IMG/VR virus record: IMGVR_UViG_3300049811_000165
Coordinates: 1 to 63,478 of that record
Length of the DNA stretch: 63,478 nt
Strand: one strand, 5' to 3'
DNA from: a virus
Of the stretch, positions 1 through 63,478 are shown one piece after another. Under the pieces are notes generated by a model that did not search any database, was not told the DNA's origin, and saw nothing but the letters and a program-made list of their open reading frames with translations. Numbering within the stretch: the stretch's first letter is position 1; each line of letters begins with the position of its first letter. Position numbers and translations under genes: made by a program.

Positions 1-127
1 GCCCAGGAGCTGCGGGTCCGGGTAGCGGACCTTGGAGGCGTCGTTGAGCGGGATCCGCGCGCGGTCGACGACGTTCTGGAAGGTGCGAGCCATCGCTTAG
101 GCGAGCAGCTTCTCGACCAGGGTCTCG
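1..127. repeat. Terminal direct repeat, copy 1 (identical to 63352..63478)
   Basis: First 127 nt (gcccaggagctgcgggtccgggtagcgg...ttctcgaccagggtctcg) match the last 127 nt of the window base for base. It carries the 5' end (1..93, minus strand) of the gene annotated at 63118..63444. Confidence 0.95.
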
Positions 128-453
128 TGCTTCGAGGCGGGGTGCGAGGCGCGGCCGAACTTCTCGACGTAGAGGGCCTGAAGCTCTTCGAGCGTCTTGG
201 TCTCCAGCGTGGCGCGCGCCAGGGCGGCGGCCTCCAGCGCCTCTTCGTCCTCGTCGCTGGGCTTGTCCTCGGCCAGCTCTTCGTCGGGAGCGGCCAGCTC
301 GAACTCCGGGCCGCGCGACAGGATGGCCGCCACGGTCTCTTCGTCCTCGACGTTGCACACGAGCTTGCCACCGGGGCCACGACGGAAGTGGTACTTGCTC
401 TGGCCGATGGTCACGACGTTGTCCAGCTCGGGGATGTTGCAGATGATCTTCAT
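97..453 (-). CDS. Hypothetical capsid-module protein with an acidic middle and a C-terminal Rho_N/HeH-like helix motif
   Basis: 118-aa track ORF with AAGGAGG SD at 461-467. C-terminus TLEELQALYVEKFGRASHPASKHETLVEKLL resembles SAP/HeH/Rho_N motifs. It follows the capsid genes; the next gene starts 3 nt later across the circular junction. Confidence 0.7.
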   Translation of the reverse strand: MKIICNIPELDNVVTIGQSKYHFRRGPGGKLVCNVEDEETVAAILSRGPEFELAAPDEELAEDKPSDEDEEALEAAALARATLETKTLEELQALYVEKFGRASHPASKHETLVEKLLA

Positions 454-469
454 GAAGCTCCTCCTTGGT

Positions 470-510
470 CAAAGAAAAGGGGGGCGAGCAACCACAGTCG
501 CCCGCCCCCC
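470..510 (-). terminator. Rho-independent terminator (minus strand) after the capsid/decoration genes
   Basis: The minus strand reads GGGGGGCGGGCGAC-tgtggtt-GCTCGCCCCCC followed by TTTTCTTTG. The GC stem has at least 8 perfect bp plus a U-tract, sits 20 nt after the stop at 530, and is just upstream of the next SD. Confidence 0.6.
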
Positions 511-529
511 GTGAGTTGCATCGTGCGGG

Positions 530-994
530 TTACGGAACCGCGCGAGCCAGCACGCACAGGCGCGCCTTGCCGGCCGCGAACGTCGCGGCAGCGGTCGTCA
601 CCTTCAGCGCGATGGCGCGGTCGGTCTCGACAGCCTGCACGGCGTTCAGCACGCGGCCAGCGTTGCGGCTGAAGCCGCCAGCGCGCGCGTCATTGATGCC
701 CGAGGCCCACACCGCGCCGCCGTCGGCCGCAGCCGTCGACAGGTCGGTCTTGCCCGAGTTGAGCAAGCCCAGCGACAGGGCCAGCGTGGGGGTGCCGTTG
801 CTGTCGAGGTCGTCGCAGTCGAGCGTGTAGTCGACCGGAACGTGACCGCCGGGCAGCGGACCGAGTTCGATCGTGTCGTTGATCACGGGCGCGGCCGTGA
901 GGTTGATCTCGTAGTACAGGGCCACGACTTCGCCGCCCTGCGCGATCTTCGACGGGAGCTTGCCCGCCGCGTAGTCACTCTTGATGTTCGCCAT
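530..994 (-). CDS. Putative capsid decoration / capsid-associated structural protein
   Basis: 154-aa ORF directly downstream of the major capsid gene, Ala/Gly/Thr-rich and beta-type in composition. The call is by position only. Confidence 0.4.
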   Translation of the reverse strand: MANIKSDYAAGKLPSKIAQGGEVVALYYEINLTAAPVINDTIELGPLPGGHVPVDYTLDCDDLDSNGTPTLALSLGLLNSGKTDLSTAAADGGAVWASGINDARAGGFSRNAGRVLNAVQAVETDRAIALKVTTAAATFAAGKARLCVLARAVP

Positions 995-1022
995 CTTGAT
1001 CTCCTGGTGAGGTTCGAGGGAG

Positions 1023-1042
1023 GGGCCGGATCACTCCGGCCC
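1023..1042 (-). promoter_or_regulatory. Stable hairpin immediately after the major capsid stop codon
   Basis: GGGCCGGA-tcac-TCCGGCCC gives an 8-bp perfect stem. On the mRNA strand the loop is GUGA (GNRA-type). There is no U-tract, so it looks like an RNA stabiliser or processing element rather than a terminator. Confidence 0.45.
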
Positions 1043-1050
1043 GTCATCCC

Positions 1051-2190
1051 TTAGCCCGGGTTGGCCGCAGCGGTGTCGATCGCGATCGAACCGAAGTCCT
1101 TCTCGACGCCATCGATGCTGAAGCGGGTCTTCTTGACGCCCGCGATCGTGCTGGTCGTGATGACCGCCTGATTGCCGTTGTCGCGCGACTCCTCGTGCCA
1201 GTCGAAGCGCAGGCCGGTGCCCGGCGAGCCGAAGGCCACCACAGCAGCCTGACGCCCCAGGAACAGCGAGCGCGCCACCGCCACCGAGCCGGCGCCGCCG
1301 TCAGTGCGACGGAGGACCGAGCGGTGCTTGTGCAGCACGACGTTGTTGTAGAGGCCCAGCGAGCCCTTGAAGATCGGGTTCGCGCGGCCCTCGGCGCCGG
1401 CAGCCGCCTTCTGGATGTCGAGCCACTGGCCGGTCGTCGCGTTCGTGCGAACGTCGTACTCCTGCCACGGGTGCATCACGAGGACGAAGTGCTCCTCGCC
1501 GTCGATCATCACCGGCTCGATCATCGGGGTGCCCGACGTGCCGCCGCCCATCGTCTCGGCGCGCGCCACGGCGCGGTCGATCAGCGACAGGGACATCTTG
1601 TCGCCCGAGGTGATGGCGCCGAAGGTGCCCGAGCCCGCAGCGATGTAGTGCTCGCTGTCGGGGGCGTAGAAGGCGTTGTTGGCGAAGCCCGCGTAGCCGG
1701 AGCTGTAGGTGTAGTCCTGGTTCGCGAACGAGGCCGCGCCCGAGCCCGACGTGCGGAAGCCGCCCGACAGGTACAGGAAGAACAGCTCGTCGAAGATGCG
1801 AGCCCACCACTCCGACTGACGGGCGCGAGCGATCTTGCGCAGGTCATGGATGGTGCGCTTGCGGGTCATGCGACCGCCAGTGTTGACGCCGCCGCGAGCC
1901 TGATCGATGTACACGTTGTCCGTGTAGAACTTCAGGTCTTCTTCCTTGCCCTCCAGCGTGTTGTCGCCTTCGACCGGCTGCATCTTGAGCTGCATGACGA
2001 GGTCGTAGGTGATCTGGTCGCCAGCGTCGTTTTCGAGCTGGGGCAGCATCTGGATGGGGGTCTGGGCTTCGACACCGACGCCCATGAACTTCTTGTTGAA
2101 GTAGGACTTGCGGCCAACGTCGACCGCCAGGAAGGCCGAGTAACGCTTGACCGCCTTGGCGTCATTGAGACCGATGATGGTCTTGGACAT
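1051..2190 (-). CDS. Major capsid protein (HK97 fold, N4 gp56 / DUF4043-like family)
   Basis: 379 aa. N-terminal block YFNKKFMGVG...GDQITYDLVMQL...EGDNTLEGKEEDLKFYTDNVYIDQARGGV matches the pattern I recall for N4-gp56-type capsid proteins. It lies downstream of the portal and scaffold genes. Confidence 0.85.
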   Translation of the reverse strand: MSKTIIGLNDAKAVKRYSAFLAVDVGRKSYFNKKFMGVGVEAQTPIQMLPQLENDAGDQITYDLVMQLKMQPVEGDNTLEGKEEDLKFYTDNVYIDQARGGVNTGGRMTRKRTIHDLRKIARARQSEWWARIFDELFFLYLSGGFRTSGSGAASFANQDYTYSSGYAGFANNAFYAPDSEHYIAAGSGTFGAITSGDKMSLSLIDRAVARAETMGGGTSGTPMIEPVMIDGEEHFVLVMHPWQEYDVRTNATTGQWLDIQKAAAGAEGRANPIFKGSLGLYNNVVLHKHRSVLRRTDGGAGSVAVARSLFLGRQAAVVAFGSPGTGLRFDWHEESRDNGNQAVITTSTIAGVKKTRFSIDGVEKDFGSIAIDTAAANPG

Positions 2191-2200
2191 GAGTGGTTCT

Positions 2201-2228
2201 CCTGATGAGATTGGGTTCGATCATCAGG
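2201..2228 (-). promoter_or_regulatory. Hairpin in the capsid mRNA leader that overlaps the capsid SD
   Basis: CCTGATGA-N12-TCATCAGG gives an 8-bp perfect stem. On the mRNA the 3' arm runs into ucaucAGGAGaaccacucAUG, so part of the SD lies within the stem. Confidence 0.45.
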
Positions 2229-2306
2229 CACTCTTGCGCCCGTTGTCACCCCCCGTTGTCGAGGGACGAAGAGGATCCTACTACAGCGTGAATCGGTTGG
2301 AGCAAG

Positions 2307-2381
2307 TGGCTGGTCCCCCAGGACTCGAACCTGGACTGCACGGTTTTGGAGACCGGCATCCTGCCATTGGAACAGGGACCA
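2307..2381 (-). tRNA. trnW: tRNA-Trp (anticodon CCA), with encoded 3' CCA
   Basis: Reverse complement: TGGTCCC TG TTCC AATGGCA GGAT G CCGGT CTCCAAA ACCGT GCAGT CCAGG TTCGAGT CCTGG GGGACCA G CCA. It has a 7-bp acceptor stem, a GG in the D-loop and a TTCGAGT T-loop. The anticodon arm is nearly identical to E. coli tRNA-Trp. Confidence 0.9.
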
Positions 2382-2385
2382 GCGG

Positions 2386-2619
2386 TTAGAACGTGGTGGG
2401 CTGCGCGATGCCGCGAATCACGGCCATGAAGCCCTTCTGCAAGTCGGTCGCCCCGATGCTGATCCATCGCTGGTCGAGCGACGGGTTCGAGCTGGTGCGC
2501 AGCTTCTCGACATAGGCGCCGACCTGCTCGGCCAGGGCCTTGCCCTCGTTCATGAGGGCCACCTCCGCCCCGGTGAGCTGACGGTAGCCGGTGATCTTCG
2601 GTTGTACGAACGTGTCCAT
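2386..2619 (-). CDS. acb2: Acb2-like protein (N4 gp49 / Sf6 gp66 family, PF13876-type); putative cyclic-oligonucleotide sponge (anti-CBASS)
   Basis: 77 aa. C-terminus DQRWISIGATDLQKGFMAVIRGIAQPTTF matches the family signature as I recall it (RW..I..T.LQ.GFM...R.IA.P..F). Tyr12 and Lys27 are 15 residues apart, like the ligand-binding Tyr/Lys pair reported for Acb2. Confidence 0.6.
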   Translation of the reverse strand: MDTFVQPKITGYRQLTGAEVALMNEGKALAEQVGAYVEKLRTSSNPSLDQRWISIGATDLQKGFMAVIRGIAQPTTF

Positions 2620-2704
2620 CTTTCCTCCTGTGGTGGTGCGCTGTTAAGCCCTCGCGAGCCGGCCGAGTCGTCCCAGCCCAGTGTTGCCACGGGTCGCGCT
2701 GACC

Positions 2705-2893
2705 CTACCGCAGCACCCCTTCTTTCGCCATCTCGCTCCCGGCGGCCCGGGTCGGCGGGTCAACGCGCACGCCCGGGGGAGCTACCACCCTCAGACGTGC
2801 GCGCTGCCCACTCTTCTCTTCGAGGGTGACCACGGCGTCGCCGATGGACGCCGTCTCCCCCACTCTCAGCTCGATGACGATCGATCGGTTCAT
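2705..2893 (-). CDS. CsrA-fold protein (divergent carbon-storage-regulator homologue)
   Basis: 62 aa. IVIELRVGETASIGDAVVTLEEKSGQRARLRVVAPPGVRVDPP aligns by eye with E. coli CsrA [45 protein letters not shown]. The start overlaps the scaffold stop (TGATG). Confidence 0.55.
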   Translation of the reverse strand: MNRSIVIELRVGETASIGDAVVTLEEKSGQRARLRVVAPPGVRVDPPTRAAGSEMAKEGVLR

Positions 2894-3870
2894 CAGCCGC
2901 GCAGGTACTTAGCCTGACGCTCCTCCGGCATGCGGGCCAGGGCCTTCTCCAGCTCCAGGCCCGACAGGTTGTCGAGGTCCGAGAACTCGTCGGTGCCCAC
3001 CGGCTCGGCCGAGGCCGGCGGCAGGTTGCCCACGCCCTTGAGGGGAACGTCGGGGAGGCGCGCCTTGACGGCCTCCTTCACGCTCTCCTTGGGCGTCTCC
3101 TTGGGCTTGGGCTCGATCGCCTTGCCCTTGGCGAAGCCCAGCGACTCGGCCACCTTCGAGACCTCGGCCAGGACCGCCTTGTGGCCCTCGCGCAGGAACC
3201 ATTCGGCAGGCTTGCTGGCGAACTCCTCCTTGGCGGCCAGGGTCCGCACCTCGCGGTCCCACATGGCCATGAGGGTCGGGTTCTTGTCGTAGTCGACGCC
3301 GTCGGTGGCCTTGAAGTCCTTCTTCACCTGCTCGATCGTCCAGGCGTACTGCGCGCGCTGCACGGCGGCGTTCTGCTCGATCGCGTGGTCGTGGTCGGCC
3401 TTGCGGCGGTCCAGCAGGGCGATCTTGTCGTTCAGGGTGTCGAGCTGGTCCTCGTACTCGTCGGTCGAGATGTCGCCGTCGCGGTGCTTCTGGCGCAGAT
3501 CCTTGCGCTCGTCGAGCAGCGTGCCGCGCTCGGCCTCGTAGTCGCCGACCTCGGGGACGGTGATCAGTGCGGCAGGAGGGGGCTGGAGCGTTGCAGGCTC
3601 CGCCTCACCAGCACCCGCAGCTTCACCCGCAGGAGCGCCGTCTTCTCCGGCAGGCGCAGCCGCCTCGCCACCGGGGTCAGCGCCATCGCCCGCATCCGAT
3701 GCAGGAGCGCCATCTCCCTCGGCAGCCACAGCGCCCGGAGAGCCATCTCCTTCGTCGTCGTCGCCCTCGTCGCCCTCGTTCGCATCAACATGCCCGCCCT
3801 CCTCGACATCGTCCAGAGCTTCCAGCTCCTCGTCCGATAGACCAGCCTTCTCGTCGTCACGCAGTCCCAT
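2893..3870 (-). CDS. Scaffolding protein (putative)
   Basis: 325 aa. It has a very acidic low-complexity N-terminal third, then a charged helical region. It lies between the portal/appendage genes and the capsid gene. Confidence 0.55.
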   Translation of the reverse strand: MGLRDDEKAGLSDEELEALDDVEEGGHVDANEGDEGDDDEGDGSPGAVAAEGDGAPASDAGDGADPGGEAAAPAGEDGAPAGEAAGAGEAEPATLQPPPAALITVPEVGDYEAERGTLLDERKDLRQKHRDGDISTDEYEDQLDTLNDKIALLDRRKADHDHAIEQNAAVQRAQYAWTIEQVKKDFKATDGVDYDKNPTLMAMWDREVRTLAAKEEFASKPAEWFLREGHKAVLAEVSKVAESLGFAKGKAIEPKPKETPKESVKEAVKARLPDVPLKGVGNLPPASAEPVGTDEFSDLDNLSGLELEKALARMPEERQAKYLRG

Positions 3871-3890
3871 TGTTTCCTCCTTGGTTGGGG

Positions 3891-4373
3891 TTACAGCTCG
3901 CCCGCCTCTTCGAGAGCGAGCAGCACGGCCATCACCTCTTCGAGGCCATCGTCGACCGCAGCCTGCAAGGTAGCAGGGGCAGACTTAGTTGGAGCAACCC
4001 GCACAGGTTCTTTCGCCTGCGGCACGAACTGGTAGACCGGCTGGATGACGTTCCCAGCCTGGGTACGATCGTTCCCTGATTGGGTACGATCCTCGATTCG
4101 CGAATCGCGAAGACTCTCGATCTCGACGGTGACCCGCTTATCAAGTGAGGCTTTACTTGCGGGCCGCTTGTTAAACTTACGGGCCGCGTTATTTGAGGAT
4201 CGCCGCGCGCGGGCCTCCTCGATGACGCGCCACTTGTCGAGCACGCGCTCGACCAGATCCCCGCCGCCGCCGTGGTACTCCAGGTCGAGGGTGGGCTGGG
4301 GCGTGACCTCTTGCTCGACGCCGAACAGGCGCCCAGCGAACAGCTTGCCCGCGAAGAGCTGGCCACGGAACAC
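3891..4373 (-). CDS. Hypothetical structural-module protein
   Basis: 160-aa ORF. It carries short internal tandem repeats (FAGKLFAGRLF; DRTQSGN/DRTQAGN, encoded by a 21-bp x2 repeat at 4051-4092). Confidence 0.55.
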   Translation of the reverse strand: MFRGQLFAGKLFAGRLFGVEQEVTPQPTLDLEYHGGGGDLVERVLDKWRVIEEARARRSSNNAARKFNKRPASKASLDKRVTVEIESLRDSRIEDRTQSGNDRTQAGNVIQPVYQFVPQAKEPVRVAPTKSAPATLQAAVDDGLEEVMAVLLALEEAGEL

Positions 4374-4374
4374 G

Positions 4375-4983
4375 CTATGCCCCGTCCGCCACGACGGAGA
4401 TCCGGTTGCCCGCCTCGTCGAAGGTGGCCACGATGCGGTCCTTGTCGTCGGCCGCGCTGCGATACCGCTCGGTCGGGGTGCCGATCCCGGTCGTCTTGCC
4501 CAGGATGCCGGCGCGGATCACCGCGATGGCTTGCTCAGCCGGGACGCCTTCGAGCAGGTAGGCCCAGGCCGCCGCCGCGTTCTGCTCGGCCGTGGGCGCG
4601 CTGCCACCGCCACCCGTGGCCACGGTGATCGCCTGCACTGGCTGCTGGTAGTTGATCCGCACGATGAAGCTGCCCACCGTGTTGATGAACGGATCCCCGC
4701 CGCCGTCGACCAGGAGCACGCCGTCGCTCACGTTCAGCGTGTGGCTGGCCTCCTGGGGCCGCACGCGCCAGCCATTGAGCAGGAAGGCGTAGATCGGGAT
4801 CGAGGTGCCCGAGCCCGGGTCGATCGGGTTGCCGCCGACCTGGGCCATCGCGGGCAGGTACTTGGAGTTGTCGCCGGTCAGGGACCAGTCGACCCATCGG
4901 CTCCAGAGATCGCGCACCGACAGCGCCACCGTCCCAGATGACAGGATGATGCGCTTGTTCGGGCCGTCGAAGGTGATCGCCAC
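4375..4983 (-). CDS. Conserved podovirus tail-appendage-associated protein (function unknown)
   Basis: 202 aa. The motif LWSRWVDW...DNSKYLPA...GGNPIDPGSG..IPIYAFLLNGWRVRPQEASHTL.V.DGVL..DGGGDPF recalls proteins encoded beside tail-fibre genes of T7-like marine phages. This is from memory only. Confidence 0.5.
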   Translation of the reverse strand: MAITFDGPNKRIILSSGTVALSVRDLWSRWVDWSLTGDNSKYLPAMAQVGGNPIDPGSGTSIPIYAFLLNGWRVRPQEASHTLNVSDGVLLVDGGGDPFINTVGSFIVRINYQQPVQAITVATGGGGSAPTAEQNAAAAWAYLLEGVPAEQAIAVIRAGILGKTTGIGTPTERYRSAADDKDRIVATFDEAGNRISVVADGA

Positions 4984-5002
4984 GTGGCCTCCTCACCCCG
5001 CC

Positions 5003-6361
5003 TTAGGCGAGGTAGCCCCGGTCTTGCTCGGCGGTCAGCGTGAAGGACAGGCCCTTCGAGCGCGAGATGGTGCCCGTGGCCACCACCGGCTTCGCACTGC
5101 CGGCGTTGCCCGCCACGATGGTCACGGCCGCGTCAGTGCCGGCGGTGCGCCCGCCCTGCACGTTGCCGTCGTAGTCGAACGAGAAGGAGATGGCCGCACC
5201 AGTGATGGCCCCCGTGATCGGGTTGCCGTCCTTGTCGTTGACCGTCACCGCGCCGCTCTCGCCGTAGTCGTTGGATGCTCCCGGAAGAGTCGTGAAGTAC
5301 ATGCGGAAGTAGCCCGTGCCGCCCGCCGTGAGGAAGGAGTTGAAGTTGAGCGTACCGGCCGCCGCGTAGGGGTAGGTGCGCTGCACGCTGTTCTGGTCGA
5401 GGAAGACCACGCGGTTCAAGTCCGCCGGCAGCACGCCCTCGATGAACACGCCCTGCGTGGTGTAGAGCGTGTCGCCCACGAAGTAGCAGAGCTGGCCCTC
5501 GGTCTTGCCCGTCACCGAGCCGGCGCCCGCGTCGATGTCGCTGTTCTGGCGCAGCAGGTACTGGACCTTCGTGTAGACCTGCTCCAGCGTCCCGCCGTTG
5601 GCCTGGATGATCTTGCGGAACGGGTACGAGCCCCCGCCGATCGTCTTGTTCTGGTCGGTCCCGTAGTAGGTGACCGTGATCCCGCTGTAGGGCGCGCCGC
5701 TCATGGCCGCGTCGTTGGCGGTGATCTTCAGGTCCGAGCCCACCGAGACGGGCAGCGAGACCTTGTACGCGCCGGTCCCGCTCTCGCCCACGTCGCCCAG
5801 CACTGCGTCGTCGTAGGTGTAGTTCGGCTCGCGGCAGAAGAGCTTGAAGTAGGTGCGGGTGTCGAAGTTGCCGTTGCTCGCGTCACCGAAGACCTGGATC
5901 GCCTCATTGGGCGCGTCGGTGAAGGTGAAGTTGACGGCCGCGCCGCCCGCCGCGCGCTGGTAGTAGAACTGGGCGCCACCAGGGAAGCCTGAGGCGAGCG
6001 CCACGATGCCGACGTACTGGCGATTGAGCACGCCCACTGCGCTGAACTCGGACCAGCCCGCGTCTCGGATCATCTGGCGCGTGGTGTCATCGGCCGGCTT
6101 CCACCCGTTGAACGTGCCGCCCGGATCCTGGCCGAAGATGTACTGGCCCGAGCGAGCGTCCAGGATGTTCATGGGGAACGGGTAGGGCTGGTAGGTCGAC
6201 AGCGTCCACAGGTCGACGAACTTGGCCCACAGCGCGTTGCCCGTGACGCCATCCTTGGCCACGAGGTTGCCCGCCGCCACCAGGGTGAAGGTGCGGGCCG
6301 GGAGGTTGAACGTGATCTCGGTGCCTACGTTCAGGTCATCTGGGTCGATGATCTTGGGCAT
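5003..6361 (-). CDS. Virion structural protein, putative tail appendage component
   Basis: 452-aa ORF, Gly/Thr/Asn-rich and beta-type, co-oriented and tightly packed with 4375..4983 and 6370..8943. Confidence 0.5.
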   Translation of the reverse strand: MPKIIDPDDLNVGTEITFNLPARTFTLVAAGNLVAKDGVTGNALWAKFVDLWTLSTYQPYPFPMNILDARSGQYIFGQDPGGTFNGWKPADDTTRQMIRDAGWSEFSAVGVLNRQYVGIVALASGFPGGAQFYYQRAAGGAAVNFTFTDAPNEAIQVFGDASNGNFDTRTYFKLFCREPNYTYDDAVLGDVGESGTGAYKVSLPVSVGSDLKITANDAAMSGAPYSGITVTYYGTDQNKTIGGGSYPFRKIIQANGGTLEQVYTKVQYLLRQNSDIDAGAGSVTGKTEGQLCYFVGDTLYTTQGVFIEGVLPADLNRVVFLDQNSVQRTYPYAAAGTLNFNSFLTAGGTGYFRMYFTTLPGASNDYGESGAVTVNDKDGNPITGAITGAAISFSFDYDGNVQGGRTAGTDAAVTIVAGNAGSAKPVVATGTISRSKGLSFTLTAEQDRGYLA

Positions 6362-6369
6362 GTCGTCTC

Positions 6370-8943
6370 CTACACGAGGTACGCCCGGTCAGCCACCTGG
6401 GCCACCGGGAGGGAAGCGTTGCTGGTGCCGAGGGCGAGCCCCCGGATGAAGTACGGGATGTAGCCGGCAGCGTAGACCGCGATGTCCACGGTTGGAGTGC
6501 CCTCGTAGTTGAAGGCGTAGGTCGTGCCCCCGCCATCGCGCGAGTCGAGCACGGTCTCGGTGCCGGCCGTCAGGACCACCACGTCGGACCCAGCCACGAG
6601 CCCGGTGAGGGTCAGCGTCGCGGTGTCGAGCGCGTACTGGTACGCCTGGGTCGTGGTCGTGCTGGTGGTGAGCACGTAGACCGAGGTGATCGCCGTCGTG
6701 TTGGTCGTACCCGTGGTGATGCGCAGCTTGAGCTTGAAGCCCTTGAGCGCGTCGATCCCCGTCAGGGCGTTCAGGTCGGTGCCGAGCTGGGCGGCCGTGC
6801 GCTCCGCGCTCCATGCACTGAAGCCGGCGCCGTCGTTCTTGTCGATCTGGAAGGCGTAGGTGTAGTTGCCCGCCGTGCCGCCCGCCATCACGAGCGCCGA
6901 GTTCTGGAAGCCGGCGTGGCCGATCCGGTACTCGGGCATGGTGAAGGTGGCCGTCATGCCGATCGTGGGCATGTACAGGCGGCCAGCGGCAGTGAAGGCC
7001 GCGCCACCCGTGAGCGCCACCTGGGCGGCGGTATCGGTGGTGGGCTCGTTCATGAGCACGCCGATGCGCCCAGCCGTGGTCGAGGTGTGCGAGTCGAACC
7101 AGTGCGAGCCGTAGCACGCGGTCTGCGCCGTCATGGCGTGGGTCATGCCCAGCCCGGCCTGCGACACGTTGAGCATCGGGGTCACTGGCGCGTCGGCGTA
7201 GTCGCCATGCAGGTCGCGCAGCAGGACGCCCTTCGAGCTGTTGTCGCCCGAGTACAGGGTGGTCCGGGTGTTGGCCACGTAGACCCGCTTGACCTCGACG
7301 GTCTGCGCAGCGGCGCCGGCCGCCAGGACCAGGACGGTGCCGGTCTGGTTGGCCGAGCCCAGGCTGAGCTTCGAGGCGTAGGTGCCGATGTTGCGCAGCT
7401 TGATGTTCGCGCAGCCCGCCGCGCCGATGTTCAGGATCGCGTTGTAAGGCTGCTGGTTCGTGAGCCCACCGAAGGTCAGCCCGCTCATCGTGATGTTCAG
7501 GCAGTTGGACGCCAGATCCCACACCTGCATCCCGTTCGTGGTGCCCGTGGCCGCGCTCGGCGTGTCGTGGTAGATCGTCCCGGTGTAGGTCACGTTCGTG
7601 CAAGTGGTCAGGAGATGGCGCCCGCAGCCGATCGTGCAGTCGACGAAGGAGGTGTTGGCCACCCGAGTCAGGGTTGCCGAGCCGGTGGTGGCGTTGCCGC
7701 GCGCCACGCGCGAGGTGGAGTAGGTCCGGGTGAAGGTGAAGCCCGAGATGTCGGTGAGCGACATCACGTAGCGGCCCGAGGCGGCGAGCGTGGCCGAGGT
7801 CCACTTGCAGTCGGTGATCGTCCCGCCCGCGAAGCACAGCGACATGCTCAGGCCGAACTGGGCGTTGGCCGCTTCCTGGCCCACGCACACCCGAGTCAGG
7901 GTCATGGGCTGGGCCACCTCGGATAGCGAGAGCTGGGTCGAGATGCCCACGTCCGTCATGACCACCGAGTACGCCTGCGAGATGGACGGATACCAGTTGA
8001 GCAGGGCGCGGTCGATGTCGATCACGCCACCGCCCGTGGTGGTGAAGTCGTAGCGCGTGGCCAGCGTGGCGTTGGGCAGGGCGTTCGTGCCGCGCGCGGC
8101 CGTGGTGCAGACCGCAGTGAGGATGTTGGGGATGCGGATCTTGCAGCCCGCAGCCGGGACGTAGCCCACCGTGTTCGTGCCGTCCGAGCCGAACCGCAGC
8201 ACGCCAGCGGTCGAGGCCCAGCACACCTTGCCCTGCACCGCGTTGGTCGCAGTCGAGGCAGCGGCCACGAGGGATCCAGCGCACGGGTAGGGCTCGTAGA
8301 CCCCAGAGCCGGGCGCGGTCTCGACCCATACCGCCGGGTAGTATTGGACCGAGCCGTTCGTGGGGAGCTGGTAGGTCGTGGCGCTCGATCCGCTGGTGGA
8401 TCCCACCTCGAACCAGTCGCCCCGCACGCGGAAGGTGCCCAGCCGGTTGCAGTTGATCGTGGCCAGCTCGTCGCCGACCAGCTCGATGAAGCCGGCCACG
8501 TCCGCCCCGGTGGCGCTGGCCGAGATACCGGTCAGGGCTCCAGCCGCGAAGGCGCCGCCCGTGACCTGCTTGACCGTGATGAAGCCGGTCGCAGGCATGG
8601 CCGCCGCTGGCGCAGTGGGGGTCGCGTTGATGGCGCTCTGCACGCGAATGAGCTTGCCGCTCACCCCGCCCTGCGAGATCACTGTGCCATAGGCCGGGAC
8701 GTTGCCACTACCCCCGGTGTAGGCGATCTGCCTCACCTGGGTCGTGTTGATCTCGATGTCACCGCCCTTCGAGGCGTTGATGGTCATCGAGCCCATCGAC
8801 AGGGCTGCGCCACCGCCGACACCGTAGCGGGTGTCCTGGTCGATGGTGAACTTGAAGCCGTTCGTGTCGACCGTGTCACCCCCCGTGCGGGCGGGGGACA
8901 GCGCGTCGACGTTCGTGTTCGCTGAGAGGACGTAGGCGGTCAT
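6370..8943 (-). CDS. Beta-helix tailspike / depolymerase-like protein
   Basis: 857 aa, rich in Thr/Gly/Ala/Asn with recurring short beta-rung-like segments (e.g. NITMSGLTFGG, NIKLRNIGT, VMTDVGIS). This is typical of right-handed parallel beta-helix receptor-binding proteins. Confidence 0.5.
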   Translation of the reverse strand: MTAYVLSANTNVDALSPARTGGDTVDTNGFKFTIDQDTRYGVGGGAALSMGSMTINASKGGDIEINTTQVRQIAYTGGSGNVPAYGTVISQGGVSGKLIRVQSAINATPTAPAAAMPATGFITVKQVTGGAFAAGALTGISASATGADVAGFIELVGDELATINCNRLGTFRVRGDWFEVGSTSGSSATTYQLPTNGSVQYYPAVWVETAPGSGVYEPYPCAGSLVAAASTATNAVQGKVCWASTAGVLRFGSDGTNTVGYVPAAGCKIRIPNILTAVCTTAARGTNALPNATLATRYDFTTTGGGVIDIDRALLNWYPSISQAYSVVMTDVGISTQLSLSEVAQPMTLTRVCVGQEAANAQFGLSMSLCFAGGTITDCKWTSATLAASGRYVMSLTDISGFTFTRTYSTSRVARGNATTGSATLTRVANTSFVDCTIGCGRHLLTTCTNVTYTGTIYHDTPSAATGTTNGMQVWDLASNCLNITMSGLTFGGLTNQQPYNAILNIGAAGCANIKLRNIGTYASKLSLGSANQTGTVLVLAAGAAAQTVEVKRVYVANTRTTLYSGDNSSKGVLLRDLHGDYADAPVTPMLNVSQAGLGMTHAMTAQTACYGSHWFDSHTSTTAGRIGVLMNEPTTDTAAQVALTGGAAFTAAGRLYMPTIGMTATFTMPEYRIGHAGFQNSALVMAGGTAGNYTYAFQIDKNDGAGFSAWSAERTAAQLGTDLNALTGIDALKGFKLKLRITTGTTNTTAITSVYVLTTSTTTTQAYQYALDTATLTLTGLVAGSDVVVLTAGTETVLDSRDGGGTTYAFNYEGTPTVDIAVYAAGYIPYFIRGLALGTSNASLPVAQVADRAYLV

Positions 8944-8946
8944 GGG

Positions 8947-11601
8947 CTAGTTCGGCTTGATCACAGCGGTCATCCGCTTGCCGTCCTTGCCCGTGACCTC
9001 GATGGTCTTGCCTTGCGGCTTCTTGGAGTCGGCGAGCGCCTTGGCCACGTCGGACGTGCTCTGGTCCACCTTGGCGACCGCCTTGGTGACCTCGGCCGCC
9101 GTGTTGGCCACGCTCTCGGTGGTCTGGTCGACGGAAGCGGCCACCGCGTCAACGGTCTGGGCTACCCCAGCCACCGCCTGCGAGGTCTGCTCCATCGCGC
9201 CGGCCACGCCATCCAGGGCGGCGGCCACGCCTGCGGCCACGTCGGTGAGCTGCTGCTGGGTCTGGGCGATCTGGGCCAGCACAGCAGCCAGATCAGGTCC
9301 GACGGCGCCCGGCAAGGGTGCCGAGGAGGCGGCAACACCCGGGGGAACCGGGGCCGTCGGATCCATCACGCCGGCAGCGGCCGGCATACCGCCAGGGGCG
9401 GACATAGGTGCGGGTGGCGCCTGCACGCCTTGAGCGGCCAAGTCGACCTGCTTGTGCTGGTCGGCCTGCGCCATCTGGGCCTGCTCTCCAGGCTGCATGG
9501 GGGTCGTGCCCTCCACGGCCTGCTGCTGCGAGACGTTTTGCAGGTCCATCGCCACCGCATCGCGGGGGATGGCCATGCGGATCTGGTCGGCCTCGGCATC
9601 GGCCTTGTTGGCGGACGCCTCGTCCTTGGCGATCTTGGCCGCTGCTGCGCTCTTCTCCAGCTCGGCAGCCTCCGCAGCGGCAGCCTCGGCCTCAGGGTTC
9701 TTCGGCCCCTCGCCGCGCGCCTCAGCGATCAGCATGCGAACGCGCTCCAGCATCTCCTCTTTGCCCGGGAAGTCGGCCACGTCGATCAGCAGGTCCAGCA
9801 TCGAGATGGCGAACGTCGGGTTGAGCGGGGCGATCTTGGTGATCATCTCGTTCAGGCTCTCGAACATGGCCTGACGCATGGACGCCTTGAAGTCCTGCTC
9901 GTCGACCACGAAGTCCGCGCTCGATGCTGAGATGTCGTTCAGGAAGCGCACGCTGCCATCGGGCTGCTGCTCGGGCTGGTTGATCCTCACCCACTGGAAC
10001 TGGCGCCCCTTGGGGTCCGCGAGGCGGATCACCTTGGGCATGGTGTAGAACTTCTCGGCGTTGCTGAGCTGCTTCTGCCCCGAGATGGACATCGCCAGCC
10101 GGAAGTTGTCGAAGATCCCGCTCGTGGTGAGCGAGCCCTGGTCCTGGCGCGCCGCGATGGCCACGCCCGAGGTGGCATTGGTGCGCCGGCCCAGCAGCTC
10201 ATCGGTCACGCCCGAGCCGGACTGGATGAACTGCCGGTTCATGGTGACCAGCTCGGTCTGCCCTTGCAGCTCCATGTAGTCGCGACGGATGTCGAACTTC
10301 TTCGAGCCGTCCTTCATGACGATCACGCCGTTGGGCTTCGAGACCTCCTCAGCCATGTCGGCCAGGGTGTACTCGCCCTTGTCGTCGAACGCGCCCTGCT
10401 CGGTGATCACTTGGTTCACCGACAGCAGGAACAGCGCCTTGCTCATGCGCTTGTTCAGGTCTTCCTGCGGGTCGCGGATGTTGCGCACCAGCCCATAGGG
10501 CAGGCCATCACGCGAGCGGCGGAAGGCGTAGATCGGGGTGAAGGGGAACTTGTTGTGCTTGAACGGGCTCGGCAGGTCTTCGAGCAGGCAGTCGTCGACG
10601 AAGTACGAGCAGCGCACCATCATGGTCGTGCTCGGCACCACGTAGGAGCGGCCCTCCTCGACAGCGGCCACGTGAGCCCGGCTCTGCGGGTCGAACGTCT
10701 CACCATCGAAGCCGCCGCCGACCAGGGCCTCGACCTTGGCCGGCACCCTGTACCAGCACTCGTAGAGGCGGACGCGCTGACGCGAGGTGAAGGCGCCATT
10801 GACCGCGTCGGACATCACGGAGCGGTGGAAGCTGCGCACCTCACGCGAGTCGAGGCGAGAGCCCAAGTACCACAGGGCTGCGTCATCCTCGGCGGCCAGC
10901 TCCTCCTCGCCCTTGGCTGATCGCTGAAGCTGGGCCTTCTTGTCCGGGAACATGGCGCACGCCACGTCCAGGTCCAGGTCGCGCCAGCGGAACACGTAGC
11001 GCATGCCCTCACTGTCGACCGATCGATCGAGCGAGTCCTGCAAGACGTTGCGCCAGGACTCGGTGCCCGCGTAGAGCACGTCCTTGGTGGCGTCGGGACT
11101 GATCGAGTCCTCCAGCCAGCCCAGGCCAGCGACCACGGCGTCCTTGAACGCCGCGCTGCGCACGTAGGGGACGCGGTTGGCGTCCGAGATGTACTTCATG
11201 ACCTTGGTCTTGACCTCGGCATCGGTGACATCGTCGTCCGTGCGGGGCAAGACCTTCCAGTCGGTGCGGTTGCGCTTCTCGGATCCGATCACCCAGTCGC
11301 AGGTGATCTTGACCTCGTTGTAGACCAGGGGCGCTTGGCCACGGGACTGCACTACCTGGGCGTCCTCCTCTGTCCACTGGAGCCCGTCGTAGAAGTCCTC
11401 GTCGATCGCCATCTGCTGCCGGTTGTCGGCCTGACGGCTGCGCTCCTCGTTGAACCACTCCTTGAGGCGCGAGAGGTGCTTGCGCTCGACATCGCCCATC
11501 TCATCGGGATCCTGAGCAGCGCGCGCCTCCTCCTCAAGGGACGAGGGAAGGCCGAGCTGCTTGCTGCGCCCGGACACGCGCGGGGACTGCTGGATCGCCA
11601 T
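8947..11601 (-). CDS. Portal protein with a long Ala/Gln-rich C-terminal extension
   Basis: 884 aa. The N-terminal region has QQMAIDEDFYDGLQWTEEDAQVVQSRGQAPLVYNEVK, the portal signature D.DFY.G.QW. Its size and position are as in P22/N4-type portals. Confidence 0.85.
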   Translation of the reverse strand: MAIQQSPRVSGRSKQLGLPSSLEEEARAAQDPDEMGDVERKHLSRLKEWFNEERSRQADNRQQMAIDEDFYDGLQWTEEDAQVVQSRGQAPLVYNEVKITCDWVIGSEKRNRTDWKVLPRTDDDVTDAEVKTKVMKYISDANRVPYVRSAAFKDAVVAGLGWLEDSISPDATKDVLYAGTESWRNVLQDSLDRSVDSEGMRYVFRWRDLDLDVACAMFPDKKAQLQRSAKGEEELAAEDDAALWYLGSRLDSREVRSFHRSVMSDAVNGAFTSRQRVRLYECWYRVPAKVEALVGGGFDGETFDPQSRAHVAAVEEGRSYVVPSTTMMVRCSYFVDDCLLEDLPSPFKHNKFPFTPIYAFRRSRDGLPYGLVRNIRDPQEDLNKRMSKALFLLSVNQVITEQGAFDDKGEYTLADMAEEVSKPNGVIVMKDGSKKFDIRRDYMELQGQTELVTMNRQFIQSGSGVTDELLGRRTNATSGVAIAARQDQGSLTTSGIFDNFRLAMSISGQKQLSNAEKFYTMPKVIRLADPKGRQFQWVRINQPEQQPDGSVRFLNDISASSADFVVDEQDFKASMRQAMFESLNEMITKIAPLNPTFAISMLDLLIDVADFPGKEEMLERVRMLIAEARGEGPKNPEAEAAAAEAAELEKSAAAAKIAKDEASANKADAEADQIRMAIPRDAVAMDLQNVSQQQAVEGTTPMQPGEQAQMAQADQHKQVDLAAQGVQAPPAPMSAPGGMPAAAGVMDPTAPVPPGVAASSAPLPGAVGPDLAAVLAQIAQTQQQLTDVAAGVAAALDGVAGAMEQTSQAVAGVAQTVDAVAASVDQTTESVANTAAEVTKAVAKVDQSTSDVAKALADSKKPQGKTIEVTGKDGKRMTAVIKPN

Positions 11602-11608
11602 GCTGCCG

Positions 11609-11643
11609 CCTCTGGTAGATGAACCCCGTCACCGTACCAGAGG
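11609..11643 (-). promoter_or_regulatory. Hairpin in the portal leader that includes the SD-like AGAGG
   Basis: CCTCTGGTA-N17-TACCAGAGG gives a 9-bp perfect stem. On the mRNA the 3' arm is followed by cggcagcAUG, the portal start. Confidence 0.45.
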
Positions 11644-11658
11644 CAGGGGTGGTTGGAG

Positions 11659-11841
11659 CTACCGATCCCAGAGCGCGCGGAACCTGCGGCGCAGGCGAAC
11701 AAGGAGGGGGTTGTCGCGCCACCGACGGCGCAGTTGAGCTTGTAGCGTCTCCTGGTAGTCGATGACTTCGAGCAGCTCGCCCAGCGTCACCAGCTCACCA
11801 CGGCGCACACGATCGCTTAGGTGTTCGAGGCGCAGGGTCAT
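11659..11841 (-). CDS. Hypothetical protein (60 aa)
   Basis: Track ORF with ATGA overlap to the upstream gene. It is part of the small-ORF block between terminase and portal. Confidence 0.55.
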   Translation of the reverse strand: MTLRLEHLSDRVRRGELVTLGELLEVIDYQETLQAQLRRRWRDNPLLVRLRRRFRALWDR

Positions 11842-12023
11842 GTCGCCTCATCGATGCCCTTGACCAACTCGCGGGCCGAGCCGCTGAAGACCAGAACATC
11901 CCCGTTGGTGAGGTGGATGGCGCAGGCGTTCTCGTCGAGCCGGTCCTGGAAGTAGACGATCTTGTCGAGGGCAATCACAGTCATCAAGCCCGTCTGCTTG
12001 TCGGTGAATCGGATCGCCTTCAT
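11838..12023 (-). CDS. Hypothetical protein (61 aa)
   Basis: Track ORF with ATGA overlaps on both sides. Confidence 0.6.
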   Translation of the reverse strand: MKAIRFTDKQTGLMTVIALDKIVYFQDRLDENACAIHLTNGDVLVFSGSARELVKGIDEAT

Positions 12024-12274
12024 ACCACAAGCTCCCCGCCGTTGCGCTTGTACTCCATGAAGCGCAGGGTCAGGATGCCGTGCAGGCTCTGCATGGCGTG
12101 GAACTGGGTCACCAGCAGGGCGACGCGCTCGGTCTTCCAGGCCGGCGAGTCGCTGGGGATCTCGTCGATGAACTTGCCCAGCTTGTCGACACGCTGGCCC
12201 AGCTCGGCGTGCTCGGCGAGCAGGCGCTCGACCCAGGCGGGCTCGGGCGTGTTGGGGGCGATGGCTTCACTCAT
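12020..12274 (-). CDS. Hypothetical helical protein (84 aa)
   Basis: Start moved to the ATG at 12274, which has a GAGGAG SD. Sequence is MSEAIAPNTPEPAWVERLLAEHAELGQRVDKL... Confidence 0.6.
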   Translation of the reverse strand: MSEAIAPNTPEPAWVERLLAEHAELGQRVDKLGKFIDEIPSDSPAWKTERVALLVTQFHAMQSLHGILTLRFMEYKRNGGELVV

Positions 12275-12287
12275 GGCGTCTCCTCGG

Positions 12288-12713
12288 TTACAGGGTGGTC
12301 TCGAACACGGTCTGCCCATCCGCCTTCAGGATGAGCGAGTCCTGCCCCTTCGGGCGGCCCTGCCCAGCCGGCGGCTCGGGTGGCATGTCGCACAGGTCGT
12401 CCAGCGCCTCCAGCAGGGCGTCGGCGATCCTGTGGGTGATGAAGCGATCGCCAGGAGCGCCCAGCAGCTCCGCAGCCTTGGCCGCTTTCTCGATCAGGGC
12501 CTGGGCATTGACCTCCTCGCCGCCCTCGGCCACCAGCTCGTGAGCGGCCGACAGCGGCATCACGTAGGGCACGGCGCCAGCTAGGCGCAGGCCACGGTTC
12601 AGCGGGTAGATCACGACGCTGGGCTCCTGGTTGACCCAGTGGAACGCCACGCCGATGTCGCCCTTGGACCGCACCTTCCAGGCCGTGTCCCCGCCCACCA
12701 CGAAGCCGCTCAT
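12288..12713 (-). CDS. Hypothetical protein (141 aa)
   Basis: Start moved to the ATG at 12713, which forms an ATGA overlap with the upstream stop. Confidence 0.6.
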   Translation of the reverse strand: MSGFVVGGDTAWKVRSKGDIGVAFHWVNQEPSVVIYPLNRGLRLAGAVPYVMPLSAAHELVAEGGEEVNAQALIEKAAKAAELLGAPGDRFITHRIADALLEALDDLCDMPPEPPAGQGRPKGQDSLILKADGQTVFETTL

Positions 12714-12931
12714 GGCGTCACCTGGGGGCAAGAGGGCGCCGGGTCGGCGTCGATCCCGATCCGGTCCACGGCGTCAGCCAGCCCACGCAGCAGGGCGGAT
12801 ACCTCGCTCGTGGCGGCCAGCCTGGGGAAGGTCACGGAGCGGGACAAAAGGCCCTCCGCCAGCTCCTCCTGCCGGAACTCGACCCGCAGGTCGTTGATAG
12901 GCCCCACCGAGAGGGCATGCAGCATGATCAT
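12710..12931 (-). CDS. Hypothetical protein (73 aa)
   Basis: Track ORF with an AGGAGA SD 5 nt upstream of the ATG. Confidence 0.55.
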   Translation of the reverse strand: MIMLHALSVGPINDLRVEFRQEELAEGLLSRSVTFPRLAATSEVSALLRGLADAVDRIGIDADPAPSCPQVTP

Positions 12932-12967
12932 AGCTTTCTCCTATTGAGGTCGCGCGCACGATAGCGT

Positions 12968-13198
12968 CTAGTCTTCGGCGGGTAGCGCGACATCCCCCCC
13001 CGCCTTCCACTCCCCCTGCTGCACGTGGATGACCTCACTCACGTCAGGGTTTCCCTCCTCCTCGATCCAGGTCGGCCTCGCCTCGGTCCACGGCAGGCGC
13101 TCGACCTCCCTGGGGATCTTGCCTTCTCCCTTCTCCTTCTTTCCCTTGCTGTCCTGGTCCCCCTGCGGGGCGAGGGGCGGTAGCGGCCAATGGCTCAT
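12968..13198 (-). CDS. Hypothetical charged protein (76 aa)
   Basis: Track ORF with ATGA overlap to the upstream gene. It is Lys/Glu-rich. Confidence 0.5.
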   Translation of the reverse strand: MSHWPLPPLAPQGDQDSKGKKEKGEGKIPREVERLPWTEARPTWIEEEGNPDVSEVIHVQQGEWKAGGDVALPAED

Positions 13199-13704
13199 GG
13201 CGCCTCTCCAGCCCTCTGCTCCGCGAGGGCGTCTACAGCCACGGAATAGGCATGCACTACAGAATCGCCCATGTCGTCGTGATACTCGCCGCTCAGCGAG
13301 TCCTTGACCTGACCAAGCGCCCCTCTAAGCCGCTCAATCTCGGCGGCTTGCTGCTCGATCAGGCCGGCACGCCCCCTTCGGTCAGCAAGAACGGCGCTCG
13401 TGGCCCACTGCCGAAGGCACTCCGCCTGCTCTGCCGAGATCGCATCGAACCCGCAGTGCAGGGGCGGCAGGCTCACCTTTGGGCTCATGCCGCCCTCGCT
13501 CTTGGGCAGCCGGCGGTACAGTGGCACGCCCTTCACGAAGGTCTCCCCGCCATCGGTGGTGTAGAGGTAGTCGTAGCGGTAGAGGTGGCAGTAGCGCGCC
13601 CCGCCCACCTCGTACAGCCATACCTCTGGCTGCTGCTCCATCCATAGGCGCTCGATCTCCCTGGCTGCGCGCTCGACCGCTGCTTGCGTCGGCTCGTCCG
13701 TCAT
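13195..13704 (-). CDS. Hypothetical protein with a coiled-coil segment (Ea22-like flavour)
   Basis: Start moved to the ATG at 13704, after GGAGAGGGGGG. It contains a QQAAEIERLRGAL coiled-coil segment. Confidence 0.6.
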   Translation of the reverse strand: MTDEPTQAAVERAAREIERLWMEQQPEVWLYEVGGARYCHLYRYDYLYTTDGGETFVKGVPLYRRLPKSEGGMSPKVSLPPLHCGFDAISAEQAECLRQWATSAVLADRRGRAGLIEQQAAEIERLRGALGQVKDSLSGEYHDDMGDSVVHAYSVAVDALAEQRAGEAP

Positions 13705-13901
13705 GTCTTCCCCCCTCTCCAAACGACGTTGCGCACCTGAGGGCTTTCGGCCCTCGCCTCGGCTGCGTCCTCCTCCAGCCACGGGGGCGGGGCACTATCG
13801 GCCTTCCTGATGCGCTCCAGCTCTTCGAGCCGCCGCCTCCCCCACCCTTCGAGTTCGCTGGCGATCCCTGGGCTCCTGGCCCTGCTGAACGGGATGATCA
13901 C
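13701..13901 (-). CDS. Hypothetical protein (66 aa)
   Basis: GTG start at 13901 overlaps the upstream stop (GTGA). An AAGGAGG SD lies 5 nt upstream. Confidence 0.5.
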   Translation of the reverse strand: MIIPFSRARSPGIASELEGWGRRRLEELERIRKADSAPPPWLEEDAAEARAESPQVRNVVWRGGKT

Positions 13902-14593
13902 GGCGCCTCCTTGGATTTTGGGGTGTCCACCTTGGGTTGGCGCACAGCGCCGGACACCTCGGGCACGTTCTTGAGCCGTTCGGTCAACTCCACGAGGGAC
14001 GGGGCCTGTGCGTCCTTCACCCGCTCGAACAGCATCTTCATGCGCAGGCTGGCGTCGTCCATCTTGACCCTCATCTCCACGACGGTCAGGCACCCACCCT
14101 GCCCCGCGAGCGCGGCGTCGATGGCGGCGTCCAACTTCTCAGCGGTGTCCACGTAGACCCGGCGAAGGTCCAGCCCAAGCCCCGAGGCGCACTTCATGCT
14201 GGCTAGGACACGGTGACGATCCCTCAGCCACCGATACCGCTCCACATCCGACCGCAGCCGCGCAATCTCGGCATCCTTGGGGTTGGCCACGGGCTCGATG
14301 CGGTAGTTGCACATCTCGGTGAACTCACCCCAGTAGGTGCCCTCACCGTCGCACTCTTCCGCGTCCAGATCATCGGGGCGCTTGTGCACGTCGAACTTCT
14401 GCGACGTGCCCGTGACGGTGCCCACGAAGATGCCCTCGACCTCCTCGCCCCAGCCATCTCCGTCGAGGTACTCGGCGATGCAGTCCGCTGCGGCCTTGTC
14501 GCGCTCCTCGATGTTGTCGAAGAACTCCATGCCGTTCGCCGGCTCGTAGAGAAAGTGGGGGTGGGTCGGTGCGGGGTGGTAGAGCTTGCTCAT
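13898..14593 (-). CDS. Hypothetical protein (231 aa) with an Ea22-like ERYRWLRD segment
   Basis: Start moved to the ATG at 14593, which has a GGAGG SD. The upstream part of the track ORF is Arg/Gly/Pro-rich and looks off-frame. Confidence 0.6.
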   Translation of the reverse strand: MSKLYHPAPTHPHFLYEPANGMEFFDNIEERDKAAADCIAEYLDGDGWGEEVEGIFVGTVTGTSQKFDVHKRPDDLDAEECDGEGTYWGEFTEMCNYRIEPVANPKDAEIARLRSDVERYRWLRDRHRVLASMKCASGLGLDLRRVYVDTAEKLDAAIDAALAGQGGCLTVVEMRVKMDDASLRMKMLFERVKDAQAPSLVELTERLKNVPEVSGAVRQPKVDTPKSKEAP

Positions 14594-14865
14594 GGCGCCT
14601 CCAGGCGGTACAGGGTGGTGGTCTTGGGGACGTAGTCGATCTCCTTGCGCCGCTTCAGGAACCAGCGGTGGCACAGGAAGGCCGCCATCCAGCGCCAGGG
14701 CACCTCGGCCCTGCGCACGGTCTCCGTGATCTCCGTCCCGGTGAAGCAGAGGCTCTTGCCCACGCGCGTCGGGACGGAGAACCTGCGGCGCTCCTCGGCC
14801 ATCCACCGAACGCCCAAGGGTCGGTAGGGCGCGTGGATGACGGTGTACTCGTAGCGGTGATTCAT
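14590..14865 (-). CDS. Hypothetical protein (91 aa)
   Basis: Start moved to the ATG at 14865, which has a GGAGG SD. Sequence is MNHRYEYTVIHAPYRPLGVRWM... Confidence 0.55.
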   Translation of the reverse strand: MNHRYEYTVIHAPYRPLGVRWMAEERRRFSVPTRVGKSLCFTGTEITETVRRAEVPWRWMAAFLCHRWFLKRRKEIDYVPKTTTLYRLEAP

Positions 14866-15173
14866 GTCTCCTCCGCGAACCGCAGGCAGTAGCTCAGGCG
14901 CTTGCCCGAGACCCAGTTGCCCGGCTCTTCGAGCCACACCGGATTGCCGATCCCGCCCGGGGATCGGTCCGCCAGCTCTTCGAGGGCGCGCTCGATCTGG
15001 CCCATCATCCCGGAAAACAGCGTCATGCCGATTACGCCGTCGTCGAGCATCCACCCGAGCGCCATGCACAGCCCATCGGCCTCGCCCCATCGCGTGATCA
15101 TCGCCTCGCCCTTGGTGCCATCGATCAGAGCGGCCAGCATGAGCCAAGCCTCGCGGCGATCCATCGCGCTCAT
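14862..15173 (-). CDS. Hypothetical protein (103 aa)
   Basis: Start moved to the ATG at 15173, which forms an ATGA overlap. Sequence is MSAMDRREAWLMLAALIDGTKGEAM... Confidence 0.55.
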   Translation of the reverse strand: MSAMDRREAWLMLAALIDGTKGEAMITRWGEADGLCMALGWMLDDGVIGMTLFSGMMGQIERALEELADRSPGGIGNPVWLEEPGNWVSGKRLSYCLRFAEET

Positions 15174-15490
15174 CGCCCGAACCTCTTCAGGGTCAAGTCG
15201 ATCGCGAAGACGCTGTAGCCCAGGTCGCTCAACCGCTGCCGCGCCACGCCCAGCTCGTCGAGCAGGAGGTTGATCTTGTTGTTGCGGTCGATGATCTCCC
15301 GGCCGGAGTCGCGCACGACGGAGTTGCGCGACGCACGCAGGTTCTCGATCTCCTTGTCCTGCTCCTCGATCACGTTCGCCGCCTCGCCAGCGCGGCCGAC
15401 GATCTGGGCGACCGCCGAGAACGGGCTGCTCAGGCACTCGCACTCGGGCAGGGGCATGCGCAGCACGCCCAGCAGCATCGCGCGGCTCAT
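15170..15490 (-). CDS. Hypothetical coiled-coil protein (106 aa)
   Basis: Start moved to the ATG at 15490, which forms an ATGA overlap with the upstream stop. Confidence 0.55.
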   Translation of the reverse strand: MSRAMLLGVLRMPLPECECLSSPFSAVAQIVGRAGEAANVIEEQDKEIENLRASRNSVVRDSGREIIDRNNKINLLLDELGVARQRLSDLGYSVFAIDLTLKRFGR

Positions 15491-15798
15491 GACCCCACCG
15501 TCTTTGCGGTGATCTCGTCGCGCCACAGGCGGCGAGAGTGAGCCCCGACTCGGCCGTCCCTGAGGATCTTGGCGCCGTGGTAGGCCACCTCGTTGAGGTA
15601 GCCCAGCCCGACCTTGGTGATCTCGTACTCGACCGGCCCGTGAAGCCTCAGGGCGATCACCCGCTGCCCGACACGGAACTCGGCCAGGGCCTCCGCCAGG
15701 GCCTGCTCCTTGGCCCTGATCTCGCGGACGATGGCCGCCTCCTGCCGCCCCAGCCTACTAAGCTCCTCGATCGCCTGGGCCTTCTCTTGCTCGTTCAT
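15487..15798 (-). CDS. Hypothetical protein (103 aa)
   Basis: Track ORF with ATGA overlap to the upstream gene. Confidence 0.6.
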   Translation of the reverse strand: MNEQEKAQAIEELSRLGRQEAAIVREIRAKEQALAEALAEFRVGQRVIALRLHGPVEYEITKVGLGYLNEVAYHGAKILRDGRVGAHSRRLWRDEITAKTVGS

Positions 15799-15986
15799 GC
15801 CGCCTCCTTGGCGTCTACCTTGCCCCCGTTGATCACTGCGAACGTGCGCAGGGGTCCGCGCATTCCGCCGGCCGCCGCAAGCTGCTCCGCTTCGCGCCGC
15901 GCCGCTTCGATGTCCTCAGACCCCATGCCCTCGTCGGCCATCTGGAAGACGGCCCGGTCATCGGGACCGTCCACGACGAACCTCAC
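15795..15986 (-). CDS. Hypothetical acidic protein (63 aa)
   Basis: GTG start at 15986 overlaps the stop of the 2-TM ORF (GTGA). The N-terminal 43 aa of the track ORF are Trp/His/Arg-rich and overlap a better ORF in another frame. Confidence 0.45.
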   Translation of the reverse strand: MRFVVDGPDDRAVFQMADEGMGSEDIEAARREAEQLAAAGGMRGPLRTFAVINGGKVDAKEAA

Positions 15987-16144
15987 CTCGGACCCCACAG
16001 CATGACGGCCGAGGTGATGCCACCAGCGAAGATGCTGAGGCCCACCAGGAACGCGCCAGTGCGGCGCAAGTGCGGCACGCCAGTGCCAACCAGCGACACG
16101 CCCACGAGGGCGCACAGCGCGATGTCAACCCAGATTCCCAGCAT
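15983..16144 (-). CDS. Small membrane protein with two predicted TM helices (53 aa; absent from the ORF track)
   Basis: Hand translation gives MLGIWVDIALCALVGVSLVGTGVPHLRRTGAFLVGLSIFAGGITSAVMLWGPR*. There are two hydrophobic spans separated by HLRR. It explains the implausible N-terminus of track ORF 15795..16115. Confidence 0.55.
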   Translation of the reverse strand: MLGIWVDIALCALVGVSLVGTGVPHLRRTGAFLVGLSIFAGGITSAVMLWGPR

Positions 16145-16421
16145 CTCTCAGCCCCCCCTTGTAGCCCTCTGCATACGCCTCCTCGACCAGGGCGATGATC
16201 TGCTCCGGCGGGGCGGCGACCACCTCCAAGACGTAGTCGCTGCCGGTCTCGTTCCGCACGGCGAGCCGCTTGAGGATCGTGTCGGCCAGGGTCTGCCGCA
16301 TCTTGCTCACGGCCCAGCCGCGCGCGTCATCGTAGCCCAGCCGGCCAACGAGCCCGGTCACCGACACCACGACGTGCGAGATCGGGATCTTGGCGGCGAG
16401 TCTCGACAGCGCGGGGATCAT
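16125..16421 (-). CDS. Hypothetical protein (98 aa)
   Basis: Track ORF with ATGA overlap to the upstream gene. Confidence 0.6.
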   Translation of the reverse strand: MIPALSRLAAKIPISHVVVSVTGLVGRLGYDDARGWAVSKMRQTLADTILKRLAVRNETGSDYVLEVVAAPPEQIIALVEEAYAEGYKGGLRDAGNLG

Positions 16422-16657
16422 TCCAGCTCCCCGCGCAGACCCTTGCGGCCCGACTCGATCGCCTCGAACAGGACTTGGATCTCGTCGGAGTCGAACGTGA
16501 CCTCGCCCTTGCCCAGGTGCTCGCCGTCTTGCTTGATCGCCAGGAACTCGCCCGCTCCGTCGTCGCGGATCTCGACGTGCGTGGTCGAGTCGTCGTAGAG
16601 CGACTTGTCTTCGCGCTGTATCGTGAAGCGCGTTGGCCGGACGATGAAGGGCCTCAT
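16418..16657 (-). CDS. Hypothetical protein (79 aa)
   Basis: Track ORF with ATGA overlap to the upstream gene. Confidence 0.6.
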   Translation of the reverse strand: MRPFIVRPTRFTIQREDKSLYDDSTTHVEIRDDGAGEFLAIKQDGEHLGKGEVTFDSDEIQVLFEAIESGRKGLRGELE

Positions 16658-16860
16658 CGCGCCTCCCCGTCGTAGAGCAGGATGATCATCGGGTCGTTGT
16701 GGGGCGTGAAGATCACCCCGCCGTGGGTGCGGTACGCGACCGGCTGACCGAAGAACGGCTCAGCGATGGCGCGGTCATTGTTCTCCCAGCGCACGTTGGA
16801 GCGCGGCACACGGGCGCCGTGCATGGGTCCGCCGATGAAGCAGCATGTGACGATGGACAT
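16654..16860 (-). CDS. Hypothetical protein (68 aa)
   Basis: Start moved to the ATG at 16860. It is the first gene after the 120-nt gap that follows the TerL nuclease half. Confidence 0.5.
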   Translation of the reverse strand: MSIVTCCFIGGPMHGARVPRSNVRWENNDRAIAEPFFGQPVAYRTHGGVIFTPHNDPMIILLYDGEAR

Positions 16861-16981
16861 TTGGTCCCCTATGGTTGAGCCCCACGTCCGGTAGGGTGAG
16901 ATGAATGGTGAGTGCATAGGTGCAATTGTCGAGTGCGGCTATCACAGCTCGCAACTCCCTTTTTCACCATCCGACGAACGG

Positions 16982-17689
16982 TCAGGCGGTGCGCCAGTTG
17001 GCGGCCTTGTGGCGCGCCGTGCGCTCGCGTGGCCGGGTGCGGCCGTAGCGCCGGGCCATCATGGCGTAGCGTGACGCGCTGAGCACGTCGTCGCGCTTCT
17101 TGACGATCTGGCCATCCTTGCGGTGGTAGAGGCGGAACTCCTCCAGCCACAGCGGGCAGGTCGAGAACACCTTCCAGCGGCCAGTGAGCATGCGGTCCAG
17201 CATCTCGCTGACGCCCGCCTCGACGCCGTTGCCGCCATCCGGGAAGGTGGCGCGCTCGTCCATCATCCTGAAGCCGTGGGTGCGGTACTGGTTGGCCAGC
17301 TCCTCGCCCGAGCCCTTGTCGTGCTGCAAGCCGTCGTGCGGCCACGCCCAGGGCAGCCAGTCGAGATCCCAACCCGAGAGCGCCACGCGCGCGCCGACCG
17401 GCGCCAGCTCGCTCTGCCTGAAGTCCTTGGTCACGTAGATCACGTCGGTGTCGCGGTCCCACGCGAGGCGCGCCGCCGCGAACGGGTGGTCCCAGCCGAA
17501 GTCCATCGCCCCGAGCTGCACCCAGTGGTCCGGGATCGGGATCGGCTCGATCGTGATGTCGTCCTCGGGCACTTGGCCAAACACCATACCCGAGCCGAGC
17601 ACCGGGAGGCCGCGCGAGCGCGCCAACCGCAGGTGCTTGGGGGTCGACGCCAGAAGCTCGCGCTTGGTCTTCTCGGACAGGTGGGGCAC
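16982..17689 (-). CDS. terL: Terminase large subunit, C-terminal nuclease half (separate ORF)
   Basis: 235 aa with a GTG start. LSEKTKRELLASTPKHLRLARSRGLPVLGSGMVF is the typical ATPase-nuclease linker. It is followed by RNase-H-like acidic motifs GAMDFGWDHP, PWAWPHDG and DDVLSASRYAMM. Confidence 0.85.
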   Translation of the reverse strand: MPHLSEKTKRELLASTPKHLRLARSRGLPVLGSGMVFGQVPEDDITIEPIPIPDHWVQLGAMDFGWDHPFAAARLAWDRDTDVIYVTKDFRQSELAPVGARVALSGWDLDWLPWAWPHDGLQHDKGSGEELANQYRTHGFRMMDERATFPDGGNGVEAGVSEMLDRMLTGRWKVFSTCPLWLEEFRLYHRKDGQIVKKRDDVLSASRYAMMARRYGRTRPRERTARHKAANWRTA

Positions 17690-17734
17690 GTCGTCACTAG
17701 TCCCACCCGGCCATGACGAGGTAGCGACCTTCGC

Positions 17735-18256
17735 CTACTTCAGGCATGTCGCACTCCTCGTCATGGCACAGGTGGGTTCCTTGCTTCCTTTGCGCATGTT
17801 TTCCCTCGCGGGTAGTAGCGAGAGGTTCCACCACACGTGCAACCCACCCCTCGACAGGGGCTGCACGTGGTCGACATGAACGTCGACGCCTGACTGCTTG
17901 TATGCCACCGCGAGGGCGTAGATCGTGTTGATGATCTCGCACCTCTTGTATGGCGTGGCGGCCCGCTGCGCGGCCTTTCTCACCCGCTGCAACTTCGCCT
18001 TGTTTGCCTTGGCCTCCGGCTTCGCCCGGGAGCGACGAGCCTGTTCCTTGACGCGCCCTGGATTATCTTGCCTCCACTGGCGGTTGGCTTCGGCGCTCGC
18101 CTTGCGGTTTCTCGTCTCCCTGTCGCACACCTTGCAGTACGAGTGCAGCCGCGCCGAACGCTTCCCCTGGCCGGTGGTGTAGGCGTACTGGTGGAACTCG
18201 CCCGCCAGCTTGACCTCCCCGCAGCGCGGGCAACGCTTGGTGGCCGCGACGCCCAT
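17735..18256 (-). CDS. HNH endonuclease (paralogue of 19465..19935)
   Basis: Start at the ATG at 18256 (TGATG overlap). It has N-terminal CPRCG...CKVC Cys pairs and a C-terminal VDVHVDHVQPLSRGGLHVWWNLSLLPARENMRKG HNH motif. Confidence 0.8.
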   Translation of the reverse strand: MGVAATKRCPRCGEVKLAGEFHQYAYTTGQGKRSARLHSYCKVCDRETRNRKASAEANRQWRQDNPGRVKEQARRSRAKPEAKANKAKLQRVRKAAQRAATPYKRCEIINTIYALAVAYKQSGVDVHVDHVQPLSRGGLHVWWNLSLLPARENMRKGSKEPTCAMTRSATCLK

Positions 18257-18696
18257 CAATTTAGCTCTCCATGCGGGACGAAGTACGCAGCCTCTCGGCC
18301 GCCGTGGGCGCGGCGCCACTCGGCGCGCTTGGCGTCAGCCCCACGAATGGAGCCGACCACCCTGTACTCCGGGGCAGTCCCGACCACCAGCACGAACAGG
18401 TCGTCGTCCGAGTCGTCGTCGCGGACGATCAGCTCGTACTCCGGCTTGGAGCGAGTCCTGATCTGGACGCCGCCGGCAGAGTCCTCGCCCTTGAAGGAGT
18501 TGACCGACCCCGGCCAGAAGACGCCGACAGCCTTCGAGTACGCCAGCTCGCCCAGCGCGCCCTCGATATGCAGTTGCCAGCCGCCAGCCGCAGCGCCGTG
18601 TCGGTCGGACCGGCCAGCCTTGAGCGACGAGACGTGCCGCAGCACGCCGACGTTGGCCGCCATCACCATCTCGGCGGGCGTGAGGGTCACCTTCAT
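18256..18696 (-). CDS. Conserved phage protein, possible PD-(D/E)xK-type nuclease fold
   Basis: 146 aa. Its ATG overlaps the TerL-N stop (ggaATGAag), and a strong AAGAAGGAG SD sits inside the TerL-N 3' end. Pattern: GW.LHIEGALGELAYSK...D..GGVQIRTR...LIVRDDDSDDDLFVLV. Confidence 0.5.
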   Translation of the reverse strand: MKVTLTPAEMVMAANVGVLRHVSSLKAGRSDRHGAAAGGWQLHIEGALGELAYSKAVGVFWPGSVNSFKGEDSAGGVQIRTRSKPEYELIVRDDDSDDDLFVLVVGTAPEYRVVGSIRGADAKRAEWRRAHGGREAAYFVPHGELN

Positions 18697-19475
18697 TCCA
18701 TCTCCTTCTTGGCCTCTTCGGAGAACTGCTGAAGCAGCTCGCCCGGCAGGAAGAGCATCACGGTGTCGCTGGCCCCTTCGAGCGGCGTGTAGGTCATGTA
18801 GACGATCCCGTCGACCGTTGCCGTGCGGATCTTGCACTCGTCGTAGACCTCGACCGGGGGCTCCTCGTCGAGCCAGATCACGTGCTTCTCGGTGCCCTCG
18901 AACGCGCCGCGCCCCTGCTGGTAGCTCTTCAGGCCGAGCTTGGACCAGAAGCCCGAGATGTGGCGGATCATCACCGTGTCGGCCAGATCCTGCACGCCCT
19001 GCTTCCAGGTGATGTCGCCGATCGCCTCGCGCGGCACCAGCCCGCTGCCCGAGAAGGTCTTCTTGCCCTCGCGGTACGTCACCTTCCCGAAGAGCTTCGA
19101 CTGCACGATGTCGCGGGTCGTCTCGTTGGTCTTGCCGGCCGCCCAAGCCTCGATCTCGTGCGGGAAGCGCCGCCCGGGCCACCACTTCGGATAGTCGCCG
19201 GTCAGGTGCTGCACGGTCTCGTAGCCACCCGCGCCCTCGGTCTTGCCGATCCGGTTGGCCGCCATGAAGCACCGCTCACGGTAGCTCGCGCCGGCCTTGA
19301 AGAACTCCATGTGCTTCGGGTACAGCTCGCGGCGCAGCGGCCCGGTGTCGGGGTAGTAGCTCTTGATCCGGTTCGAGTTCTGGGCGTCGTACTGCTGCTC
19401 CAGGAGGCGCACGAGCTGTATCTTCTCCTCCACACTCAGCCTGCTGAGGTCGAGGTTGCCGAGATCATGGGTCAT
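18693..19475 (-). CDS. terL: Terminase large subunit, N-terminal ATPase half (separate ORF)
   Basis: 260 aa. It has a Walker A-like FMAANRIGKTEGAG, a Walker B HVIWLDEEP and the coupling motif VYMTYTPLEG. It ends ...FSEEAKKEME* where intact TerL proteins continue into the linker. Confidence 0.85.
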   Translation of the reverse strand: MTHDLGNLDLSRLSVEEKIQLVRLLEQQYDAQNSNRIKSYYPDTGPLRRELYPKHMEFFKAGASYRERCFMAANRIGKTEGAGGYETVQHLTGDYPKWWPGRRFPHEIEAWAAGKTNETTRDIVQSKLFGKVTYREGKKTFSGSGLVPREAIGDITWKQGVQDLADTVMIRHISGFWSKLGLKSYQQGRGAFEGTEKHVIWLDEEPPVEVYDECKIRTATVDGIVYMTYTPLEGASDTVMLFLPGELLQQFSEEAKKEME

Positions 19476-19935
19476 GGCGCGCGCCCTTGGCTAGGTTCAC
19501 CTTGGCCGGAACGATCGTCAGGTTCTCGTGCACGTGGAGGCCAGTGACAAGCCGCCCACGCAGCGGAACCACATGGTCAACGTGCACGTCACACCCGGCT
19601 TTCCTCCACGCCCCAGCGACGGCGTACACGGCCGAGATGACGCCCTTGTCCGCCCACGGCGGAGTGCACGAGTGGCGATCGGCGCGGTAGCGCGCGGCCC
19701 ACGCGCAGACCTTGTCCCTGTTCTCGCTCCGGTACCGGCTCATCTGGGCGAGCCGTGCGTCCTTGTTTCGCTCGTAGTGGGAGTGTGACCGGGAGGCCAT
19801 CTGCGGCAGGATCTCGCCCCTCTTTGCGGCGTACCGAGCCCGCGCCTGCGCGAGCTTCTTCTCGCGATTGGCGAGGTAGTAGGCCCGCTTCTTCGCAAGA
19901 ATCTCGTCCCGGTGCCGCTCGTAGTAGCTATTCAC
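19465..19935 (-). CDS. HNH endonuclease
   Basis: The probable GTG start at 19935 overlaps the TerS 3' end. It has repeated basic R..YY..N..K segments, then CDVHVDHVVPLRGRLVTGLHVHENLTIVPAKVNLAKG. Confidence 0.75.
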   Translation of the reverse strand: MNSYYERHRDEILAKKRAYYLANREKKLAQARARYAAKRGEILPQMASRSHSHYERNKDARLAQMSRYRSENRDKVCAWAARYRADRHSCTPPWADKGVISAVYAVAGAWRKAGCDVHVDHVVPLRGRLVTGLHVHENLTIVPAKVNLAKGARHDP

Positions 19936-20584
19936 CCTTGCCCCCCTGCGGGGCTGGCAGTTCTCCCTCTTCCTTCTTCTCGGGGGTGATGCCCTTGAGC
20001 TTGGCCAGCAGAGCGACCAGCCGGGCATCAGCCTGCGCCTCGGACATCTGGGGCAGGGGCTTGTTGCCCGAGGTGAGGTCCAGCTTCTCGCCGTAGGCGC
20101 GGGGCTTGAACTTGGCGATGATCCACTGGAGCGCGTTGATCCGGGTGCGCTTGTCCTGCACGGCGCCCGAGTCGTACTGCCCGAAGATCGTGAGCGGCAC
20201 CGGCTCGGCCGAGAGCTGGCGCAGCTCGGACATCATGGCCTCGGCCGCCATCTCCCGGGCCAGCTCGTAGGCTCGCACGCGGGTCTCGTCCTCTTCCATC
20301 CAGCGCAGCACGCCGCTGGCATGGGTGCGGGTGAGCTTGCCGGCGCGCGAGCGGGGCTTGCCGGTGGCGGCGATGTGGTTCTCGTCCAGCTTGGCGGCGA
20401 TGTCGCGCAGCGAGTACCCGTCGATGATCGCGTTCATCACCTCCTCGGCATCGAGGTTCTTCACCTCGTGAGCGGTGATGTCGAGGGGCGGCATGGTGCG
20501 GTAGGGCACCGCCTGGGGCGGCGAGCCACCGCCGTCCAGGTGCTCCTTCATGATTTTCTCGCGAGTCTTCTTCTGCCCAGCCAT
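19928..20584 (-). CDS. terS: Terminase small subunit
   Basis: 218 aa from the ATG at 20584 (TGATG overlap with the upstream gene). It has an HTH-like N-terminal part and DKRTRINALQWIIAKFKPRAYGEKLDL, a typical TerS motif. It sits directly upstream of TerL. Confidence 0.75.
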   Translation of the reverse strand: MAGQKKTREKIMKEHLDGGGSPPQAVPYRTMPPLDITAHEVKNLDAEEVMNAIIDGYSLRDIAAKLDENHIAATGKPRSRAGKLTRTHASGVLRWMEEDETRVRAYELAREMAAEAMMSELRQLSAEPVPLTIFGQYDSGAVQDKRTRINALQWIIAKFKPRAYGEKLDLTSGNKPLPQMSEAQADARLVALLAKLKGITPEKKEEGELPAPQGGKGE

Positions 20585-21042
20585 CACTTCACCTTCACGA
20601 AGTCGACGCCGCCGGTCGAGGCGTCGGTGTGTACGTTGGCCAGCTTCACGGCGCGCCACGCCGTCGTCCCAGCGGCGATCGCTCCCAGGGCGAACTCGGA
20701 GCCCGCGCCGGCCGTGATCGGCGCCTTGACGGGCAACCAGTCGCCCATCGGATTGACGGCCCAGCACTTGCCGGTGCCGACCTCCGCCACGATCGCCAGG
20801 ATCCCCGAGCCGCTGGAGTAGCCGTAGCCGGAGCAGTCCGGGAACGCCTCGCCCTCGAACAGCGCCTCGGCCGCACGCTGGCAGAAGAACGAGTCGCCCG
20901 TGAAGGCGGCCACGAAGTCCCGGAAGCCGCGCCCCGGGATCTTGCCCCGGTGCAGCTTCTTCACCCCCTTGATCCAGAGGGTGCCCGAGCACGCGGCCCG
21001 GTCCACCGCCAGATACCGCCCGTCGAATGCGATCGTCGTCAC
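20584..21042 (-). CDS. Ntn-hydrolase of the proteasome beta / HslV type
   Basis: GTG start at 21042, 4 nt after GGAGG, gives fMet-Thr-Thr-Ile-Ala-Phe-Asp-Gly (compare HslV MTTIVSVRRNG). IKGVKKL aligns with the HslV Lys33 region, AAFTGD with AGFAGG, and AGAGSEFALGAIAAG with AIGSGGPYAQAAA. Confidence 0.6.
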   Translation of the reverse strand: MTTIAFDGRYLAVDRAACSGTLWIKGVKKLHRGKIPGRGFRDFVAAFTGDSFFCQRAAEALFEGEAFPDCSGYGYSSGSGILAIVAEVGTGKCWAVNPMGDWLPVKAPITAGAGSEFALGAIAAGTTAWRAVKLANVHTDASTGGVDFVKVK

Positions 21043-21107
21043 GTTGCCTCCTGGTGTACCAATGAACTCCCCAACGGCAGTGTCGCACCCCCTTGGGTGG
21101 TTGGAGG

Positions 21108-21166
21108 ATTTCACATCGTGAAACGCCATCCCACGACACGGAACGCTGCGTTTCACATCGTGGAAT
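21108..21166. promoter_or_regulatory. Two copies of the 18-bp motif ATTCCAC-N3-GTGAAACG (inverted pair) in the late/early divergent region
   Basis: Site A at 21108-21125 is ATTTCACATCGTGAAACG, with a palindromic core TTTCAC-atc-GTGAAA. Site B at 21149-21166 is CGTTTCACATCGTGGAAT, whose reverse complement is ATTCCACGATGTGAAACG. Confidence 0.6.
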
Positions 21167-21388
21167 GGACCGACCGTTCGTCGGCTGTGGCGTTGTTTTT
21201 TTGGTACAGATGGTTGCCAGGGGCTTGACGACCCTCCATTCGGCGCCCAGGCTTCGTCTCAAGCACCGCAGCCCGGTGTGAGTCGGCCCACGGATAGGTA
21301 GCAGCGGCCCCAGATCAGCGGGGAACCAGCGCAGGCTACTGAAGCACGGCAGAGATGCTGGTTCACGGGATACCCGATACCCTTCAAG

Positions 21389-21447
21389 CACGGCCCGGGC
21401 GAAGCTATGGGGCCGTGACCAGAGCGCGTTCGATGAGCACGCTCTGG
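21389..21447 (+). promoter_or_regulatory. Two adjacent perfect 8-bp hairpins in the leader of the early operon
   Basis: The hairpins are CACGGCCC-N13-GGGCCGTG (21389-21417) and CCAGAGCG-N13-CGCTCTGG (21419-21447). They sit 60 nt upstream of the ATG at 21507, and neither has a U-tract. Confidence 0.4.
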
Positions 21448-21506
21448 CGGCGAACGAGGCGGCCGAGACAGCCTCACACGTGGATATCACCATCTGAGGA
21501 GGCATC

Positions 21507-21734
21507 ATGAGATTCGCCCGCCGTCACTACGAAGTCATCGCCCGCGAGATCCGCGCGGCCATCTCCTCCGGTCGCGCCGACATCGAGAAGGCCAACGCCG
21601 ACGAGAGCTTCCGCATCGCCCAGCAGCAGCTCGGCATCGAGAAGATCGCCCGAGCCCTCTCGATCGAGTTCGAGCGTGACAACCCCAACTTCAACCGCAC
21701 CCGCTTCCTCGAAGCGTGCAACATCCAGAGCTAG
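21507..21734 (+). CDS. Hypothetical early protein (75 aa)
   Basis: Track ORF with a GAGGAGG SD 5 nt upstream. It is the first gene of the plus-strand early block. Confidence 0.65.
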   Translation: MRFARRHYEVIAREIRAAISSGRADIEKANADESFRIAQQQLGIEKIARALSIEFERDNPNFNRTRFLEACNIQS

Positions 21735-21744
21735 GAGGCTCGCC

Positions 21745-22104
21745 ATGCAAGTCATCGCCGTCAACGTCGGTCTGGCCATCCCGGGGTCCAACCTCACGAT
21801 GGAGCCCGGCCCGGTCCTGGCAGTCCTGAAGGCCCACTTCGCGATCCTCGACTCTGCCGTCGTGCAGAGCGACAGCGAGCCGACCGTCTCGGCCGTGCTC
21901 GGCTGCTACTGCGGGGTCGCCGATGCGCTGCGCCGGCTCAACCTCATCGCCATCACCCTCGGCCAGGAGGCGATCGCCGTCTACGTCGAGGGCTGGGGCG
22001 ATCTGGTCGGCCCGAACGCAGCAGCGTGGGGCGACTTCAATCCCGAGTTCTTCCTCACCACCGGAGGGGCGCGCCTCTCCGACATCCTGCGGGAGCTGCC
22101 ATGA
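21745..22104 (+). CDS. Hypothetical early protein (119 aa)
   Basis: Start moved to the ATG at 21745, which has an AGGAGG SD at 21733-21738. Confidence 0.6.
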   Translation: MQVIAVNVGLAIPGSNLTMEPGPVLAVLKAHFAILDSAVVQSDSEPTVSAVLGCYCGVADALRRLNLIAITLGQEAIAVYVEGWGDLVGPNAAAWGDFNPEFFLTTGGARLSDILRELP

Positions 22105-22358
22105 TCGTCTACCTCGTGGACGGCGACGAGCAGACCCACGTCGCCACGCAAGCCCAGGCGTTCTCCCTGGCCCAGAAACAGTCGGTCGACGAGACCTTCC
22201 CCGTCGACGTGGTCCGCCTCACGATCGGCACGGACCGCGAGAACATCCTGCGGATCCTCAACAAGGAGGGCAGCTATGTCTCGGCCGAGAACGTGCTGCG
22301 CAGCTATCACCGGGGGCGCAAGACGCGCACCCCGCCCCAGCCGAAGTGCAACATCTAG
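22101..22358 (+). CDS. Hypothetical early protein (85 aa)
   Basis: Start moved to the ATG at 22101, which forms an ATGA overlap. Confidence 0.6.
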   Translation: MIVYLVDGDEQTHVATQAQAFSLAQKQSVDETFPVDVVRLTIGTDRENILRILNKEGSYVSAENVLRSYHRGRKTRTPPQPKCNI

Positions 22359-22366
22359 GAGCCGCC

Positions 22367-22591
22367 ATGAAGCCTCGCTCGTACTTCACCGAGCGCCCCA
22401 TCTGCGAAGCCATCGTGCCAATGCAGCACCTGCACCGCACGTACCAGTCAAGAGAGGCGATGCGCCCCTACTGGCAGTGGCCGGAATACGGCGCGGCATC
22501 GGCCAGCCACCCGGACACGGGCTACTGCCTCGACCGGCCCGAGCCAGCAACCGGCAGCCACGTCAAGGACGACTACATCTTTGGGAGGTAG
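22367..22591 (+). CDS. Hypothetical early protein (74 aa)
   Basis: ATG at 22367 with an AGGAG SD. It contains PDTGYCLD, a short motif shared with 24160..24351 (DADSGYCLD). Confidence 0.55.
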   Translation: MKPRSYFTERPICEAIVPMQHLHRTYQSREAMRPYWQWPEYGAASASHPDTGYCLDRPEPATGSHVKDDYIFGR

Positions 22592-22597
22592 GACGAA

Positions 22598-22629
22598 ACC
22601 CCTTCGGGGGTCGCACCGTGATGCGGTGC
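22598..22629 (+). promoter_or_regulatory. Two small hairpins in a 64-nt intergenic gap of the early operon
   Basis: The first is ACCCC-ttcg-GGGGT (UUCG tetraloop). The second is GCACCG-tgatg-CGGTGC. Neither has a U-tract, so they may be a processing or attenuation element. Confidence 0.35.
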
Positions 22630-22655
22630 CTGATGAGTCCACTTAGGAGATCGCC

Positions 22656-22847
22656 ATGAGCGACAACACTTTCCCCGGCTACCCGCACCTCAAGCGCGTG
22701 GCGCATGACGACCGCTACGGCACGATGGAGCTTCTGTCCGTCGACAAGACCAGCGACGGTTTCCTTACCGGCTATGCGAAGTTCAGCGACGGCTCGTGCC
22801 ACAGCGTCTTCCTTGGCCGCGCCCCCAACACGAAGGAGATGGGATGA
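22656..22847 (+). CDS. Hypothetical early protein (63 aa)
   Basis: Track ORF with an AGGAG SD. Confidence 0.6.
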   Translation: MSDNTFPGYPHLKRVAHDDRYGTMELLSVDKTSDGFLTGYAKFSDGSCHSVFLGRAPNTKEMG

Positions 22848-23197
22848 ACACCTCTGCCACGCACTTCTCTCAGGCCGTAGGCGGCCCTGAGCCGGTCATT
22901 GGCTACGGCGACAGCCAGAACGAAGCCTTCCGTCACGGGTGGAACAACGCCCTGAATTTCGTCTACATCCTTGAGAGCGCCGCCGTGGGCGACTCGATCA
23001 TCGAGGAGCTGGGCATGCGCTTCGGCGAGCCCGAGGAAGGCCACGTGCTCAGCCCGTCCGACTTCGAGGCGCTGCGCGACATCAACAAGCGCCTGTTCGG
23101 AGACGGGTCGCACCTCACCCCCGACCAGCGTCGGGATCTTGCCAACCGCATGCACGTGCTGCTGCTGCGTGCCAGGAACATCTCGGAGGGGTCATGA
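22844..23197 (+). CDS. Hypothetical early protein (117 aa)
   Basis: Start moved to the ATG at 22844, which forms an ATGA overlap. Confidence 0.6.
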   Translation: MNTSATHFSQAVGGPEPVIGYGDSQNEAFRHGWNNALNFVYILESAAVGDSIIEELGMRFGEPEEGHVLSPSDFEALRDINKRLFGDGSHLTPDQRRDLANRMHVLLLRARNISEGS

Positions 23198-23454
23198 GCG
23201 TCCAGACCATCTACCGCGTCGAGTACGAACTCCGCGCGAGCCCGGCGATGGAAGACATCACGGAGAAGACCGAAGACTTGCTCACCGAGCTGCACGGGCT
23301 CGCGATCGGATCCATCACCTGCGATTCGTTCGACGGCAACGCGGCCTTCCACCCGCAGATCCGCGCCGACTTCGACTCGCTTGACAAGGCCAGCCTCTGC
23401 GACGCATCGTGGATGGACGCCATCAACCGCAGCGGCTTTGTGTGGGAGGAGTGA
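23194..23454 (+). CDS. Hypothetical acidic early protein (86 aa)
   Basis: Track ORF with an ATGA overlap and a GGAGGGG SD. Confidence 0.6.
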   Translation: MSVQTIYRVEYELRASPAMEDITEKTEDLLTELHGLAIGSITCDSFDGNAAFHPQIRADFDSLDKASLCDASWMDAINRSGFVWEE

Positions 23455-23783
23455 TGAACATCACCCAAGAACACCTGACCTACTGGCGCGAGCGCAAGAG
23501 CACGCCACGCTGGGCGTCTGCCCTGCCGGCCTCGCGCCTCAATCCCGAGCCCGCCGGCCCGAGGGTGTCGATCGATCGGATCGTCAACCTCAACGCCAAG
23601 CTGGGGGCCAAGCGGTGCGCGTCGAATAACACGATCTACCTGCTTCGACTGGCGCGCCAGAATGGCGACCTGCTCGGCTGTATCGAGCGGTGCTCGTACA
23701 ACGCGAACGGCAACCACCCGCGCCGCGCGGCGTGGTGCAAGAAGTGGCTCAAGAGGCTCGGACAACAACGGAGGACAGCATGA
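23454..23783 (+). CDS. Hypothetical early protein (109 aa)
   Basis: Start moved to the ATG at 23454, which forms a TGATG overlap. Confidence 0.55.
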   Translation: MNITQEHLTYWRERKSTPRWASALPASRLNPEPAGPRVSIDRIVNLNAKLGAKRCASNNTIYLLRLARQNGDLLGCIERCSYNANGNHPRRAAWCKKWLKRLGQQRRTA

Positions 23784-24163
23784 AGATCAAGACGAGTGAA
23801 CTGAGCGGCCCCGCGCTGCGCTACGCCGTGGCCCTGGTGCTTGGCCGCTGGATGAACAGCCCCCCAGGGGCCGCCAGCTACATCTACTCGGTGGGCAAGT
23901 CCCTGTACACGACCGATGAGCACGGCGACCACCAAGAGTGGGAGCCCGACAAGAGCTGGGCGCAAGGCGGGCCGATCATCGAGCGGGAGTTCATCTGCGC
24001 AGACCGATTGATGAATGGGTGCTGGCTCGCAGCGAAGCGCAACGATGAAGGCGACAGCCTTCTCTGCGCGCAACATGGCCCCACCCCCCTCATCGCAGCC
24101 ATGCGCTGCTACGTCTCCTCAAGGCTGGGCGACGAAGTGGACGTACCGGAGGAGCTGCTGTGA
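23780..24163 (+). CDS. NinX-like protein (DUF2591-type)
   Basis: The N-terminus MKIKTSELSGPALRYAVALVLG resembles the DUF2591/NinX signature (MK...eL.G..LD.AVA.A.G). The start at 23780 forms an ATGA overlap. Confidence 0.5.
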   Translation: MKIKTSELSGPALRYAVALVLGRWMNSPPGAASYIYSVGKSLYTTDEHGDHQEWEPDKSWAQGGPIIEREFICADRLMNGCWLAAKRNDEGDSLLCAQHGPTPLIAAMRCYVSSRLGDEVDVPEELL

Positions 24164-24351
24164 CCGCCGCCCCGTTCTTCCTGCGCGAGCTGATGGCCCG
24201 CTGCAACATCCGCCAGCCCTACGTCTTGACGCCCGACGCAGACTCGGGCTACTGTCTGGATGCGGTCGAAGTCATCCCCCTGGGTAGCATGACCCGCTTC
24301 GATCCGTTCCGCGAAGTCATCATGAACACCGGATTGAGGAGTTCGCTGTGA
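24160..24351 (+). CDS. Hypothetical early protein (63 aa)
   Basis: Track ORF with a GTG start overlapping the upstream stop. Confidence 0.5.
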   Translation: MTAAPFFLRELMARCNIRQPYVLTPDADSGYCLDAVEVIPLGSMTRFDPFREVIMNTGLRSSL

Positions 24352-24617
24352 CCACCTACATCACCACCCACATCAGCACCGAGCACAAGCCCGAGCACAC
24401 CGTGCAACGGTTCACCATCGCGGCGGTGCCCTCGGCCCGCCACAAGGTCGGCGCGACCGGCTACTACACCGCGACGGTCGTGCGCCGCGCGGACGGCAGC
24501 AAGCGCACCACGATCACCAGCGTCGCCACCGGCAACGAGATCACCGAGCGCCACACGCGCCTCTATCCCGCGCTCAAGCGCGCCATACAGCGCCACGACG
24601 CATGGGTCGCCATCTGA
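24348..24617 (+). CDS. Hypothetical early protein (89 aa)
   Basis: Track ORF with a GTG start overlapping the upstream stop. Confidence 0.5.
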   Translation: MTTYITTHISTEHKPEHTVQRFTIAAVPSARHKVGATGYYTATVVRRADGSKRTTITSVATGNEITERHTRLYPALKRAIQRHDAWVAI

Positions 24618-24628
24618 GGAGGAACACC

Positions 24629-24787
24629 ATGAACGGAACCACCGCCCGCGATCTTGGCCCAGCCGAGGATCGCGACCGCATCGAACGCGCCGACGAAGAG
24701 TCGGAGCGCGTGGCGCGCCAGCGCCGATACGACAAGCTCGATCGTGACGAAGACCGCTACGATCGCGAACGCTACGAAGACATCTAG
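24629..24787 (+). CDS. Hypothetical highly charged Arg/Asp/Glu-rich protein (52 aa)
   Basis: Start moved to the ATG at 24629, after GAGGAGG. Confidence 0.5.
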   Translation: MNGTTARDLGPAEDRDRIERADEESERVARQRRYDKLDRDEDRYDRERYEDI

Positions 24788-24796
24788 GAGGACAGC

Positions 24797-25204
24797 ATGA
24801 AACTCGGAAGCGAAACCGGCAGCCTGATCAACCACCTCACGTCCCGCGCGACACTCGGCCAGCCCGAGCCCGAGCTGGGCATGGGGATCACCTTCCTGTC
24901 CTGGACCGACCGCCACGCCGGCACGATCCACGACATCCGCACGAAGAACGGCAGGGTGTTCGAGTTCGACGCCTCCTACGACAAGGCGGTCCGCACGGAC
25001 GGCAACGGGATGAGCGAGAGCCAGTCCTACGACTTCACGCCCCGCCCCGAGGCGCCCCGCACGACCTACCGCCGAGACCGCAGCGGCCAGTGGCGGAAGA
25101 TGGGCACCAAGTACGTCGGCGAGCGCGAGGTCTACGGCTTCGTCGACAAGAGCCAGAGCGTCCGCCTCGGCGAGCGCGACCAGTACCACGACTTCAGCTT
25201 CTAG
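24797..25204 (+). CDS. Hypothetical early protein (135 aa)
   Basis: Track ORF with an AGGAGG SD. Confidence 0.65.
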   Translation: MKLGSETGSLINHLTSRATLGQPEPELGMGITFLSWTDRHAGTIHDIRTKNGRVFEFDASYDKAVRTDGNGMSESQSYDFTPRPEAPRTTYRRDRSGQWRKMGTKYVGEREVYGFVDKSQSVRLGERDQYHDFSF

Positions 25205-25213
25205 GAGGAAGCG

Positions 25214-25276
25214 ATGACACCCGAGCAACGTGACCGCATCGACGCGCAACATGCCAAGCGCGAGGTGGCGCGATGA
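25214..25276 (+). CDS. Possible mini-ORF (20 aa)
   Basis: An AGGAGG SD at 25204-25209 is followed by the ATG at 25214. Sequence is MTPEQRDRIDAQHAKREVAR*. Its stop overlaps the next ATG (ATGA). It is below the track threshold. Confidence 0.35.
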   Translation: MTPEQRDRIDAQHAKREVAR

Positions 25277-25425
25277 GCCGCCCCATCCAGCACATCGACA
25301 CCGCCCTGTACCTGCGCGACCAATTCGGGCGCAAGGGCACCCGCACCGCCGCCGGCTACCTGCGCAATCGCGGGTGGTCGATCGAGTCGGCCCTCTGGAT
25401 CCTCTGCCACGCGGAGGCGCGATGA
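25273..25425 (+). CDS. Hypothetical protein (50 aa; absent from the ORF track)
   Basis: Hand translation gives MSRPIQHIDTALYLRDQFGRKGTRTAAGYLRNRGWSIESALWILCHAEAR*. There are ATGA overlaps at both ends. It replaces the Arg/Pro/His-rich N-terminus of track ORF 25230..25661. Confidence 0.5.
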   Translation: MSRPIQHIDTALYLRDQFGRKGTRTAAGYLRNRGWSIESALWILCHAEAR

Positions 25426-25661
25426 AACGCTACGAGCGCGTGGTCCACGTCGGCATGGAGGTCGAGAAGCAGATCGTGATCGTCGACGGCACCAGCTCCG
25501 TCCGCGACACGTACCGGCTGGCAAGCGACAAGGTCCGATGGGAGCACAGCGGCTCCCGCAAGATCAGCGAAGGCGAGGCGCTGAGCCTCCTCGCCAACCG
25601 ACGGTCGAAGGGCTACCGTCTAGTCCTCGACATCCCGATCGAGGAAGGAGAAGCGAGATGA
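25422..25661 (+). CDS. Hypothetical early protein (79 aa)
   Basis: Start moved to the ATG at 25422 (ATGA overlap). Sequence is MKRYERVVHVGMEVEKQIVIVDG... Confidence 0.55.
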   Translation: MKRYERVVHVGMEVEKQIVIVDGTSSVRDTYRLASDKVRWEHSGSRKISEGEALSLLANRRSKGYRLVLDIPIEEGEAR

Positions 25662-25834
25662 CGTACAGCATGAAGGCTGTCGAGTGGAACGAAGGCTTCA
25701 AGGCGGGCCGTGCCGGCTTCAGCCACGAAGAGAACCCGTACTTCAACGGCGGCGAGCAAACCGCGCAGTCCCGACTCTGGTCGGACGGCTACTGGTACGC
25801 GCGCCGCGACATCAACGGTGAGACCGAGGAGTAG
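25658..25834 (+). CDS. Rmf/CrpP-like small protein
   Basis: 58 aa from the ATG at 25658. WNEGFKAGRAGFSHEENPYFNGGEQTAQSRLWSDGYWYAR matches the Rmf pattern GY.AG..G....CPY......W..GW as I recall it. Confidence 0.5.
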   Translation: MTYSMKAVEWNEGFKAGRAGFSHEENPYFNGGEQTAQSRLWSDGYWYARRDINGETEE

Positions 25835-25837
25835 ACC

Positions 25838-26038
25838 ATGAGAGACCTGAACGAGATCAAGCGCGCCGACGACGCGGCCATCGCAGTGTGGGCCGCCAAC
25901 AAGACCCGCCAGGAGCGCGTGACCGCCGCCGCGCACCGCGTCGTCAACGCGGTGATGCGCGAAGAGCAGGAGAAGGCCATCCGTGAGCTGCGCGATGCGC
26001 TCTACGGCGTCAACGAACCCGTCGGCGTGCCGGCGTAG
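25838..26038 (+). CDS. Hypothetical early protein (66 aa)
   Basis: Track ORF with a GAGGAG SD. Confidence 0.6.
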   Translation: MRDLNEIKRADDAAIAVWAANKTRQERVTAAAHRVVNAVMREEQEKAIRELRDALYGVNEPVGVPA

Positions 26039-26056
26039 CGGTCCAAGGAGGACACC

Positions 26057-26278
26057 ATGAACAAGAGCCAAGACCCCCACTGGAACACCCCCGGACGGGC
26101 CAGTGTGAAGGCGTGCTTCACCCAGCAGGAGCGGGCCGATGCGTCCGACAAGCTGCGCGCGCAGGGCTTCAAGCGGCTGTACTACTTCGAGACCCCGAGC
26201 GGCATGTTCTGCGTCGAGGGCCTGAATGACGGCGAGCAGCGCGTCGAGGTCAAGGACGAGGAGGAGTTCCTGCTGTGA
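26057..26278 (+). CDS. Hypothetical early protein (73 aa)
   Basis: Track ORF with an AAGGAGG SD. Confidence 0.65.
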   Translation: MNKSQDPHWNTPGRASVKACFTQQERADASDKLRAQGFKRLYYFETPSGMFCVEGLNDGEQRVEVKDEEEFLL

Positions 26279-26517
26279 GAGCGATCCGCCGCGCCATGCA
26301 GGCCGTCGACTCCTGCGCCGACAAGCTCAAGCGGGCGCACCAGCGCACCGACTACATGGAGCGCCAGTGCGTCACGGTGGGCCACGCTGAAGCCCGCCTG
26401 CGCCAGGAAGAGTCGGCGCGGGTGTTCAAGGCCCTGGGCCTGATCCATCAAGCCCAGGCCATTCTCAACGCGCCGATCCCCGAGATGATCGCGCGCGAAC
26501 TACGAGGTGAGTCATGA
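26275..26517 (+). CDS. Hypothetical early protein (80 aa)
   Basis: Track ORF with a GTG start overlapping the upstream stop (GTGA). Confidence 0.55.
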   Translation: MRAIRRAMQAVDSCADKLKRAHQRTDYMERQCVTVGHAEARLRQEESARVFKALGLIHQAQAILNAPIPEMIARELRGES

Positions 26518-26696
26518 GTCTCGAACGTGCAATCCAGTACGGCAAGGAGCACCGCAAGCAGTACAACGACAGCCGCCGCTTCGACTACTCCTGCCGCCAC
26601 GGCGGGGCGTGCGACCGCTGCCGGCGCGACCGCACCTTCACCCGCCTGCGCGATGAGGCGCGGGCGCGCGACGAGCTGAAGGAGGCCGGGCTATGA
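26514..26696 (+). CDS. Hypothetical Cys-containing basic protein (60 aa)
   Basis: Track ORF with an ATGA overlap. It contains the cluster CRHGGACDRC. Confidence 0.55.
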   Translation: MSLERAIQYGKEHRKQYNDSRRFDYSCRHGGACDRCRRDRTFTRLRDEARARDELKEAGL

Positions 26697-26995
26697 GCAA
26701 GATCGTGCTGAAGTACGACCTGCCGAAGCGGTCGAACAAAGCGATGATTCACGTCGCCAAGGGCGCCGAGGCCCTGCACGTCGGCGTGCAGCGCGGCGGG
26801 GCCGGCTACGACGAGCCGAAGCTCTGGGTGTCCGTCGACGCGGACGCCTTCGAGCAGCGCGAGCACTGCTGGTTCGAGGTGGTCGCCATCTACACCGGGG
26901 CGCTCACCCCGCCGGACCTGCCGTACCTGGGCACGGCGATCCTGGCGGGTGGCGCCACCGTCCTGCACTACTTCGGGCGCGTCGTCCCGGGGTGA
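26693..26995 (+). CDS. Hypothetical early protein (100 aa)
   Basis: Track ORF with an ATGA overlap. Its 3' end overlaps the convergent gene 26968..27597 by 28 bp. Confidence 0.6.
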   Translation: MSKIVLKYDLPKRSNKAMIHVAKGAEALHVGVQRGGAGYDEPKLWVSVDADAFEQREHCWFEVVAIYTGALTPPDLPYLGTAILAGGATVLHYFGRVVPG

Positions 26996-27597
26996 ATCGC
27001 ATCACCGACGGCCTTGCTCAGGTCGACGGCCATCTGACGGCTGCCAGGACTGGACCCGAAGAAGAAGCCGTTGGCCTGGGCGGCGTTGGCCATCACCCAC
27101 TGCACCGACCCGCCCACGACTGACCCGATAGCAGCGGCCAGCGCCGGGTCGATCGTCAGCTTGGTCCCTCCCAGCAGCGCGAAGCATCCCCACAGCACTG
27201 CTCCCACGACCGCGTAGGACAACAGGTTGATCCCGATGCCCAGCCGGAGCACGCCATCGTTATGCGCGTGTGTCTGGCGGGCGTGCGCGGTGTCGCCTAT
27301 GTACGCCTTCTCCCCTTCCAGCGCGATCTCCCTCTCCCGCAGTCCCGCCTTGATCATCTCCTTCTTCAGCTCTGTCTCGGCTTGAAGGATGGCCACCCGG
27401 TCCTCGGGCGTCATGCCGGCCGACAGCTTCTCCGCGATGGCGCGCTCGTCGCCCTCCTGCGAGCCAGTCGAGCCCCCGAGCAGGGCCTCGGCCAGGACTT
27501 TCGCCACGCCCCCCGCCAGCGGCCCGCCCAGCAGCGTCGCCAGCCCAGGCGCCACGGAGCGCACCGCCCCCTTCCAGTCGAACTCCTTCAGGTCCAT
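26968..27597 (-). CDS. Membrane protein with C-terminal hydrophobic helices; holin-like candidate
   Basis: 209 aa. It has a Gly/Ala-rich amphipathic N-terminus, a charged coiled segment, then LGIGINLLSYAVVGAVLWGCFALLGG and AAAIGSVVGGSVQWVMANAAQANGFFFG. It loosely resembles GTA-type 3-TM holins but lacks their GWRP motif. Confidence 0.35.
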   Translation of the reverse strand: MDLKEFDWKGAVRSVAPGLATLLGGPLAGGVAKVLAEALLGGSTGSQEGDERAIAEKLSAGMTPEDRVAILQAETELKKEMIKAGLREREIALEGEKAYIGDTAHARQTHAHNDGVLRLGIGINLLSYAVVGAVLWGCFALLGGTKLTIDPALAAAIGSVVGGSVQWVMANAAQANGFFFGSSPGSRQMAVDLSKAVGDAIHPGTTRPK

Positions 27598-27606
27598 AGC
27601 CTTCTC

Positions 27607-28869
27607 CTATTGACGAACAGAGACCCATTCACGGGTCGGGACAGCGGCCTTCTTCCGTTCGAGGTGGACCTCCATGCGGAAGGTGATCCCCTCGGTCGGG
27701 TGGGTGATCCACAGTGCCTGCTGCGGGATCTCGAACCCGAAGTTGTTCGAGGCCGCGAACTCGTCGTAGCCTTTCAGGCTGCCGTTCACGATGGTGCGGT
27801 TGCCCATGTGGAGCTGGTGCCAGTGCCCGATCATCATGGTGTCGAACTCCATGTCGATCTGGGCGTTGCGGGCGCGCTTCTTCATGTCGCCGCGCGTGAC
27901 CGGCCCGAGCATCCCGATCATGCCGTCGCCGCCCCGGAACTGGTCGCCGTGGGTGAGCAGGTAGCGGTGCGAGTAGACGGCGAAGAGCGCATCCGACCCG
28001 TCGGGGATCTGGAAGCTGACGCGCTTGTCGTCGGCGAAGGTCTTGGCGAGGATCTGGTAGATCAGCCAGTCGAAGTTGTCGTAGACCCGGTCCTTGGCGC
28101 GCGGCTTCTTGTGGTTGCGGCCGTGGTTGCCGGTGACGCACGGCACGTGGACGCGGCCGAAGCGATCAGCCAGGGTGGCGATGCACCAGCGCAGCACGCC
28201 GATCAGGTCGACCACGATCGGCATGATGGGCCGCTCGTTGGTGATCTCCAGCTCGTCGTGGATCGAGCCCGACACCATGTCGCCGCCCAGGGCGAACACG
28301 ATCCCGTCGTACTTCGGCTTCGCGATGTGCCCGAAGCACAGCTCGATGGTGCGCTCGACCAGCCGGCGCGCGCGCTCGTGGCCGATCTCCAGGTTGAACT
28401 CGTTGACCCCGTTGATCTGGGCCGGGTCGACCGTCTCACCCCAGTGCCAGTCGGATGCGAACAGGATCGGCACCCCGGTGACGCCGGCCGACGCGCCGGG
28501 CGCGCGCACCAGCCACTGCGGCGGGTCGATCGTGGCCTTGGTCAGCCCGATGATCTTGGACTTCACGTACTCCTCGTCCAGGCTCGGAACCTGCTGAGCC
28601 CGTAGGAGCTTCGCGCGCAGCTCGACGACCTGTTCCTCCAGGGAGGTGCCGATCGCGGCTCCTGGGGCTTCCTGGCGGGCCTGGGGGGCATTCCCGTCCA
28701 CGGTGATCTCCCCGGATTGCAGCATGCGGGCCGCCGCTTGCAGCCGACCTTGCAAAGTCGGACGCGGGATGTTCAGCAGGCGCGCCGCCGCAGACTCGTT
28801 GCCGGCCGACCGCAGCGCCGCCAGCGCCTCGATCGCGCGCTCCTTGCTCAGACTCGTGTTCGCCATCAC
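27607..28869 (-). CDS. Calcineurin-like metallophosphoesterase with an N-terminal HTH
   Basis: 420 aa. Phosphoesterase motifs run in order: ASDWHWGE, GGDMVSG, TGNHG, LTHGDQ, IGHWH. The N-terminus has a Fis-like HTH (AARLLNIPRPTLQGRL). Confidence 0.7.
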   Translation of the reverse strand: MMANTSLSKERAIEALAALRSAGNESAAARLLNIPRPTLQGRLQAAARMLQSGEITVDGNAPQARQEAPGAAIGTSLEEQVVELRAKLLRAQQVPSLDEEYVKSKIIGLTKATIDPPQWLVRAPGASAGVTGVPILFASDWHWGETVDPAQINGVNEFNLEIGHERARRLVERTIELCFGHIAKPKYDGIVFALGGDMVSGSIHDELEITNERPIMPIVVDLIGVLRWCIATLADRFGRVHVPCVTGNHGRNHKKPRAKDRVYDNFDWLIYQILAKTFADDKRVSFQIPDGSDALFAVYSHRYLLTHGDQFRGGDGMIGMLGPVTRGDMKKRARNAQIDMEFDTMMIGHWHQLHMGNRTIVNGSLKGYDEFAASNNFGFEIPQQALWITHPTEGITFRMEVHLERKKAAVPTREWVSVRQ

Positions 28870-29300
28870 TCCCCCTTCTGGTTGGCCCGTAGGGCTGCGT
28901 TCTCGCCCTCAAGGGCGCGGATCTTGCTGGACATCTCGGACAGCAGTTGCTCGAACACGGTGATCACCGCGTGCTCCTCGCCCGTGACCTTGTCGTCGTA
29001 CTTCTTGGCCTGGAGCGCGGCGTCGATCAAGGGACTGAGCACCACGTGCATCAGCTCGTGGATCACCGCCTCTTCCACCTCGGCCGGGCCGGGCTCGTCG
29101 CCCCAGCTCTTGCCGATCTCGTAGCGCACGAGCCGGTGCTCGGGGTAGATCGAGACGTTGGCGATATCCCCCGACGGCCGGCGCCGGCCCTTGACGAAGC
29201 GCCAGCTCTTCAGGTGCAGGCGGCTGCGCCACTCGGCCAGCAGCTCGCGGAAGCGGGCCACGTCGGCGTCGGTGATCGGGTGGATGATCTCTTTCTTCAC
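28866..29300 (-). CDS. Putative zinc metallopeptidase (HExxH)
   Basis: 144 aa, containing EEAVIHELMHVVLSPL (HELMH). The GTG start overlaps the upstream stop. Confidence 0.45.
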   Translation of the reverse strand: MKKEIIHPITDADVARFRELLAEWRSRLHLKSWRFVKGRRRPSGDIANVSIYPEHRLVRYEIGKSWGDEPGPAEVEEAVIHELMHVVLSPLIDAALQAKKYDDKVTGEEHAVITVFEQLLSEMSSKIRALEGENAALRANQKGE

Positions 29301-29995
29301 GTGTCACCTAGCTGGGTGTAGGGCGGAAGCGACTTGCCCTCGAACTGGTCTGCCAGGGCCGCCGTCCGCGCGTTCAGGTCGTCCATGAAGGGCACCGAAG
29401 CCGGCGGGCGATCGTCATGGAACTTGCCCTGGATCATCGCGTCACGCAGCACCGTGAGCGAGGTGAGCGCCTTGGTGATGTGCGACAGGCCGCTTCCCGG
29501 GTCGATGTCTTCGCCCTCCCACCACGAGAACAGGTGGCGCATCGCCGCGTCGTAGTAGACCGAGGCGCGCACGCCGATGGCGCGGTAGTTGTGGCGTCGG
29601 TACTTGTGGGCGCCTTCCTGCATGGCCACACCCATCTCCAGGAGCACGGTCGCCGGCACACACGACATTGGCGCCTTGCGGACACCGATCGAGTCCTTGG
29701 GGTTGGATTCCTTGATCGAGGCGGCAGTGGCTGGCGGCTCCTTGACCAGCTTCTCCACGTCGCCAAGGGTAACCTTGGTGCCAGGAGCGCCCACTGTGTC
29801 GTAGCGGAATCTGGGGGCGCTGGCCCAGACCCCATGCCGCCACGTCAGGTCCGTGACGTGGCGCACGCGGACATATGTCGTTTTCTTGTCCAATTCGTAG
29901 ATGATGTAACGGTCGCCGGCCACCAGCCCGGAATGGCCCTGGCTGTCGACGCAGATCACCGTGTCGCCCACCTTGAAGTCGTCGAAGGTTTTCAC
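29297..29995 (-). CDS. SH3-like N-terminal domain fused to a dATP/dGTP pyrophosphohydrolase-N (DUF5664-like) domain
   Basis: The C-terminal half is NPKDSIGVRKAPMSCVPATVLLEMGVAMQEGAHKYRRHNYRAIGVRASVYYDAAMRHLFSWWEGEDIDPGSGLSHITKAL. This matches the pattern NPKD..G..K....P......GA.KY...NwR......Y.dA..RH...W..GED.D..SGl.H. Confidence 0.55.
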   Translation of the reverse strand: MKTFDDFKVGDTVICVDSQGHSGLVAGDRYIIYELDKKTTYVRVRHVTDLTWRHGVWASAPRFRYDTVGAPGTKVTLGDVEKLVKEPPATAASIKESNPKDSIGVRKAPMSCVPATVLLEMGVAMQEGAHKYRRHNYRAIGVRASVYYDAAMRHLFSWWEGEDIDPGSGLSHITKALTSLTVLRDAMIQGKFHDDRPPASVPFMDDLNARTAALADQFEGKSLPPYTQLGDT

Positions 29996-30339
29996 GGCGC
30001 CACCCCCAGGTCTTGCGGGAACAGATACTCGACGGGGATCGCGCGCGCCTTGCAGAACTCGATCTCCGCCTGGACACCCTTCGACTCCTTCCAGCCGTTG
30101 ATCAGGAGCACGAGCATCTGGTCGCAGTGCCGAAGGATCGCGAAGTCCTGCTCCAGCCAGAAGTCATGGTCGACGGAGCTGCCAATGAGCTGCCCGATGC
30201 GGTGCGAGTGGGCGATGGGAGCGAAGACCTTGTGGCCACACTTCATCAGGACGCCAGCGGCGGCGCACGCCAGCTCGTAGCGGTGGTGCATCACGTCAGG
30301 ATCGGGGTGCGAATACGGACTTGCCAGATAGGTAAGCAT
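29992..30339 (-). CDS. DUF1937-type protein (nucleoside 2-deoxyribosyltransferase-like fold)
   Basis: Start moved to the ATG at 30339, which has an AGGAGG SD. MLTYLASPYSHPDPDVMHHRYELACAAAGVLMKCGHKVFAPIAHSH matches the DUF1937 signature YLASPYSH...R......L...G....SPI.HSH. Confidence 0.55.
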   Translation of the reverse strand: MLTYLASPYSHPDPDVMHHRYELACAAAGVLMKCGHKVFAPIAHSHRIGQLIGSSVDHDFWLEQDFAILRHCDQMLVLLINGWKESKGVQAEIEFCKARAIPVEYLFPQDLGVAP

Positions 30340-30379
30340 TGGGCGCCTCCTTGCGCTCGGGGTGAAGCGATGCTTGCTG

Positions 30380-30769
30380 TTACGGGTACTGCTTGCGGTC
30401 CAGCTCGAAGTGGGGTCCATCCTTGAACGTGCGCCAGTCACCTCCCCAGGTGATCTTGACGCCAAGGTCCGACGCCGCCGCCTTCACGATGTCGGCCAGC
30501 TTCTTGTAGAGCGGCCAGTCCCACCGCACATCACCCCAGACCGTGACCGCGAGGTCGACGGCGTGGCCGGTGAGGTGCCGGCTGTTCATGGTCCGCGTAG
30601 CGCCGGCCTCGAACAACTCCTTCTGCCGCACCGGAGACCGCAGCCCCTCGGTCACGATGAACCCGATGCCCTCGGTCATGTCGATCCTGTCGGCCGCCGC
30701 GTAGATGACGCGCCCGAGGTCGGGATGCACCCCGTACATGGCCTTCTGCGAGCGTTCAGAGAGGATCAT
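30380..30769 (-). CDS. Endolysin, peptidase M15 (L-alanyl-D-glutamate / VanY-type)
   Basis: 129 aa. The zinc ligand pattern is SRHLTGHAVDL ... DGPHFE (H..D...H). Its size is typical, and a holin-like gene lies upstream with an ATGA overlap. Confidence 0.75.
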   Translation of the reverse strand: MILSERSQKAMYGVHPDLGRVIYAAADRIDMTEGIGFIVTEGLRSPVRQKELFEAGATRTMNSRHLTGHAVDLAVTVWGDVRWDWPLYKKLADIVKAAASDLGVKITWGGDWRTFKDGPHFELDRKQYP

Positions 30770-31038
30770 GGCTTGAACACGATCCAGCCCTTCGCCATGC
30801 CGAAGCCGACAACGAAGAGCCCGACCCAGACGAAGAAGCGGGTGACGACTGAGCGACCGACCTGCCGGTAGAACTCGTTGCTCACCTCTTTCACCGCGAG
30901 CTTGGCGGCGATCTTCGCGATCGTCATCTCGCGCTCGGTCAACTTGATCTCGTGACCGACGACGTGATCGTGGTGGCCCTCGGTCACCTCCTGGATGTCG
31001 GACATTCTTGGCTCCCTTTCGCTGCTGTAACCGCTCAT
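30766..31038 (-). CDS. Holin-like small membrane protein
   Basis: 90 aa with a single C-terminal TM (VVTRFFVWVGLFVVGFGMAKGWIVF) and a charged N-terminus. It sits immediately upstream of the endolysin and has a GGAGGTGA SD. Confidence 0.5.
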   Translation of the reverse strand: MSGYSSEREPRMSDIQEVTEGHHDHVVGHEIKLTEREMTIAKIAAKLAVKEVSNEFYRQVGRSVVTRFFVWVGLFVVGFGMAKGWIVFKP

Positions 31039-31070
31039 CTCACCTCCGCGCGGAGCATACTATGCCCACT

Positions 31071-31361
31071 TTAGGTTGGAAACCAGTAGGTCTTGACCGG
31101 CATGGCCTCGTCCACTGTGTCACCCGTAGCATACACGAACGCCCCCCCGTTGGGTTGACCGCTCGGCCGGCGAAGCACGTGGCCGTAGCGTTCGAGGTTC
31201 GAGAGGCGCCGGCTGTAGTCCTTGGCGATCTCGGTCAGGGCATCACCCCCAACGGTAGGGTTTGCTCTGGTGGCGAGTTCTCGACAGGTCACCCACTCGC
31301 CCTTCTGGACATGGCGGCGCATCAGGCCGATGAAGCTGGGCTTCCTCCGCTTGGGCTTCAC
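31071..31361 (-). CDS. Putative winged-helix DNA-binding protein
   Basis: 96 aa with a basic N-terminus (KPKRRKPS). GEWVTCRELATRAN...SRRLSNLERYGHVLRR is a wHTH-like arrangement. Confidence 0.4.
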   Translation of the reverse strand: MKPKRRKPSFIGLMRRHVQKGEWVTCRELATRANPTVGGDALTEIAKDYSRRLSNLERYGHVLRRPSGQPNGGAFVYATGDTVDEAMPVKTYWFPT

Positions 31362-31678
31362 AGCAGCCCCTTAGCAGCCAGGATGGCACGAGTCTCCTCG
31401 ACCGCGCGCGTGAACTCCATCTCGATCATCTCCTTGGTGAGCCCAGGCCATCTTGCGCGGCCATCGAGCAGATCGTGGCAGTGGAAGCAGCCGAAGGCGC
31501 CCTTGTCGTCGTCGGCCTTCTGGGCGCCGCCCTTGCCGTCGACCGATCGGTTGGAGTGGCAGAGCACCGTGGTGGCGGTGTCGTTGCGGCAGCCGGGCAG
31601 CCGCAGCGTGCAGTCCTGGTCGCGCGCCGCCGCCCGGATCTTGGGCGAGCGCACGGGCACGCGCTTGGGGAACCTCAC
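31358..31678 (-). CDS. YbcO-like (DUF1364) putative nuclease
   Basis: The GTG start at 31678 overlaps the upstream stop (GTGA). AARDQDCTLRLPGCRNDTATTVLCHSN...KADDDKGAFGCFHCHDLLDGR parallels E. coli YbcO AARGRECQVRIPGVCNGNPETSVLAHIR...ACSACHDEIDRR. Confidence 0.65.
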   Translation of the reverse strand: MRFPKRVPVRSPKIRAAARDQDCTLRLPGCRNDTATTVLCHSNRSVDGKGGAQKADDDKGAFGCFHCHDLLDGRARWPGLTKEMIEMEFTRAVEETRAILAAKGLL

Positions 31679-32163
31679 CCGCCCTCCAGGTGCTTTGAGT
31701 ACGGGATGCGGACGTGCTGATGGAACAGTCTGGCCGCTGACGGGTTCGTGTCCAGCTCGCTGCGCGACTTCACGTTGCAGACTAGGCGGATCCACTCGGC
31801 GACCACCGTGGCCGGCTCGTCCGTCATCGCCAGCGCCTCGGCCCGGGTCCAGGTGGCCGCGTCGGTGGCGCGCACCCAGTCCCAGAACTTCTCCTGGCCG
31901 CAGAACAGGGCGGCCAGCTTGGTCAGTGATCCGCCGCGCTTGTCGCTCTGGCTGACGGGCTGCTCGCCGTCGCCGATCTCGACCAGGACCGCCATCATGC
32001 GGTGGCCCGCCCGCTTGCCCTTGGCCACCGTCAGGTTGCGGAAGGCTTCGAGCGCGTCGGCGTCCGGCAGGAAGAAGGTGACCTTCGCCCCTCCGTTGTG
32101 GCTCTCGCTCCAGCCGGCCAGCATCAGCTCGCCCTTGTAGACCACCACGTCGTCCAGGTTCAT
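31675..32163 (-). CDS. Hypothetical replication-module protein (162 aa)
   Basis: Start moved to the ATG at 32163 (ATGA overlap). The upstream part of the track ORF is Arg/Gly-rich and looks off-frame. Confidence 0.6.
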   Translation of the reverse strand: MNLDDVVVYKGELMLAGWSESHNGGAKVTFFLPDADALEAFRNLTVAKGKRAGHRMMAVLVEIGDGEQPVSQSDKRGGSLTKLAALFCGQEKFWDWVRATDAATWTRAEALAMTDEPATVVAEWIRLVCNVKSRSELDTNPSAARLFHQHVRIPYSKHLEGG

Positions 32164-32594
32164 TCCTGCTCCTCGCAGCGCAACTCGTACATCGGGACGA
32201 TCTTCTCGCCCACAACCACCCGCTTGCAGTTGGCCCCCTCCTTGATCACCGCATTGACGCGCAGCGGGAAGCCCTCCATGCGAAACGTCCGCATACCTAA
32301 CTCGCCGTCGGCCAAGTCCTCGCTCTTGTTGAAGCGCGCGCCCGTCACTTCCTCCAGGGATTCGAGGATGGGCTCGATGTCGCGCATGTTCTCGACATCG
32401 TTGATCGAGATGCAGCCCTCTTCGAGGTACATCGAGAACGCCGCGCTCTTGGGCAGCAGCCGCAGCACGGGCGACAGCCGCGCCAGCGCGGACTTCCACT
32501 CCGCCCTGGCCGTGGCAGCCTGCTCCAGCCACCCCGTGCGCTCGGCGATCAGCCGGTCCAGTGCCTTCTCTACGTCCGCCTTGACGATGCTCAT
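32160..32594 (-). CDS. Hypothetical replication-module protein (144 aa)
   Basis: Start at the second ATG of AAGGAGGaATGATG. It overlaps the upstream stop. Confidence 0.6.
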   Translation of the reverse strand: MSIVKADVEKALDRLIAERTGWLEQAATARAEWKSALARLSPVLRLLPKSAAFSMYLEEGCISINDVENMRDIEPILESLEEVTGARFNKSEDLADGELGMRTFRMEGFPLRVNAVIKEGANCKRVVVGEKIVPMYELRCEEQE

Positions 32595-32824
32595 CATTCC
32601 TCCTTGATCAGGCCGCCATCGCTCAGCACGATGGAGCATCCGGTTACTTCGACCGCCTCGCGCCTGAACTCCAAGAACGTCTTGCGCAGGCAGCGGTACA
32701 GGCGATCACCACCCAAAGAGTATACCACGAACTCCCTCCCTCCCGACTCAATGAGCCCTACCACTCGTCGGCTGAAGCGCGAGTCGGTGAAGGTCTGGCC
32801 GGGGCTGATCTCGATGCGGCGCAT
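32594..32824 (-). CDS. Hypothetical protein (76 aa)
   Basis: Track ORF with a GAGGAG SD. Confidence 0.6.
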   Translation of the reverse strand: MRRIEISPGQTFTDSRFSRRVVGLIESGGREFVVYSLGGDRLYRCLRKTFLEFRREAVEVTGCSIVLSDGGLIKEE

Positions 32825-32833
32825 GGCGTCTCC

Positions 32834-33751
32834 TCAGTCTGCCCAGTCGGTGCCGGGCGTTTCGGGCATGACGACGGACGACAGGATGTCGGTCCGGGTC
32901 ATCAGGCGATTCATCAGGCTGTACGCCGCGAGCTGGCCGGCGCCGTTCCTGTCGTTGTCGGCGAAGACGGTGACGCTCCTGGCGTCAACCGGCGGCTCGA
33001 AGCTGACCATGCCCGACGTGGAGATCGCCGCCCACACCGGCATCTTGAACTTGTTCGCAGCGGCCAGGGCGCTCTCGATGCCCTCAGCCACGCCCATCAC
33101 CGCGTCGGCCCGCGACAGGCGGATGGCCGCCCCCGCGATCGACTCGACGCAGGTCATCAGCTTCTTAGCCATCGGCACGGGCGCCTTGTGCCCGTCGCTC
33201 GTCAGGTAGGTGCGGTGCAGGCCGACCACCCGGTTCCCCAGCCACACCGCCGCGATCATGGTCGGGTAGTTGCCGAGCAGCGCCTCGCCGTCGTAGTACG
33301 GTAGCCCGGGGTGACAGCGCAGCATGGTCCCTTGCGGCAGGTAGCCCAGGCGGCGGCGCAGGTACAGGCCGACGGCGTCGTTTGCTTCGAGCGGCGCGGC
33401 GCCCTGCCAAACGCGGCGGATGCGCTGCATCTCGCGAGCGTAGTCCTTCGGCTTGGCCACCTTGCCCTCGACCGCCTGCGGCAGCAGCGACTCGACCCGC
33501 TTCACGGCCTCGCCCAGCGGCAGCCCGGTGTAGCGCATGACCAAGCCCAGGCCGTCGCCAGCGCCGCAGTGCGTGCAGATCCACGAGCCCGAGCCACCCT
33601 TGTCGTCGAACCGGAAGGACTTCTTGCCCTTGCAGCCCAGCGGGCAGGGGCCGTGCCGGTTGCGCAGCGCCTCTGGCGGGACACCCAGAGCGGCCAGGAG
33701 GGAGGGCCACTTGCCGATGGCCCGGGTGCCGGCGCGTTCGGTGTACTTCAT
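32834..33751 (-). CDS. DNA primase (zinc-ribbon plus Toprim)
   Basis: 305 aa. HGPCPLGCKGKKSFRFDDKGGSGSWICTHCG is a primase zinc-binding motif of the P4/TraC type. The C-terminal Toprim signature is VAEGIESAL ... VFADNDRNGAGQ. Confidence 0.75.
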   Translation of the reverse strand: MKYTERAGTRAIGKWPSLLAALGVPPEALRNRHGPCPLGCKGKKSFRFDDKGGSGSWICTHCGAGDGLGLVMRYTGLPLGEAVKRVESLLPQAVEGKVAKPKDYAREMQRIRRVWQGAAPLEANDAVGLYLRRRLGYLPQGTMLRCHPGLPYYDGEALLGNYPTMIAAVWLGNRVVGLHRTYLTSDGHKAPVPMAKKLMTCVESIAGAAIRLSRADAVMGVAEGIESALAAANKFKMPVWAAISTSGMVSFEPPVDARSVTVFADNDRNGAGQLAAYSLMNRLMTRTDILSSVVMPETPGTDWAD

Positions 33752-35247
33752 GCTGCCTTCTGCCGCTTCGAGTAGCGGATCATCTGCGACGTGACCCAGC
33801 GGTCAGTCTCGGGCGACGGCTGGATCGGGTAGTCCTGCATGCCCTTGGGCCACACCTCGAACCGCTCGCGATACTGGCGCGCCACCCAGCCCGGCTTGAA
33901 GCCGCGCTTGCGCTGGATGAACAGCAGCTCGGAGTAGAACTTCTGCTTGTCCATCATGGTCGGCTTGGGCGCCTTCTCCAGCTTCTTCAGCTCGCCATCG
34001 CCGACCGCCTCCTTGTGCTTGCGCACGCGCTTGTGGCCACACCGCTCGCACGGGTTCTTGCCGTGAGGGTCGACGAAGCCACACTCGGGGCAGCGCACGG
34101 CCTTGGGCTCGTCGGCCTCCTGAGACTCACCGCCCTCCGTGGTGCGCGGCTTGCCGTCGTCCAGCTCGTAGTCGCGATCCTCCGTCGGGAAGCCGAGCTT
34201 CAGCACGGTGCCCGAGTGGTCGAGAATCAGGGCCTTGTCCTTGCCAGGGAAGGGGCGCAGCACGCGGCCGGCCATCTGGACGTAGCGGATCATGGACTTT
34301 GTCGGCCGCGCCAGGATCATCGTGCGGATCGACGGCTGGTCCCAGCCCTCAGCGAGCAGCGCGGCGCACGAGATCACCGTGGTCTTGCCGGAGTCGACGC
34401 TGGCCAGGATCGCCTTGCGCTCGTCGTGGTCGCAGTAGGCGTCGATGTGGCGCGCCGTGACGCCGGCCCGCGTGAACTCCTCGACGATGGCCTGCGAGTG
34501 CGCGATGCTCGACGCGAACACCACCGTGGGCGTGCCGTTGGCGAGGCGCTTCCAGTGGTCGACGATGTCGCCGATCAGCTTGGGCTTGTTGACCGCCTTG
34601 CCCAGCTCGCTCTCGACGTAGTCGATCTCGCCGAACTGGTTGCGCTGCGTCCGCACGCCGGACAGGTCGACCTCGGCCGGGGCGTAGACATCGCAGTCCA
34701 CGAGGTGCCCCTCGGCGATGAGCTGCGAGTAGTGGGCCGCAACCACGGCGCCCTGGAACAGCTCGCCCTCCAGGTCTGGATCGTAGCGCCCCATGCCGCG
34801 CGACCAGGGTGTCGCCGTCAGCCCGAGCACGACGGCCTTCGGGTTGGACTTGATCACGGACAGGTAGTCCTTCGATCCGGGCACCGCGTGCGCCTCGTCG
34901 ATCACGATCACGTCGAACGCATCGGGCAGGCCGCGCCGCGCGATAGTCTGGATCGAGCCAACGATCACGGGCAGGTACTCGCGGCGGGAGTCCTGGCCGC
35001 GCATGATGCCGTGCTCGATGCCCGCCTTGGTCAGGCGCTCGGAGAACTGCTGCACGAGTTGCACGCGGTTGACGGCGAACAGCACGCGCCGCTTGCGCTG
35101 GCATGCCGACGCGATGATGTCGTGACCCATGACGCTCTTGCCGGCCCCGGTGGGGGCGACGAGCACCTGCCGCAGCAGGCCGCCGGCAAACCCCTGGCGC
35201 AGGCCGTTGATCGCATTGTGCTGGTAGTCTCTCAGGACTGGACGCAT
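33748..35247 (-). CDS. SF2 DEAD/DEAH-box DNA helicase with a C-terminal zinc ribbon
   Basis: Start moved to the ATG at 35247, which has a GAGGTGA SD. Motifs: LRDYQ (Q-motif region), APTGAGKS (I), VIVIDEAHAV (II), LTATP (III), QMAGRVLRP (VI), and CPECG..N..CERCGH. Confidence 0.85.
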   Translation of the reverse strand: MRPVLRDYQHNAINGLRQGFAGGLLRQVLVAPTGAGKSVMGHDIIASACQRKRRVLFAVNRVQLVQQFSERLTKAGIEHGIMRGQDSRREYLPVIVGSIQTIARRGLPDAFDVIVIDEAHAVPGSKDYLSVIKSNPKAVVLGLTATPWSRGMGRYDPDLEGELFQGAVVAAHYSQLIAEGHLVDCDVYAPAEVDLSGVRTQRNQFGEIDYVESELGKAVNKPKLIGDIVDHWKRLANGTPTVVFASSIAHSQAIVEEFTRAGVTARHIDAYCDHDERKAILASVDSGKTTVISCAALLAEGWDQPSIRTMILARPTKSMIRYVQMAGRVLRPFPGKDKALILDHSGTVLKLGFPTEDRDYELDDGKPRTTEGGESQEADEPKAVRCPECGFVDPHGKNPCERCGHKRVRKHKEAVGDGELKKLEKAPKPTMMDKQKFYSELLFIQRKRGFKPGWVARQYRERFEVWPKGMQDYPIQPSPETDRWVTSQMIRYSKRQKAA

Positions 35248-35323
35248 GGCTGTACTCACCTCGTAAGGGGCTCCAGTATAGCGCAACCCAGGCGGTGCAT
35301 CCCGCCGTCCGTCGGGAGGGGTG

Positions 35324-35341
35324 CGTTTCACGATGTGGAAT
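35324..35341 (-). promoter_or_regulatory. Copy of the 18-bp motif upstream of the helicase operon
   Basis: The plus strand reads CGTTTCACGATGTGGAAT and the minus strand ATTCCACATCGTGAAACG. It lies 77-94 nt upstream of the ATG at 35247. A TATACT -10-like hexamer (minus strand, 35280-35275) lies 43 nt downstream of the motif. Confidence 0.55.
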
Positions 35342-35706
35342 TTCGATCGTCGCGGGCGCAAGGCAAGCCAAGGGGGTGAAGGGGCCACCGCCCGCCTCTG
35401 CCGGGGTGCCCGGCTCGGGCCTCGCTCTCGCGCGACATTCCTCTTCCAGCGGCCCCACTTAACTCCGGGAGGGGTGTCCCCAGACTTCACTCATTTCCGC
35501 TGTTCGTGTGGTCCCTGTCGAAGGCCACTGCGCCGGCTTGCCAGTAAGCGCACCCGGTTTTCTTCCACGCCGGCCCAGGCTTGGCCGCTTCCTTACGGTG
35601 TGGAGTACCGTCGATCGATTGCGACCCGTCGGGTTTACCGCGAGTCATTCATGGGGGTGGCACCATACACCCAAAACCGGCGAGTGCGCAACTGAGTCGT
35701 GCCGGC

Positions 35707-35743
35707 ATTCCACATTGTGAAACGCATTCCACATTGTGAAACG
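35707..35743 (+). promoter_or_regulatory. Two tandem identical copies of the 18-bp motif upstream of the Cro-like/recombination operon
   Basis: ATTCCACATTGTGAAACG occurs at 35707-35724 and again at 35726-35743, a 19-bp period. The pair ends 88 nt upstream of the ATG at 35831 and is followed by TTGCGA-gg-TATTGC. Confidence 0.6.
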
Positions 35744-35830
35744 ACAGCTTCCCTTGCGAGGTATTGCTCCAACCGGGTTAGCCTCAGGTAGTGTTCTCCT
35801 GTGCGGTTATCGCACCACATAGGAGGCACC

Positions 35831-36091
35831 ATGAAGAAGACCAAGGCTCCGGCCCGGATCACCCTGCGCGAGCTGCTGCTCAAGCTCGACCGCTACCAGA
35901 AGCTGCAACTCGCCGCCGCTCTCGACACCTCGCTCGGCTACCTGCGCAAGCTCGCCTACGGGCAGTGCGAGCCCTCGATGTCGATGTTCCGCAAGCTGCG
36001 CGAGATCGAGCCGCGCATCGACGAGAACTCGTTCGGCGAGCCGGCACGTCTCGAAGCCCTGCGCCAGAAGGAAGAAGCGGCCCTGTCGTGA
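35831..36091 (+). CDS. Cro/XRE-like helix-turn-helix regulator
   Basis: Start moved to the ATG at 35831, which has an AGGAGG SD. The HTH segment is QLAAALDTSLGYLRKLAYGQ. It is the first gene of its operon, next to the repeated motif. Confidence 0.55.
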   Translation: MKKTKAPARITLRELLLKLDRYQKLQLAAALDTSLGYLRKLAYGQCEPSMSMFRKLREIEPRIDENSFGEPARLEALRQKEEAALS

Positions 36092-36474
36092 ACCACGAAG
36101 AAGACCTGGAGCAGGCGGCGCTGATGCGCTGGGCCGCCCTTCAGCAGAAGGTCTGGCCCGAGCTGAAGTGGCTGCACCACATCCCCAACGGCGGGCACCG
36201 CACGAAGACGACGGCCGCGCGGCTCAAGGCGCTCGGCGTCAAGCCCGGGGTGTTCGACCTCTTCCTGCCGGTGCCCAGGCACGGGCGACACGGGCTGTAC
36301 ATCGAGATGAAGTCGAAGAAGGGGCGGATGTCGCCGGAGCAGATGGAGTTCGGGCAGGACATGGCGAACACCGGCTACGCCGTGTACATCTGCCGCAACT
36401 TCGATCAGGCGCGCCACACCATCATGGGCTACCTCTTCGAGGACACCATCCCGGAGTCGCCGTGGGTTCATTGA
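36088..36474 (+). CDS. VRR-NUC domain nuclease
   Basis: GTG start with a GTGA overlap. EEDLEQAALMRWAAL...LHHIPNGGHR...GVKPGVFDLFLPV...GLYIEMKSKKGRMSPEQMEF matches the VRR-NUC pattern (hiPNgg, G.pDl, lEvK...g.ls..Q). Confidence 0.7.
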   Translation: MNHEEDLEQAALMRWAALQQKVWPELKWLHHIPNGGHRTKTTAARLKALGVKPGVFDLFLPVPRHGRHGLYIEMKSKKGRMSPEQMEFGQDMANTGYAVYICRNFDQARHTIMGYLFEDTIPESPWVH

Positions 36475-36704
36475 TGCGCTGGGCGCTCGTCATCCTCTGG
36501 CTCGGGCTGGGCGCGCGCGAGATCGCCGCCGGCCCGAGCACGCTGGAGGGATGCGCGCCGATCCTGGAGGCTATCCAGGCCGAGGAGCGCGACGCGGTGG
36601 TCCCGGGCGACCTGGGCGAGTACGCGCGCCAGCTTCGCGCCCTGGCGCTGCGCCAGCAGGCCGACCTGCGATCTGCGTGCGAGCCGACGAACGGTCGGTT
36701 TTAG
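36474..36704 (+). CDS. Small protein with an N-terminal signal/anchor helix (76 aa)
   Basis: The ATG at 36474 forms a TGATG overlap. MRWALVILWLGLGA is followed by a charged helical region with two Cys. Confidence 0.5.
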   Translation: MRWALVILWLGLGAREIAAGPSTLEGCAPILEAIQAEERDAVVPGDLGEYARQLRALALRQQADLRSACEPTNGRF

Positions 36705-36761
36705 ATACCGGATTGGTGTATAGTTCGATCTCGTCAAGCGAAGTTGATACGAGGAGATGAG

Positions 36762-37454
36762 ATGGACACACCCGATCTGATTCCCGCCGCGCCCGACCTG
36801 CGTCAGGCCAAGCTCTACGCCGCCCTGGCCAAGGCCCAGTCCGCCTACCCGGCGATCCCGAAGAACCGCACGGTCACGATCAAGCCGCGCGACAAGTCGC
36901 CGTACAGCTTCCGCTACGCCGACCTCGAAGGCATCCTGTCCGCCACGCGCAAGCCGCTGTCGGACAACGGCCTCGCCCTGATCCAGTTCCTGAACAGCGA
37001 CGGTAGGGAGGCGAGCCTGATCACGCAGTTGGTCCACGCCGACGGCGGGTCCGTCACCTCGGTCGTGCGCCTGCCCTCGGGCTCGGACCCGGACCCGAAG
37101 ACGTTCGGCGGGCTGGTCACCTACTACCGGCGCTACGCCGCCTGCCCGATGCTCGGCGTCGCGGCGGACGACGACCTCGACGAGGATGGTCAGGGCGCGC
37201 AGTCGGAGGAAGACACGCTGCTCGTGCTCACCAAGAACGCTCGCGCCGAGGCGCAGCGCGGGGTCGAGAGCTACGTGAAGTTCTGGACCACGATGCTCAC
37301 CAACGAGCAGCGCAAGGCACTGCTGGAGCATCACGAGGGCTTCAAGAAGATTGCCGAGGGCATCGACAAGGCCAAGGCCAAGGCAGCGGCCAAGGTGGAG
37401 TCCAAGCCTGCGGATCCGGTTGCGAGCGGCGGGGCGGACCCAGCCCAAGGGTAG
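36762..37454 (+). CDS. erf: ERF-family single-strand annealing protein
   Basis: ATG at 36762, 5 nt after GAGGAG. LYAALAKAQSAYPAIPKNRTV...YSFRYADLEGILSATRKPLSDNGLALIQ...TQLVHADGGS...FGGLVTYYRRYAACPMLGVAADDDLDEDG follows the ERF pattern. Confidence 0.7.
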   Translation: MDTPDLIPAAPDLRQAKLYAALAKAQSAYPAIPKNRTVTIKPRDKSPYSFRYADLEGILSATRKPLSDNGLALIQFLNSDGREASLITQLVHADGGSVTSVVRLPSGSDPDPKTFGGLVTYYRRYAACPMLGVAADDDLDEDGQGAQSEEDTLLVLTKNARAEAQRGVESYVKFWTTMLTNEQRKALLEHHEGFKKIAEGIDKAKAKAAAKVESKPADPVASGGADPAQG

Positions 37455-37549
37455 CCGCGAAAGCCGTCGGTCCCCCGCCCACAAGGCGCCCGGCGGTCAT
37501 GCAAGGCGGGAGGCAGCCGGGAGAGACCGGCCCACTCATGGAGGTGTCG

Positions 37550-37756
37550 ATGAAGCTCAAGCTGTTTCTCACTGTGGTCCTGACGCTGCTCTCCGTCGTG
37601 GCTCACTCCCAGGCGATCCAGTGGCGGCTCGTCGGCACCTCCACCAACTTCGAGCGCAACGTCACCTCGTGCTTCTACGAGGGGCGCACCGCCGATGGAA
37701 CCACCGTGACAGCCACCCGCTTCGTGCGCGGGTTCGTCTGTCCCCTCATGCCCTAA
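37550..37756 (+). CDS. Small secreted protein (68 aa) with a cleavable-looking signal peptide
   Basis: Start moved to the ATG at 37550, which has a GGAGGTG SD. MKLKLFLTVVLTLLSVVAHSQA is followed by a mature part with two Cys. Confidence 0.55.
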   Translation: MKLKLFLTVVLTLLSVVAHSQAIQWRLVGTSTNFERNVTSCFYEGRTADGTTVTATRFVRGFVCPLMP

Positions 37757-37765
37757 GGAGCAATC

Positions 37766-38395
37766 ATGGAACAAGGCACCGCCGAATGGAAGGCGCTGCG
37801 CGCCGGCAAGGCCACCGCGTCGATGTTCGCTGACGCGATCGCATTCAAGAAGGACGGCACCGAGATGGCCGTGCGCCGCGACTACCGCACGCAGCTCGTG
37901 GTCGAGCGCCTGACCGGGAAGGAGTTCGGCGGCTTCACCACCTTCGCCATGCGCGAGGGCATCGAGCGCGAGCCGCTGGCGCGCACGCACTTCGAGGCGG
38001 TCACCGGCCACTACGTGCAGGAGGTCGCTTTCATCGAGCACCCCGAGCTGCTGGCAGGGTGCAGCCCTGACGGACTGATCGGCGACCACGCCGGCATCGA
38101 GATCAAGTGCCCTCAGCCGCCGAAGCACTTCGAGTACCTGAGCCTTGCCCCCGGCGCCGCGCCGGCCGAGTACACGCCGCAGGTCCAGGGTGCGCTCTGG
38201 CTGACCGGCCGCCCGCACTGGTACTTCGTGTCCTTCAACCCCGACTTCCCCGAGCCGCTGCGACTCGTGGTGCGCCGCGTGCAGCGCGACGAGAAGTACA
38301 TCCAGGCGCTTGACGTTGGTCTGCGCCAGTTCCTCGACGAGGTCGACCGCGACTACGTCACCGCCCTCAACTTCACCGGAGCCATCCATGTCTAG
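37766..38395 (+). CDS. YqaJ/lambda-Exo-type recombination exonuclease (PD-(D/E)xK)
   Basis: 209 aa. It opens with MEQGTAEWKALRAGKATASMF (the YqaJ N-terminal signature). It also has GIEREP, SPDGLIGD.AGIEIKCP and a D...E.K core. It pairs with the ERF gene. Confidence 0.75.
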   Translation: MEQGTAEWKALRAGKATASMFADAIAFKKDGTEMAVRRDYRTQLVVERLTGKEFGGFTTFAMREGIEREPLARTHFEAVTGHYVQEVAFIEHPELLAGCSPDGLIGDHAGIEIKCPQPPKHFEYLSLAPGAAPAEYTPQVQGALWLTGRPHWYFVSFNPDFPEPLRLVVRRVQRDEKYIQALDVGLRQFLDEVDRDYVTALNFTGAIHV

Positions 38396-38807
38396 CACCG
38401 AGACCCCGCAAGTCGACCCCTCCTTCCGCGCGCGCTTCGACGCCGCCGCCGTGACCCACGAGCAGGAGATCGACCTCGTCTTCCTGGGGCGCGGCATCCA
38501 GCGCCTCGCCGCCATCGTCCACGACCACGCCGTCAAGAAGGGCTGGTGGCTGGGCGAGCGCAACGACGGCGAGCTGATCGCCCTCACGCACAGCGAGCTG
38601 AGCGAAGCCCTGGAGGGCCTGCGCCACGGCAACCCGCCGAGCGACAAGATCCCCGCCTTCAGCTCGGCCGAGGAAGAGCTGGCCGACACGATCATCCGCG
38701 TGCTCGACCACGGCGCCGCGCGCGGCTGGGACATCGGCGGCGCCATCGTGGCGAAGCTGATCTACAACCAGGGCCGCGCGTATCGCCACGGCGGGAAGGA
38801 GTTCTGA
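38388..38807 (+). CDS. MazG-like nucleotide pyrophosphohydrolase
   Basis: ATG at 38388. Sequence features: LIALTHSELSEALEGLRHG...AEEELADTIIRVLDHGAARGWDIGGAIVAKLIYNQGRAYRHGGKEF. The EE..D motif and the C-terminal N..R..RHGGK.F are typical of phage MazG. Confidence 0.7.
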   Translation: MSSTETPQVDPSFRARFDAAAVTHEQEIDLVFLGRGIQRLAAIVHDHAVKKGWWLGERNDGELIALTHSELSEALEGLRHGNPPSDKIPAFSSAEEELADTIIRVLDHGAARGWDIGGAIVAKLIYNQGRAYRHGGKEF

Positions 38808-38808
38808 G

Positions 38809-39075
38809 ATGATCCTCGCTCGCCCAGGCCAGCCCTGGTACGCCCAGATCCGCGCGGACGGGACCATCGTCCTGAACCCGAAGGTGGCCAACGCTCGCGA
38901 GCTGTTGGCCTCCGACCAGCCGAACCTCGCCGCCGCGCTCGCCGCGCAGGAAGACGCCGACGACACCCTCGATCGCGTTTCCAAGCTGCTCAAGAAGAAG
39001 GGGGCGCTCGCGGGCGAGGACGCCGACGTGTTCGAGAAGGTCGACAAGATCCTGAAGAAGAGGGGGAAGAAGTGA
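38809..39075 (+). CDS. Hypothetical protein (88 aa)
   Basis: Track ORF, tightly packed, with a Lys-rich C-terminus. Confidence 0.55.
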   Translation: MILARPGQPWYAQIRADGTIVLNPKVANARELLASDQPNLAAALAAQEDADDTLDRVSKLLKKKGALAGEDADVFEKVDKILKKRGKK

Positions 39076-39410
39076 CGCGCTACGTGGAAGTGGATGGCCT
39101 GCCGATGTCTCGCACGATGGTGGGCAAGGGGCCGACGCGCCGCCCGTGGGGCACGCGCATCATCGGGACCGAGCGGGTGATGGGCGACAGCGACGAGGCG
39201 ATCGTGGTGGCCAACGAGCCGATGCTCAAGGCGCGCCGCGACCCGCGCGACCCGCGCAAGGGCGGCCGTCAGATCAGGCTCGTGCCGCCTAGCCCGATCG
39301 TGCGCGAGCTGATGGGCATCGTGACTGCCGTTCGTCTGAAAGTGCCCCTGTCGGTGCGCGGCCGTGGTATCCTGTACGGGTACATGAACAACCACATCGA
39401 AGGGAACTAG
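39072..39410 (+). CDS. Hypothetical basic protein (112 aa)
   Basis: Track ORF with a GTG start overlapping the upstream stop. Its Arg-rich composition lowers confidence. Confidence 0.4.
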
Positions 39411-39412
39411 AC

Positions 39413-39853
39413 ATGGCATCAGTGAACAAGGTCATCCTGCTGGGCAACCTTGGCAAGGATCCCGAACTCCGCTACACGGAGAGCGGCACGGCGGTGGCGA
39501 CCTTGTCGCTGGCCACCACCCGCTCGTACAAGGACAGGAACGACGAGCGCGTCGAGGAGACGGAGTGGCACCGCGTCGTGTTGTGGGGGCGCACCGCCGA
39601 GATCGCCAACGAGTACGTCAAGAAGGGCGAGCCGCTGTTCGTCGAGGGCTACCTGAAGACGCGCAAGTGGACCGACAAGGAAGGCGTCGACAAGTACACC
39701 ACCGAGATCGTGGGCGAGAACATCCAGCTCCTCGGCGGCAAGAAGGGTGGCGGCGACGAGAAGCCCGCGCCGAGCGGCAAGCCCGCGCCGCGCGGCAAGC
39801 CCGCCCAGACTCAGCGCCAGATTGCGGAGGAGGACGACGACATCCCGTTCTAG
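39413..39853 (+). CDS. ssb: Single-stranded DNA-binding protein
   Basis: 146 aa. The OB-fold N-terminus is [32 protein letters not shown]...[16 protein letters not shown]. It has a Gly/Pro-rich linker and the acidic tail EEDDDIPF. Confidence 0.9.
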
Positions 39854-40113
39854 GCGCACAGAATCCGACAGCCCGGCTACCCGTGCACTGCGTTCATGAC
39901 AGTGGTGTGAGTACGGTGAGAGGATCGAGCCGCGCCGGGCCTCCAGCAGTAGATCAACTGCCGACCGGGTGGAAGGCCCGGGTCTATTGATGACTTGACC
40001 TGCGCCATAAGAGCGCGCAGGGCCGCCCCGGCGAGGGAGCCGCCATGAGCCGCAGGTGCGAGAAGCCTGCCCAGTAGACGGTAAGCTGGACCCACAACCT
40101 CAAGGAGAGCGCC

Positions 40114-40560
40114 ATGACGAGCTACCTGCACTACCGAATCAGTCGAGCCCTGGGCAAGATCAAAGAGGCTTTCTTCAAGACCGTCGAAGTCCCCGAGAAT
40201 ACGATCCTCGCGGCGGGCGTCGTGCTCATCGTGGTCCTCCTCCTGGCCTTCGGTGGGAAGGCGCGCGCGGCCGAGATCGACAATGTGATCGCCGTCAGCG
40301 AGGTCTCGCAGGGACGCGACGGCTCGCAGATCCAGTTCATCCTGACCACGCTCCAGTTCCCCGACAAGTGCAAGAACGGGCTCACCGCGATCGGCACCAC
40401 GCGCCGCGACCAGAACTCGCCCGACACCCTGGCCATTGGCTGCTGGGCGCCGGCTGACAAGGGCATCGCGATCTGGGACTCGGGCGGCAGCCCGGCGGAC
40501 GCGATCATCTTGCCGCGCGAGAAGTTCTTCCGGCCGACGCGCAAGGGCACGAGCATCTGA
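40114..40560 (+). CDS. Membrane-anchored protein (148 aa) with one TM and an extracytoplasmic domain
   Basis: AAGGAGA SD. The TM is ILAAGVVLIVVLLLAFGG, followed by KARAAE. It follows a 260-nt non-coding gap after ssb. Confidence 0.6.
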   Translation: MTSYLHYRISRALGKIKEAFFKTVEVPENTILAAGVVLIVVLLLAFGGKARAAEIDNVIAVSEVSQGRDGSQIQFILTTLQFPDKCKNGLTAIGTTRRDQNSPDTLAIGCWAPADKGIAIWDSGGSPADAIILPREKFFRPTRKGTSI

Positions 40561-40790
40561 TGTCCTGGCGGGAGCTGAGCCCCTACGCCTTCACCGACGG
40601 CAAGGTGAACATCGTGAAGTCGCTGGAGGCTGGGGTGCCTCGCTACATGATCGCGGTGCTCCCGGAGTTCCCGAAGCAGCCAACCCGCTCGTGGCACGGG
40701 CCGTTCGACTCCCCCAAGGAAGCGACGGCCTTCTACCGCGCCAACACCAAGGCCATCCTGGCGGCCGACAAGAACCTGAAGGCAACCTGA
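40560..40790 (+). CDS. Hypothetical protein (76 aa)
   Basis: Track ORF with a TGATG overlap. Confidence 0.6.
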   Translation: MSWRELSPYAFTDGKVNIVKSLEAGVPRYMIAVLPEFPKQPTRSWHGPFDSPKEATAFYRANTKAILAADKNLKAT

Positions 40791-41038
40791 TGGAAGACCC
40801 GCTCACCCCGTCGCTGCTGCGCCTTGCGATCGACACCGCGATCAGGGGCGACACCATGACCTTCTACGCCGAGCGCGACTGGGAGCCCGGGGCGGGCTTC
40901 CCGGGCTACAGCGTGCGGTCGACGGGCGGGCTGCTGCCCGACTACAAGATCATCGAGTGCGACCCGTTCGACCTCGTGGCCTACCTTGTCGACGCCGGGG
41001 TGGGCAAGAGCATGCCCATCCCCGTTCGTCGCCTATAG
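40790..41038 (+). CDS. Hypothetical protein (82 aa)
   Basis: Start moved to the ATG at 40790 (TGATG overlap). Its stop overlaps the stop of the convergent giant gene within CTATAG (41033-41038). Confidence 0.55.
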   Translation: MEDPLTPSLLRLAIDTAIRGDTMTFYAERDWEPGAGFPGYSVRSTGGLLPDYKIIECDPFDLVAYLVDAGVGKSMPIPVRRL

Positions 41039-44000
41039 CTTCTTCCTCAAGGTCTCGCTGGCCTTCTCCAGCTTCTGCTTCTCGCGCTCGACGCGGCGGT
41101 CGAACTCCTGCTGGGTGATCCCGTTGCGCGACAGCTCTCGGGCGAGGCCCTTGATGTTGTTCTGGATCTCGCGCTGGGCCTGCTGGAAGTCCTGCACCGC
41201 GCGCAGCCGCAGCGCATCCTCGGGGTAGGCCCGAGCCTTCACGCCGACTGACGACAGCGCCGCCGTGGCGAGCGATTGGTCGCGCCCGAAGGCGTCGGTG
41301 CGGCCGGTGCCGGCGTCAAGCAGGCCGGTCCAGGCGTAGGTCTGGAGCTGGCCACGGTCCGTGCCAGGGATGATCGTGCCCGGCCCAGGCAGCGGCAGGT
41401 TCGGGGCGAACGCCTTGAACAGGTGGTCTACCACCTTCGCCATCGCCTCGGCCTTCGTGTCGGTGTCCTTCACGATCTCGCGCCCGGTGAAGCTGGACTT
41501 GTTCGAGAAGAACTCCATCATGATCGAGAGCGGGCCGGAGACAGACAGCCAGCTCGGCACAGGGAGGGCCGCCTGCGACTGGTTCAGGTCGACCATGTCC
41601 CCGCCCGGCACCCAGCGGCGAGCGTCCAGGAACACGGGCGAGCCGTGCGCGTCGTTCCACGGCATGCGGATCAGGCGCGGGAACACGCCAAGCAGGCGCC
41701 CATCCAGCTCGTCGGGCAGTAGCTTGCGCTCGCGGTCCTCGTCGTCCCCACCCAGGCCGAGCATGGCGTAGGCCGCCGCGTTGAGGGCGTAGCCCACGGC
41801 GAGGTACTTGGCGAACTTCCACGGCTTGTGGGCCGCCGCGTTGAGCATCATCGGGATCGCCCGGTACGAGAAGGCGATGAACGGGAGCACCGAGCGCCGC
41901 GCGGCCTGGATCCAGGGGGCGTTGATGTTGTAGTCGAGGAAACTGTCGCGCGCCGCCTTGCCGGCCTCGCGGTCAGGCTTGCCCGCCTCGGTCTCGCGCA
42001 TGAACTTCGCGAGACGGAAGACGGAGTCCTCGCTCTGGTACGCGCGCATCATCAGCTCGAACGGCTTCTTCACCCAGGCCGCCTTCTCCATCGCGGCCTT
42101 GCCAGCGGTGAGCACATGGCCCTGCATGGCGAGGTTGACGATCTGGCTCGCCTTGAGCAGGCCCAGCTCGTTGTTCTCGACCTTCTCCAGCTCGGCAAGC
42201 AGGGGCTCGATGTAGAGCTGGCTCAGCTCGATGTTGGCGAAGGAGCCGTAGTCCGCGCCGCTGTCCTCGAAGCGATCGATCAGGGTCTTGGCCGCTGCGT
42301 CGCCGCGCTTGGCCGCCACGATCACGCGCATCGCCTTGACGATGTCGCGCGCCCGCACCTCGGCGAGGTCGGCCAGCACGAAGTTGGACATCACGTTGTT
42401 GGTGTGGACCGCAGGCGAGAGCGCCGTCTTCGACAGCTTCCAGTTGCGCACGAGCGCATCCCACGCCGCGCTCGTGGCGTCCGCCGGCCGCGCGAGCTGG
42501 TTGCGGATGTCGTTCCACACCGGGGCCGGGATGATCTTGCCCGCCAGCGCGCCGTACTTCTTCAGCTTGGTGCCGGCGATCTCGGTGTCCGGCACACGCA
42601 CGAACTCGTCGGGCTTGAACGCCTGGGTCGCCCAGTACCCGGTCGACGGGTCACCGATGATCTTGTCGGCCGGCGCATCCTCGGTGGCGTACTTCTCGGC
42701 CACCCACTTCAGGAACTTGGCGTTCTCGATGTCGCGGATCCCGTTGATAACGGTCTTGGCGAAGGCGAAGCGCACCTCCTCGATCTCGCCCAGCTTGTGC
42801 CGCTCCTCGGCGGTCATGTCGCGCCAGAGCCCGACCTTGTTGCCCGGGCGGTCCAGCCAGCGCGCCTCCCAGGTGTCGGCCTTGGTGTAGCCCTTCGGGC
42901 CGGCGGCGCCGTGCTTGACGTAGCGCACCGCCGTGACCTTGCCGCTGGGGCTGCGCGCCTCCCATCGGTCGAGCAGGTCGCCTTCCTTGATCTCGTCGAT
43001 CGCCTGCACGAGGGCGTCCGCCTTCACGTCGTGGCGGATGCCGCGCCCCTTGAAGTTCTCGGCCCGGATGGCTGCCGCGCGCTTGGCTGCTGCGCCGGCC
43101 GCGCCGGGCTTCATGTGCGCCTCGTAGATCCGGTGCAGGTAGGCCATCTTGTTGCGCTCGTAGCTGTCGGGCGTGAGCAGCCCGACAGACACCGCCTCGC
43201 GGCCGAGCGTGTCGATCAGCGACTTCATGTTGCGCAGCGTGGCGCGGTCGTCGGCCGGGATCTGGGCCAGGAGTTGCTGCTCCAGCTCGGTGTCCGGCTT
43301 CTCGGCCATCCACAAGTAGGCCACCCGGGACTGCTCGCGGGTGAGCCCAGCCAGCGAGTCCAGCAGGTTCTTGGTCTCGCGCAGCACCTTGTTGACCGCC
43401 GCCGTTCGGTCGATCTTGGCGTCCAGGTACATGCCCTCCAGGCCGAAGTCGGACACGAGCCCGTGCTTGACCCGGTCCGGGACGATCCTGGCGCCCTGCC
43501 GGATGAGGTAGTCGTAGGCTGGGCCGGAAAGCAGCCGCCCTACCCAACCCATGCCGAGCTTGAATGCGCCGTCCAGAAGGCCCGTCCTGGCCGCCGGAGA
43601 GGCATTCGCTGGGGTCTGGGTAGCCCGGGATTGCAGGCCGGCGGCGCGGACAAACTGGACGGGCACGTCCGAGTTGAGGACCACGGCCACGCCGGACAGG
43701 CCGTCGACGTAGCCGTCGTAGCCCGCCTTCAGCAGGGCCATCTCCCAGGCGTTGCGGGTGCCCGCCTCGTCGCGGATGAAGATCCCGGACTGGGTCCAGC
43801 CCACCGGCTCGACCTTGATCGAGGGCGAGATCCCGGATTTCCAGAGGTTCGCCAGCCGCACCTCGTGCCGGTTCGGGCCGAGCCCGCCCTCGCGCAGGGG
43901 GATGGTGCCGTTGTCGCGCTGGGTGTAGAAGTAGACCCGGCGGCGGATCTCCTCCGGCGCGCCGCTCAGGCGCTCAGCCTCGGCGCCACGGATGCCCTGG

Positions 44001-47000
44001 CCGTACATGAAGCCCGACAGCTCGGAGAGCTGCCCGTGACTCCAGTGCCACGCATCGACCGACACCGAGCCCGGCGCCGGCTTGCGGCGGCTGAACTCTA
44101 CGACGCCGGATCCTCCGCCAGTTGCTGCAACGGAGTGGAGCCCGAGTCGTCGACGAGGCCCTTGGGCAACGGGCTCTCCGCTCCCTGCTCCACCGTCCCG
44201 GCCAGCGCCTGATAGACCGAGGTCTTCATGGGCGCCTTGTTCGTCTTCATCCAGTTGATGATGTGCTGCTGTCCAACTTGGAGCATTGATTCCGTCGGCA
44301 TCTGCCACCTCCTTCAGCTCTTCGCGAACCCGGTCCAGGGTCATGCGGCCCCGCTTGTACTGATTCCACAGCGCCTCCACCGGGGCCGAGGTGGTGCGCT
44401 TGTCTGCCGCCCGGAACATGCCACGGACGGCTTCCCACGTGATCGACTGCATCTCGCGCGGGAGGATACCACGTTCCGCCGCCGCGCGCCGGTACGCCTC
44501 GGCGAAGATCCCGTAGGTGCCGTTCGACCCGATGATGGTCGAGGTGACCGGCCCGCGCTCGCCCTTCGTGTTGCCGCCGAAGGCGTTCTTGACCTCCTCG
44601 GAGTCGGACGACATCGGACGCAGCGTGGCCACGCCGACCGCGTGAGTGTCGACGGTGATCGCGTGCGGGTCGCTCGGATCGATCAGGTTGGTGTAGAAGT
44701 TGCGCACCTTGTGGCCGCTGCCGAGCTGGGTCGAGATGTTCTCCATCGAGCCATCGCGCAGGACGGACACCGCAGCGGCGATCGTGCCGTTGCTGCCCCA
44801 CTGCACAGAGGCCGGGGTCTCGCCGTCGTCATTCATCGCGAGGCCAAGGGTCTCGCCCTCGGGCGAGATCGCGCGGTAGGTGCGCGCGTTGTACGTCTCG
44901 TCGAAGGAGCGGATCCAGACCGCAGCTTCCAAGGGGTTGCTCAGCTCGGAGAGCTTCTTCCCCGCGATCTTGTTGGCCAGCTTGATCTGCGTCGCGCGCG
45001 CATCCGCCGACTGACCGGTGCGATCGGCCACCGCCGCCATGAACATCTCGTGCGTGGCGGTGAAGTCCTGGCGATGCTTCCAGATGTCGAGCACGCGCCG
45101 GGCGAGCGACACGTTCACGAACCAGTCGCGCTGCGGGCTGAGCACCGCGATGAGCGCGGCGCCCTGCTCGTGCGAGATGCCATAGAACTTGCTCATCTGG
45201 CGGGCGATCTTGTTGCCGCCGACGTACCAGAGCTTCGCGCGCTCTCGCACGGCCGGCAGGGTCTGGTCGTAGAGCCAGAGGATGTTCGACTTGAAGTGCT
45301 CGACCGCCGCCTCGATGGTCTCGGCCGGCGTGCGGCCCGGCTTCGGGCGGATGTTCGCCATCTTCGCCATCAGCTCTGCGTGGATCTGCACGCCCTTCGG
45401 GCCGAGCCCGAGGATGTGGTCGATCCCCACCGTGATGCGCTGCTTCATCGGGTCGAGCCACGTGCGCTCGGCGGTGGCCGTCACGGGCGCGGTGCTGATC
45501 TGCGTGCCGGTGCGCTCGGGCGAAAGCGAGATCCGCATCAGCGCGCGCGCTTGATCGCGCAGCCCGTCGAGCGCATCCTGGTCCGCTTCGGGCAGCGAGT
45601 CGCGCGCAGCCTTGTAGTCCTTCTTGTCGAGGAAGGAGAAGCCGCGCTGCGCCACCGACACCTTGGCCGGACCGAAGTGCGCTTGCAGCTTGGGCAGGGA
45701 CTTCGCCGCGTCGTCGACCAGGAACTCCATCATGCCGTCGCCGGAGCTGGTGAACCCGATGAACTCCTTCTTGTTGCCCGGCAGGGACTTGTACAGCGCC
45801 TCGCCGTCCTGGCCGTCAGCCAGCTCGACCACGATCGCGTCCTGCGTGCCCTTGGCGGACACGTGCAGGCCGGCGTCCTGATCGAACACGTAGGCCACCG
45901 CCGCCGCGATGCGCTGAGCCTCGACCGTGGATGCGCTTGGCAGCTTCAGTGCGACCGAGGGATTCACGTCGCCCATCCAACCGCCGACCGTGGACTGCAC
46001 GGTGGCCTTGGCGCTGGTGAACAGCTCGGCCACCGCCGGCACGATCGCCTTGGACAGTGCGAGCGTGATCTCCGCGCGGCGCGCGAGCGGCAGCTTGTCC
46101 CACTCGCCCTTGATCGCAGCGTTGCCGCCCGGAGCCACCTCGAAGGCGGCGTTCTCGGCCGACCACCGCTTCTTCGAGAAGAGGATGTTCTTTGACTGAG
46201 CGTCGAAGCCGCCGCCGTTCCCTATAGCAGACTTGATCTGCTCGGGGCGGAAGGCGACATATAGCGTCTCGCTGGTCGAGTCGCTGTCGACGATCACCCC
46301 GTCATGCCCGTCATTGATCGCACCCTCGATGATCTCCTGCTTGCGGATTCCGTACCCGTACTTCCAGTCCTCCAGGTATGCGATCGGTCCCATCCCCTTG
46401 TCGTCCGTCAGGCGGAGGGGGTTGCGGATCGACAGGTAAACAGGAATCACGTTCGGGCTACCGCCATCCCTTCCGGCGCGCTTGGCGTAGGAGCTTGCTC
46501 CGCCGTACTCTCCCGGGCTGCTGGTGAAGAAGAAGCCGCTCTTGTCGTCCCCAAACGTGGCCCCAATGCGATCGGGGTCGAACTCAGAAAAGTCTGACGC
46601 AGTGCCGTGATACACCACCTTAGGATTGCCATCGGCGCCCACAACCTTGCTGTCACCGAACCACGCCTTGAAGGCGGGGGTGGTCGCCTTCTCTGCGCGA
46701 CTCATCAGCATGTCGGCCGCCTCATCGCTCATCGACATCAGCTTCGCGTGCCATGCCTTCGTCTCGGCGTTCGAGATGTTCTCGCCGCGCGCCACGGCGC
46801 CACGAGCGCGCGTGACCAGCTCGATCAGGTCCGAGTCGGACATGCGCAGGTTGATGCCCAGCTTGCGCAGAACGTCGCGGATCAGCGAGACAGCCTTCGT
46901 GAGGAGGCTGTGCTTCTCGCCGGTCTCTGCCATGCGGGCGAGGACTTCCATCGCGCCGATGAGCTGGTTGTCGCCGTACTCCTGGCGCACGTTCTCCATC

Positions 47001-50000
47001 GAGGCGTAGCCGCCCTTGGCGCGCACACGGGCCACGTCCTTCAGGATCTCGATCCAGCGCCGCTCGAAGCCGGGGCCGGCGGCGGCGATGATTGACTCGA
47101 CGCCGTGGTGCCCAACGATCTCGTGAGCGATCACCTCGGCAGCGCGCTTCGGGTTGAGCGAGTCAGCGACCAGGATGACCGATCCGTCCTCGCCAACGTA
47201 CACGCCCTCGACGCCGGAGGGCAGGCCCTCGACTTCCTCGGCCGACTGCACCACGTAGATGTTGAGCTTGTTCGCTCCCTTGTTCACGGCGGAGAAGTCG
47301 TCGACGATCTTCGTGACCTCGGCGACATCCATGCCACGGCCGGTCTCGGACGAGACGGACTTGGTCGCTGGGGTCGCCTTGACCTGCTCGCCACCCTGCG
47401 GCGCGCCGTCGTGCATCACCCAGGCCGGCAGCAGCCCGGTCTTCTGGTCGGCGTACACCGTCTCCGACCCGCTCGCGCTGCGGTTCGTCTCGCCGTGCGG
47501 CCCGAAGTTGACCCACGAGTTCTGGCCACGGGTCTCGGTCGTCATGGCGCGGCGCGCCTGGGGCGAGTACATCTGCGAGTGCGCGCGCCAAGCGTTCTCC
47601 TCGCCATCGGCGCGGAAGCCGGCGCCATACATGGCGTGCCCGAAGTAGTCGTGGACCACGCGGAAGATGTCGTTCGCCAGGGCCTTCTCGCCGCTGATCT
47701 CGAACTTGGTCTCGGCCAGGAGCGGGTTGTCCTTCGGGTCGAAGGTCGCGTTCGAGCCGAAGCCGTCGCGCGTCGAGAAGACCCACAGGTGGTTGTTCTC
47801 GATCATGTCGAGCACGGCGAGGCGCGGGCTGGCCGCGTAGGGGTCCGCGCCACGGATGAACTCGACCTTGAGGCCGGACTTCAGGATCTCCTCGTACTGC
47901 GCGGAGGTCTCCTTGATCATCGCGGCGTAGGCGGCGGCCACCTGCGGGTCGCCCGGCGCGTGCGCCATCGCGGCGTACTCGGCGGCGACACGCGCGGCGC
48001 GCTCCTTGTCGACCTTCTTCCAGTCGGTGAGCGGCTTGAACTGGATTCCGGCGCGCTTGGCGTAGGACTTGGCCACGTCGAGCGCCTTGTCCCACAGGCC
48101 GAAGGTTACTCGGCCACGTCCCGGGATGTCGATGGCGCCCGGCGCTCCTTCGAGGACTCGGACATCGCCTTGATCCGGCCGACTGTCGCCAGCCACCTGT
48201 TCTTGGCCTCCTCGTACTGCTCGCGCGTCATCTCCCCGCGCTCCGGTGGGTTCGGCAGCATTGGTCTTCTCCTTGGTCTTGCGAGAGGCGACGATGTTGT
48301 CGCCCTCGCCGAACTTGATGTTCCCGACCGCGCTCTTGATCTGGTTCGGGTTGTAGACGGCGAGGTTCTTCTGGCCGCCCTCGGTCACGTAGAAGCTGTC
48401 GTGGCCCAGCGCCTTGATCGCCGCCTGCACCTCGGGCGATTCGAGCACGGTCCAGTCGCCACGGTCGAGCGATTCGATCAGATCGTCTTCGGTCCACTGG
48501 TTGCTCTGCAACGTGAAGACACCTTTCCCTGCGGAAAGATGACTTGCCACTCGCGCAGCGTGCTCGGGGTTCGAGCCGTCGAACGGGCGCTCGGCGCGCA
48601 CGAACACGGGCAGGATGTTGGGGCCGCTGTCGAGAGCGTCCATCGAGGCGTACAGCCACTCGTCGGTCATGCGGACGTTGTCGAGGTAGTAGTTCAGCGT
48701 CTCATCGTCGACATCCTGGGCCTCGTAGTTCTGGCGCACCATCTCCCGCGCGCGCTCGTCGACCTTGGCCATCACCTCTGGCTTGAGGTTCGGCAGGTGC
48801 TTCTTCAGCCATTCGAGCGAGGCGTGAGCGAAGCTCTCGGCGAACTGCGGATCAGGCGACAGGAAGATCGCGCCGGCCTGCTTGGGCTGGAACGACTCGA
48901 TGTCGGCGGCCGTGCCGTGGAAGTAGACCTGGGGCGCCGCGCCCTGCTTGGTCTTGCTGGCACCGAACCACCGCTTGAAGTTGGGGTCGGTGCTCTGCTC
49001 GGGCGCCACGTAGGTGCCGCCCTTGGTCTTGGTGATGCCGCGCTTGGAGAACAGGCCGAACAGCTTCTTGCGCTGGGGCGTGGGCTTGGGCTCCTCCTTG
49101 GGGCGGGGCCGCGCGCGCAGCACCTCCTCGATGGTCTTGCCGGTCGGGCTCTTCCAGCCCGGCGCGGCGCGGTCGGAGAGCGCCTGATTGGCGCTATATT
49201 CGCTGCGCAGTGACTTGGTCTTCGAGCGCGCCTTCTTGGGGATCGCCGGCTTGGACGGCACGCTGACCGGGGAGATGCCCAGGTCTTCGCGGCGCAGCCG
49301 CTCCTGCTCAGCTTCCATCGCCTGCGGGCCGGTCTCCATCGAGACGTTGCCCGCGCTGTCGACGCGCATCCCGCCGGTCAGGCCGGGCTCGTTGCCGATC
49401 TGGCGCACGGTGCGGTCGACCTGGACCTTCGTTGCGTTGCCGGCGCCGTCGACGCGAATCTCGCTCTGGGTCGGCGTGCCGCCGGTCCCGCCTGGGGGTG
49501 GCAGCGCGGGGCGGTTGCCCTGGCCGGCGTCGCCCTTGTCGAGCACCATGTCGGGGGTGACGTTGACCTTCTCGCGCACCTCGCGCGTCACGATGCCCGT
49601 GTCGTCAGGGATCGGCGCGCCAGCCACGCCGCGCGGGGCCAGGGCGGGAACCTGGGCGCCCTCGGTCGGATTGTCGACCACGGCACCAGCGTCCACGGGC
49701 TCGCCGCGCAGGCGTTTGGCGAGGTTGCGCAGGCCAGCGCTCTTCGAGCCGGGCTCCTTCGAGGAGATCGAGTCCTTTGCCAGGACAGCCACGTCCGCCG
49801 GGGCGGTGGCAAGCTCGCCGACGGCCTCGGCAAGCACCTGCCCGGGGGCGTCGATCTCGCCCTTGGTCGCGAGCTGAGCGCCAGCCTCGCCCGCCGCGCC
49901 GCCGCCCGCCTGAACGGCCATCTGGGTCGGGACGTTGACGAACTGCTTTGCGACCGCGCTCTTGAGCGCCTTGGGGGCGATGGTCTTCGATGCGATGCCG

Positions 50001-51349
50001 CCCGTGGCGGCGTCGGCCATCCCGATGATTGTGGCGCGCGTGCCGGCGTAGGACAGGCCAGCCCGCAGGTTTTCCGGGTCCGAGTAGAACTTGACCAGCG
50101 CGCCCTCGCTCTTGGCGTCGACGCCGTTCTCGGCAGCGAAGTCCAGCAGTGAGGATCCGTTCTCCATCATCGCGGAGTTGGCGCCCATCATCACGGCGCC
50201 CGGAATGCCGCCTCCGGCCAGCGCCGCAAACACGAGGCCCGGCGCCATCGCGGCGGCGCTCTGGGCGGTAATGCCGGCGATCACGTTGAGGGGGTCGGAC
50301 TTGAATGCGCCCCACGCATCCTCGGCCGTCTTGGCTTCCAGCATCCTCTGGACAGACGAGCGCGCCACGAAGGTCGACGACTTGTTGCTGGCCGCGATCT
50401 CCTTGTCGGCCACCTTCGCCTCACTCAGCGCGGCGGCGGCGGCGGCATCGTACTGCTCGGCCGTGGTCTCGTCGCCAGCAGCTCGCGCGGCAGCGGCGGC
50501 GGCCTTGTGTTCCTCGACCCGCTTCATGTCCTGGGCGAGCGAGCGGCCACGGAGTCCCTGGGTGGCGCTGCGCCCGCCCTCGGCGATCTCGGATCCGGTC
50601 TGCTTGAGGGTCAGCCGGGCGTGGTCGAAGAACGAGAGCTGAGTGCTCTCGTCGAACGCGGCCTGAAGCTCGGCGAGCTGATCAGGTCCAACCGCCTTGG
50701 GAAGCGCCTCGTTGCGGTACTCGGCGCGGAGTTGTTCGCGCTCCTCCGCGTTGAGGGCGGCGAACTGCGGAGACTGGACGATGTCGCTCCACTTCGGGAT
50801 CTTGGTCGCTCCGGCCTGGGCGGAGGTCTTCTCCGCGCGCGGCGCGCCGCCCTTCATGCGGGAGTGGGTCTTGTCGATGTACTCGCGCACGGTCGTCTTG
50901 CCGTCGCTGCGGTCCATCTCGATCGTGCCGTCTTTGCGCACCGCGTCGGGGCCGCCGAAGTAGAAGGCCGCCGCCTTGCGCGTGTCGCCGTTGTACGTCT
51001 TGATGCCATGCTTGAGGTAGGCGACGCCGGCCTCGGCCGAGTGCTCGGGGTTGTCCCAGCGGTAGTCCTTGGGGATGTAGCCGCGCTGCTGCATGTCGCG
51101 GAACGCGATCTCCCTGACCTGCATCGGGCCGCGCGCGCCCTTGTCGTTGGGCTTCGAGGTGTCGGCCTTGCCGGAGCTGGACTCCTGGGCGAAGACGGAG
51201 CGGACGAAGTCGCGGTGCTCGCCGAGCCCCTGCCGATCGATCGCGTCATCCAGCCAGTCGCGCCCCTCCGTCTTCGGCTTGGGCACACCGGGGGCGGCCT
51301 CCGCTTCGGTCTTGGCGTTGGGGTTCGCGAGCTTGTCCCAGAAGTCCAT
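41033..51349 (-). CDS. Giant virion-associated polyvalent protein (3,438 aa): SLT lytic transglycosylase, two ART-PolyVal-like domains, an HE..GH metallopeptidase-like motif and C-terminal membrane-active segments
   Basis: Start moved to the ATG at 51349, 4 nt after GGAGGTGG. The first 63 aa of the track ORF are Arg/Pro-rich and overlap the upstream gene. SLT: VFAQESSSGK...GARGPMQV...AEAGVAYLK (about 50939-51247). Two modules run YFHGTAADIESF...GHDSFYV..NPNQIKSAVGN (about 48290-48935) and VVYHGTASDFSEFD...GHDGVIV..RPEQIKSAIGN (about 46170-46625). VIAHEIVGHHG lies at about 47105-47131. Hydrophobic helices lie at about 41750-41890. Confidence 0.8.
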   Translation of the reverse strand: MDFWDKLANPNAKTEAEAAPGVPKPKTEGRDWLDDAIDRQGLGEHRDFVRSVFAQESSSGKADTSKPNDKGARGPMQVREIAFRDMQQRGYIPKDYRWDNPEHSAEAGVAYLKHGIKTYNGDTRKAAAFYFGGPDAVRKDGTIEMDRSDGKTTVREYIDKTHSRMKGGAPRAEKTSAQAGATKIPKWSDIVQSPQFAALNAEEREQLRAEYRNEALPKAVGPDQLAELQAAFDESTQLSFFDHARLTLKQTGSEIAEGGRSATQGLRGRSLAQDMKRVEEHKAAAAAARAAGDETTAEQYDAAAAAALSEAKVADKEIAASNKSSTFVARSSVQRMLEAKTAEDAWGAFKSDPLNVIAGITAQSAAAMAPGLVFAALAGGGIPGAVMMGANSAMMENGSSLLDFAAENGVDAKSEGALVKFYSDPENLRAGLSYAGTRATIIGMADAATGGIASKTIAPKALKSAVAKQFVNVPTQMAVQAGGGAAGEAGAQLATKGEIDAPGQVLAEAVGELATAPADVAVLAKDSISSKEPGSKSAGLRNLAKRLRGEPVDAGAVVDNPTEGAQVPALAPRGVAGAPIPDDTGIVTREVREKVNVTPDMVLDKGDAGQGNRPALPPPGGTGGTPTQSEIRVDGAGNATKVQVDRTVRQIGNEPGLTGGMRVDSAGNVSMETGPQAMEAEQERLRREDLGISPVSVPSKPAIPKKARSKTKSLRSEYSANQALSDRAAPGWKSPTGKTIEEVLRARPRPKEEPKPTPQRKKLFGLFSKRGITKTKGGTYVAPEQSTDPNFKRWFGASKTKQGAAPQVYFHGTAADIESFQPKQAGAIFLSPDPQFAESFAHASLEWLKKHLPNLKPEVMAKVDERAREMVRQNYEAQDVDDETLNYYLDNVRMTDEWLYASMDALDSGPNILPVFVRAERPFDGSNPEHAARVASHLSAGKGVFTLQSNQWTEDDLIESLDRGDWTVLESPEVQAAIKALGHDSFYVTEGGQKNLAVYNPNQIKSAVGNIKFGEGDNIVASRKTKEKTNAAEPTGARGDDARAVRGGQEQVAGDSRPDQGDVRVLEGAPGAIDIPGRGRVTFGLWDKALDVAKSYAKRAGIQFKPLTDWKKVDKERAARVAAEYAAMAHAPGDPQVAAAYAAMIKETSAQYEEILKSGLKVEFIRGADPYAASPRLAVLDMIENNHLWVFSTRDGFGSNATFDPKDNPLLAETKFEISGEKALANDIFRVVHDYFGHAMYGAGFRADGEENAWRAHSQMYSPQARRAMTTETRGQNSWVNFGPHGETNRSASGSETVYADQKTGLLPAWVMHDGAPQGGEQVKATPATKSVSSETGRGMDVAEVTKIVDDFSAVNKGANKLNIYVVQSAEEVEGLPSGVEGVYVGEDGSVILVADSLNPKRAAEVIAHEIVGHHGVESIIAAAGPGFERRWIEILKDVARVRAKGGYASMENVRQEYGDNQLIGAMEVLARMAETGEKHSLLTKAVSLIRDVLRKLGINLRMSDSDLIELVTRARGAVARGENISNAETKAWHAKLMSMSDEAADMLMSRAEKATTPAFKAWFGDSKVVGADGNPKVVYHGTASDFSEFDPDRIGATFGDDKSGFFFTSSPGEYGGASSYAKRAGRDGGSPNVIPVYLSIRNPLRLTDDKGMGPIAYLEDWKYGYGIRKQEIIEGAINDGHDGVIVDSDSTSETLYVAFRPEQIKSAIGNGGGFDAQSKNILFSKKRWSAENAAFEVAPGGNAAIKGEWDKLPLARRAEITLALSKAIVPAVAELFTSAKATVQSTVGGWMGDVNPSVALKLPSASTVEAQRIAAAVAYVFDQDAGLHVSAKGTQDAIVVELADGQDGEALYKSLPGNKKEFIGFTSSGDGMMEFLVDDAAKSLPKLQAHFGPAKVSVAQRGFSFLDKKDYKAARDSLPEADQDALDGLRDQARALMRISLSPERTGTQISTAPVTATAERTWLDPMKQRITVGIDHILGLGPKGVQIHAELMAKMANIRPKPGRTPAETIEAAVEHFKSNILWLYDQTLPAVRERAKLWYVGGNKIARQMSKFYGISHEQGAALIAVLSPQRDWFVNVSLARRVLDIWKHRQDFTATHEMFMAAVADRTGQSADARATQIKLANKIAGKKLSELSNPLEAAVWIRSFDETYNARTYRAISPEGETLGLAMNDDGETPASVQWGSNGTIAAAVSVLRDGSMENISTQLGSGHKVRNFYTNLIDPSDPHAITVDTHAVGVATLRPMSSDSEEVKNAFGGNTKGERGPVTSTIIGSNGTYGIFAEAYRRAAAERGILPREMQSITWEAVRGMFRAADKRTTSAPVEALWNQYKRGRMTLDRVREELKEVADADGINAPSWTAAHHQLDEDEQGAHEDLGLSGAGRDGGAGSGEPVAQGPRRRLGLHSVAATGGGSGVVEFSRRKPAPGSVSVDAWHWSHGQLSELSGFMYGQGIRGAEAERLSGAPEEIRRRVYFYTQRDNGTIPLREGGLGPNRHEVRLANLWKSGISPSIKVEPVGWTQSGIFIRDEAGTRNAWEMALLKAGYDGYVDGLSGVAVVLNSDVPVQFVRAAGLQSRATQTPANASPAARTGLLDGAFKLGMGWVGRLLSGPAYDYLIRQGARIVPDRVKHGLVSDFGLEGMYLDAKIDRTAAVNKVLRETKNLLDSLAGLTREQSRVAYLWMAEKPDTELEQQLLAQIPADDRATLRNMKSLIDTLGREAVSVGLLTPDSYERNKMAYLHRIYEAHMKPGAAGAAAKRAAAIRAENFKGRGIRHDVKADALVQAIDEIKEGDLLDRWEARSPSGKVTAVRYVKHGAAGPKGYTKADTWEARWLDRPGNKVGLWRDMTAEERHKLGEIEEVRFAFAKTVINGIRDIENAKFLKWVAEKYATEDAPADKIIGDPSTGYWATQAFKPDEFVRVPDTEIAGTKLKKYGALAGKIIPAPVWNDIRNQLARPADATSAAWDALVRNWKLSKTALSPAVHTNNVMSNFVLADLAEVRARDIVKAMRVIVAAKRGDAAAKTLIDRFEDSGADYGSFANIELSQLYIEPLLAELEKVENNELGLLKASQIVNLAMQGHVLTAGKAAMEKAAWVKKPFELMMRAYQSEDSVFRLAKFMRETEAGKPDREAGKAARDSFLDYNINAPWIQAARRSVLPFIAFSYRAIPMMLNAAAHKPWKFAKYLAVGYALNAAAYAMLGLGGDDEDRERKLLPDELDGRLLGVFPRLIRMPWNDAHGSPVFLDARRWVPGGDMVDLNQSQAALPVPSWLSVSGPLSIMMEFFSNKSSFTGREIVKDTDTKAEAMAKVVDHLFKAFAPNLPLPGPGTIIPGTDRGQLQTYAWTGLLDAGTGRTDAFGRDQSLATAALSSVGVKARAYPEDALRLRAVQDFQQAQREIQNNIKGLARELSRNGITQQEFDRRVEREKQKLEKASETLRKKL

Positions 51350-51407
51350 CAGGCCACCTCCAATGAGAGCGACCCATACTACTGCCAGGACTACTGGTTG
51401 GAGGAGC

Positions 51408-52685
51408 CTAGAAGCCCAGCTTCTTTCGGGCGTCGGCAACGGCGGGGGCCGGCGCGGCGCCAGCAGCAGGGGCCGGCTTCCCGCCGCCGGCCTTGGCCTT
51501 GTACTCGGACTTCGCCTTCTCCAGGGCCGCGACCGCATCCATCCCGTCGCGAACGTACTGGTGGGCCGCCGAGCGGATGGACTCGTACTCCGATCGCTTC
51601 TCCGGGGAGATCATGAGGCGACCCATCGGGTCCGTGGTGCCGTAGTCGGCCCCGAGGTTGCGGTCGAGTTGGTTCTGGCGCTGAAGGGTCTGATCCGGGG
51701 TCGGGCGCGCGTCCTTCCGGTTCTCCGCCACGAGCTTGCCGTCGGGGGTCCGCATCTCGGCGCCCTCGGCCAGGATCACGTTCTGGGACTTGGGCGTCGA
51801 GATCCCGGACTGCGCGCGCACGGTGCGGGCCTGCTCCGGCGTGAAGGTCATGGCGACCTTGCCGTCGGCGCCAACCACCTCGATCACGCCATCCTTCCCG
51901 GGGCGGAACTCCTTCAACTCCCAGCCCTCGCCGCCGATGCCGGCGTGGCGACTCGCCGCGATCGCCTTGTCGGTGAAGCCGTTCTCGTAGAGCCACAGGA
52001 CCGTGCCCATCGCGGTGATCTGGTTGCGCTGGGCGTCCATCGCGAGCTGCTTGACCTCGGCCTGCGTCTTGCCCGTGCGCAGCGCCTCGTCGGCCGCGCG
52101 GGTGCGCTCCTTGTACTCGGTGTCGAGCACCTGGGACTGCTTCACGAGGTGGTTCGCGTAGTCCTCGGTGGCGCGCTTGATGAGGCGGTGGTCGCCCTTC
52201 TCCATCGCCACGTCCACGCGGGCCTTGAAGAAGTCCGAGGTGCGCTTGGCCGGGTCCGGCTTGGGGCGCACCACCATCTCGGGCAGCTTGGCGGTCAGGC
52301 CGCCGGCCGCCTGCTCGGCGCCGGGCTGCTGGGTGGCGCCGCCCGCCTCCATCGCGGACGGGCGCATCGCCCCCTGGCCGGGGACTCCAGCCGGGAGCCC
52401 GACGGCCGGCTGGACGCCAGCAGAGGCCGCAGGAGCCTCCGTCGCCTGCACGGTGACGCTACCATCAGGGGCCATGCCCGGGATCGCGTCCTGGGGCGCG
52501 CCAGAGGCCCCCAGGCGCTTTGCCGCCTCGGCGTTCAGGCCGGACTCGTCCTCGGTCAGCTTGGCTTCGTCCTGGAGCTGCTTGAGCTTGATCGCCTCGA
52601 TCTCGCGCCGCTGCTTCTGGTCCTGAAGGTTCTGCCCGACCTGATAGCCCTGGGTCAGTCCGCCGATGAATGCTCCGAAGCTCAT
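51408..52685 (-). CDS. Internal virion / ejection protein (putative)
   Basis: 425 aa with a Gly-rich N-terminus, coiled-coil Gln/Glu/Lys segments and Ala/Pro-rich linkers. It lies immediately upstream of the giant protein, analogous to podovirus internal core proteins. Confidence 0.45.
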   Translation of the reverse strand: MSFGAFIGGLTQGYQVGQNLQDQKQRREIEAIKLKQLQDEAKLTEDESGLNAEAAKRLGASGAPQDAIPGMAPDGSVTVQATEAPAASAGVQPAVGLPAGVPGQGAMRPSAMEAGGATQQPGAEQAAGGLTAKLPEMVVRPKPDPAKRTSDFFKARVDVAMEKGDHRLIKRATEDYANHLVKQSQVLDTEYKERTRAADEALRTGKTQAEVKQLAMDAQRNQITAMGTVLWLYENGFTDKAIAASRHAGIGGEGWELKEFRPGKDGVIEVVGADGKVAMTFTPEQARTVRAQSGISTPKSQNVILAEGAEMRTPDGKLVAENRKDARPTPDQTLQRQNQLDRNLGADYGTTDPMGRLMISPEKRSEYESIRSAAHQYVRDGMDAVAALEKAKSEYKAKAGGGKPAPAAGAAPAPAVADARKKLGF

Positions 52686-53773
52686 TACGCCACCATCGAG
52701 TAGTCGACCTTCTTGAACCCGAACGCGCCGGCCACGGCAGCCTCGGGCACCTCATCTGCCATCACGCCACGGCCGGGCTCGCCCCACACGTACTCGTAGG
52801 AGTAGACGAACTTCCCGCCCGGGGTCATGCCGACCACCTTGATGTTGCGCTTCAGGCGGCGGTCGGACGAGAACAGCTTGGCCCCGAGCTTGGTGCCGAA
52901 GCCGCCGCCCAGCGCCATGCCGGCCGCGCCGCCGAGCGCACCCATGAGCTGATTCTTGCCCTGCTGGTTGGCCTGCCACGTCGCCATGTTCGCGCCGTTG
53001 ACGTTCAGGAACGTGCTGGCCGACTGGCCGAGCTGGTTCGACGCCTGACCGTAGCCGGACATCAGGGCGCCGCCGGCCCGCTCGTTCATGTTGAAGTTGG
53101 TCTGGCCGATGTTGGCCGCCGCGCCTGCGGTCGAGGTGCCGACCCCGGTGGCGGCGAGCGAGTGCCCGGCGATGCCACGGCCGATCGACACGGCGTTCTG
53201 GCGCATCTGGTCGCCCCGAGCGCGCTCGATCGCGGCGGCGCCGGTCTGGGCGCCCACCTTCGCGGCGGCGGCGCGGATGCTTGACGCGCGGTCCATGCCG
53301 GCGCCGGAGTCCGGGCGCACGCCCATCGAGGCCATCTCTCGTCCGCGCGCGGCGAACTGGTTGTCGATCTCGCGCTGGACATCGACCCCGGCGCGCGCGG
53401 CGGCGGCGTCCTGCTCGGACTGGTTGCCGGCGACGGCCGCGTCCGCAGCGAAGCGAGTCTCTAGCGGCTTGAAGGTGGTGTCGTAGTGCTGCTCGGCCTC
53501 GGTCGCCTGCTTGATGGCGAGGTCGTTCAGGTCGATCTGGCCCTGGGTCAGGCGCTCGATCATCGGGCGCATGCTCTCGGCCTCGGCCTTCTGATCGGCG
53601 TACTGCTGCTGGGCGAAGCGCAGCGACTCCTGGCCGATCTCGGCCTGCTTGTGCGCAGCCCAGGTGGCCATCGGATCGACAGCGGGCGCCTTCGAGGACT
53701 TGGCCGCGCGCGTGCGCTTGGCGCCGACGAGGTCGAGCCAGAAGGTGTAGATCAGTAGCGGCCAGTCTCGCAT
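52685..53773 (-). CDS. Gly/Ala/Gln-rich virion protein with a C-terminal peptidase S74 (intramolecular chaperone) domain
   Basis: 362 aa. C-terminus LFSSDRRLKRNIKVVGMTPGGKFVYSYEYVWGEPGRGVMADEV matches the S74 autoproteolysis signature SD.RLK.NI...Y.Y......G..A.EV. Confidence 0.6.
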   Translation of the reverse strand: MRDWPLLIYTFWLDLVGAKRTRAAKSSKAPAVDPMATWAAHKQAEIGQESLRFAQQQYADQKAEAESMRPMIERLTQGQIDLNDLAIKQATEAEQHYDTTFKPLETRFAADAAVAGNQSEQDAAAARAGVDVQREIDNQFAARGREMASMGVRPDSGAGMDRASSIRAAAAKVGAQTGAAAIERARGDQMRQNAVSIGRGIAGHSLAATGVGTSTAGAAANIGQTNFNMNERAGGALMSGYGQASNQLGQSASTFLNVNGANMATWQANQQGKNQLMGALGGAAGMALGGGFGTKLGAKLFSSDRRLKRNIKVVGMTPGGKFVYSYEYVWGEPGRGVMADEVPEAAVAGAFGFKKVDYSMVA

Positions 53774-54171
53774 ATTCGGGTCCAGAACTTGTTCGTGCGC
53801 CAGAGGACAAACAGCTCAACGTCCCCGCCCTTCCTTGCTCGCTCCAGGGTGGCCTCGTGCTCCGCCCCGAGCGACCGAACGAAGCGCAGGCACGCCTCGT
53901 TGTCGTCGTCCACCATGAGCGTCACCCGGTCCAGCTTGAGCTGGTCGTAGGCGTAGCCCATCGCGGCGGCCAGGAGCTGCCACGGCATCAGACCCTCGGA
54001 CGCGATGTGCGCGAACACGTTGTTCGAGCCCATCGTGTCGAAGTAGATGCCCGCAGTCAGCCGGCCATCGCGCTCCCACCCTATCGTGGCGACCGTCGGC
54101 GGCGCGGTTGTCCCGCTCCGCTCGGCCACCCATGCACTTACTCGCGCGTCCTGTCCAAGGACAAGACTCAC
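53752..54171 (-). CDS. GNAT-family N-acetyltransferase (putative)
   Basis: 139 aa. LDRVTLMVDDDNEACLRFVRSLGAEHEATLERARKGGDVELFVLWR resembles the GNAT beta4-alpha3 (R..R.LG) and C-terminal strand pattern. Its size is typical. Confidence 0.45.
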   Translation of the reverse strand: MSLVLGQDARVSAWVAERSGTTAPPTVATIGWERDGRLTAGIYFDTMGSNNVFAHIASEGLMPWQLLAAAMGYAYDQLKLDRVTLMVDDDNEACLRFVRSLGAEHEATLERARKGGDVELFVLWRTNKFWTRICETGRY

Positions 54172-54365
54172 CCTTCCACCGCCTCGGGCTCCCCTCTCTC
54201 GGGAGGAGGCGGAGCGTTCAACTTCTGGATCTCGACGCCCAGCAGGTGTTCGAGAAGCTGGTAGGCGTCGAGCCCATGCTCGATCGGCAGCTTGCGCATG
54301 CCGGCCAACGCGGTCGTGAAGACCCCTGTTGGTGCCGTGATCGTGACGACTTGATTTAGGTCCAT
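54168..54365 (-). CDS. Hypothetical protein (65 aa)
   Basis: Track ORF with an ATGA overlap to the downstream GNAT gene. Confidence 0.55.
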   Translation of the reverse strand: MDLNQVVTITAPTGVFTTALAGMRKLPIEHGLDAYQLLEHLLGVEIQKLNAPPPPERGEPEAVEG

Positions 54366-54390
54366 GATCCTCCCTCCTGAGGTTCGGGTG

Positions 54391-54525
54391 CTACTTGATC
54401 ACGTTCGAGCTGCCGCTCGACGGCTTCGAGCCGGAACCCTTGCTGGCCTTGCGGCTGCGGGCGGTCACGAAGTACACGACGGCAGCAAACGCGACGACGG
54501 CGACGACTACGACGGCAACTTCCAT
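54391..54525 (-). CDS. Tiny single-pass membrane protein (44 aa; absent from the ORF track)
   Basis: Hand translation gives MEVAVVVVAVVAFAAVVYFVTARSRKASKGSGSKPSSGSSNVIK*, with a GGAGAC SD-like sequence upstream. The plus-strand track ORF 54364..54549 over this region looks spurious. Confidence 0.5.
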   Translation of the reverse strand: MEVAVVVVAVVAFAAVVYFVTARSRKASKGSGSKPSSGSSNVIK

Positions 54526-54566
54526 GTTGGTCTCCAGTGGTATAGGTGAAGCGCCATGAGACTACC

Positions 54567-54680
54567 TCAATCGCCCCCGGTTGGAGGATCGTCCTTGGAG
54601 ATCCATTTGGACCTGGACCTCCAGACCACGATCAGGCCGAAGATGACTGCGATCAAGGCTGCATCGATCGAGATGTTCAT
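54567..54680 (-). CDS. Tiny single-pass membrane protein (37 aa; absent from the ORF track)
   Basis: Hand translation gives MNISIDAALIAVIFGLIVVWRSRSKWISKDDPPTGGD*, with a GGAGAAGG SD 2 nt upstream. Confidence 0.5.
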   Translation of the reverse strand: MNISIDAALIAVIFGLIVVWRSRSKWISKDDPPTGGD

Positions 54681-54719
54681 GGCCTTCTCCCAGCGTCGGA
54701 CGAGGTTCGAGATCATGGG

Positions 54720-55199
54720 CTAGAACTCCCACTCCCAGTTGTGGGTGAAGTCGGCGGTTTGCTGCCTCCCGCCATCACCGTTGTCCGTCACGGTCACGCG
54801 AAGGACGGTTGTCCTGTAGTCGTATGGGCTGATCGATCCGGTGGTGAACGTGCAGGTCTGGCTTGAGGCGTTGGACAGCGACCCACCGGCATTGTTGCTG
54901 ATCACCGACCACGAGTAGGAGAACGAGCCAGAGCCGTTTGCCAAGACAACTTGGATGCTTCGAGACTGCACCCCGGCCCCAAACCGCAGGAGATACCCTG
55001 GGCTGCTCGGAGAGAATCCAGAGATCGTGAACGGGGTGATCGCGCTCTTGCCATGCAAGTCAGAAAACGAGATCACCCCGGACGGCTTGCCGGCCAGCGC
55101 GCGAACGCGCGAATCGTTTAGCGACAGCCCGGTGGCGGAGATGCCAAGCTCCGCCGCCACCTGAGCCATCGTGATCGTGCCGCTGGCCGGCAGAGTCAT
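54720..55199 (-). CDS. Tail-fibre-associated structural protein (159 aa)
   Basis: Track ORF, Ser/Gly/Thr-rich and beta-type, located downstream of the fibre genes. The call is positional. Confidence 0.45.
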   Translation of the reverse strand: MTLPASGTITMAQVAAELGISATGLSLNDSRVRALAGKPSGVISFSDLHGKSAITPFTISGFSPSSPGYLLRFGAGVQSRSIQVVLANGSGSFSYSWSVISNNAGGSLSNASSQTCTFTTGSISPYDYRTTVLRVTVTDNGDGGRQQTADFTHNWEWEF

Positions 55200-55202
55200 G
55201 CG

Positions 55203-55421
55203 CTACTCCGCAAGCGGGAGCGGCAGCACGACATCCACCTCCACCTCGAACTGTGGGGCGAGCGGCATGCCAGCGGCAATCGCCGGAACCGCCCCCGGCG
55301 CCTGCCGAGTCTGCACGGTTGCGCGAATGCCGGCGGCGCGCGCGGCGGCCAATGCGTCGTTGAGCGCCGCCTTGCTGGCGAGGATGGCCGACGAAAGGGT
55401 GTTGAGTTCTGCGATGTTCAT
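55203..55421 (-). CDS. Hypothetical protein (72 aa)
   Basis: Start moved to the ATG at 55421, which forms an ATGA overlap with the fibre stop. It is Ala-rich and helical. Confidence 0.5.
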   Translation of the reverse strand: MNIAELNTLSSAILASKAALNDALAAARAAGIRATVQTRQAPGAVPAIAAGMPLAPQFEVEVDVVLPLPLAE

Positions 55422-57139
55422 GATGCCTCCATCTGTGCTTTGAGGGTCGCCACTTCTCGGGCGAGGTTGAGGACAGTGACCAGGGCAGCCTTGCCGTAGT
55501 CGACTGACAGCATGCCGCCCTCGTCCTCCTGGACGGCGAGCGGGATGATCTGGCGCAGCGCCTGCGCGCGCACGCCGACCTGACGCAGCCCGGTGTCGGT
55601 GCGGGTGAACTCCTCCGCTTGCAGCCAAGCCATCTGGTCGAGCGACAGGTAGGCCGGCGCGAAGTTGGCCTTCAGCCGCTCGTCCGAGTAGGCGGTGACG
55701 TTGCCGGTGGCGGTGAAGTTTCCGTTCCCGTCCCACTGGAGCAGCCAGTTGCTATCGGCCTTGCTGTAGATGCCGCCATAGCCGTCGCTGGAGCGCGCCA
55801 TCAGGGTGTTGCAGAAGGCGTTGGACGAGTCGTAGAAAGACAGGCCAGACCAGCCGTTTTTGCTGCCCTTGAAGGACGCCGCGCCGTAGGTCGACACAGA
55901 CCCGGAGGTCGCGATGTCCCCCGTCATGTCCACCCCGATCCACGCCGACCAGGGGTTGCCGAGGATCTGGAGCCGCCCGGTCGATCGCCTAAAAACCAGG
56001 GAGCAGGCGTTTGCGCCCGCGTTGTGGAACCCAAGAGCCGTGTCTCCGGCCGTGGAGTACAGCTCGATGTTCGCGTTCGAGTAGTCGCTCGGGTTGTCCA
56101 GCCGAGCGCGGAGGCTCTTGTAGGTCGCGATCTTCGTCTTCCCGACCTCGAACAAGTCTCCAGCCGAGCTGTGATATAGGCGCGCGACATCCCCGTCGCT
56201 GGTAAGCCAGGAGAAGTCCTGGCCGTCGGCATCTCGCGACGCGAACGTGAATCCAGCCCCGGGGCCAACCGAGCGCACTAGGCCGTCGCTCTGGATGGTG
56301 ACGCGCTCCCGCATCGTCGGAACCGTGCCTGCGGTGCCGGAAGCGGCGTTGTAGAATAGCCATGACCCATCTCCGCCGAGCTGGAGGTAGGCCGCGCCAC
56401 TCGTCTTGCCGTAGACCCAGTTCGCGCCGTTCCACCACAGGTTCGCGGTGAGAATGATTTGCTGGGTGGTGTTCGATGACAGCAGGCCGTTGCCCGCGCT
56501 GCCCACCTCAAACGATCCGTAGCTCGACGAGGTTTCGGATGGACTGAAGGAGCCAAGTGCGGCCTTGCGCTGGATGACGGTGAGTCCGGGGGTTGACGAA
56601 GCATCCCACCAGTCCGACCCAAACCCAACGCGCCACAGCGTGACAGATTCGTTGCCGCCAAGCCACCCCGCTCCGCCGAGGCGGGCGGCGTCGGACTCCT
56701 TCATCGCTAGGAAGCCGCGAGCCCAGCCGCCCGTCGCCGCGTTCGGGAAGACGGAGACGCCCAGGCCAGGGTAGATCCTCATCTTGGTTTGTCCGGCTCC
56801 ACCGCTGCCTACTGTGACGTATTCGCCACCAGCGTTGTACTGGAACCCGACGTGGCCGCCAAAGTTCCCTCCGCCAGCGTTGAACTGGACGTAGTCGAGC
56901 GAGCCCCCTGGGGGCGTGGGCGTGACGTTGCCCGTGATGTTGAGCGGATCCCAGACGGCGCCGGTCCACTTCTCGAAGCGGTTGTTCGCCGCGATGTAGC
57001 GGATCGCGTTGACCGGCGGGGACACGAGCGTGTCGCCCTCGAACATGCGGGCCTGCGAGTTGATCGCGTCGCGCAGGTACGCGAGCACGTCGGCGCGCAG
57101 GTCCGAGGTGACGGGCTTGGTGAAGTAGACGGTGGCCAT
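55418..57139 (-). CDS. Tail fibre 2 with a C-terminal S74 intramolecular chaperone domain
   Basis: 573 aa. The N-terminal about 70 aa are homologous to those of 57664..58536 (P.VTS..R..VL...RD.I......M..G.TL...PVNAIRY...N.RFEKW.G..W). The C-terminus is YSDERLKANFAPA...VGVRAQALRQIIP. Confidence 0.75.
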   Translation of the reverse strand: MATVYFTKPVTSDLRADVLAYLRDAINSQARMFEGDTLVSPPVNAIRYIAANNRFEKWTGAVWDPLNITGNVTPTPPGGSLDYVQFNAGGGNFGGHVGFQYNAGGEYVTVGSGGAGQTKMRIYPGLGVSVFPNAATGGWARGFLAMKESDAARLGGAGWLGGNESVTLWRVGFGSDWWDASSTPGLTVIQRKAALGSFSPSETSSSYGSFEVGSAGNGLLSSNTTQQIILTANLWWNGANWVYGKTSGAAYLQLGGDGSWLFYNAASGTAGTVPTMRERVTIQSDGLVRSVGPGAGFTFASRDADGQDFSWLTSDGDVARLYHSSAGDLFEVGKTKIATYKSLRARLDNPSDYSNANIELYSTAGDTALGFHNAGANACSLVFRRSTGRLQILGNPWSAWIGVDMTGDIATSGSVSTYGAASFKGSKNGWSGLSFYDSSNAFCNTLMARSSDGYGGIYSKADSNWLLQWDGNGNFTATGNVTAYSDERLKANFAPAYLSLDQMAWLQAEEFTRTDTGLRQVGVRAQALRQIIPLAVQEDEGGMLSVDYGKAALVTVLNLAREVATLKAQMEAS

Positions 57140-57660
57140 TACTGGACCTCCGCCTCAAGCGTCACGGTGCAGGTCGACAGGATGTTCGAGCCGCCCGAGT
57201 CCGACGCAATCTGGATCGTGAGCTGGCACGAGGAGACACCCGACGAGGTCTGGGTGAGCACCCAGGCGCGCGCCGAGCTGAGCTGATGCCAGGATCCGAG
57301 CGCCGGCCCGCTGGGGCTCGTGCCGGAGTTGAGCGTGGCGCGGACCCAGTAGTTCGCGCCCTCGCCGGACGTAGTCGGGGATCCCCACGCGGAGGTCGTG
57401 GTCCCGCCATTGACGCGGATCATCGTGATCACGCCATCGGTCTCGAAGCGGATCGTGGCCACCGCATTCGGACTCAGGGTTGCGGCGAGCACGGTCAGGG
57501 TCGATGGCATGCTCACGGTGAAGCCCGAGAACACCTTCCTCCAGGCCCCGCCGTCGTGGACGTGGACCTCCTTGGCCTTGCGATCGGCGACCCCGTCGTT
57601 GGCCCAGAACTCCTTGGCCTTGCGGTCGGCGACCCCGTCGTTGGCGTTCAGCTCGGGCAT
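57139..57660 (-). CDS. Fibre-associated protein (173 aa) with an N-terminal 14-aa tandem repeat
   Basis: Track ORF with NDGVADRKAKE duplicated. The C-terminal beta domain contains ANYWVRATLNSGTSPSG. Confidence 0.5.
   Translation of the reverse strand: MPELNANDGVADRKAKEFWANDGVADRKAKEVHVHDGGAWRKVFSGFTVSMPSTLTVLAATLSPNAVATIRFETDGVITMIRVNGGTTTSAWGSPTTSGEGANYWVRATLNSGTSPSGPALGSWHQLSSARAWVLTQTSSGVSSCQLTIQIASDSGGSNILSTCTVTLEAEVQ
57568..57645. repeat. 42-bp tandem direct repeat (two copies, one mismatch in the 36-bp core)
   Basis: CTCCTTGGCCTTGCG(A/G)TCGGCGACCCCGTCGTTGGC occurs at 57568-57603 and 57610-57645. It is in-frame and encodes the duplicated ANDGVADRKAKE. Confidence 0.85.
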
Positions 57661-57663
57661 GGG

Positions 57664-58536
57664 TCACCAGATCACGCAGATGTCGCCCTGCGACCCGGCC
57701 GGCGGCGTGCCGCCGTTCTGGATGCGCAGGCGGCCGAAGCCATAGCCGCCGCCGTCGTAGGCGTACAGGCGCGCGCCATCGGCGAGCAGGTGCTTCGACC
57801 CGTAGGTGCGGACGAAGGTCGAGTCGGTCATGTAGATGCCGCCGCCGTGCGTGTTGTTGTACCAGCCCTGAGACCCGTTCGTGCGGAACCACTCGCTCGA
57901 CGTGACCGCGCCCGAGGACGTGAATGACGGCGCCGTGAGGCCGCCAGACATCGTGTCGCCAGCCTTGTTGACGGGCGAGAAGCCGAGCGCGTCCTGCTTG
58001 GTCGCTGGGTTGAAGTTGCCGGAGTTCCACGCGGTCGAGGAGTCCTGCTTCGTCGAGGGATTGAAGTTGCCGTTGTGCCACACCGTGCGGTTGACCGTGG
58101 CCTCGCGGAAGATCAGGTCGGTGGTCGACACGAAGATGCCGCCCTGCCCGACAGCGGGGTCCGTGGTGCCGACGGCGAGCGCGCGCGCGGCCGTGGCGGA
58201 GGTGCCCAGCTTGGTCGACGGGTCGAAGTTGCCCGCGTGCCAGACCGCGCCACCGCCGACGGTCAGGCTGGAGAACGAGCCCGAGGTGCCGATGAGGTTG
58301 CCGGTGAGCGTGCCGCCCGAGAGCTTGAGGAAGCTCAGCGACAGCTCCGTCCAGGCCGAGCCGTTCCACTTCTCGAACCGGGTGTTGCCCGACGAGTAGC
58401 GGATCGCGTTGACCGGGGTGTTCGACAGCGTCTCGCCATCGAGCATGCGCGACAGCGCGATGACGTGGTCGCGGATAGTCGTCAGAACCGCGTCGCGCGT
58501 CTGAGAGGTGACCGGGTTGTTGAAGTTGAGCGCCAT
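57664..58536 (-). CDS. Tail fibre 1
   Basis: 290 aa. It shares its N-terminal adaptor region with 55418..57139. It has repeated GNFNPSTK/GNFNPATK/GNFDPSTK units. The C-terminus WFRTNGSQGWYNNTHGGGIYMTDSTFVRTYGSK is as in many fibre/shufflon-type tips. Confidence 0.7.
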   Translation of the reverse strand: MALNFNNPVTSQTRDAVLTTIRDHVIALSRMLDGETLSNTPVNAIRYSSGNTRFEKWNGSAWTELSLSFLKLSGGTLTGNLIGTSGSFSSLTVGGGAVWHAGNFDPSTKLGTSATAARALAVGTTDPAVGQGGIFVSTTDLIFREATVNRTVWHNGNFNPSTKQDSSTAWNSGNFNPATKQDALGFSPVNKAGDTMSGGLTAPSFTSSGAVTSSEWFRTNGSQGWYNNTHGGGIYMTDSTFVRTYGSKHLLADGARLYAYDGGGYGFGRLRIQNGGTPPAGSQGDICVIW

Positions 58537-60825
58537 CTAGACTCCTCGCGCCATCCAGCTCAGGTCCACGTTCGATCCCGGCTCGCCGCCGGAATCGGTG
58601 AAGAGCTTGACCTTGAACCGCATGGGGTTCGCCGCATCGACGAAGTCGACCACCGGGATGATAGGCGTGGTCGCCTTGGGTTGGACGATCGGAGGGCCAA
58701 GCAGGTCGACGAAGAAGGTCTCGCCGAACTTGTAGGTCGCGCCCGAGCCGCCCGCCGTGGTTACACGCGACAGCGTCACGCCGCCGGACGGGGTGTTGAC
58801 GGCGGTCACCACCGTGCCGGCCGGGATCCCCGTGCCCTCGACGGTCTGCCCGACCACGATCCCCGCCAGCGAGCTGAGCGAGGTGATGGTGTTCTGCCCC
58901 AGGGTGTTGTCCCCGGTGGCCGTCACCTGCGCATTGTCGACGGTCAGCAGGAACTCGGTGCCACCCGAGGCGTTGGACCCAGTGGTCCAGGTGCCCTGGC
59001 GGCCGAGCATCTTCTGCTTGACGTTGAGCTTGACGTTGAGCGCGGAGACCCGGTAGATGCCCTTCTGGTCGCCGCCGTTGGTGGCCGTGAGGCGCACCTT
59101 GACGTAGCGGAAGGAGGCCGCGATGAAGCCGCTGGGGCCGAGCGGCAGGTCGGTCCACGAGTCGCCGGCCAGCAGCTTGTAGCTCACCTGCACCGTGTAG
59201 GCCGGGGAGCCCGCAGCGACCAGGATGGTCGGATTGACGATCACCCCGGTGGCCGGGATGGTCGCGTTGTAGTCGATCTGCACCTCCAGGTAGCCACTGG
59301 CCGGGGTCGGCTGGGCGTAGACCGGGAAGCCCGCCGCGATCGCGTCGTCGTCGTTGGTCCAGCTCCGCGAGGTGTAGTGCGAGTCCCACGACTCGGCCGT
59401 GTTGAAGGGCAGGTCGATGCCCGTGCCATCGAACACCGCGCTCGACAGCGTCGCGGACGAGAGGTCGACGTTCAGGTCGGAGTAGAGGATGTAGTCGGGC
59501 GGCTGCGAGACCTTCGTGGTGATCGGGGTCTCGACCCCGAAGTTGCTCGCCGTGTCCTTGGCGCGCACCCAGTACGTGTAGGTGCCGCTGATCTGCTCGA
59601 AGAACGAGGTGAACAGGCCCGCCTTCTCGCCGACCTTGGTGGCCGTGCCGAAGTCGGCGCCGCGCCAGATTTCGTAGGTGATCACCGGCAGCGTGCCGGC
59701 GGTGGGCTCGTCCCAGTAGAGCAGCACGTTGTTGTCGACCACCTCGGCGCGCAATCCCTGCACGACGCCGGGCTCGACCACCACCACGTCGGTCGAGATC
59801 GGGTCGGCGGTGTTGCCCGCCACGTCGACGGCCGCCACCCAGTACCGCTGCGTGCCTTCCCAGTCGACCTTCTTGAAGAAGGTGGTGGTGAAGGCGCGAT
59901 CGATCACCGTGGCCGTGTCCCAGGCGGAGCCCAGGCGCAGCTCGAAGTAGTCGATCGAGAAGGTGCCCGGCGTGGTGCTCCACGACAGGTTGAACGAGTC
60001 GCCCAGGATCGAGGCGCTGAGCGCGGTCTGCGCGGGGCGCGCCACGACGATGTCGACCGACGTGGCCGAGCCCGAGTAGAACCCGCTGATGTCCTTGCCG
60101 CGCAGCCACAGGCGATAGGTGCCGGCGGTCTGGACCTTCCACAGGTACGACAGGCCCTTGGTCTCCTCGATGCGAACGCCCCCGTCCCAGGTCGCGCCAA
60201 GGCGGATCTCGTAGACCGACAGGTCGGAGTCGAGCACCGGATTCCAGCGCAGGCGCACGCCGAAACCCTCGAACTCGTAGGTCAGGCCGCCCACGTCACC
60301 CGGCTGGGAGTTGTCGCCCGTGCCCGAGATCGCATTGAAGCCGCCCGGGATCCCGGCCAGGGACACGTGGCGGATCCAGTAGAACCAGCTCGCGCCGTCC
60401 TGGAACACGTCCTCGTAGATGTTGACCGGCCACTCGGCGATCTTGGTTGCGGTCGAGAGGTTGTTGGTGTTCGAGCGCCACACCTCGGTGTGCTTGTGGT
60501 AGCCGTAGCCCGGCTCGGGCCAGCCGAGCAGCATCTTGTAGGGCTGGCGCGTCACCACGAGCGTGCCCGGCGCGGGCGGCGCGGCGTTGATGGCCGCTCC
60601 CGGATTGTCGCCCGCCACGTAGCGCGAGCCGTCCGGCGCCTTGGTGATCACGCCGGCATCGACCAGATCGCGGAACGTCACCGCCACGTCGAGCGCGGAC
60701 TCGGCGGTGGTTGGCGTGTCGTTGGCCAGGACGCCGAGCGCGAGCTTGACCTGCTTGGCCCAGTTGCGGACGCCGGCCGGGCTCGTGTCGACGAGGTCCG
60801 GGAGGTTGGGCTGGCGCGTGGTCAT
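58537..60825 (-). CDS. Tail protein with tandem fibronectin-III-like repeats (gpJ-like central region)
   Basis: 762 aa. It has at least four repeats of the type L.W..P......Y.EIR.G..W..A......T....W......Y.YWV.A.D..GN. Confidence 0.6.
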   Translation of the reverse strand: MTTRQPNLPDLVDTSPAGVRNWAKQVKLALGVLANDTPTTAESALDVAVTFRDLVDAGVITKAPDGSRYVAGDNPGAAINAAPPAPGTLVVTRQPYKMLLGWPEPGYGYHKHTEVWRSNTNNLSTATKIAEWPVNIYEDVFQDGASWFYWIRHVSLAGIPGGFNAISGTGDNSQPGDVGGLTYEFEGFGVRLRWNPVLDSDLSVYEIRLGATWDGGVRIEETKGLSYLWKVQTAGTYRLWLRGKDISGFYSGSATSVDIVVARPAQTALSASILGDSFNLSWSTTPGTFSIDYFELRLGSAWDTATVIDRAFTTTFFKKVDWEGTQRYWVAAVDVAGNTADPISTDVVVVEPGVVQGLRAEVVDNNVLLYWDEPTAGTLPVITYEIWRGADFGTATKVGEKAGLFTSFFEQISGTYTYWVRAKDTASNFGVETPITTKVSQPPDYILYSDLNVDLSSATLSSAVFDGTGIDLPFNTAESWDSHYTSRSWTNDDDAIAAGFPVYAQPTPASGYLEVQIDYNATIPATGVIVNPTILVAAGSPAYTVQVSYKLLAGDSWTDLPLGPSGFIAASFRYVKVRLTATNGGDQKGIYRVSALNVKLNVKQKMLGRQGTWTTGSNASGGTEFLLTVDNAQVTATGDNTLGQNTITSLSSLAGIVVGQTVEGTGIPAGTVVTAVNTPSGGVTLSRVTTAGGSGATYKFGETFFVDLLGPPIVQPKATTPIIPVVDFVDAANPMRFKVKLFTDSGGEPGSNVDLSWMARGV

Positions 60826-62483
60826 GACTGCCGCAGCTCTTCAGGAGACTGCGCCAGGAACACGCCTGTGACCTCCTTGGCCCCCTCCATCCGCACCTCC
60901 CACTCGTCGGACACGAAGCCCGAGGGGAGGCGGAAGGGGCGCTGGCTGGTCACCGCCTCGGTGTGGCGCAGCACCATCTGGTTGTGGGTGCCCGATGCCG
61001 GGTCGATGTCGCGCGCGTAGACCTTGAGCGTCACGGGGAAGCCATTCGCCTCGACCTTCGCCCAGCCGAAGTTGCGCGCGCTGCCGATCTCCATGCGGTG
61101 TGAGGTCCAGGTGTAGCTCAGGGTGGCGGCGTTGTCGTCGAACTGGCGGATCTCGGAGCCCACCGCGAGGAAGAGGCCGTCGCGCACCACGTCGGTGTAG
61201 CCGGCCGTGGCCGTGAGCGTGGTGAGCGCGAAGGGCGCCAGCTCGTCGGTCGGGTCGAAGATGAAGCTGCCCGGCGTGCCGTTGTCGTAGAAGCCGACGT
61301 AGCGGCCCTCGTACTGGTAGGCGTGGATCGAGGACGGGTTGAGCGAGGTCCAGAAGTCCTTGTCGATGAAGTTGCGCGTGACCACGTCGGTCATGCCCGG
61401 CCCCACGCGCACGAGCCCGTCGGGGCTGGCGTACATGACGGCGTCGCCCATCTCGACGATCGACCGCTTCGAGACGCACGCCTGCATCAGCTCGATCTTC
61501 TTGACCGAGATCGCGTTCGGGTCGACGCCGAACATCAGGTAGGGCTGGCCGCGCGTGAGCACCACCAGCGACTCGCCGAACACGCCGAGCCCGACGATCG
61601 GGTAGTCGACCACCTGCTTGTACTTCGAGGGCCATGCGTACTGCTTGTAGGGCTCGCAGAAGAACACGTTGATCCCGTCGAACCCGGCCGTCATGCCGTT
61701 GGGCAGGTTGACCAGCCCCTTGAGCGCGGCCGGCGGAACCTCGTAGTCGATGCTGTTCAGGGTCTCGCCCAGGTTCTTGTTCAGGATCGAGTCGACGTAG
61801 GTCGTGGTCCCGTCCACCACCTCGGCGACGAACTGGTAGTCGGTCCCGCTGGCCGCTCCGGTGAGCGTGCGATAGATCCGCTTGCGGGTGATGTTGTAGC
61901 CCCCAGGAGCCGCCAGGAGGCCCGTGAGCGTGATGGATTGGCCGTCCTGGATGGTCACCTCCAGCGGCAGGCTTGGCTGCCCCACGTCGCCGCCAGCGGT
62001 CACGTAGACGTAGACGTAGGCCCGGGTCTCGTTCGTGCCCGAGCCGACGCCCGAGATACCCCCGTTGGTGGGGGCGGCGGCCGGCGCCGGCACGCCCAGG
62101 CGGTACGAGGCGATCGGGTAGTTGGTCCCGCCGCCGGTCAGCGCCAGGGTGGCGTCGGTCCAGCGCGGGTGGCCGAAGGCCGAGTCGCCCGTGAAGAAGG
62201 TCCGCTCGCTCGTGTCGCTGGCGATCTGGCCGCGCACCACGTCCACGTCGTCGGTCCAGGTGAACCAGTACAGGCTCTCGTCGTTGACCGTCTCGCCGAA
62301 GCGGTAGATGGTCTGCTTCGTGCCGGCCTTGGTGGGCGTCCACACGAAGGAGGTCTGCCTGAGCGGGGCGAGCGTGGCGGACTTGAGGTCGCAGTTGACC
62401 GCCGCCTGGGCGCCGTGGTCCGGCAGCCGGCGGGGATCCAGTCGCGGCATGATTCCGCCGAACACCTTGATGGCGAGCAGCAT
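60822..62483 (-). CDS. Tail tube/nozzle-type structural protein (putative)
   Basis: Start moved to the ATG at 62483 (TGATG overlap). It is 553 aa and lies between the adaptor-like genes and the FN3 tail protein. The first 137 aa of the track ORF are Arg/Gly-rich and look off-frame. Confidence 0.45.
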   Translation of the reverse strand: MLLAIKVFGGIMPRLDPRRLPDHGAQAAVNCDLKSATLAPLRQTSFVWTPTKAGTKQTIYRFGETVNDESLYWFTWTDDVDVVRGQIASDTSERTFFTGDSAFGHPRWTDATLALTGGGTNYPIASYRLGVPAPAAAPTNGGISGVGSGTNETRAYVYVYVTAGGDVGQPSLPLEVTIQDGQSITLTGLLAAPGGYNITRKRIYRTLTGAASGTDYQFVAEVVDGTTTYVDSILNKNLGETLNSIDYEVPPAALKGLVNLPNGMTAGFDGINVFFCEPYKQYAWPSKYKQVVDYPIVGLGVFGESLVVLTRGQPYLMFGVDPNAISVKKIELMQACVSKRSIVEMGDAVMYASPDGLVRVGPGMTDVVTRNFIDKDFWTSLNPSSIHAYQYEGRYVGFYDNGTPGSFIFDPTDELAPFALTTLTATAGYTDVVRDGLFLAVGSEIRQFDDNAATLSYTWTSHRMEIGSARNFGWAKVEANGFPVTLKVYARDIDPASGTHNQMVLRHTEAVTSQRPFRLPSGFVSDEWEVRMEGAKEVTGVFLAQSPEELRQS

Positions 62484-63118
62484 CAGAACCCCCTGGGGGT
62501 GACGCGCAGTCGGGCGCCTCCAGGCATCCCCGCGCGCGTGGCGCCCGCATCGACCGCGCCGGAGTAGATCGCAGCGTAGGCGCCGGCCAGGGCCTGATCG
62601 GTCCACGGCTTCTTCGGCATGGCCAGCAGCCGGCTCTTGGCGCCGTAGGCGATCTCCTTCGAGTAGAGCCCGAAGACCGTGTCGGGGATCGAGGCCACCG
62701 CGTCGCTGTAGGCGTAGATCACGCGGATCGAGACCTTGTCGGTCTGGGCCGTGGCGGGACTGGGCGAGAGCCAGAGCGAGTCCAGCGACTCGACCACCGC
62801 GAACTCGGGCGTGCCCAGGCGGGTGTTCCAGTCGGGCCAGTCCTGCGACAGCTCCTCGGCCGACTTGATGGGCAGGGCCTTGCCCTCGAACCACACCCCC
62901 AGCACGCGGGTGGCGATCTCGTTCGTTCCTAGCGAGCCGTTGATCGAGATCGGCGTGGCGCCGCCCGGGTGGTCGATGTTGGCCACCGTCTTGCGCAGCA
63001 GGCCGGTGCGCAGCATGAAGTCGAGCGCGGCCGACTTGATGGCGCGCTCCACCAGCGCCACGCTCGCGCCCGGCACCTCGGGCATCACGTCGTCAAGGAA
63101 CTGGGACCACGTGGCCAT
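62483..63118 (-). CDS. Virion structural protein, putative adaptor/gatekeeper
   Basis: 211 aa. The call rests on position (after the capsid module, before the tail genes) and the start-stop overlaps. Confidence 0.4.
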   Translation of the reverse strand: MATWSQFLDDVMPEVPGASVALVERAIKSAALDFMLRTGLLRKTVANIDHPGGATPISINGSLGTNEIATRVLGVWFEGKALPIKSAEELSQDWPDWNTRLGTPEFAVVESLDSLWLSPSPATAQTDKVSIRVIYAYSDAVASIPDTVFGLYSKEIAYGAKSRLLAMPKKPWTDQALAGAYAAIYSGAVDAGATRAGMPGGARLRVTPRGF

Positions 63119-63444
63119 CAGAGGGCTCCGGTGAAGAGTTGGGCGAAGGCGACCGCGCGCTGCTGCATGGCGTCCTCGTCGTCACGGAACTCCGCCCGCC
63201 CCGTGACGTAGTCGCACAGGGCGGGGAAGTAGGTGTCGTCGATCGGGATCGGGTCCGCCAGCACGTACTCGCCGGCCGGCGCCGTCCACGAGCCCCCGAT
63301 GAACAGGTCCGGCCGCAGCTTGCGCACGGTCAGGACCGCGTCGTTCGCGTAGCCCAGGAGCTGCGGGTCCGGGTAGCGGACCTTGGAGGCGTCGTTGAGC
63401 GGGATCCGCGCGCGGTCGACGACGTTCTGGAAGGTGCGAGCCAT
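63118..63444 (-). CDS. Putative head-tail connector/adaptor protein
   Basis: 108 aa. Sequence: RIPLNDASKVRYPDPQLLGYANDAVLTVRKLRPDLF..., a connector-like pattern. Its 5' end lies in the terminal repeat and is duplicated at 1..93. Confidence 0.45.
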   Translation of the reverse strand: MARTFQNVVDRARIPLNDASKVRYPDPQLLGYANDAVLTVRKLRPDLFIGGSWTAPAGEYVLADPIPIDDTYFPALCDYVTGRAEFRDDEDAMQQRAVAFAQLFTGAL

Positions 63445-63478
63445 CGCTTAGGCGAGCAGCTTCTCGACCAGGGTCTCG
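63352..63478. repeat. Terminal direct repeat, copy 2 (identical to 1..127)
   Basis: It is identical to positions 1-127. It also contains a duplicate of the 3' end of gene 97..453 (63448-63478). Confidence 0.95.

Follow-up and report, generated by a model that had tools for sequence, protein, structure and literature searches.

The HNH endonuclease gene that lies between the two halves of the large terminase gene of this phage brought with it a 7-base frame-breaking insert, over which the ribosome most likely has to hop. Judged from comparative sequence analysis of the whole stretch (63,478 nt, called the window below), it seems probable that a short coding gap is part of a homing-endonuclease cassette and that either ribosomal hopping or a +1 shift serves to decode it. 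To the more specific reading, in which HNH cassettes in podovirus terminase genes carry the 7-nt gap, the ribosome hops over a stop from one codon to an identical one and the ATPase fold is built from two polypeptides, we assign a probability of about 0.5. The terminase region is organized as follows:

20584..19928, minus strand: terS, small terminase, 218 aa (Pfam Sf6_terminase, E 2.9e-16)
19935 (GTG)..19465, minus strand: HNH-1, free-standing HNH endonuclease gene, 156 aa (phrog_26577, phrog_1035)
19475..18693, minus strand: terL-N, stand-alone protein of 260 aa (Terminase_6N, E 4e-9; phrog_31467)
18696..18256, minus strand: ORF1, 146 aa, uncharacterised phage protein family (phrog_18407, E 1.6e-28)
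18256..17735, minus strand: HNH-2, free-standing HNH endonuclease, 173 aa (phrog_1035; Pfam HNH)
17759..17754, minus strand: Shine-Dalgarno sequence GAGGAG, 6 nt upstream of the terL-C ATG (read from the sequence)
17747..17700, minus strand: terL-C codons 1–16, MPEVGEGRYLVMAGWD (100% identity to the TerL-C start of the relative L004)
17699..17693, minus strand: 7-nt coding gap TAGTGAC (alignment with L004)
17692..16982, minus strand: remaining terL-C with linker helices and RNase H-like nuclease domain (Terminase_6C, E 1.3e-20)

The ORF coordinates of a first-pass annotation, all on the minus strand, agree with ours, as do the translational overlaps it reported: the ATG of ORF1 overlaps the TerL-N stop (ATGA) and the ATG of HNH-2 overlaps the ORF1 stop. 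Its ORF from GTG 17689 to 16982 is present as well and matches Terminase_6C (E 1e-20), and the HNH-2 stop and this GTG share a frame with 15 codons between them. From the TerL-N stop at 18693 it is 946 nt, occupied by two other genes, to ATG 17747, and the last 13 nt of HNH-2 overlap this true terL-C start.

The packaging enzyme TerL of this phage is encoded by two separate genes, as in its whole clade. A TerL-N stop and a TerL-C start reading MPE.. were found in 75 of the 80 nearest IMG/VR relatives, with all three frames of one gene relative to the other represented, and all 120 best protein matches are stand-alone proteins of about 250 aa (228–286 aa for the 120 best TerL-N homologues), prophage copies in Cupriavidus and Comamonas included. 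The genes terL-N and terL-C overlap in some relatives and are up to more than 5 kb apart in others, with unrelated genes between the halves that include a Tad2-like gene, a PDDEXK_14 gene and genes for beta-helix proteins and a GH5 cellulase-domain protein. This layout supports the earlier suggestion that TerL is made as two polypeptides but not that a cassette had split it, as the two-gene form is normal in the clade with or without cargo.

By both of its domains, a Terminase_6N ATPase and a Terminase_6C RNase H-like nuclease, TerL belongs to the Terminase_6 (T4/P22/Sf6-like) family, the two domains not lying on one polypeptide in the window. TerL-N, which matches the 261-position profile phrog_31467 with E 1.5e-94, alone covers positions 1–153 of the 215 positions of Terminase_6N, and after in-silico fusion of TerL-N and TerL-C the match covers positions 1–208 and extends 54 residues into TerL-C. 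The structure of the P22 gp2 nuclease domain (4DKW) aligns only from TerL-C residue 48 (E 2.5e-62, L004 orthologue as query). The break, previously placed at the ATPase/nuclease boundary or interdomain linker, is thus found about 50 residues before the nuclease domain and inside the ATPase domain: terL-N encodes the larger part of the ATPase domain and terL-C its last beta-strand, followed by helices and the nuclease domain, and the two halves presumably reassemble by strand complementation. Alignment to intact TerL proteins also revealed that the two ORFs of the first-pass annotation do not add up to an enzyme with nothing missing, as the strand GRFVVMATWDD is absent from both; this strand lies at 17747..17700 in another frame, as MPEVGEGRYLVMAGWD followed by TAG. 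The ancestral TerL-C start is ATG 17747 and not GTG 17689, which is the Val codon of the conserved motif AGWDDVPHL.

HNH-1 and HNH-2 are paralogous, as had been proposed, with 46% identity over a catalytic core of 63 aa (E 4e-16). HNH-1 matches phrog_26577 (E 6e-20) and phrog_1035 (annotated endonuclease VII, E 1e-9), while HNH-2 matches phrog_1035 (E 5e-22) and Pfam HNH with E 1e-3, below the gathering score, and contains the HNH motif in a core reading VHVDHVQPL..N..LLPARENMRKG. The matching PHROG families are annotated as endonuclease VII or HNH endonuclease and some records label phage homologues as homing endonuclease; HNH-2 can be classified as a free-standing endonuclease of a homing-endonuclease-like family, and its dN/dS against the L095 copy is 0.30. 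The HNH genes show presence/absence polymorphism at the same site, and the empty sites anticipated by the first-pass annotation exist and are precise in close relatives. The closest relative, L004 (92–96% amino acid identity), has neither HNH-1 nor HNH-2 nor the 7-nt insert and reads MPEVGEGRYLVMAGWDDVPHL in one frame, its HNH-2 site measuring 6 nt against 519 nt in the window. The HNH-1 site between terS and terL-N comprises 565 nt in the window and 60 nt in L004, and because HNH-1 was inserted there the terS 3' end is unlike that of L004; HNH-1 is also missing from L094 and L095. These data support the view that the inserted ORFs are nuclease-type genes absent from close relatives.

ORF1 is present in L004 and absent from L094, and both L094 and L333 have HNH-2 and the gap without it; ORF1 is an independent insertion in the terL-N/terL-C junction. 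Its assignment to the PD-(D/E)xK nucleases is unproven: ORF1 has no Pfam match even at E<=10, none of its 61 homologues has any Pfam domain, and a search of the PDB with its AF2 model (pLDDT 90) gave PvuII and HincII as best matches with E 0.58 or worse, which is not significant. The model matches many uncharacterised viral structures, and hhalign with the PDDEXK_14 gene of L339 gave a probability of 0.3%. ORF1 homologues elsewhere adjoin DnaB/NinG or SbcCD-like genes. The junction serves as a landing site for selfish and accessory genes, here ORF1 and HNH-2, with HNH-1 as a third insertion between terS and terL-N. The first-pass annotation had considered an intron or intein unlikely, and this was borne out. 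No Rfam family, hence no group I intron, was detected in 16000..21000 at E<=1, so that the ribozyme core of an intron with endonuclease ORF is missing, and ORF1 and HNH-2 fill the insert; an intein is ruled out by the stops at 18693, 18256 and 17735 together with the frame changes between the ORFs.

The block TAGTGAC breaks the frame 16 codons into terL-C, whereas in L004 it is absent and its flanks are contiguous, giving AGWDDVPHL. It consists of the stop TAG (17699..17697), a T (17696) and the putative landing codon GAC (17695..17693); upstream lie GGG-TGG (17708..17703) and the putative take-off codon GAC (17702..17700), and the resume codon GAC follows at 17692. The first-pass annotation did not mention this insert. 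Sequencing error as the source of the broken frame is contradicted by Logan and ENA assemblies, in which the junction is identical. This gap or variants of it are found in L094/L333, L332, L018, L091, L106, L095, L108, L109 and L034, altogether as nine sequence variants with a length of 4–8 nt. Eight of the nine lie directly downstream of an HNH-2 homologue (34–91% identical) and the ninth retains about 65 nt of an HNH 3' end, whereas about 47 junction sequences free of HNH genes are all gapless. HNH-bearing loci without the gap carry altered motifs (WSDVPHL in L030, SCGWNDVAHL in L329), an indirect sign that the endonuclease may cut alleles lacking its gene near the insertion site and be copied into them.

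The codon before the stop matches the codon 7 nt later in seven of the nine variants, and three codon identities occur (GAC/GAY, GGC/GGC and TCC/TCC). Matched codons are seen as GAC-TAG-T-GAC in the window, L091 and L332, as GAC-TAG-T/C-GAT in L018 and L106, as GGC-TGA-A-GGC in L095 and as TCC-TAG-C-TCC in L108; L034 (AAT..GAC, 4-nt gap) and L109 (TGG..TGA, 8-nt gap) each have a mismatch at one position. UAG or UGA directly follows the take-off codon in all nine. The Gly codon before TGG is GGG in 9/9 variants compared to 5 of 49–52 gap-free sequences, although neither this count nor the five GAC/GAY matches represent independent events, as several gap variants share ancestry. A hairpin GGGUGGG/CCCACCU is predicted, but its stability does not clearly exceed that seen in gap-free relatives (mean −18.1 vs −14.8 kcal/mol, sd 3.6). 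The locus combines an untranslatable block within an ORF, between flanks that adjoin each other in relatives, a landing codon that matches the take-off codon (GAC/GAC in the window) and a stop as slow A-site codon, all of which are expected for a bypass. The direct repeat XYZ-NNNN-XYZ might also be a footprint of the origin of the insert instead of a decoding signal.

Both sides of the gap are under purifying selection, each in its own frame, which indirectly supports a single polypeptide spanning the gap. The terL-C start MPE[IV]xxS[KR]YLVxAGWD is conserved in most relatives, and between L091 and L034 the leader codons differ by seven synonymous and one non-synonymous change, a result matched by 0 of 20,000 random-substitution simulations, while the codons downstream of the gap show 16 synonymous and four non-synonymous changes in the other frame. 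Compared to L004 and L095 the dN/dS of TerL-C is 0.09 to 0.17.

According to the hopping model TerL-C would still be made: ribosomes would start at ATG 17747, translate MPEVGEGRYLVMAGWD and stall with UAG in the A site; the peptidyl-tRNA-Asp would then leave GAC and re-pair with the identical GAC 7 nt downstream, and translation would resume at GAC GTG CCC to give the wild-type AGWDDVPHL. Directly upstream of the take-off codon, the SD-like GGGUGG may act as a stimulator; the hop itself and its efficiency are inferred from sequence comparison. The HNH-2 lineage of free-standing homing endonucleases would travel with a short untranslated gap 16 codons into terL-C. This gap interrupts the most conserved DNA of terL-C (GCN GGN TGG GAY GAY GTN CCN CAY), which by analogy to T4 MobA is probably the target of HNH-2, and therefore the insert would shield the carrier genome from self-cleavage.

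Among the alternatives a programmed +1 frameshift as in prfB survives best, although we regard it as unlikely. When GAC occupies the P site and UAG the A site, a shift by one base would lead to AGU GAC GAC GUG being read, and TerL-C would gain two residues (AGWD-SD-DVPHL). Gaps of 7 nt and 4 nt both need a net shift of +1, so a shift at the stop restores the frame at the cost of one or two residues. The stop always follows the shift codon, in L034 as UGA-C and thus in the same context as in prfB, and in eight of nine variants the gap can be read through in the +1 frame, with the 4-nt variant (AAT TGAC GAT) having no matching landing codon. Moreover, GGGUGG is invariant in gap-bearing alleles and, aligned to the 16S 3' end, would stand in the prfB SD-like register to the P-site codon. 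However, a frameshift leaves the co-variation between the shift codon and the codon 7 nt downstream unexplained, and re-pairing of tRNA-Asp on ACU is impossible. L109 would need a shift of +8, and a simple +/-1 shift is no solution for it because TGA keeps the TerL-C frame closed as far as the resume codon. The length of AGWxDVPHL is constant in 49–52 gap-free sequences, and extra residues at this position therefore look disfavoured.

Still less probable is the model of the first-pass annotation without any recoding, where TerL-C starts internally at GTG 17689 and works without the YLVMAGWD strand, leaving the 16-codon ORF as an untranslated relic or a separate micropeptide. This GTG is the first start codon in frame, has GGGTGGGA 9–16 nt upstream and is also found in L108 and L332, so in the window it could allow an internal restart. 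However, no ATG, GTG or TTG occurs in the TerL-C frame of L091, L095 and L109 (three of the nine gap types), L018, L034 and L106 have start codons only at implausible positions, and GTG at the motif Val is not enriched in gap-bearing types (3/9) over gap-free relatives (20/49). The ATG, Shine-Dalgarno sequence and amino acid sequence of the leader were kept through many synonymous changes in gap-bearing lineages, and the strand that would be lost belongs to the Pfam ATPase domain.

A defective gap-bearing terL-C, due to sequencing or assembly errors or to recent HNH invasions surviving only via complementation by co-infecting phages, is very improbable: a fitness cost need not prevent the spread of homing endonucleases, short metagenome fragments make up most of the gap-bearing contigs, and HNH-2 and the adjoining terL-C are less diverged than terL-N between the window and L094 (dS 0.034 for HNH-2 vs 0.116 for TerL-N), suggesting recent exchange, but independent assemblies share the identical junction, both reading frames are intact in all nine diverged variants, the 4-nt variant has outlived its HNH gene and occurs in at least seven contigs, some of 53.9 kb and 106.9 kb among them, and on complete-length contigs from at least seven assemblies, and between two gap-bearing lineages TerL-C has a dN/dS of 0.17 at dS 0.58, the same as between gap-free and gap-bearing sequences, with a dS of 0.98 for their HNH-2 genes arguing against recent transfer.

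The HNH protein gp74 of HK97-type phages assists terminase cutting, and here too an HNH gene adjoins the terminase genes. In contrast, the HNH genes of the window are dispensable, because near-identical relatives are without them, and the packaging role considered for them in the first-pass annotation is unlikely since relatives with 92–96% identity in TerL lack one or both. In Jug phages terL is interrupted by group I introns or inteins (PMC12880540), and according to alignment with intact TerL proteins MW202478 TerL contains an intein-like insert, so terL is often targeted by endonuclease-carrying selfish elements; the window, however, has neither ribozyme nor in-frame intein and the halves remain separate proteins. 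Aeh1 nrdA, reportedly split by mobE (summarised in bioRxiv 10.1101/2022.08.31.505936; see also PMC3045599), is similar in that an essential enzyme is cut within a domain into polypeptides that reassemble, with an HNH-family gene located at the break. In this clade, most split terL loci carry no endonuclease, and a homing endonuclease as cause of the terL split is therefore only a hypothesis.

Closer is the large terminase gene of Streptomyces phage Hau3 with a 10-nt bypass supported by mass spectrometry (Smith et al. 2013 via PMC10732093). The bypass at its g6/g7 junction is supported by a junction peptide obtained in E. coli with UUA replaced by UAA, and related prophage terminase genes have 7-nt gaps (PMC10732093). 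Both cases involve a phage large-terminase gene whose frame is disrupted by a block of 7 or 10 nt, flanks that are contiguous in relatives, a conserved junction arguing against extra residues and a proposed 5' SD-like stimulator. In contrast to terL-C, no homing endonuclease is mentioned for Hau3 (PMC10732093). The A site of Hau3 holds a rare 'hungry' UUA codon sensing the host state instead of a true stop UAG or UGA, its TerL is of a different family in an actinobacterial host, and the proposed role is regulation rather than protection of an endonuclease target site.

Ribosome hopping is a rare form of decoding, of which phage T4 gene 60 is the best-known case; there the bypass is reportedly associated with a MobA homing endonuclease cassette (Huang et al. 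1988; Bonocora et al. 2011). As in T4, an essential phage gene is present as two cistrons, the gene of a free-standing HNH-family endonuclease occupies the split, the downstream cistron is interrupted after a few codons, within highly conserved sequence, by an untranslated insert that breaks the frame, a stop directly follows the take-off codon, and take-off and landing codons match. Some relatives are split without endonuclease and gap in both systems, and the insert outlasts decay of the endonuclease, here in the L034 group. The mobA-linked bypass protects against MobA nicking and survives loss of the endonuclease (Manning & Atkins, bioRxiv 10.1101/2022.08.31.505936). The differences are that the T4 gap is 50 nt long compared to 4–8 nt in terL-C, that the nascent leader, with 16 residues, is not long enough for the exit-tunnel signal of gene 60, that a clear take-off stem-loop is absent from the terL-C gap, that the host gene is terL and not a topoisomerase gene, and that the terL split is clade-wide and mostly endonuclease-free. 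If the hop is real, terL-C would join T4 mobA/gene 60 as the second natural example of a translational bypass linked to an endonuclease, independent of the first and much simpler.

The terminase region of the window was found to be organized as the first-pass annotation had described it, including the overlapping stop/start pairs (ORFs with Pfam and PHROG assignments).

20584..19928, minus strand: terS, Sf6_terminase (Pfam)
19935..19465, minus strand: HNH-1, free-standing HNH endonuclease gene, PHROG HNH / endonuclease VII families
19475..18693, minus strand: terL-N, upstream TerL gene (ATPase part), 260 aa, Terminase_6N (Pfam)
18696..18256, minus strand: ORF1, 146 aa, no Pfam domain
18256..17735, minus strand: HNH-2, second HNH endonuclease gene, 173 aa, PHROG HNH / endonuclease VII families
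GTG 17689 to stop at 16982, minus strand: ORF with Terminase_6C (Pfam)

HNH-1 and HNH-2 share 46% identity across the catalytic core. A megablast search found no close relatives of the region in GenBank phages. The portal of the window (8947..11601) is P22-like, and a 3501-aa ORF (41033..51538, minus strand) with an N-terminal SLT transglycosylase, an ART-PolyVal ADP-ribosyltransferase and DUF7178 looks like the gene of a giant polyvalent virion protein, which is probably ejected.

Both TerL ORFs were aligned to intact homologues (EBPR podovirus 1 gp39, two further GenBank phages and later the related loci L071 and L083), and the segment GRFVVMATWDD, conserved in the intact proteins, had no counterpart in either ORF; the two halves as annotated are thus incomplete. 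The missing segment is encoded at 17747..17700 (minus strand) as MPEVGEGRYLVMAGWD, a 16-codon leader of terL-C, the downstream TerL gene (nuclease part). Its ATG overlaps the end of HNH-2 and has the Shine-Dalgarno sequence GAGGAG 6 nt upstream. The frame of the leader differs from that of the remaining terL-C and TAG TGA comes next. The junction reads TGG GAC TAG T GAC GAC GTG CCC CAC, and deleting the 7 nt TAGTGAC, hereafter the gap, gives back AGWDDVPHL. The start of TerL-C had been placed at GTG 17689, but this GTG is a Val codon found in 3/9 gap-bearing versus 20/49 gap-free genes, and L091, L095 and L109 contain no ATG, GTG or TTG in the TerL-C frame from the upstream stop to codon +20. 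Since the GTG is no commoner with the gap and these three loci lack a start codon in that frame, the gap appears to be decoded and not lethal.

Using pattern scans and look-ups of loci we found nine distinct gap versions, all at exactly the same terL-C codon.

Gap versions in terL-C (sequence after TGG unless indicated; L numbers are related loci)
window, L094, L333: GAC TAG T GAC GAC GTG, gap 7 nt
L332: GAC TAG T GAC GAT GTG, gap 7 nt
L091: GAC TAG T GAC GAT GTT, gap 7 nt
L018: GAC TAG T GAT GAT GTC, gap 7 nt
L106: GAC TAG C GAT GAC GTC, gap 7 nt
L095-L104: GGC TGA A GGC GAT GTA, gap 7 nt
L108: TCC TAG C TCC GAT GTG, gap 7 nt
L109: TGG TGA CT TGA GAT GAC, TGG itself being the take-off codon, gap 8 nt
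L034 group: AAT T GAC GAT GTA, gap 4 nt

The gap junction recurs in independent assemblies, with the 4-nt form present in at least 7 contigs, two of them 53.9 kb and 106.9 kb long. Among gap-bearing lineages the changes in the leader are nearly all synonymous in its own frame. The leaders of L091 and L034 show 7 synonymous and 1 non-synonymous codon differences, matched by 0/20,000 random-substitution simulations, and beyond the resume codon it is the other frame that shows the synonymous pattern (16 synonymous, 4 non-synonymous). TerL-C has a dN/dS of 0.17 between the window and L095, both gap-bearing with unlike gap sequences (dS 0.58), on par with 0.16 between gap-free and gap-bearing lineages, and the HNH genes of the window and L095 are even more diverged (dS 0.98, dN/dS 0.30), which together indicate that the arrangement is old and maintained. 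On the comparative sequence evidence as a whole, some recoding at the terL-C gap is quite probable. Gene callers missed the gap-bearing terL-C outright in L333 (3633..4517) and shortened it to 201 aa in L095 (3421..4026), so gap-bearing loci are likely to be under-annotated in databases.

We favour hopping across the gap, with a probability of roughly 60%, which would result in the predicted TerL-C junction peptide VMAGWDDVPHLSEK. In all seven variants with a 7-nt gap, one tRNA reads both the codon that precedes the stop and the codon 7 nt further on, and these matched codons come in three identities (GAC/GAY, GGC/GGC and TCC/TCC). As far as sequences can tell, such covariation marks them as a matched take-off and landing pair. 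With a +7 hop the motif keeps its canonical length (AGW[D/G/S]DVPHL), and in gap-free sequences AGW..DVPHL shows no length variation. A +1 ribosomal frameshift at the stop, by which TerL-C would gain 1-2 residues (predicted junction peptide VMAGWDSDDVPHLSEK), is the better fit for the 4-nt variant (AAU UGA C), but it does not predict the covariation of the two codons and adds residues where the gap-free motif has constant length; for the 7-nt gaps we consider it less likely than a hop. It cannot work in L109, where TGA keeps the target frame closed as far as the resume codon and only an 8-nt bypass is left. Concerning the surroundings of the proposed hop, the Gly codon is GGG in 9/9 gap variants, placing GGGUGG beside the take-off codon, versus 5 of 49-52 gap-free sequences. 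GGGUGG could base-pair with the 3' end of 16S rRNA, in the prfB-stimulator register relative to the P site. A hairpin of GGGUGGG with the downstream CCCACCU is also predicted around the gap, with a predicted strength not clearly above that in gap-free relatives. The only tRNA on the contig is a tRNA-Trp with anticodon CCA (2307..2381, minus strand), and UGG is the codon directly before the take-off codon and in L109 the take-off codon itself; a link between this tRNA and the recoding site would be speculation.

The gap goes along with the HNH gene. A full-length HNH-2 homologue (34-91% identity) lies directly upstream of it in 8/9 versions and all that the L034 group keeps is ~65 nt with homology to the 3' end of the HNH gene in L091, while the gap occurs in 0 of about 47 distinct HNH-free junctions. 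The conserved motif DNA may be the endonuclease target, altered in carrier genomes. If so, altered motifs would be expected in HNH-bearing loci without the gap as well, and unusual motifs are seen in the two such loci, L030 (W-S-D-V, TGG AGT GAC GTC) and L329 (LISCGWNDVAHL). A protein search with HNH-2, narrowed by a word prefilter, gave 4 hits. The exact gap pattern was not found in GTDB genomes, and scans for GGGTGG N4-13 GAYGTNCCNCAYYT on viral contigs and for an ATGGC... pattern on GTDB genomes added no terL case, most of the loci they hit being unrelated.

The closest relative, the gap-free L004 (IMGVR_UViG_3300049489_000398), is collinear with the window across ~11 kb with 92-96% aa identity in TerL. 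It has 60 nt at the HNH-1 site (565 nt in the window) and 6 nt at the HNH-2 site (519 nt in the window), and these empty sites bear out the view of both HNH genes as mobile nuclease genes. L004 has no 7-nt insert; its terL-C junction is TGGGATGACGTGCCCCAC, and one uninterrupted ORF beginning MPEVGEGRYLVMAGWDDVPHL encodes its TerL-C. ORF1 is present in L004, whereas L094 and L333 (TerL-N 95% identical to the window) have HNH-2 at 91% identity with the identical gap and neither ORF1 nor HNH-1. This mosaic presence points to three independent insertions, and by this comparison all three genes are dispensable for packaging. An HK97-like role of the HNH proteins in DNA cutting, also proposed earlier, is thereby argued against, as close relatives do without one or both HNH genes. 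Between the window and L094, terL-N (dS 0.116) has diverged more than HNH-2 (dS 0.034) and the terL-C start (100% aa identity), which fits a recent endonuclease-driven exchange. On sequence evidence, the best-supported explanation is a homing-endonuclease cassette whose 7-nt coding gap is recoded.

ORF1 is a member of a ~60-protein phage family that is uncharacterised and lacks Pfam domains; elsewhere its homologues adjoin DnaB/NinG or SbcCD-like genes. Its model (pLDDT 90) resembles many uncharacterised viral models and has no significant fold neighbour in the PDB, where PvuII and HincII come out on top at E>0.5. Its designation as PD-(D/E)xK-like is therefore a guess without significant support.

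The cassette had also been taken as the cause of the split, yet an IMG/VR scan with TerL-N yielded 80 related loci, and in 75/80 TerL-N ends in a stop soon after the FLPxG loop, followed by a TerL-C with its own start codon and MPE[IV]xxS[KR]YLVxAGWDDVPHL. TerL as two polypeptides is thus upheld and the cassette as its origin is not; an uninterrupted terL does exist in relatives, but only in L071, L083 and more distant GenBank phages. All three relative frames occur between the two genes, frequently with stop/start overlap (..GATGCCTGA..), and their spacing ranges from overlap to >5 kb. TerL-N has 3649 matches among 5.8 billion proteins, and the best 120 of these are all stand-alone (228-286 aa), some from Cupriavidus and Comamonas genomes under the NCBI name 'terminase large subunit domain-containing protein'. 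Pfam and PDB sequence alignments served to locate the split, single-sequence AlphaFold2 of the fused TerL having reached pLDDT 34. In an in-silico fusion the Terminase_6N match grows from profile positions 1-153 to 1-208 of 215, extending 54 residues into TerL-C, and the P22 nuclease domain crystal structure 4DKW aligns only from TerL-C residue 48 on. The ATPase fold is thus completed by TerL-C, which contributes the last strand and helices, and the break is not at the ATPase/nuclease boundary as first assumed. Judged by these alignments, the two-gene TerL is ancestral in the clade and the break is inside the ATPase domain. A group I intron (no ribozyme in 16000..21000, Rfam scan, E<=1) and an intein or split intein ('fractured gene'; TerL-N stops right after the FLPG loop with no surplus intein-sized segment) are both ruled out, in agreement with the first-pass annotation.

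The cargo between the TerL halves includes a GH5 cellulase-domain protein, beta-helix tailspike-like proteins, an N4 gp49/Sf6 gp66 family protein, a Tad2-like anti-Thoeris protein and a PDDEXK_14 endonuclease. The first three are found in accessory modules of 1.5-5.3 kb that part the halves in L060, L074, L080, L043, L061, L063 and L069. The Tad2-like (Thoeris anti-defence 2) gene is in L070 (about locus 6615..7830, Pfam E 4.6e-23), and in L339/L340 a gene of the Acb2/Tad1-hairpin family lies immediately upstream of terS; anti-defence genes appear to accumulate in the terminase region. Other small genes occupy the same junction in L338-L340 and in L095-L104 (75-84% identity), among them the PDDEXK_14 putative endonuclease (135 aa, E 5e-11) and, in L095, a 136-aa ORF without relation to these that precedes the HNH gene. 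The two halves differ in affinity. Window TerL-N shares 49% identity with EBPR podovirus 1 and has no PDB sequence match; window TerL-C shares only 33% and very strongly matches the P22 nuclease domain (4DKW, E 2.5e-62, via the L004 orthologue). In many relatives a TerL-N at 55-60% is paired with a TerL-C at 33-39%, which suggests that the halves recombine independently. The intact TerL of L002 (MW202478.1, 2977..4845) is 623 aa long owing to a ~140-aa nuclease-domain insert (CFHGDTEV...LIVHNC) that looks like a mini-intein.

In a large clade of phages and prophages, the packaging motor is thus assembled from a TerL that is divided within its ATPase domain; as much as 5 kb of cargo can separate the halves, which are annotated as 'terminase large subunit domain-containing protein' or hypothetical protein. 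This bears on packaging-motor mechanics, gene annotation, TerL-based phylogeny and defence systems sensing TerL. If true, the minimal 7-nt bypass would offer a small system, amenable to experiment, in which to study take-off and landing, with nine natural sequence variants, co-varying take-off/landing codons and an invariant SD-like GGGUGG as resources, and it would allow a direct test of bypass inserts evolving as immunity devices for homing endonucleases.

To our knowledge, natural programmed bypassing is confined to very few systems, namely T4 gene 60 and relatives, yeast mitochondrial byps and the Hau3 terminase, and its origin is a matter of debate. In the literature searched we found no description of an endonuclease-linked short terL gap or an intron-less two-gene TerL, which is not proof of novelty. 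In T4 the HNH-family endonuclease mobA splits the topoisomerase gene, and the bypass insert of gene 60, which lies shortly after the downstream cistron begins, prevents nicking by MobA and can outlast the endonuclease (bioRxiv 10.1101/2022.08.31.505936). For the Hau3 terminase, bypassing of 10-nt blocks is described, with the junction peptide identified by mass spectrometry in E. coli and UUA replaced by UAA, as well as 7-nt blocks in related prophage terminase genes; a rare UUA codon opens the blocks, and an SD interaction on their 5' side has been proposed (PMC10732093). The T4 mobA/gene 60 cassette is the closest functional analogue of the window cassette and the Hau3 terminase the closest in gap size and host gene. 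The window would join both, with a short stop-codon-triggered gap as in Hau3 that is endonuclease-linked as in T4, in an already split terminase gene.

Follow-up and report, generated by a model that had tools for sequence, protein, structure and literature searches.

A probable PPH-type proteasome homolog ahead of the terminase genes of a tailed phage

Introduction

The PPH (phage proteasome homolog) family was described computationally in 2021, when 324 sequences were counted and WP_042125023.1 served as the reference sequence (Fuchs et al., PMC8665760). According to this study, PPH proteins are about 140 aa long and start with Met-Thr without a propeptide. They are built on a proteasome-like Ntn-hydrolase beta-sandwich core, carry a catalytic Thr1 (or Ser1), Asp17, Lys33 and the oxyanion Gly47, and have the helices H1, H3 and H4, whereas H2 and the C-terminal S12/H5 are absent. 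They occur in tailed phages and prophages with no co-occurring AAA+ protein, and no informative gene context was reported. The family radiates from the cluster of BPH (beta-proteobacterial proteasome homologue), which is thought to act without an unfoldase. The authors also allow that some proteasome-like homologs might do without classical double rings, and the same proteasome-like family includes connectase, a monomeric and specific ligase (PMC8665760).

In the literature searched, Rrp (SP_1145) of Streptococcus pneumoniae TIGR4 is the only element-borne proteasome homolog that has been studied experimentally. Purified Rrp was assayed on the N-terminal extension of bL27 with no unfoldase added, and the alternate cleavage activity is lost when the rrp gene is deleted (bioRxiv 10.64898/2026.08.10.744006). 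Rrp is thus a precedent for an element-borne proteasome homolog that acts without an unfoldase. The same search returned no experimentally characterised HslV-like or PPH protein of a phage; the paper on JSS1_004 mentions only the host hslV.

Here we analyse a proteasome-like gene in a phage genome of 63,478 nucleotides (IMG/VR record IMGVR_UViG_3300049811_000165; hereafter the window, meaning the whole stretch). An earlier note on this DNA was aware of no characterised phage-borne proteasome-type peptidase in this genomic position. Phage-borne homologs of this compact type are nevertheless not without precedent, given the description of PPH in 2021 (PMC8665760), the protein family PHROG 1040 and the dozens of isolated phages in which the corresponding annotation, 'peptidase HslV family', is found. 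In itself, the gene brings no biology of a new type.

Results

The gene and its start codon

The reading frame and its ribosome-binding site are located as follows.

20584 to 21042, minus strand: coding sequence of the PPH-type proteasome homolog, 152 aa plus stop
21047 to 21052, minus strand: Shine-Dalgarno sequence AGGAGG, with a 4-nt spacer to the GTG at 21042-21040

The product reads (f)M-TTIAFDGRYLAVDRAACSGTLWIKGVKKL...AGAGSEFALGA...GGVDFVKVK, and its N-terminus from the GTG start is M-T-T-I. We accept the GTG, which the earlier note had placed behind a GGAGG, because three independent lines agree on it. A relative that is 91% identical (L003) has an ATG at the same position with the same AGGAGG upstream. 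GC3 falls from 0.954 within the ORF to 0.605 in the stretch that would extend it upstream in frame (21043-21156). Finally, 117 of 153 family proteins (the cluster of the window protein, the initial hits and the 150 top representatives) start with MTTI, and in nearly all of them the alignment begins at residue 1. An upstream start, which would bury the threonine, is contradicted by the drop in GC3 and by the start of L003 at the same codon. The ORF is therefore a real gene that is initiated at GTG.

With 152 aa the protein is indeed as short as had been claimed, next to medians of 155 aa for the 153 family proteins and 154 aa for an alignment of 100 sequences. The gene shares its codon usage with the late genes of the phage itself; its GC3 is 0.95, compared with 0.81-0.83 for the HNH genes.

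Position at the head of the packaging genes

With its terminase, portal and MCP genes and an end overlap of 127 bp, the window represents a complete phage genome. The gene heads a co-directional minus-strand block of packaging, head and tail genes, and its surroundings contain the following features.

20582 to 20586, minus strand: TGATG stop/start overlap of the PPH gene and TerS, in which the A of the stop TGA (20586-20584) also opens the ATG
19928 to 20584, minus strand: TerS, 218 aa, the downstream cistron (Sf6_terminase, PHROG 1482)
21043 to 21506, no strand: divergent intergenic region of 464 bp, 5' of the PPH gene, with plus-strand genes from 21507
21109 to 21123 and 21151 to 21165, no strand: palindromic motif TTTCACATCGTG(A/G)AA, present twice, 67-123 nt before the start

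The identification of TerS, and with it the claimed adjacency of the two genes, rests on matches to Pfam Sf6_terminase (2.7e-16) and PHROG 1482 (9.5e-15). The overlap of a single base makes translational coupling of the two genes possible, and the gene order PPH-TerS is also found in L003. The intergenic region presumably holds the promoter of the packaging and structural block. The palindromic motif looks like an operator from its sequence: it has 7 matches against 0.08 expected by chance, recurs at 35326-35741 and is also conserved in L003. A scan for sigma-70 promoters between 20400 and 21800 gave no consensus match, so the late timing of the gene is something that we infer. Of the description as the "first late gene", the first place in the packaging and structural block is borne out.

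Scans of the ORFs against Pfam and PHROG, including all called ORFs of at least 350 aa, detected neither an AAA+ unfoldase nor a prohead protease of the ClpP, S49 or HK97 (S78) type. This agrees with the earlier note, which had seen no HslU-like partner and no prohead protease of these types in the genome. The start of the portal gene lies about 9.4 kb downstream of the PPH gene, which itself is upstream of TerS. Moreover, the protein has no match among the PADLOC defence models, and no conserved partner gene was found in the loci examined.

Fold and predicted active site

The AF2 model of the protein (pLDDT 86.7, pTM 0.84) has a proteasome-family fold. In a Foldseek search of the PDB, all top matches are proteasome beta, BPH, Anbu or HslV structures (E from 5e-6, probability 1.00), and the search of BFVD shows that the fold is common to many phage proteins. 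PHROG 1040 is matched with E = 7e-21. A family profile matches proteasome beta5/beta5i and archaeal beta subunits in the PDB with E of about 6e-9 to 5e-8; for HslV and BPH the values are 6e-8 to 2e-6. In these alignments Thr1 pairs with Thr1. The window protein alone has no match in Pfam, NCBIfam or a single-sequence PDB search, so the relationship is visible only via PHROGs, the family profile and the fold search. Pfam PF00227 is matched singly by 29 of 100 family members. From its predicted structure, the gene product is a proteasome-beta/HslV-like Ntn hydrolase, as had been supposed.

The residues of the putative active site are conserved among the 100 aligned relatives. Thr2, the equivalent of proteasome Thr1, is Thr in 97 and Ser in 3, and with the GTG start it would be exposed by removal of the Met, in agreement with the earlier reading. 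Asp14 (proteasome Asp17) is present in all 100 and Gly49 (proteasome Gly47) in 99, and Asp140 is equivalent to proteasome Asp166. The Lys that had been singled out in IKGVKKL is Lys29 in VKKL; this residue is invariant (100/100) and pairs with proteasome Lys33. In the profile alignment, Thr2, Asp14, Lys29 and Gly49 fall on the corresponding residues of proteasome beta5i. The loop AGAGSEF had been called a GSG-type loop. This is right for the G-x-G pattern, as both glycines of G112-A113-G114 (proteasome G128-S129-G130) are invariant, but the middle Ser is replaced by Ala. At this position the relatives have Ser (59), Gly (17), Ala (10) or Thr (9). Ala at the equivalent of Ser129 could lower the activity. 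Peptidase activity itself is suggested by the conserved residues.

In the model, H1 spans residues 51-63, H3 residues 115-123 and H4 residues 128-137. H2 is absent; a non-helical link of 19 residues takes its place, with one helical turn in 64-82, a pLDDT of about 60 in the block 71-80 and the next strand at 83-87. S12/H5 is also missing, the chain stopping two residues past the strand 146-150. In other ring proteases, H2 lies on the face that is presented to partners.

Comparison with described proteasome homologs

The window protein shares with PPH (PMC8665760) the compact size (152 aa compared with about 140 aa), the Met-Thr start without a propeptide and the conserved Thr1, Asp17, Lys33 and Gly47. 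According to the model it likewise lacks H2 and S12/H5, and it is likewise found in a tailed phage without a partner AAA+. Nothing essential differs; the window copy has the Ala in the middle of the G-S-G loop, and it is the first gene of a packaging operon, overlapping TerS. The protein probably does not belong to RPC, because the C-terminal extension is absent. Taking the described features and the match to PHROG 1040 as a proxy for clustering with the reference sequence, we assign the gene to PPH, and this assignment is probably correct as part of the explanation that we favour below. PPH forms a viral branch of the proteasome superfamily. With clusters defined at 50% identity, the family now comprises 9892 clusters at E <= 1e-3 and 5089 at E <= 1e-10, i.e. 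at least 5089 clusters compared with the 324 sequences of 2021.

One of the best structural matches is BPH (PDB 5ovs, 5ovt, 5ovu; Foldseek E = 5.5e-6), which falls with PPH into group I of the proteasome-like family. Unlike PPH, BPH is a cellular protein of about 185-200 aa that has both H1 and H2 as well as a long acidic pore loop and forms a double heptameric ring. Rrp shares the proteasome-like Ntn fold and is located on a phage-like element with terS. It is not a PPH member: Rrp is larger, has extra domains, resembles Anbu and proteasome beta most closely and is of Firmicutes origin, and its bL27-trimming activity has no counterpart in Gram-negative hosts.

Distribution and the slot ahead of the terminase genes

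The complete genome of phage DC1 does not contain PPH (best hmmsearch E = 1.4), and no protease is annotated in it. DC1 shares the head module of the window phage, with 49.6% identity in the MCP and 42% in the portal protein. The window MCP aligns with that of DC1 from residue 1 and hence has no extra propeptide compared with its PPH-less homolog. The scaffold-like proteins of the two phages have the same length (325 and 329 aa).

In the Ralstonia phages YL1 and QkW1, PPH is inserted between a small ORF and TerL. About 28 Ralstonia phages with 90-94% identical flanks (Gervaise, Claudette, GP4 and others) are without PPH; in Gervaise, a viable isolate whose flanks are 93-95% identical, the PPH segment of about 480 nt is absent. 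Because relatives that share the head genes or have almost the same flanks do without it, PPH appears to be an accessory and not a core gene.

Among viral loci, about a fifth to a third have a terminase or portal gene directly downstream of PPH, and many of these loci have packaging or portal genes of the P22, Sf6, T7 or Bcep22/933W type. When only IMG/VR viral loci with a close downstream ORF are considered, 6 to 17 of the 49 immediate downstream neighbours are terminase subunits (about 12-35%), 4 are DNA methyltransferases and 2 are HNH endonucleases. In other phages, the slot ahead of the terminase is occupied by HNH endonucleases and DNA methyltransferases. In these genome comparisons, PPH lies in a variable slot directly in front of the terminase genes. 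This position could reflect a functional link with packaging and not a mere insertion hot spot. Adjacency to TerS is not universal, since in the relative contig L002 the PPH gene follows DNA polymerase and primase genes. A jumbo phage carries two PPH-type genes together with conventional prohead proteases.

Discussion

We consider it probable that PPH is an accessory Thr-peptidase that needs no unfoldase and is encoded in a variable slot in front of the terminase genes. Thr1 would be exposed by deformylase and methionine aminopeptidase of the host, and its hydroxyl, activated via the Lys29/Asp14 pair, would attack peptide bonds, with Gly49 providing the oxyanion hole. The enzyme would act without a dedicated AAA+ unfoldase, because none is encoded and H2 is missing. 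Lacking an unfoldase, it would process unstructured segments or one specific host or phage target at the time when the virion genes are expressed. Its contribution would be a conditional fitness benefit rather than the building of the capsid.

PPH might also be a mimic of HslV (ClpQ), the peptidase of bacterial HslUV, its rings docking on host HslU (or ClpX/ClpA) and redirecting ATP-dependent degradation, but this seems unlikely to us. HslV turns up in both the structure and the sequence searches, databases name the family 'peptidase HslV family', and the phages encode the V-like subunit only and never U, which leaves room for a host partner. The two proteins share the Ntn-hydrolase proteasome-like fold, Lys33 and the G-x-G loop, have no long propeptide, and both would expose Thr1 by removal of the Met. 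However, PPH is about 25 residues shorter and only 13-16% identical to HslV structures, and its matches to proteasome beta and BPH are at least as good. The NCBIfam equivalog models for HslV (TIGR03692, NF003964) gave no match to the window protein at E <= 0.1, and a relative scores 23 bits compared with cut-offs of 137-158. No hslU is adjacent, the downstream gene being TerS. Because H2 is missing, the ring face on the H1/H2 side would differ from that of HslV, and together with the unmatched equivalog models this weakens the idea that a host unfoldase is hijacked. The absence of H2 also agrees with the family description, whose authors saw no co-occurring AAA+ protein and placed PPH near BPH (PMC8665760). 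Moreover, the fold is also found in phages of Actinobacteria, e.g. Gordonia phage Daredevil. These hosts are not known to have HslU.

There is likewise a small chance that the placement upstream of the terminase is functional and not an insertion hot spot, and that PPH is a late, unfoldase-independent processing protease. Its target would be a packaging or head component, or else a host factor or defence sensor acting on terminase or portal. PPH would then represent a new class of enzyme on the proteasome fold, serving phage morphogenesis or counter-defence.

A further and quite improbable reading is that PPH is a specific processing enzyme or transpeptidase, like Rrp or connectase, which cuts or joins a single target, for instance a host factor or a terminase- or portal-sensing defence protein. 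It overlaps with the accessory Thr-peptidase that we favour and differs from it only in the specificity of the enzyme. PPH is expressed with the terminase genes and has lost a helix, some homologs may not form double rings, and connectase shows that a specific monomeric ligase can exist within the proteasome-like family (PMC8665760); similarly, Rrp trims a ribosomal protein from its phage-like element (bioRxiv 10.64898/2026.08.10.744006). On the other hand, no candidate target was found, PADLOC models and conserved partner genes gave nothing, and PPH has neither the lid insertion of connectase nor the extra domains of Rrp. Should PPH turn out to be a specific processing or counter-defence protease, its practical interest would lie in being a minimal enzyme of the proteasome type.

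A possible parallel is host Prp, which processes bL27 and was first identified by cleaving bacteriophage proteins; Rrp cleaves the same N-terminal extension of bL27 (bioRxiv 10.64898/2026.08.10.744006). This parallel, the missing conventional prohead protease, the co-expression with packaging and head genes (including the overlap with TerS) and the frequent position just upstream of terminase or portal genes would all suit an unconventional prohead protease that replaces the HK97, ClpP or S49 type and cleaves scaffold or MCP during assembly. Nevertheless, such a maturation protease, which the earlier note had proposed, is very unlikely, as DC1 assembles the same head module without PPH or an annotated protease, Gervaise-type Ralstonia phages (90-94% identical to YL1 around the site) do without PPH, the MCP has no extra N-terminal segment relative to that of DC1 and the scaffold-like proteins of the two phages are equal in length, the gene lies outside the interval from portal to MCP in which prohead proteases usually occur, it is located among replication genes in L002, and the jumbo phage has PPH beside genuine prohead proteases. 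Heads of the P22 and T7 type are not known to require proteolysis for maturation, which also counts against this role.

Two leads emerge from our comparison, namely the preferred slot ahead of the terminase genes and the evidence that PPH is dispensable for capsid assembly. YL1 and QkW1 on the one side and Gervaise, Claudette and GP4 on the other represent a natural pair of cultured phages with and without PPH on the same host genus, which makes the function of PPH directly testable in Ralstonia.

Two further observations concern other genes of the window phage. TerL is interrupted, and a search for a group I intron in Rfam, with gathering thresholds or E <= 1, returned none. The ORF of 3526 aa at 41033-51610 was considered as an N4-like virion RNA polymerase and rejected, since it carries SLT, ART-PolyVal and DUF7178 domains; the N4-like reading is also ruled out by the head genes, which are Bcep22/DC1-like, and in phages of this type the giant gene is annotated as DarB-like.

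Fold, active site and family assignment

We found that the gene at 20584-21042 (minus strand) encodes a proteasome/HslV-like Ntn hydrolase, as the earlier note had proposed, since PHROG, Foldseek and profile matches agree with the conservation of the catalytic residues. The protein itself has no match in Pfam or NCBIfam, nor in the PDB when searched as a single sequence; in PHROGs it matches phrog_1040, 'peptidase HslV family' (7e-21). A confident AlphaFold2 model built from eight homologs (pLDDT 86.7, pTM 0.84) was compared with the PDB by Foldseek, a check that had been called for, and the top matches are all proteasome-family structures: proteasome beta, the beta-proteobacterial proteasome homologue BPH, Anbu and HslV (E from 5e-6, probability 1.00, TM-scores 0.55-0.69). 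Run against the PDB, a profile of 100 family members matched proteasome beta5/beta5i, archaeal beta, HslV and BPH at 6e-9 to 1e-6, with Thr1, Asp17, Lys33, the G-S-G loop and the D-x-x-S-G-G motif in register; 29 of these members match Pfam PF00227 individually. Asp14, Lys29 and both loop glycines never vary across the alignment of the 100 sequences; 99 of them have Gly49, and the second residue is Thr in 97 and Ser in three. The GSG-type loop noticed earlier was confirmed for its two glycines (G112-A113-G114); its middle residue is Ala113, not Ser. Of the 100 relatives, 59 have Ser at this position, 17 Gly, 10 Ala and nine Thr.

The gene belongs to an already described, experimentally uncharacterised phage family, the phage proteasome homologs (PPH). 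Members lack a propeptide, helix H2 is missing uniquely in PPH and its relative RPC, and the C-terminal S12/H5 elements are absent as in other group I homologs (PMC8665760). For none of their new homologs did the same authors see a co-occurring AAA+ protein or an informative gene context (PMC8665760). Compared with the features given in that paper, the window protein shows every PPH trait that could be checked. In the predicted structure, H1 (51-63) is followed by a short non-helical link at the H2 site and then by H3 and H4, and the chain stops directly after the last strand. The earlier note knew of no characterised phage proteasome-type peptidase in this genomic position; indeed, our literature searches turned up no experimental work on a PPH protein, but the family had already been described and annotated in phages.

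PPH proteins are far more numerous than the 2021 description suggested. A profile search returned 9892 clusters (50% identity) at E <= 1e-3 and 5089 at E <= 1e-10; the 150 top matches are almost all 135-200 aa long and start at the catalytic Thr. At least 74 phage genomes in sequence databases carry a homolog, among them those of Seuratvirus, of jumbo Erwinia and Salmonella phages, and of Rhizobium, Klebsiella and Providencia phages; many of the homologs are annotated as 'peptidase HslV family'. Genome papers have remarked on the absence of HslU or listed this annotation among the phage proteins. Moreover, BFVD holds many phage proteins with the same fold.

Start codon and operon position

20584-21042, minus: PPH ORF, stop included; GTG at 21042, 152 aa, N-terminus M-T-T-I-A-F-D-G
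21052-21047, minus: Shine-Dalgarno-type AGGAGG, 4 bases ahead of the GTG
20586-20582, minus: TGATG overlap of the PPH stop and the start of the small terminase subunit gene (TerS), the A of TGA being the A of ATG

The stop-to-stop frame extends upstream to 21258, and its longest ORF begins with a GTG at 21156. We place the start at 21042 because the closest relative, IMG/VR contig L003 (PPH protein 91% identical), has an ATG at exactly the equivalent position behind the same AGGAGG, because GC3 is 0.954 within the ORF and 0.605 in the in-frame extension 21043-21156, and because 117 of 153 family proteins begin with MTTI, nearly all aligning from residue 1. The GTG start with Thr at position 2, as first suggested, is thereby borne out. 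The close linkage to TerS also stands: the downstream gene is TerS by Pfam (Sf6_terminase, 2.7e-16) and PHROG (1482), and the genes overlap by one base. We take this overlap to be a matter of operon packing; it does not prove a functional link.

The window represents a complete phage genome: the 127 bp at 1-127 recur unchanged at 63352-63478, which makes the contig a circular assembly of 63,351 bp. PPH is the first gene of a long co-directional minus-strand block, followed by TerS, an HNH gene, the large terminase subunit gene (TerL), small ORFs, the portal gene, four ORFs of no assigned function, a scaffold-like acidic protein, the major capsid protein (MCP) and, over the contig ends, tail genes and a 3501-aa polyvalent protein. 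By their head genes, the phage resembles Bcep22/DC1 (Lessievirus) and Gervaisevirus (identity to Burkholderia phage DC1 49.6% for the MCP and 42% for the portal), and the terminase is nearest to that of EBPR podovirus 1. By codon usage PPH is native to the phage, with a GC3 of 0.95 like TerL, the HNH genes having 0.81-0.83.

We examined the neighbourhoods of 71 non-redundant PPH-bearing IMG/VR loci. Among the genes up to 2.2 kb downstream of PPH were members of the TerL families Terminase_6N (7) and Terminase_3 (6), of TerS families (8) and portals (12). Immediate downstream neighbours (n=49) included 6-17 terminase subunits, a range given since one protein may have several PHROG matches, four DNA methyltransferases and two HNH endonucleases. 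Upstream lie helicases, RusA, NinB/NinG, lysozymes and sigma-like regulators, and in another relative contig, L002, PPH follows DNA polymerase and primase genes. A position just ahead of the packaging genes is hence recurrent, not universal. As a rough estimate, a terminase gene follows a random gene in ~3% of cases. The slot ahead of the terminase is a variable cargo slot, well known for the company of HNH, methyltransferase and nin-region genes, and the neighbours of PPH are this same company. A functional link between PPH and the terminase genes is conceivable.

Possible roles of PPH

Pfam or PHROG scans of the called ORFs, including all of at least 350 aa, gave no ClpP, S49 or HK97-type protease and no AAA+ unfoldase, in line with what had been noticed at first; the only P-loop proteins in the scanned ORFs are TerL and an SF2 helicase. 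PPH could thus be taken for the missing head-maturation protease, as the earlier note considered, but several observations disfavour this. The complete genome of DC1 has the same head module, no PPH (hmmsearch, all filters off, best E = 1.4) and no annotated protease either. The MCPs of the window and DC1 align from residue 1 of both, and the scaffold-like proteins have 325 and 329 aa, respectively, so that no added removable segment is apparent. Conventional prohead proteases occur beside two HslV-family genes in a jumbo phage. Moreover, the Ralstonia phages YL1 and QkW1 have a PPH (36% identical to that of the window) directly upstream of TerL, whereas about 28 Ralstonia phages, including Gervaise, Claudette, GP4 and Alix, have matching flanks at 90-94% nucleotide identity; in Gervaise the ~480-nt PPH segment is missing between the same small ORF and TerL, and tblastn with the YL1 PPH matched no further Ralstonia phage. 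Gervaise-type phages are viable isolates, therefore PPH is dispensable for assembling this type of virion. Across phages it is an optional cargo gene.

It is also unlikely that PPH is an HslV-type peptidase using the host HslU, the AAA+ unfoldase of HslUV. The HslV equivalog models do not pick up the window protein, its identity to HslV structures is 13-16%, proteasome beta and BPH match it at least as well, and its model lacks helix H2; PPH-fold proteins are also found in BFVD in phages of hosts that are not known to have HslU. The wider proposal that PPH hijacks a host unfoldase is a weak one.

Thr is a permissive second residue for Met removal, and E. coli HslV matures in the same way. In PPH, Thr1 would be exposed by host deformylase and methionine aminopeptidase and would serve as the nucleophile with the Lys29/Asp14 pair, the oxyanion hole being formed from Gly49. 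We infer a peptidase that would need no dedicated unfoldase and would attack either unstructured segments or a specific target while the virion genes are being expressed. Fold, active site, start codon, operon position and dispensability are established by the data above; the activity and its timing are predictions. An experimental precedent is Rrp (SP_1145), a proteasome homolog encoded by a phage-like element: it trims the ribosomal protein bL27 at its N-terminal extension, and the assay of purified Rrp on bL27 contained no added unfoldase (bioRxiv 10.64898/2026.08.10.744006). Rrp, however, is of a different, larger subfamily. The gene is of interest mainly for the question of its role and for the YL1/Gervaise pair, which makes that role testable.

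Further features of the genome

16982-19475, minus: interrupted TerL gene, two parts in different frames
~17702-18713, minus: TerL insert, ~1 kb, holding the next two ORFs
18259-18696, minus: 146-aa ORF, no family match, kept in L003
17735-18319, minus: HNH-type ORF, absent from L003
19465-20028, minus: HNH-type ORF, 187 aa, HVDHVVPL...HVHENL motif, between TerS and TerL

Residues 3-239 of the contiguous 480-aa TerL of EBPR podovirus 1 correspond to ~18714-19445 and residues 249-467 to ~17021-17701. Rfam gave no group I intron here; the gene could be a split TerL or contain an unrecognised intron. The 187-aa HNH ORF overlaps the TerS 3' end, has a lower GC3 (0.83) and is missing from the 91-97% identical relative L003; it looks like a recent homing endonuclease insertion. 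The TerL of Gervaise (L087 885-3224, 779 aa), annotated whole as 'terminase large subunit', contains an intein-like insert of ~266 aa (…RQRGF|C…VSHN|S…). YL1 TerL has 513 aa without it and is otherwise 96% identical.

2310-2381, minus: tRNA gene (Rfam, 48 bits), between a 77-aa ORF (PHROG 717) and the MCP gene
3891-8943, minus: four ORFs of 857, 452, 202 and 160 aa, between the portal and scaffold-like genes
41036-51538, minus: giant ORF, 3501 aa, with SLT transglycosylase, ART-PolyVal (ADP-ribosyltransferase of polyvalent proteins) and DUF7178 domains
within 29300-30465, minus: ORF with a dATP/dGTP diphosphohydrolase N-terminal domain (2.2e-25)
within 29300-30465, minus: adjoining DUF1937/nucleoside 2-deoxyribosyltransferase-like ORF (1.9e-18)
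21109-21165: two copies of the palindromic motif TTYCACAWYGTGRAA, upstream of the PPH/packaging block
35326-35741: three further copies, in or near the other divergent regulatory region (~35.3-35.7 kb)

PHROG gave no match for the four ORFs, nor did Pfam for the 857- and 452-aa ones; in DC1 the portal, scaffold-like, CsrA-like and MCP genes are contiguous, whereas in the window the four ORFs intervene. The giant ORF encodes a polyvalent virion protein comparable to the product of the 'DarB-like' giant gene in DC1 and Bcep22, rather than an N4-type virion RNA polymerase. The pair at 29300-30465 may be a nucleotide-pool or DNA-modification module. The motif TTYCACAWYGTGRAA has seven matches, with 0.08 expected by chance, and is kept in L003; it looks like a putative operator of a phage regulator tying both regions together.
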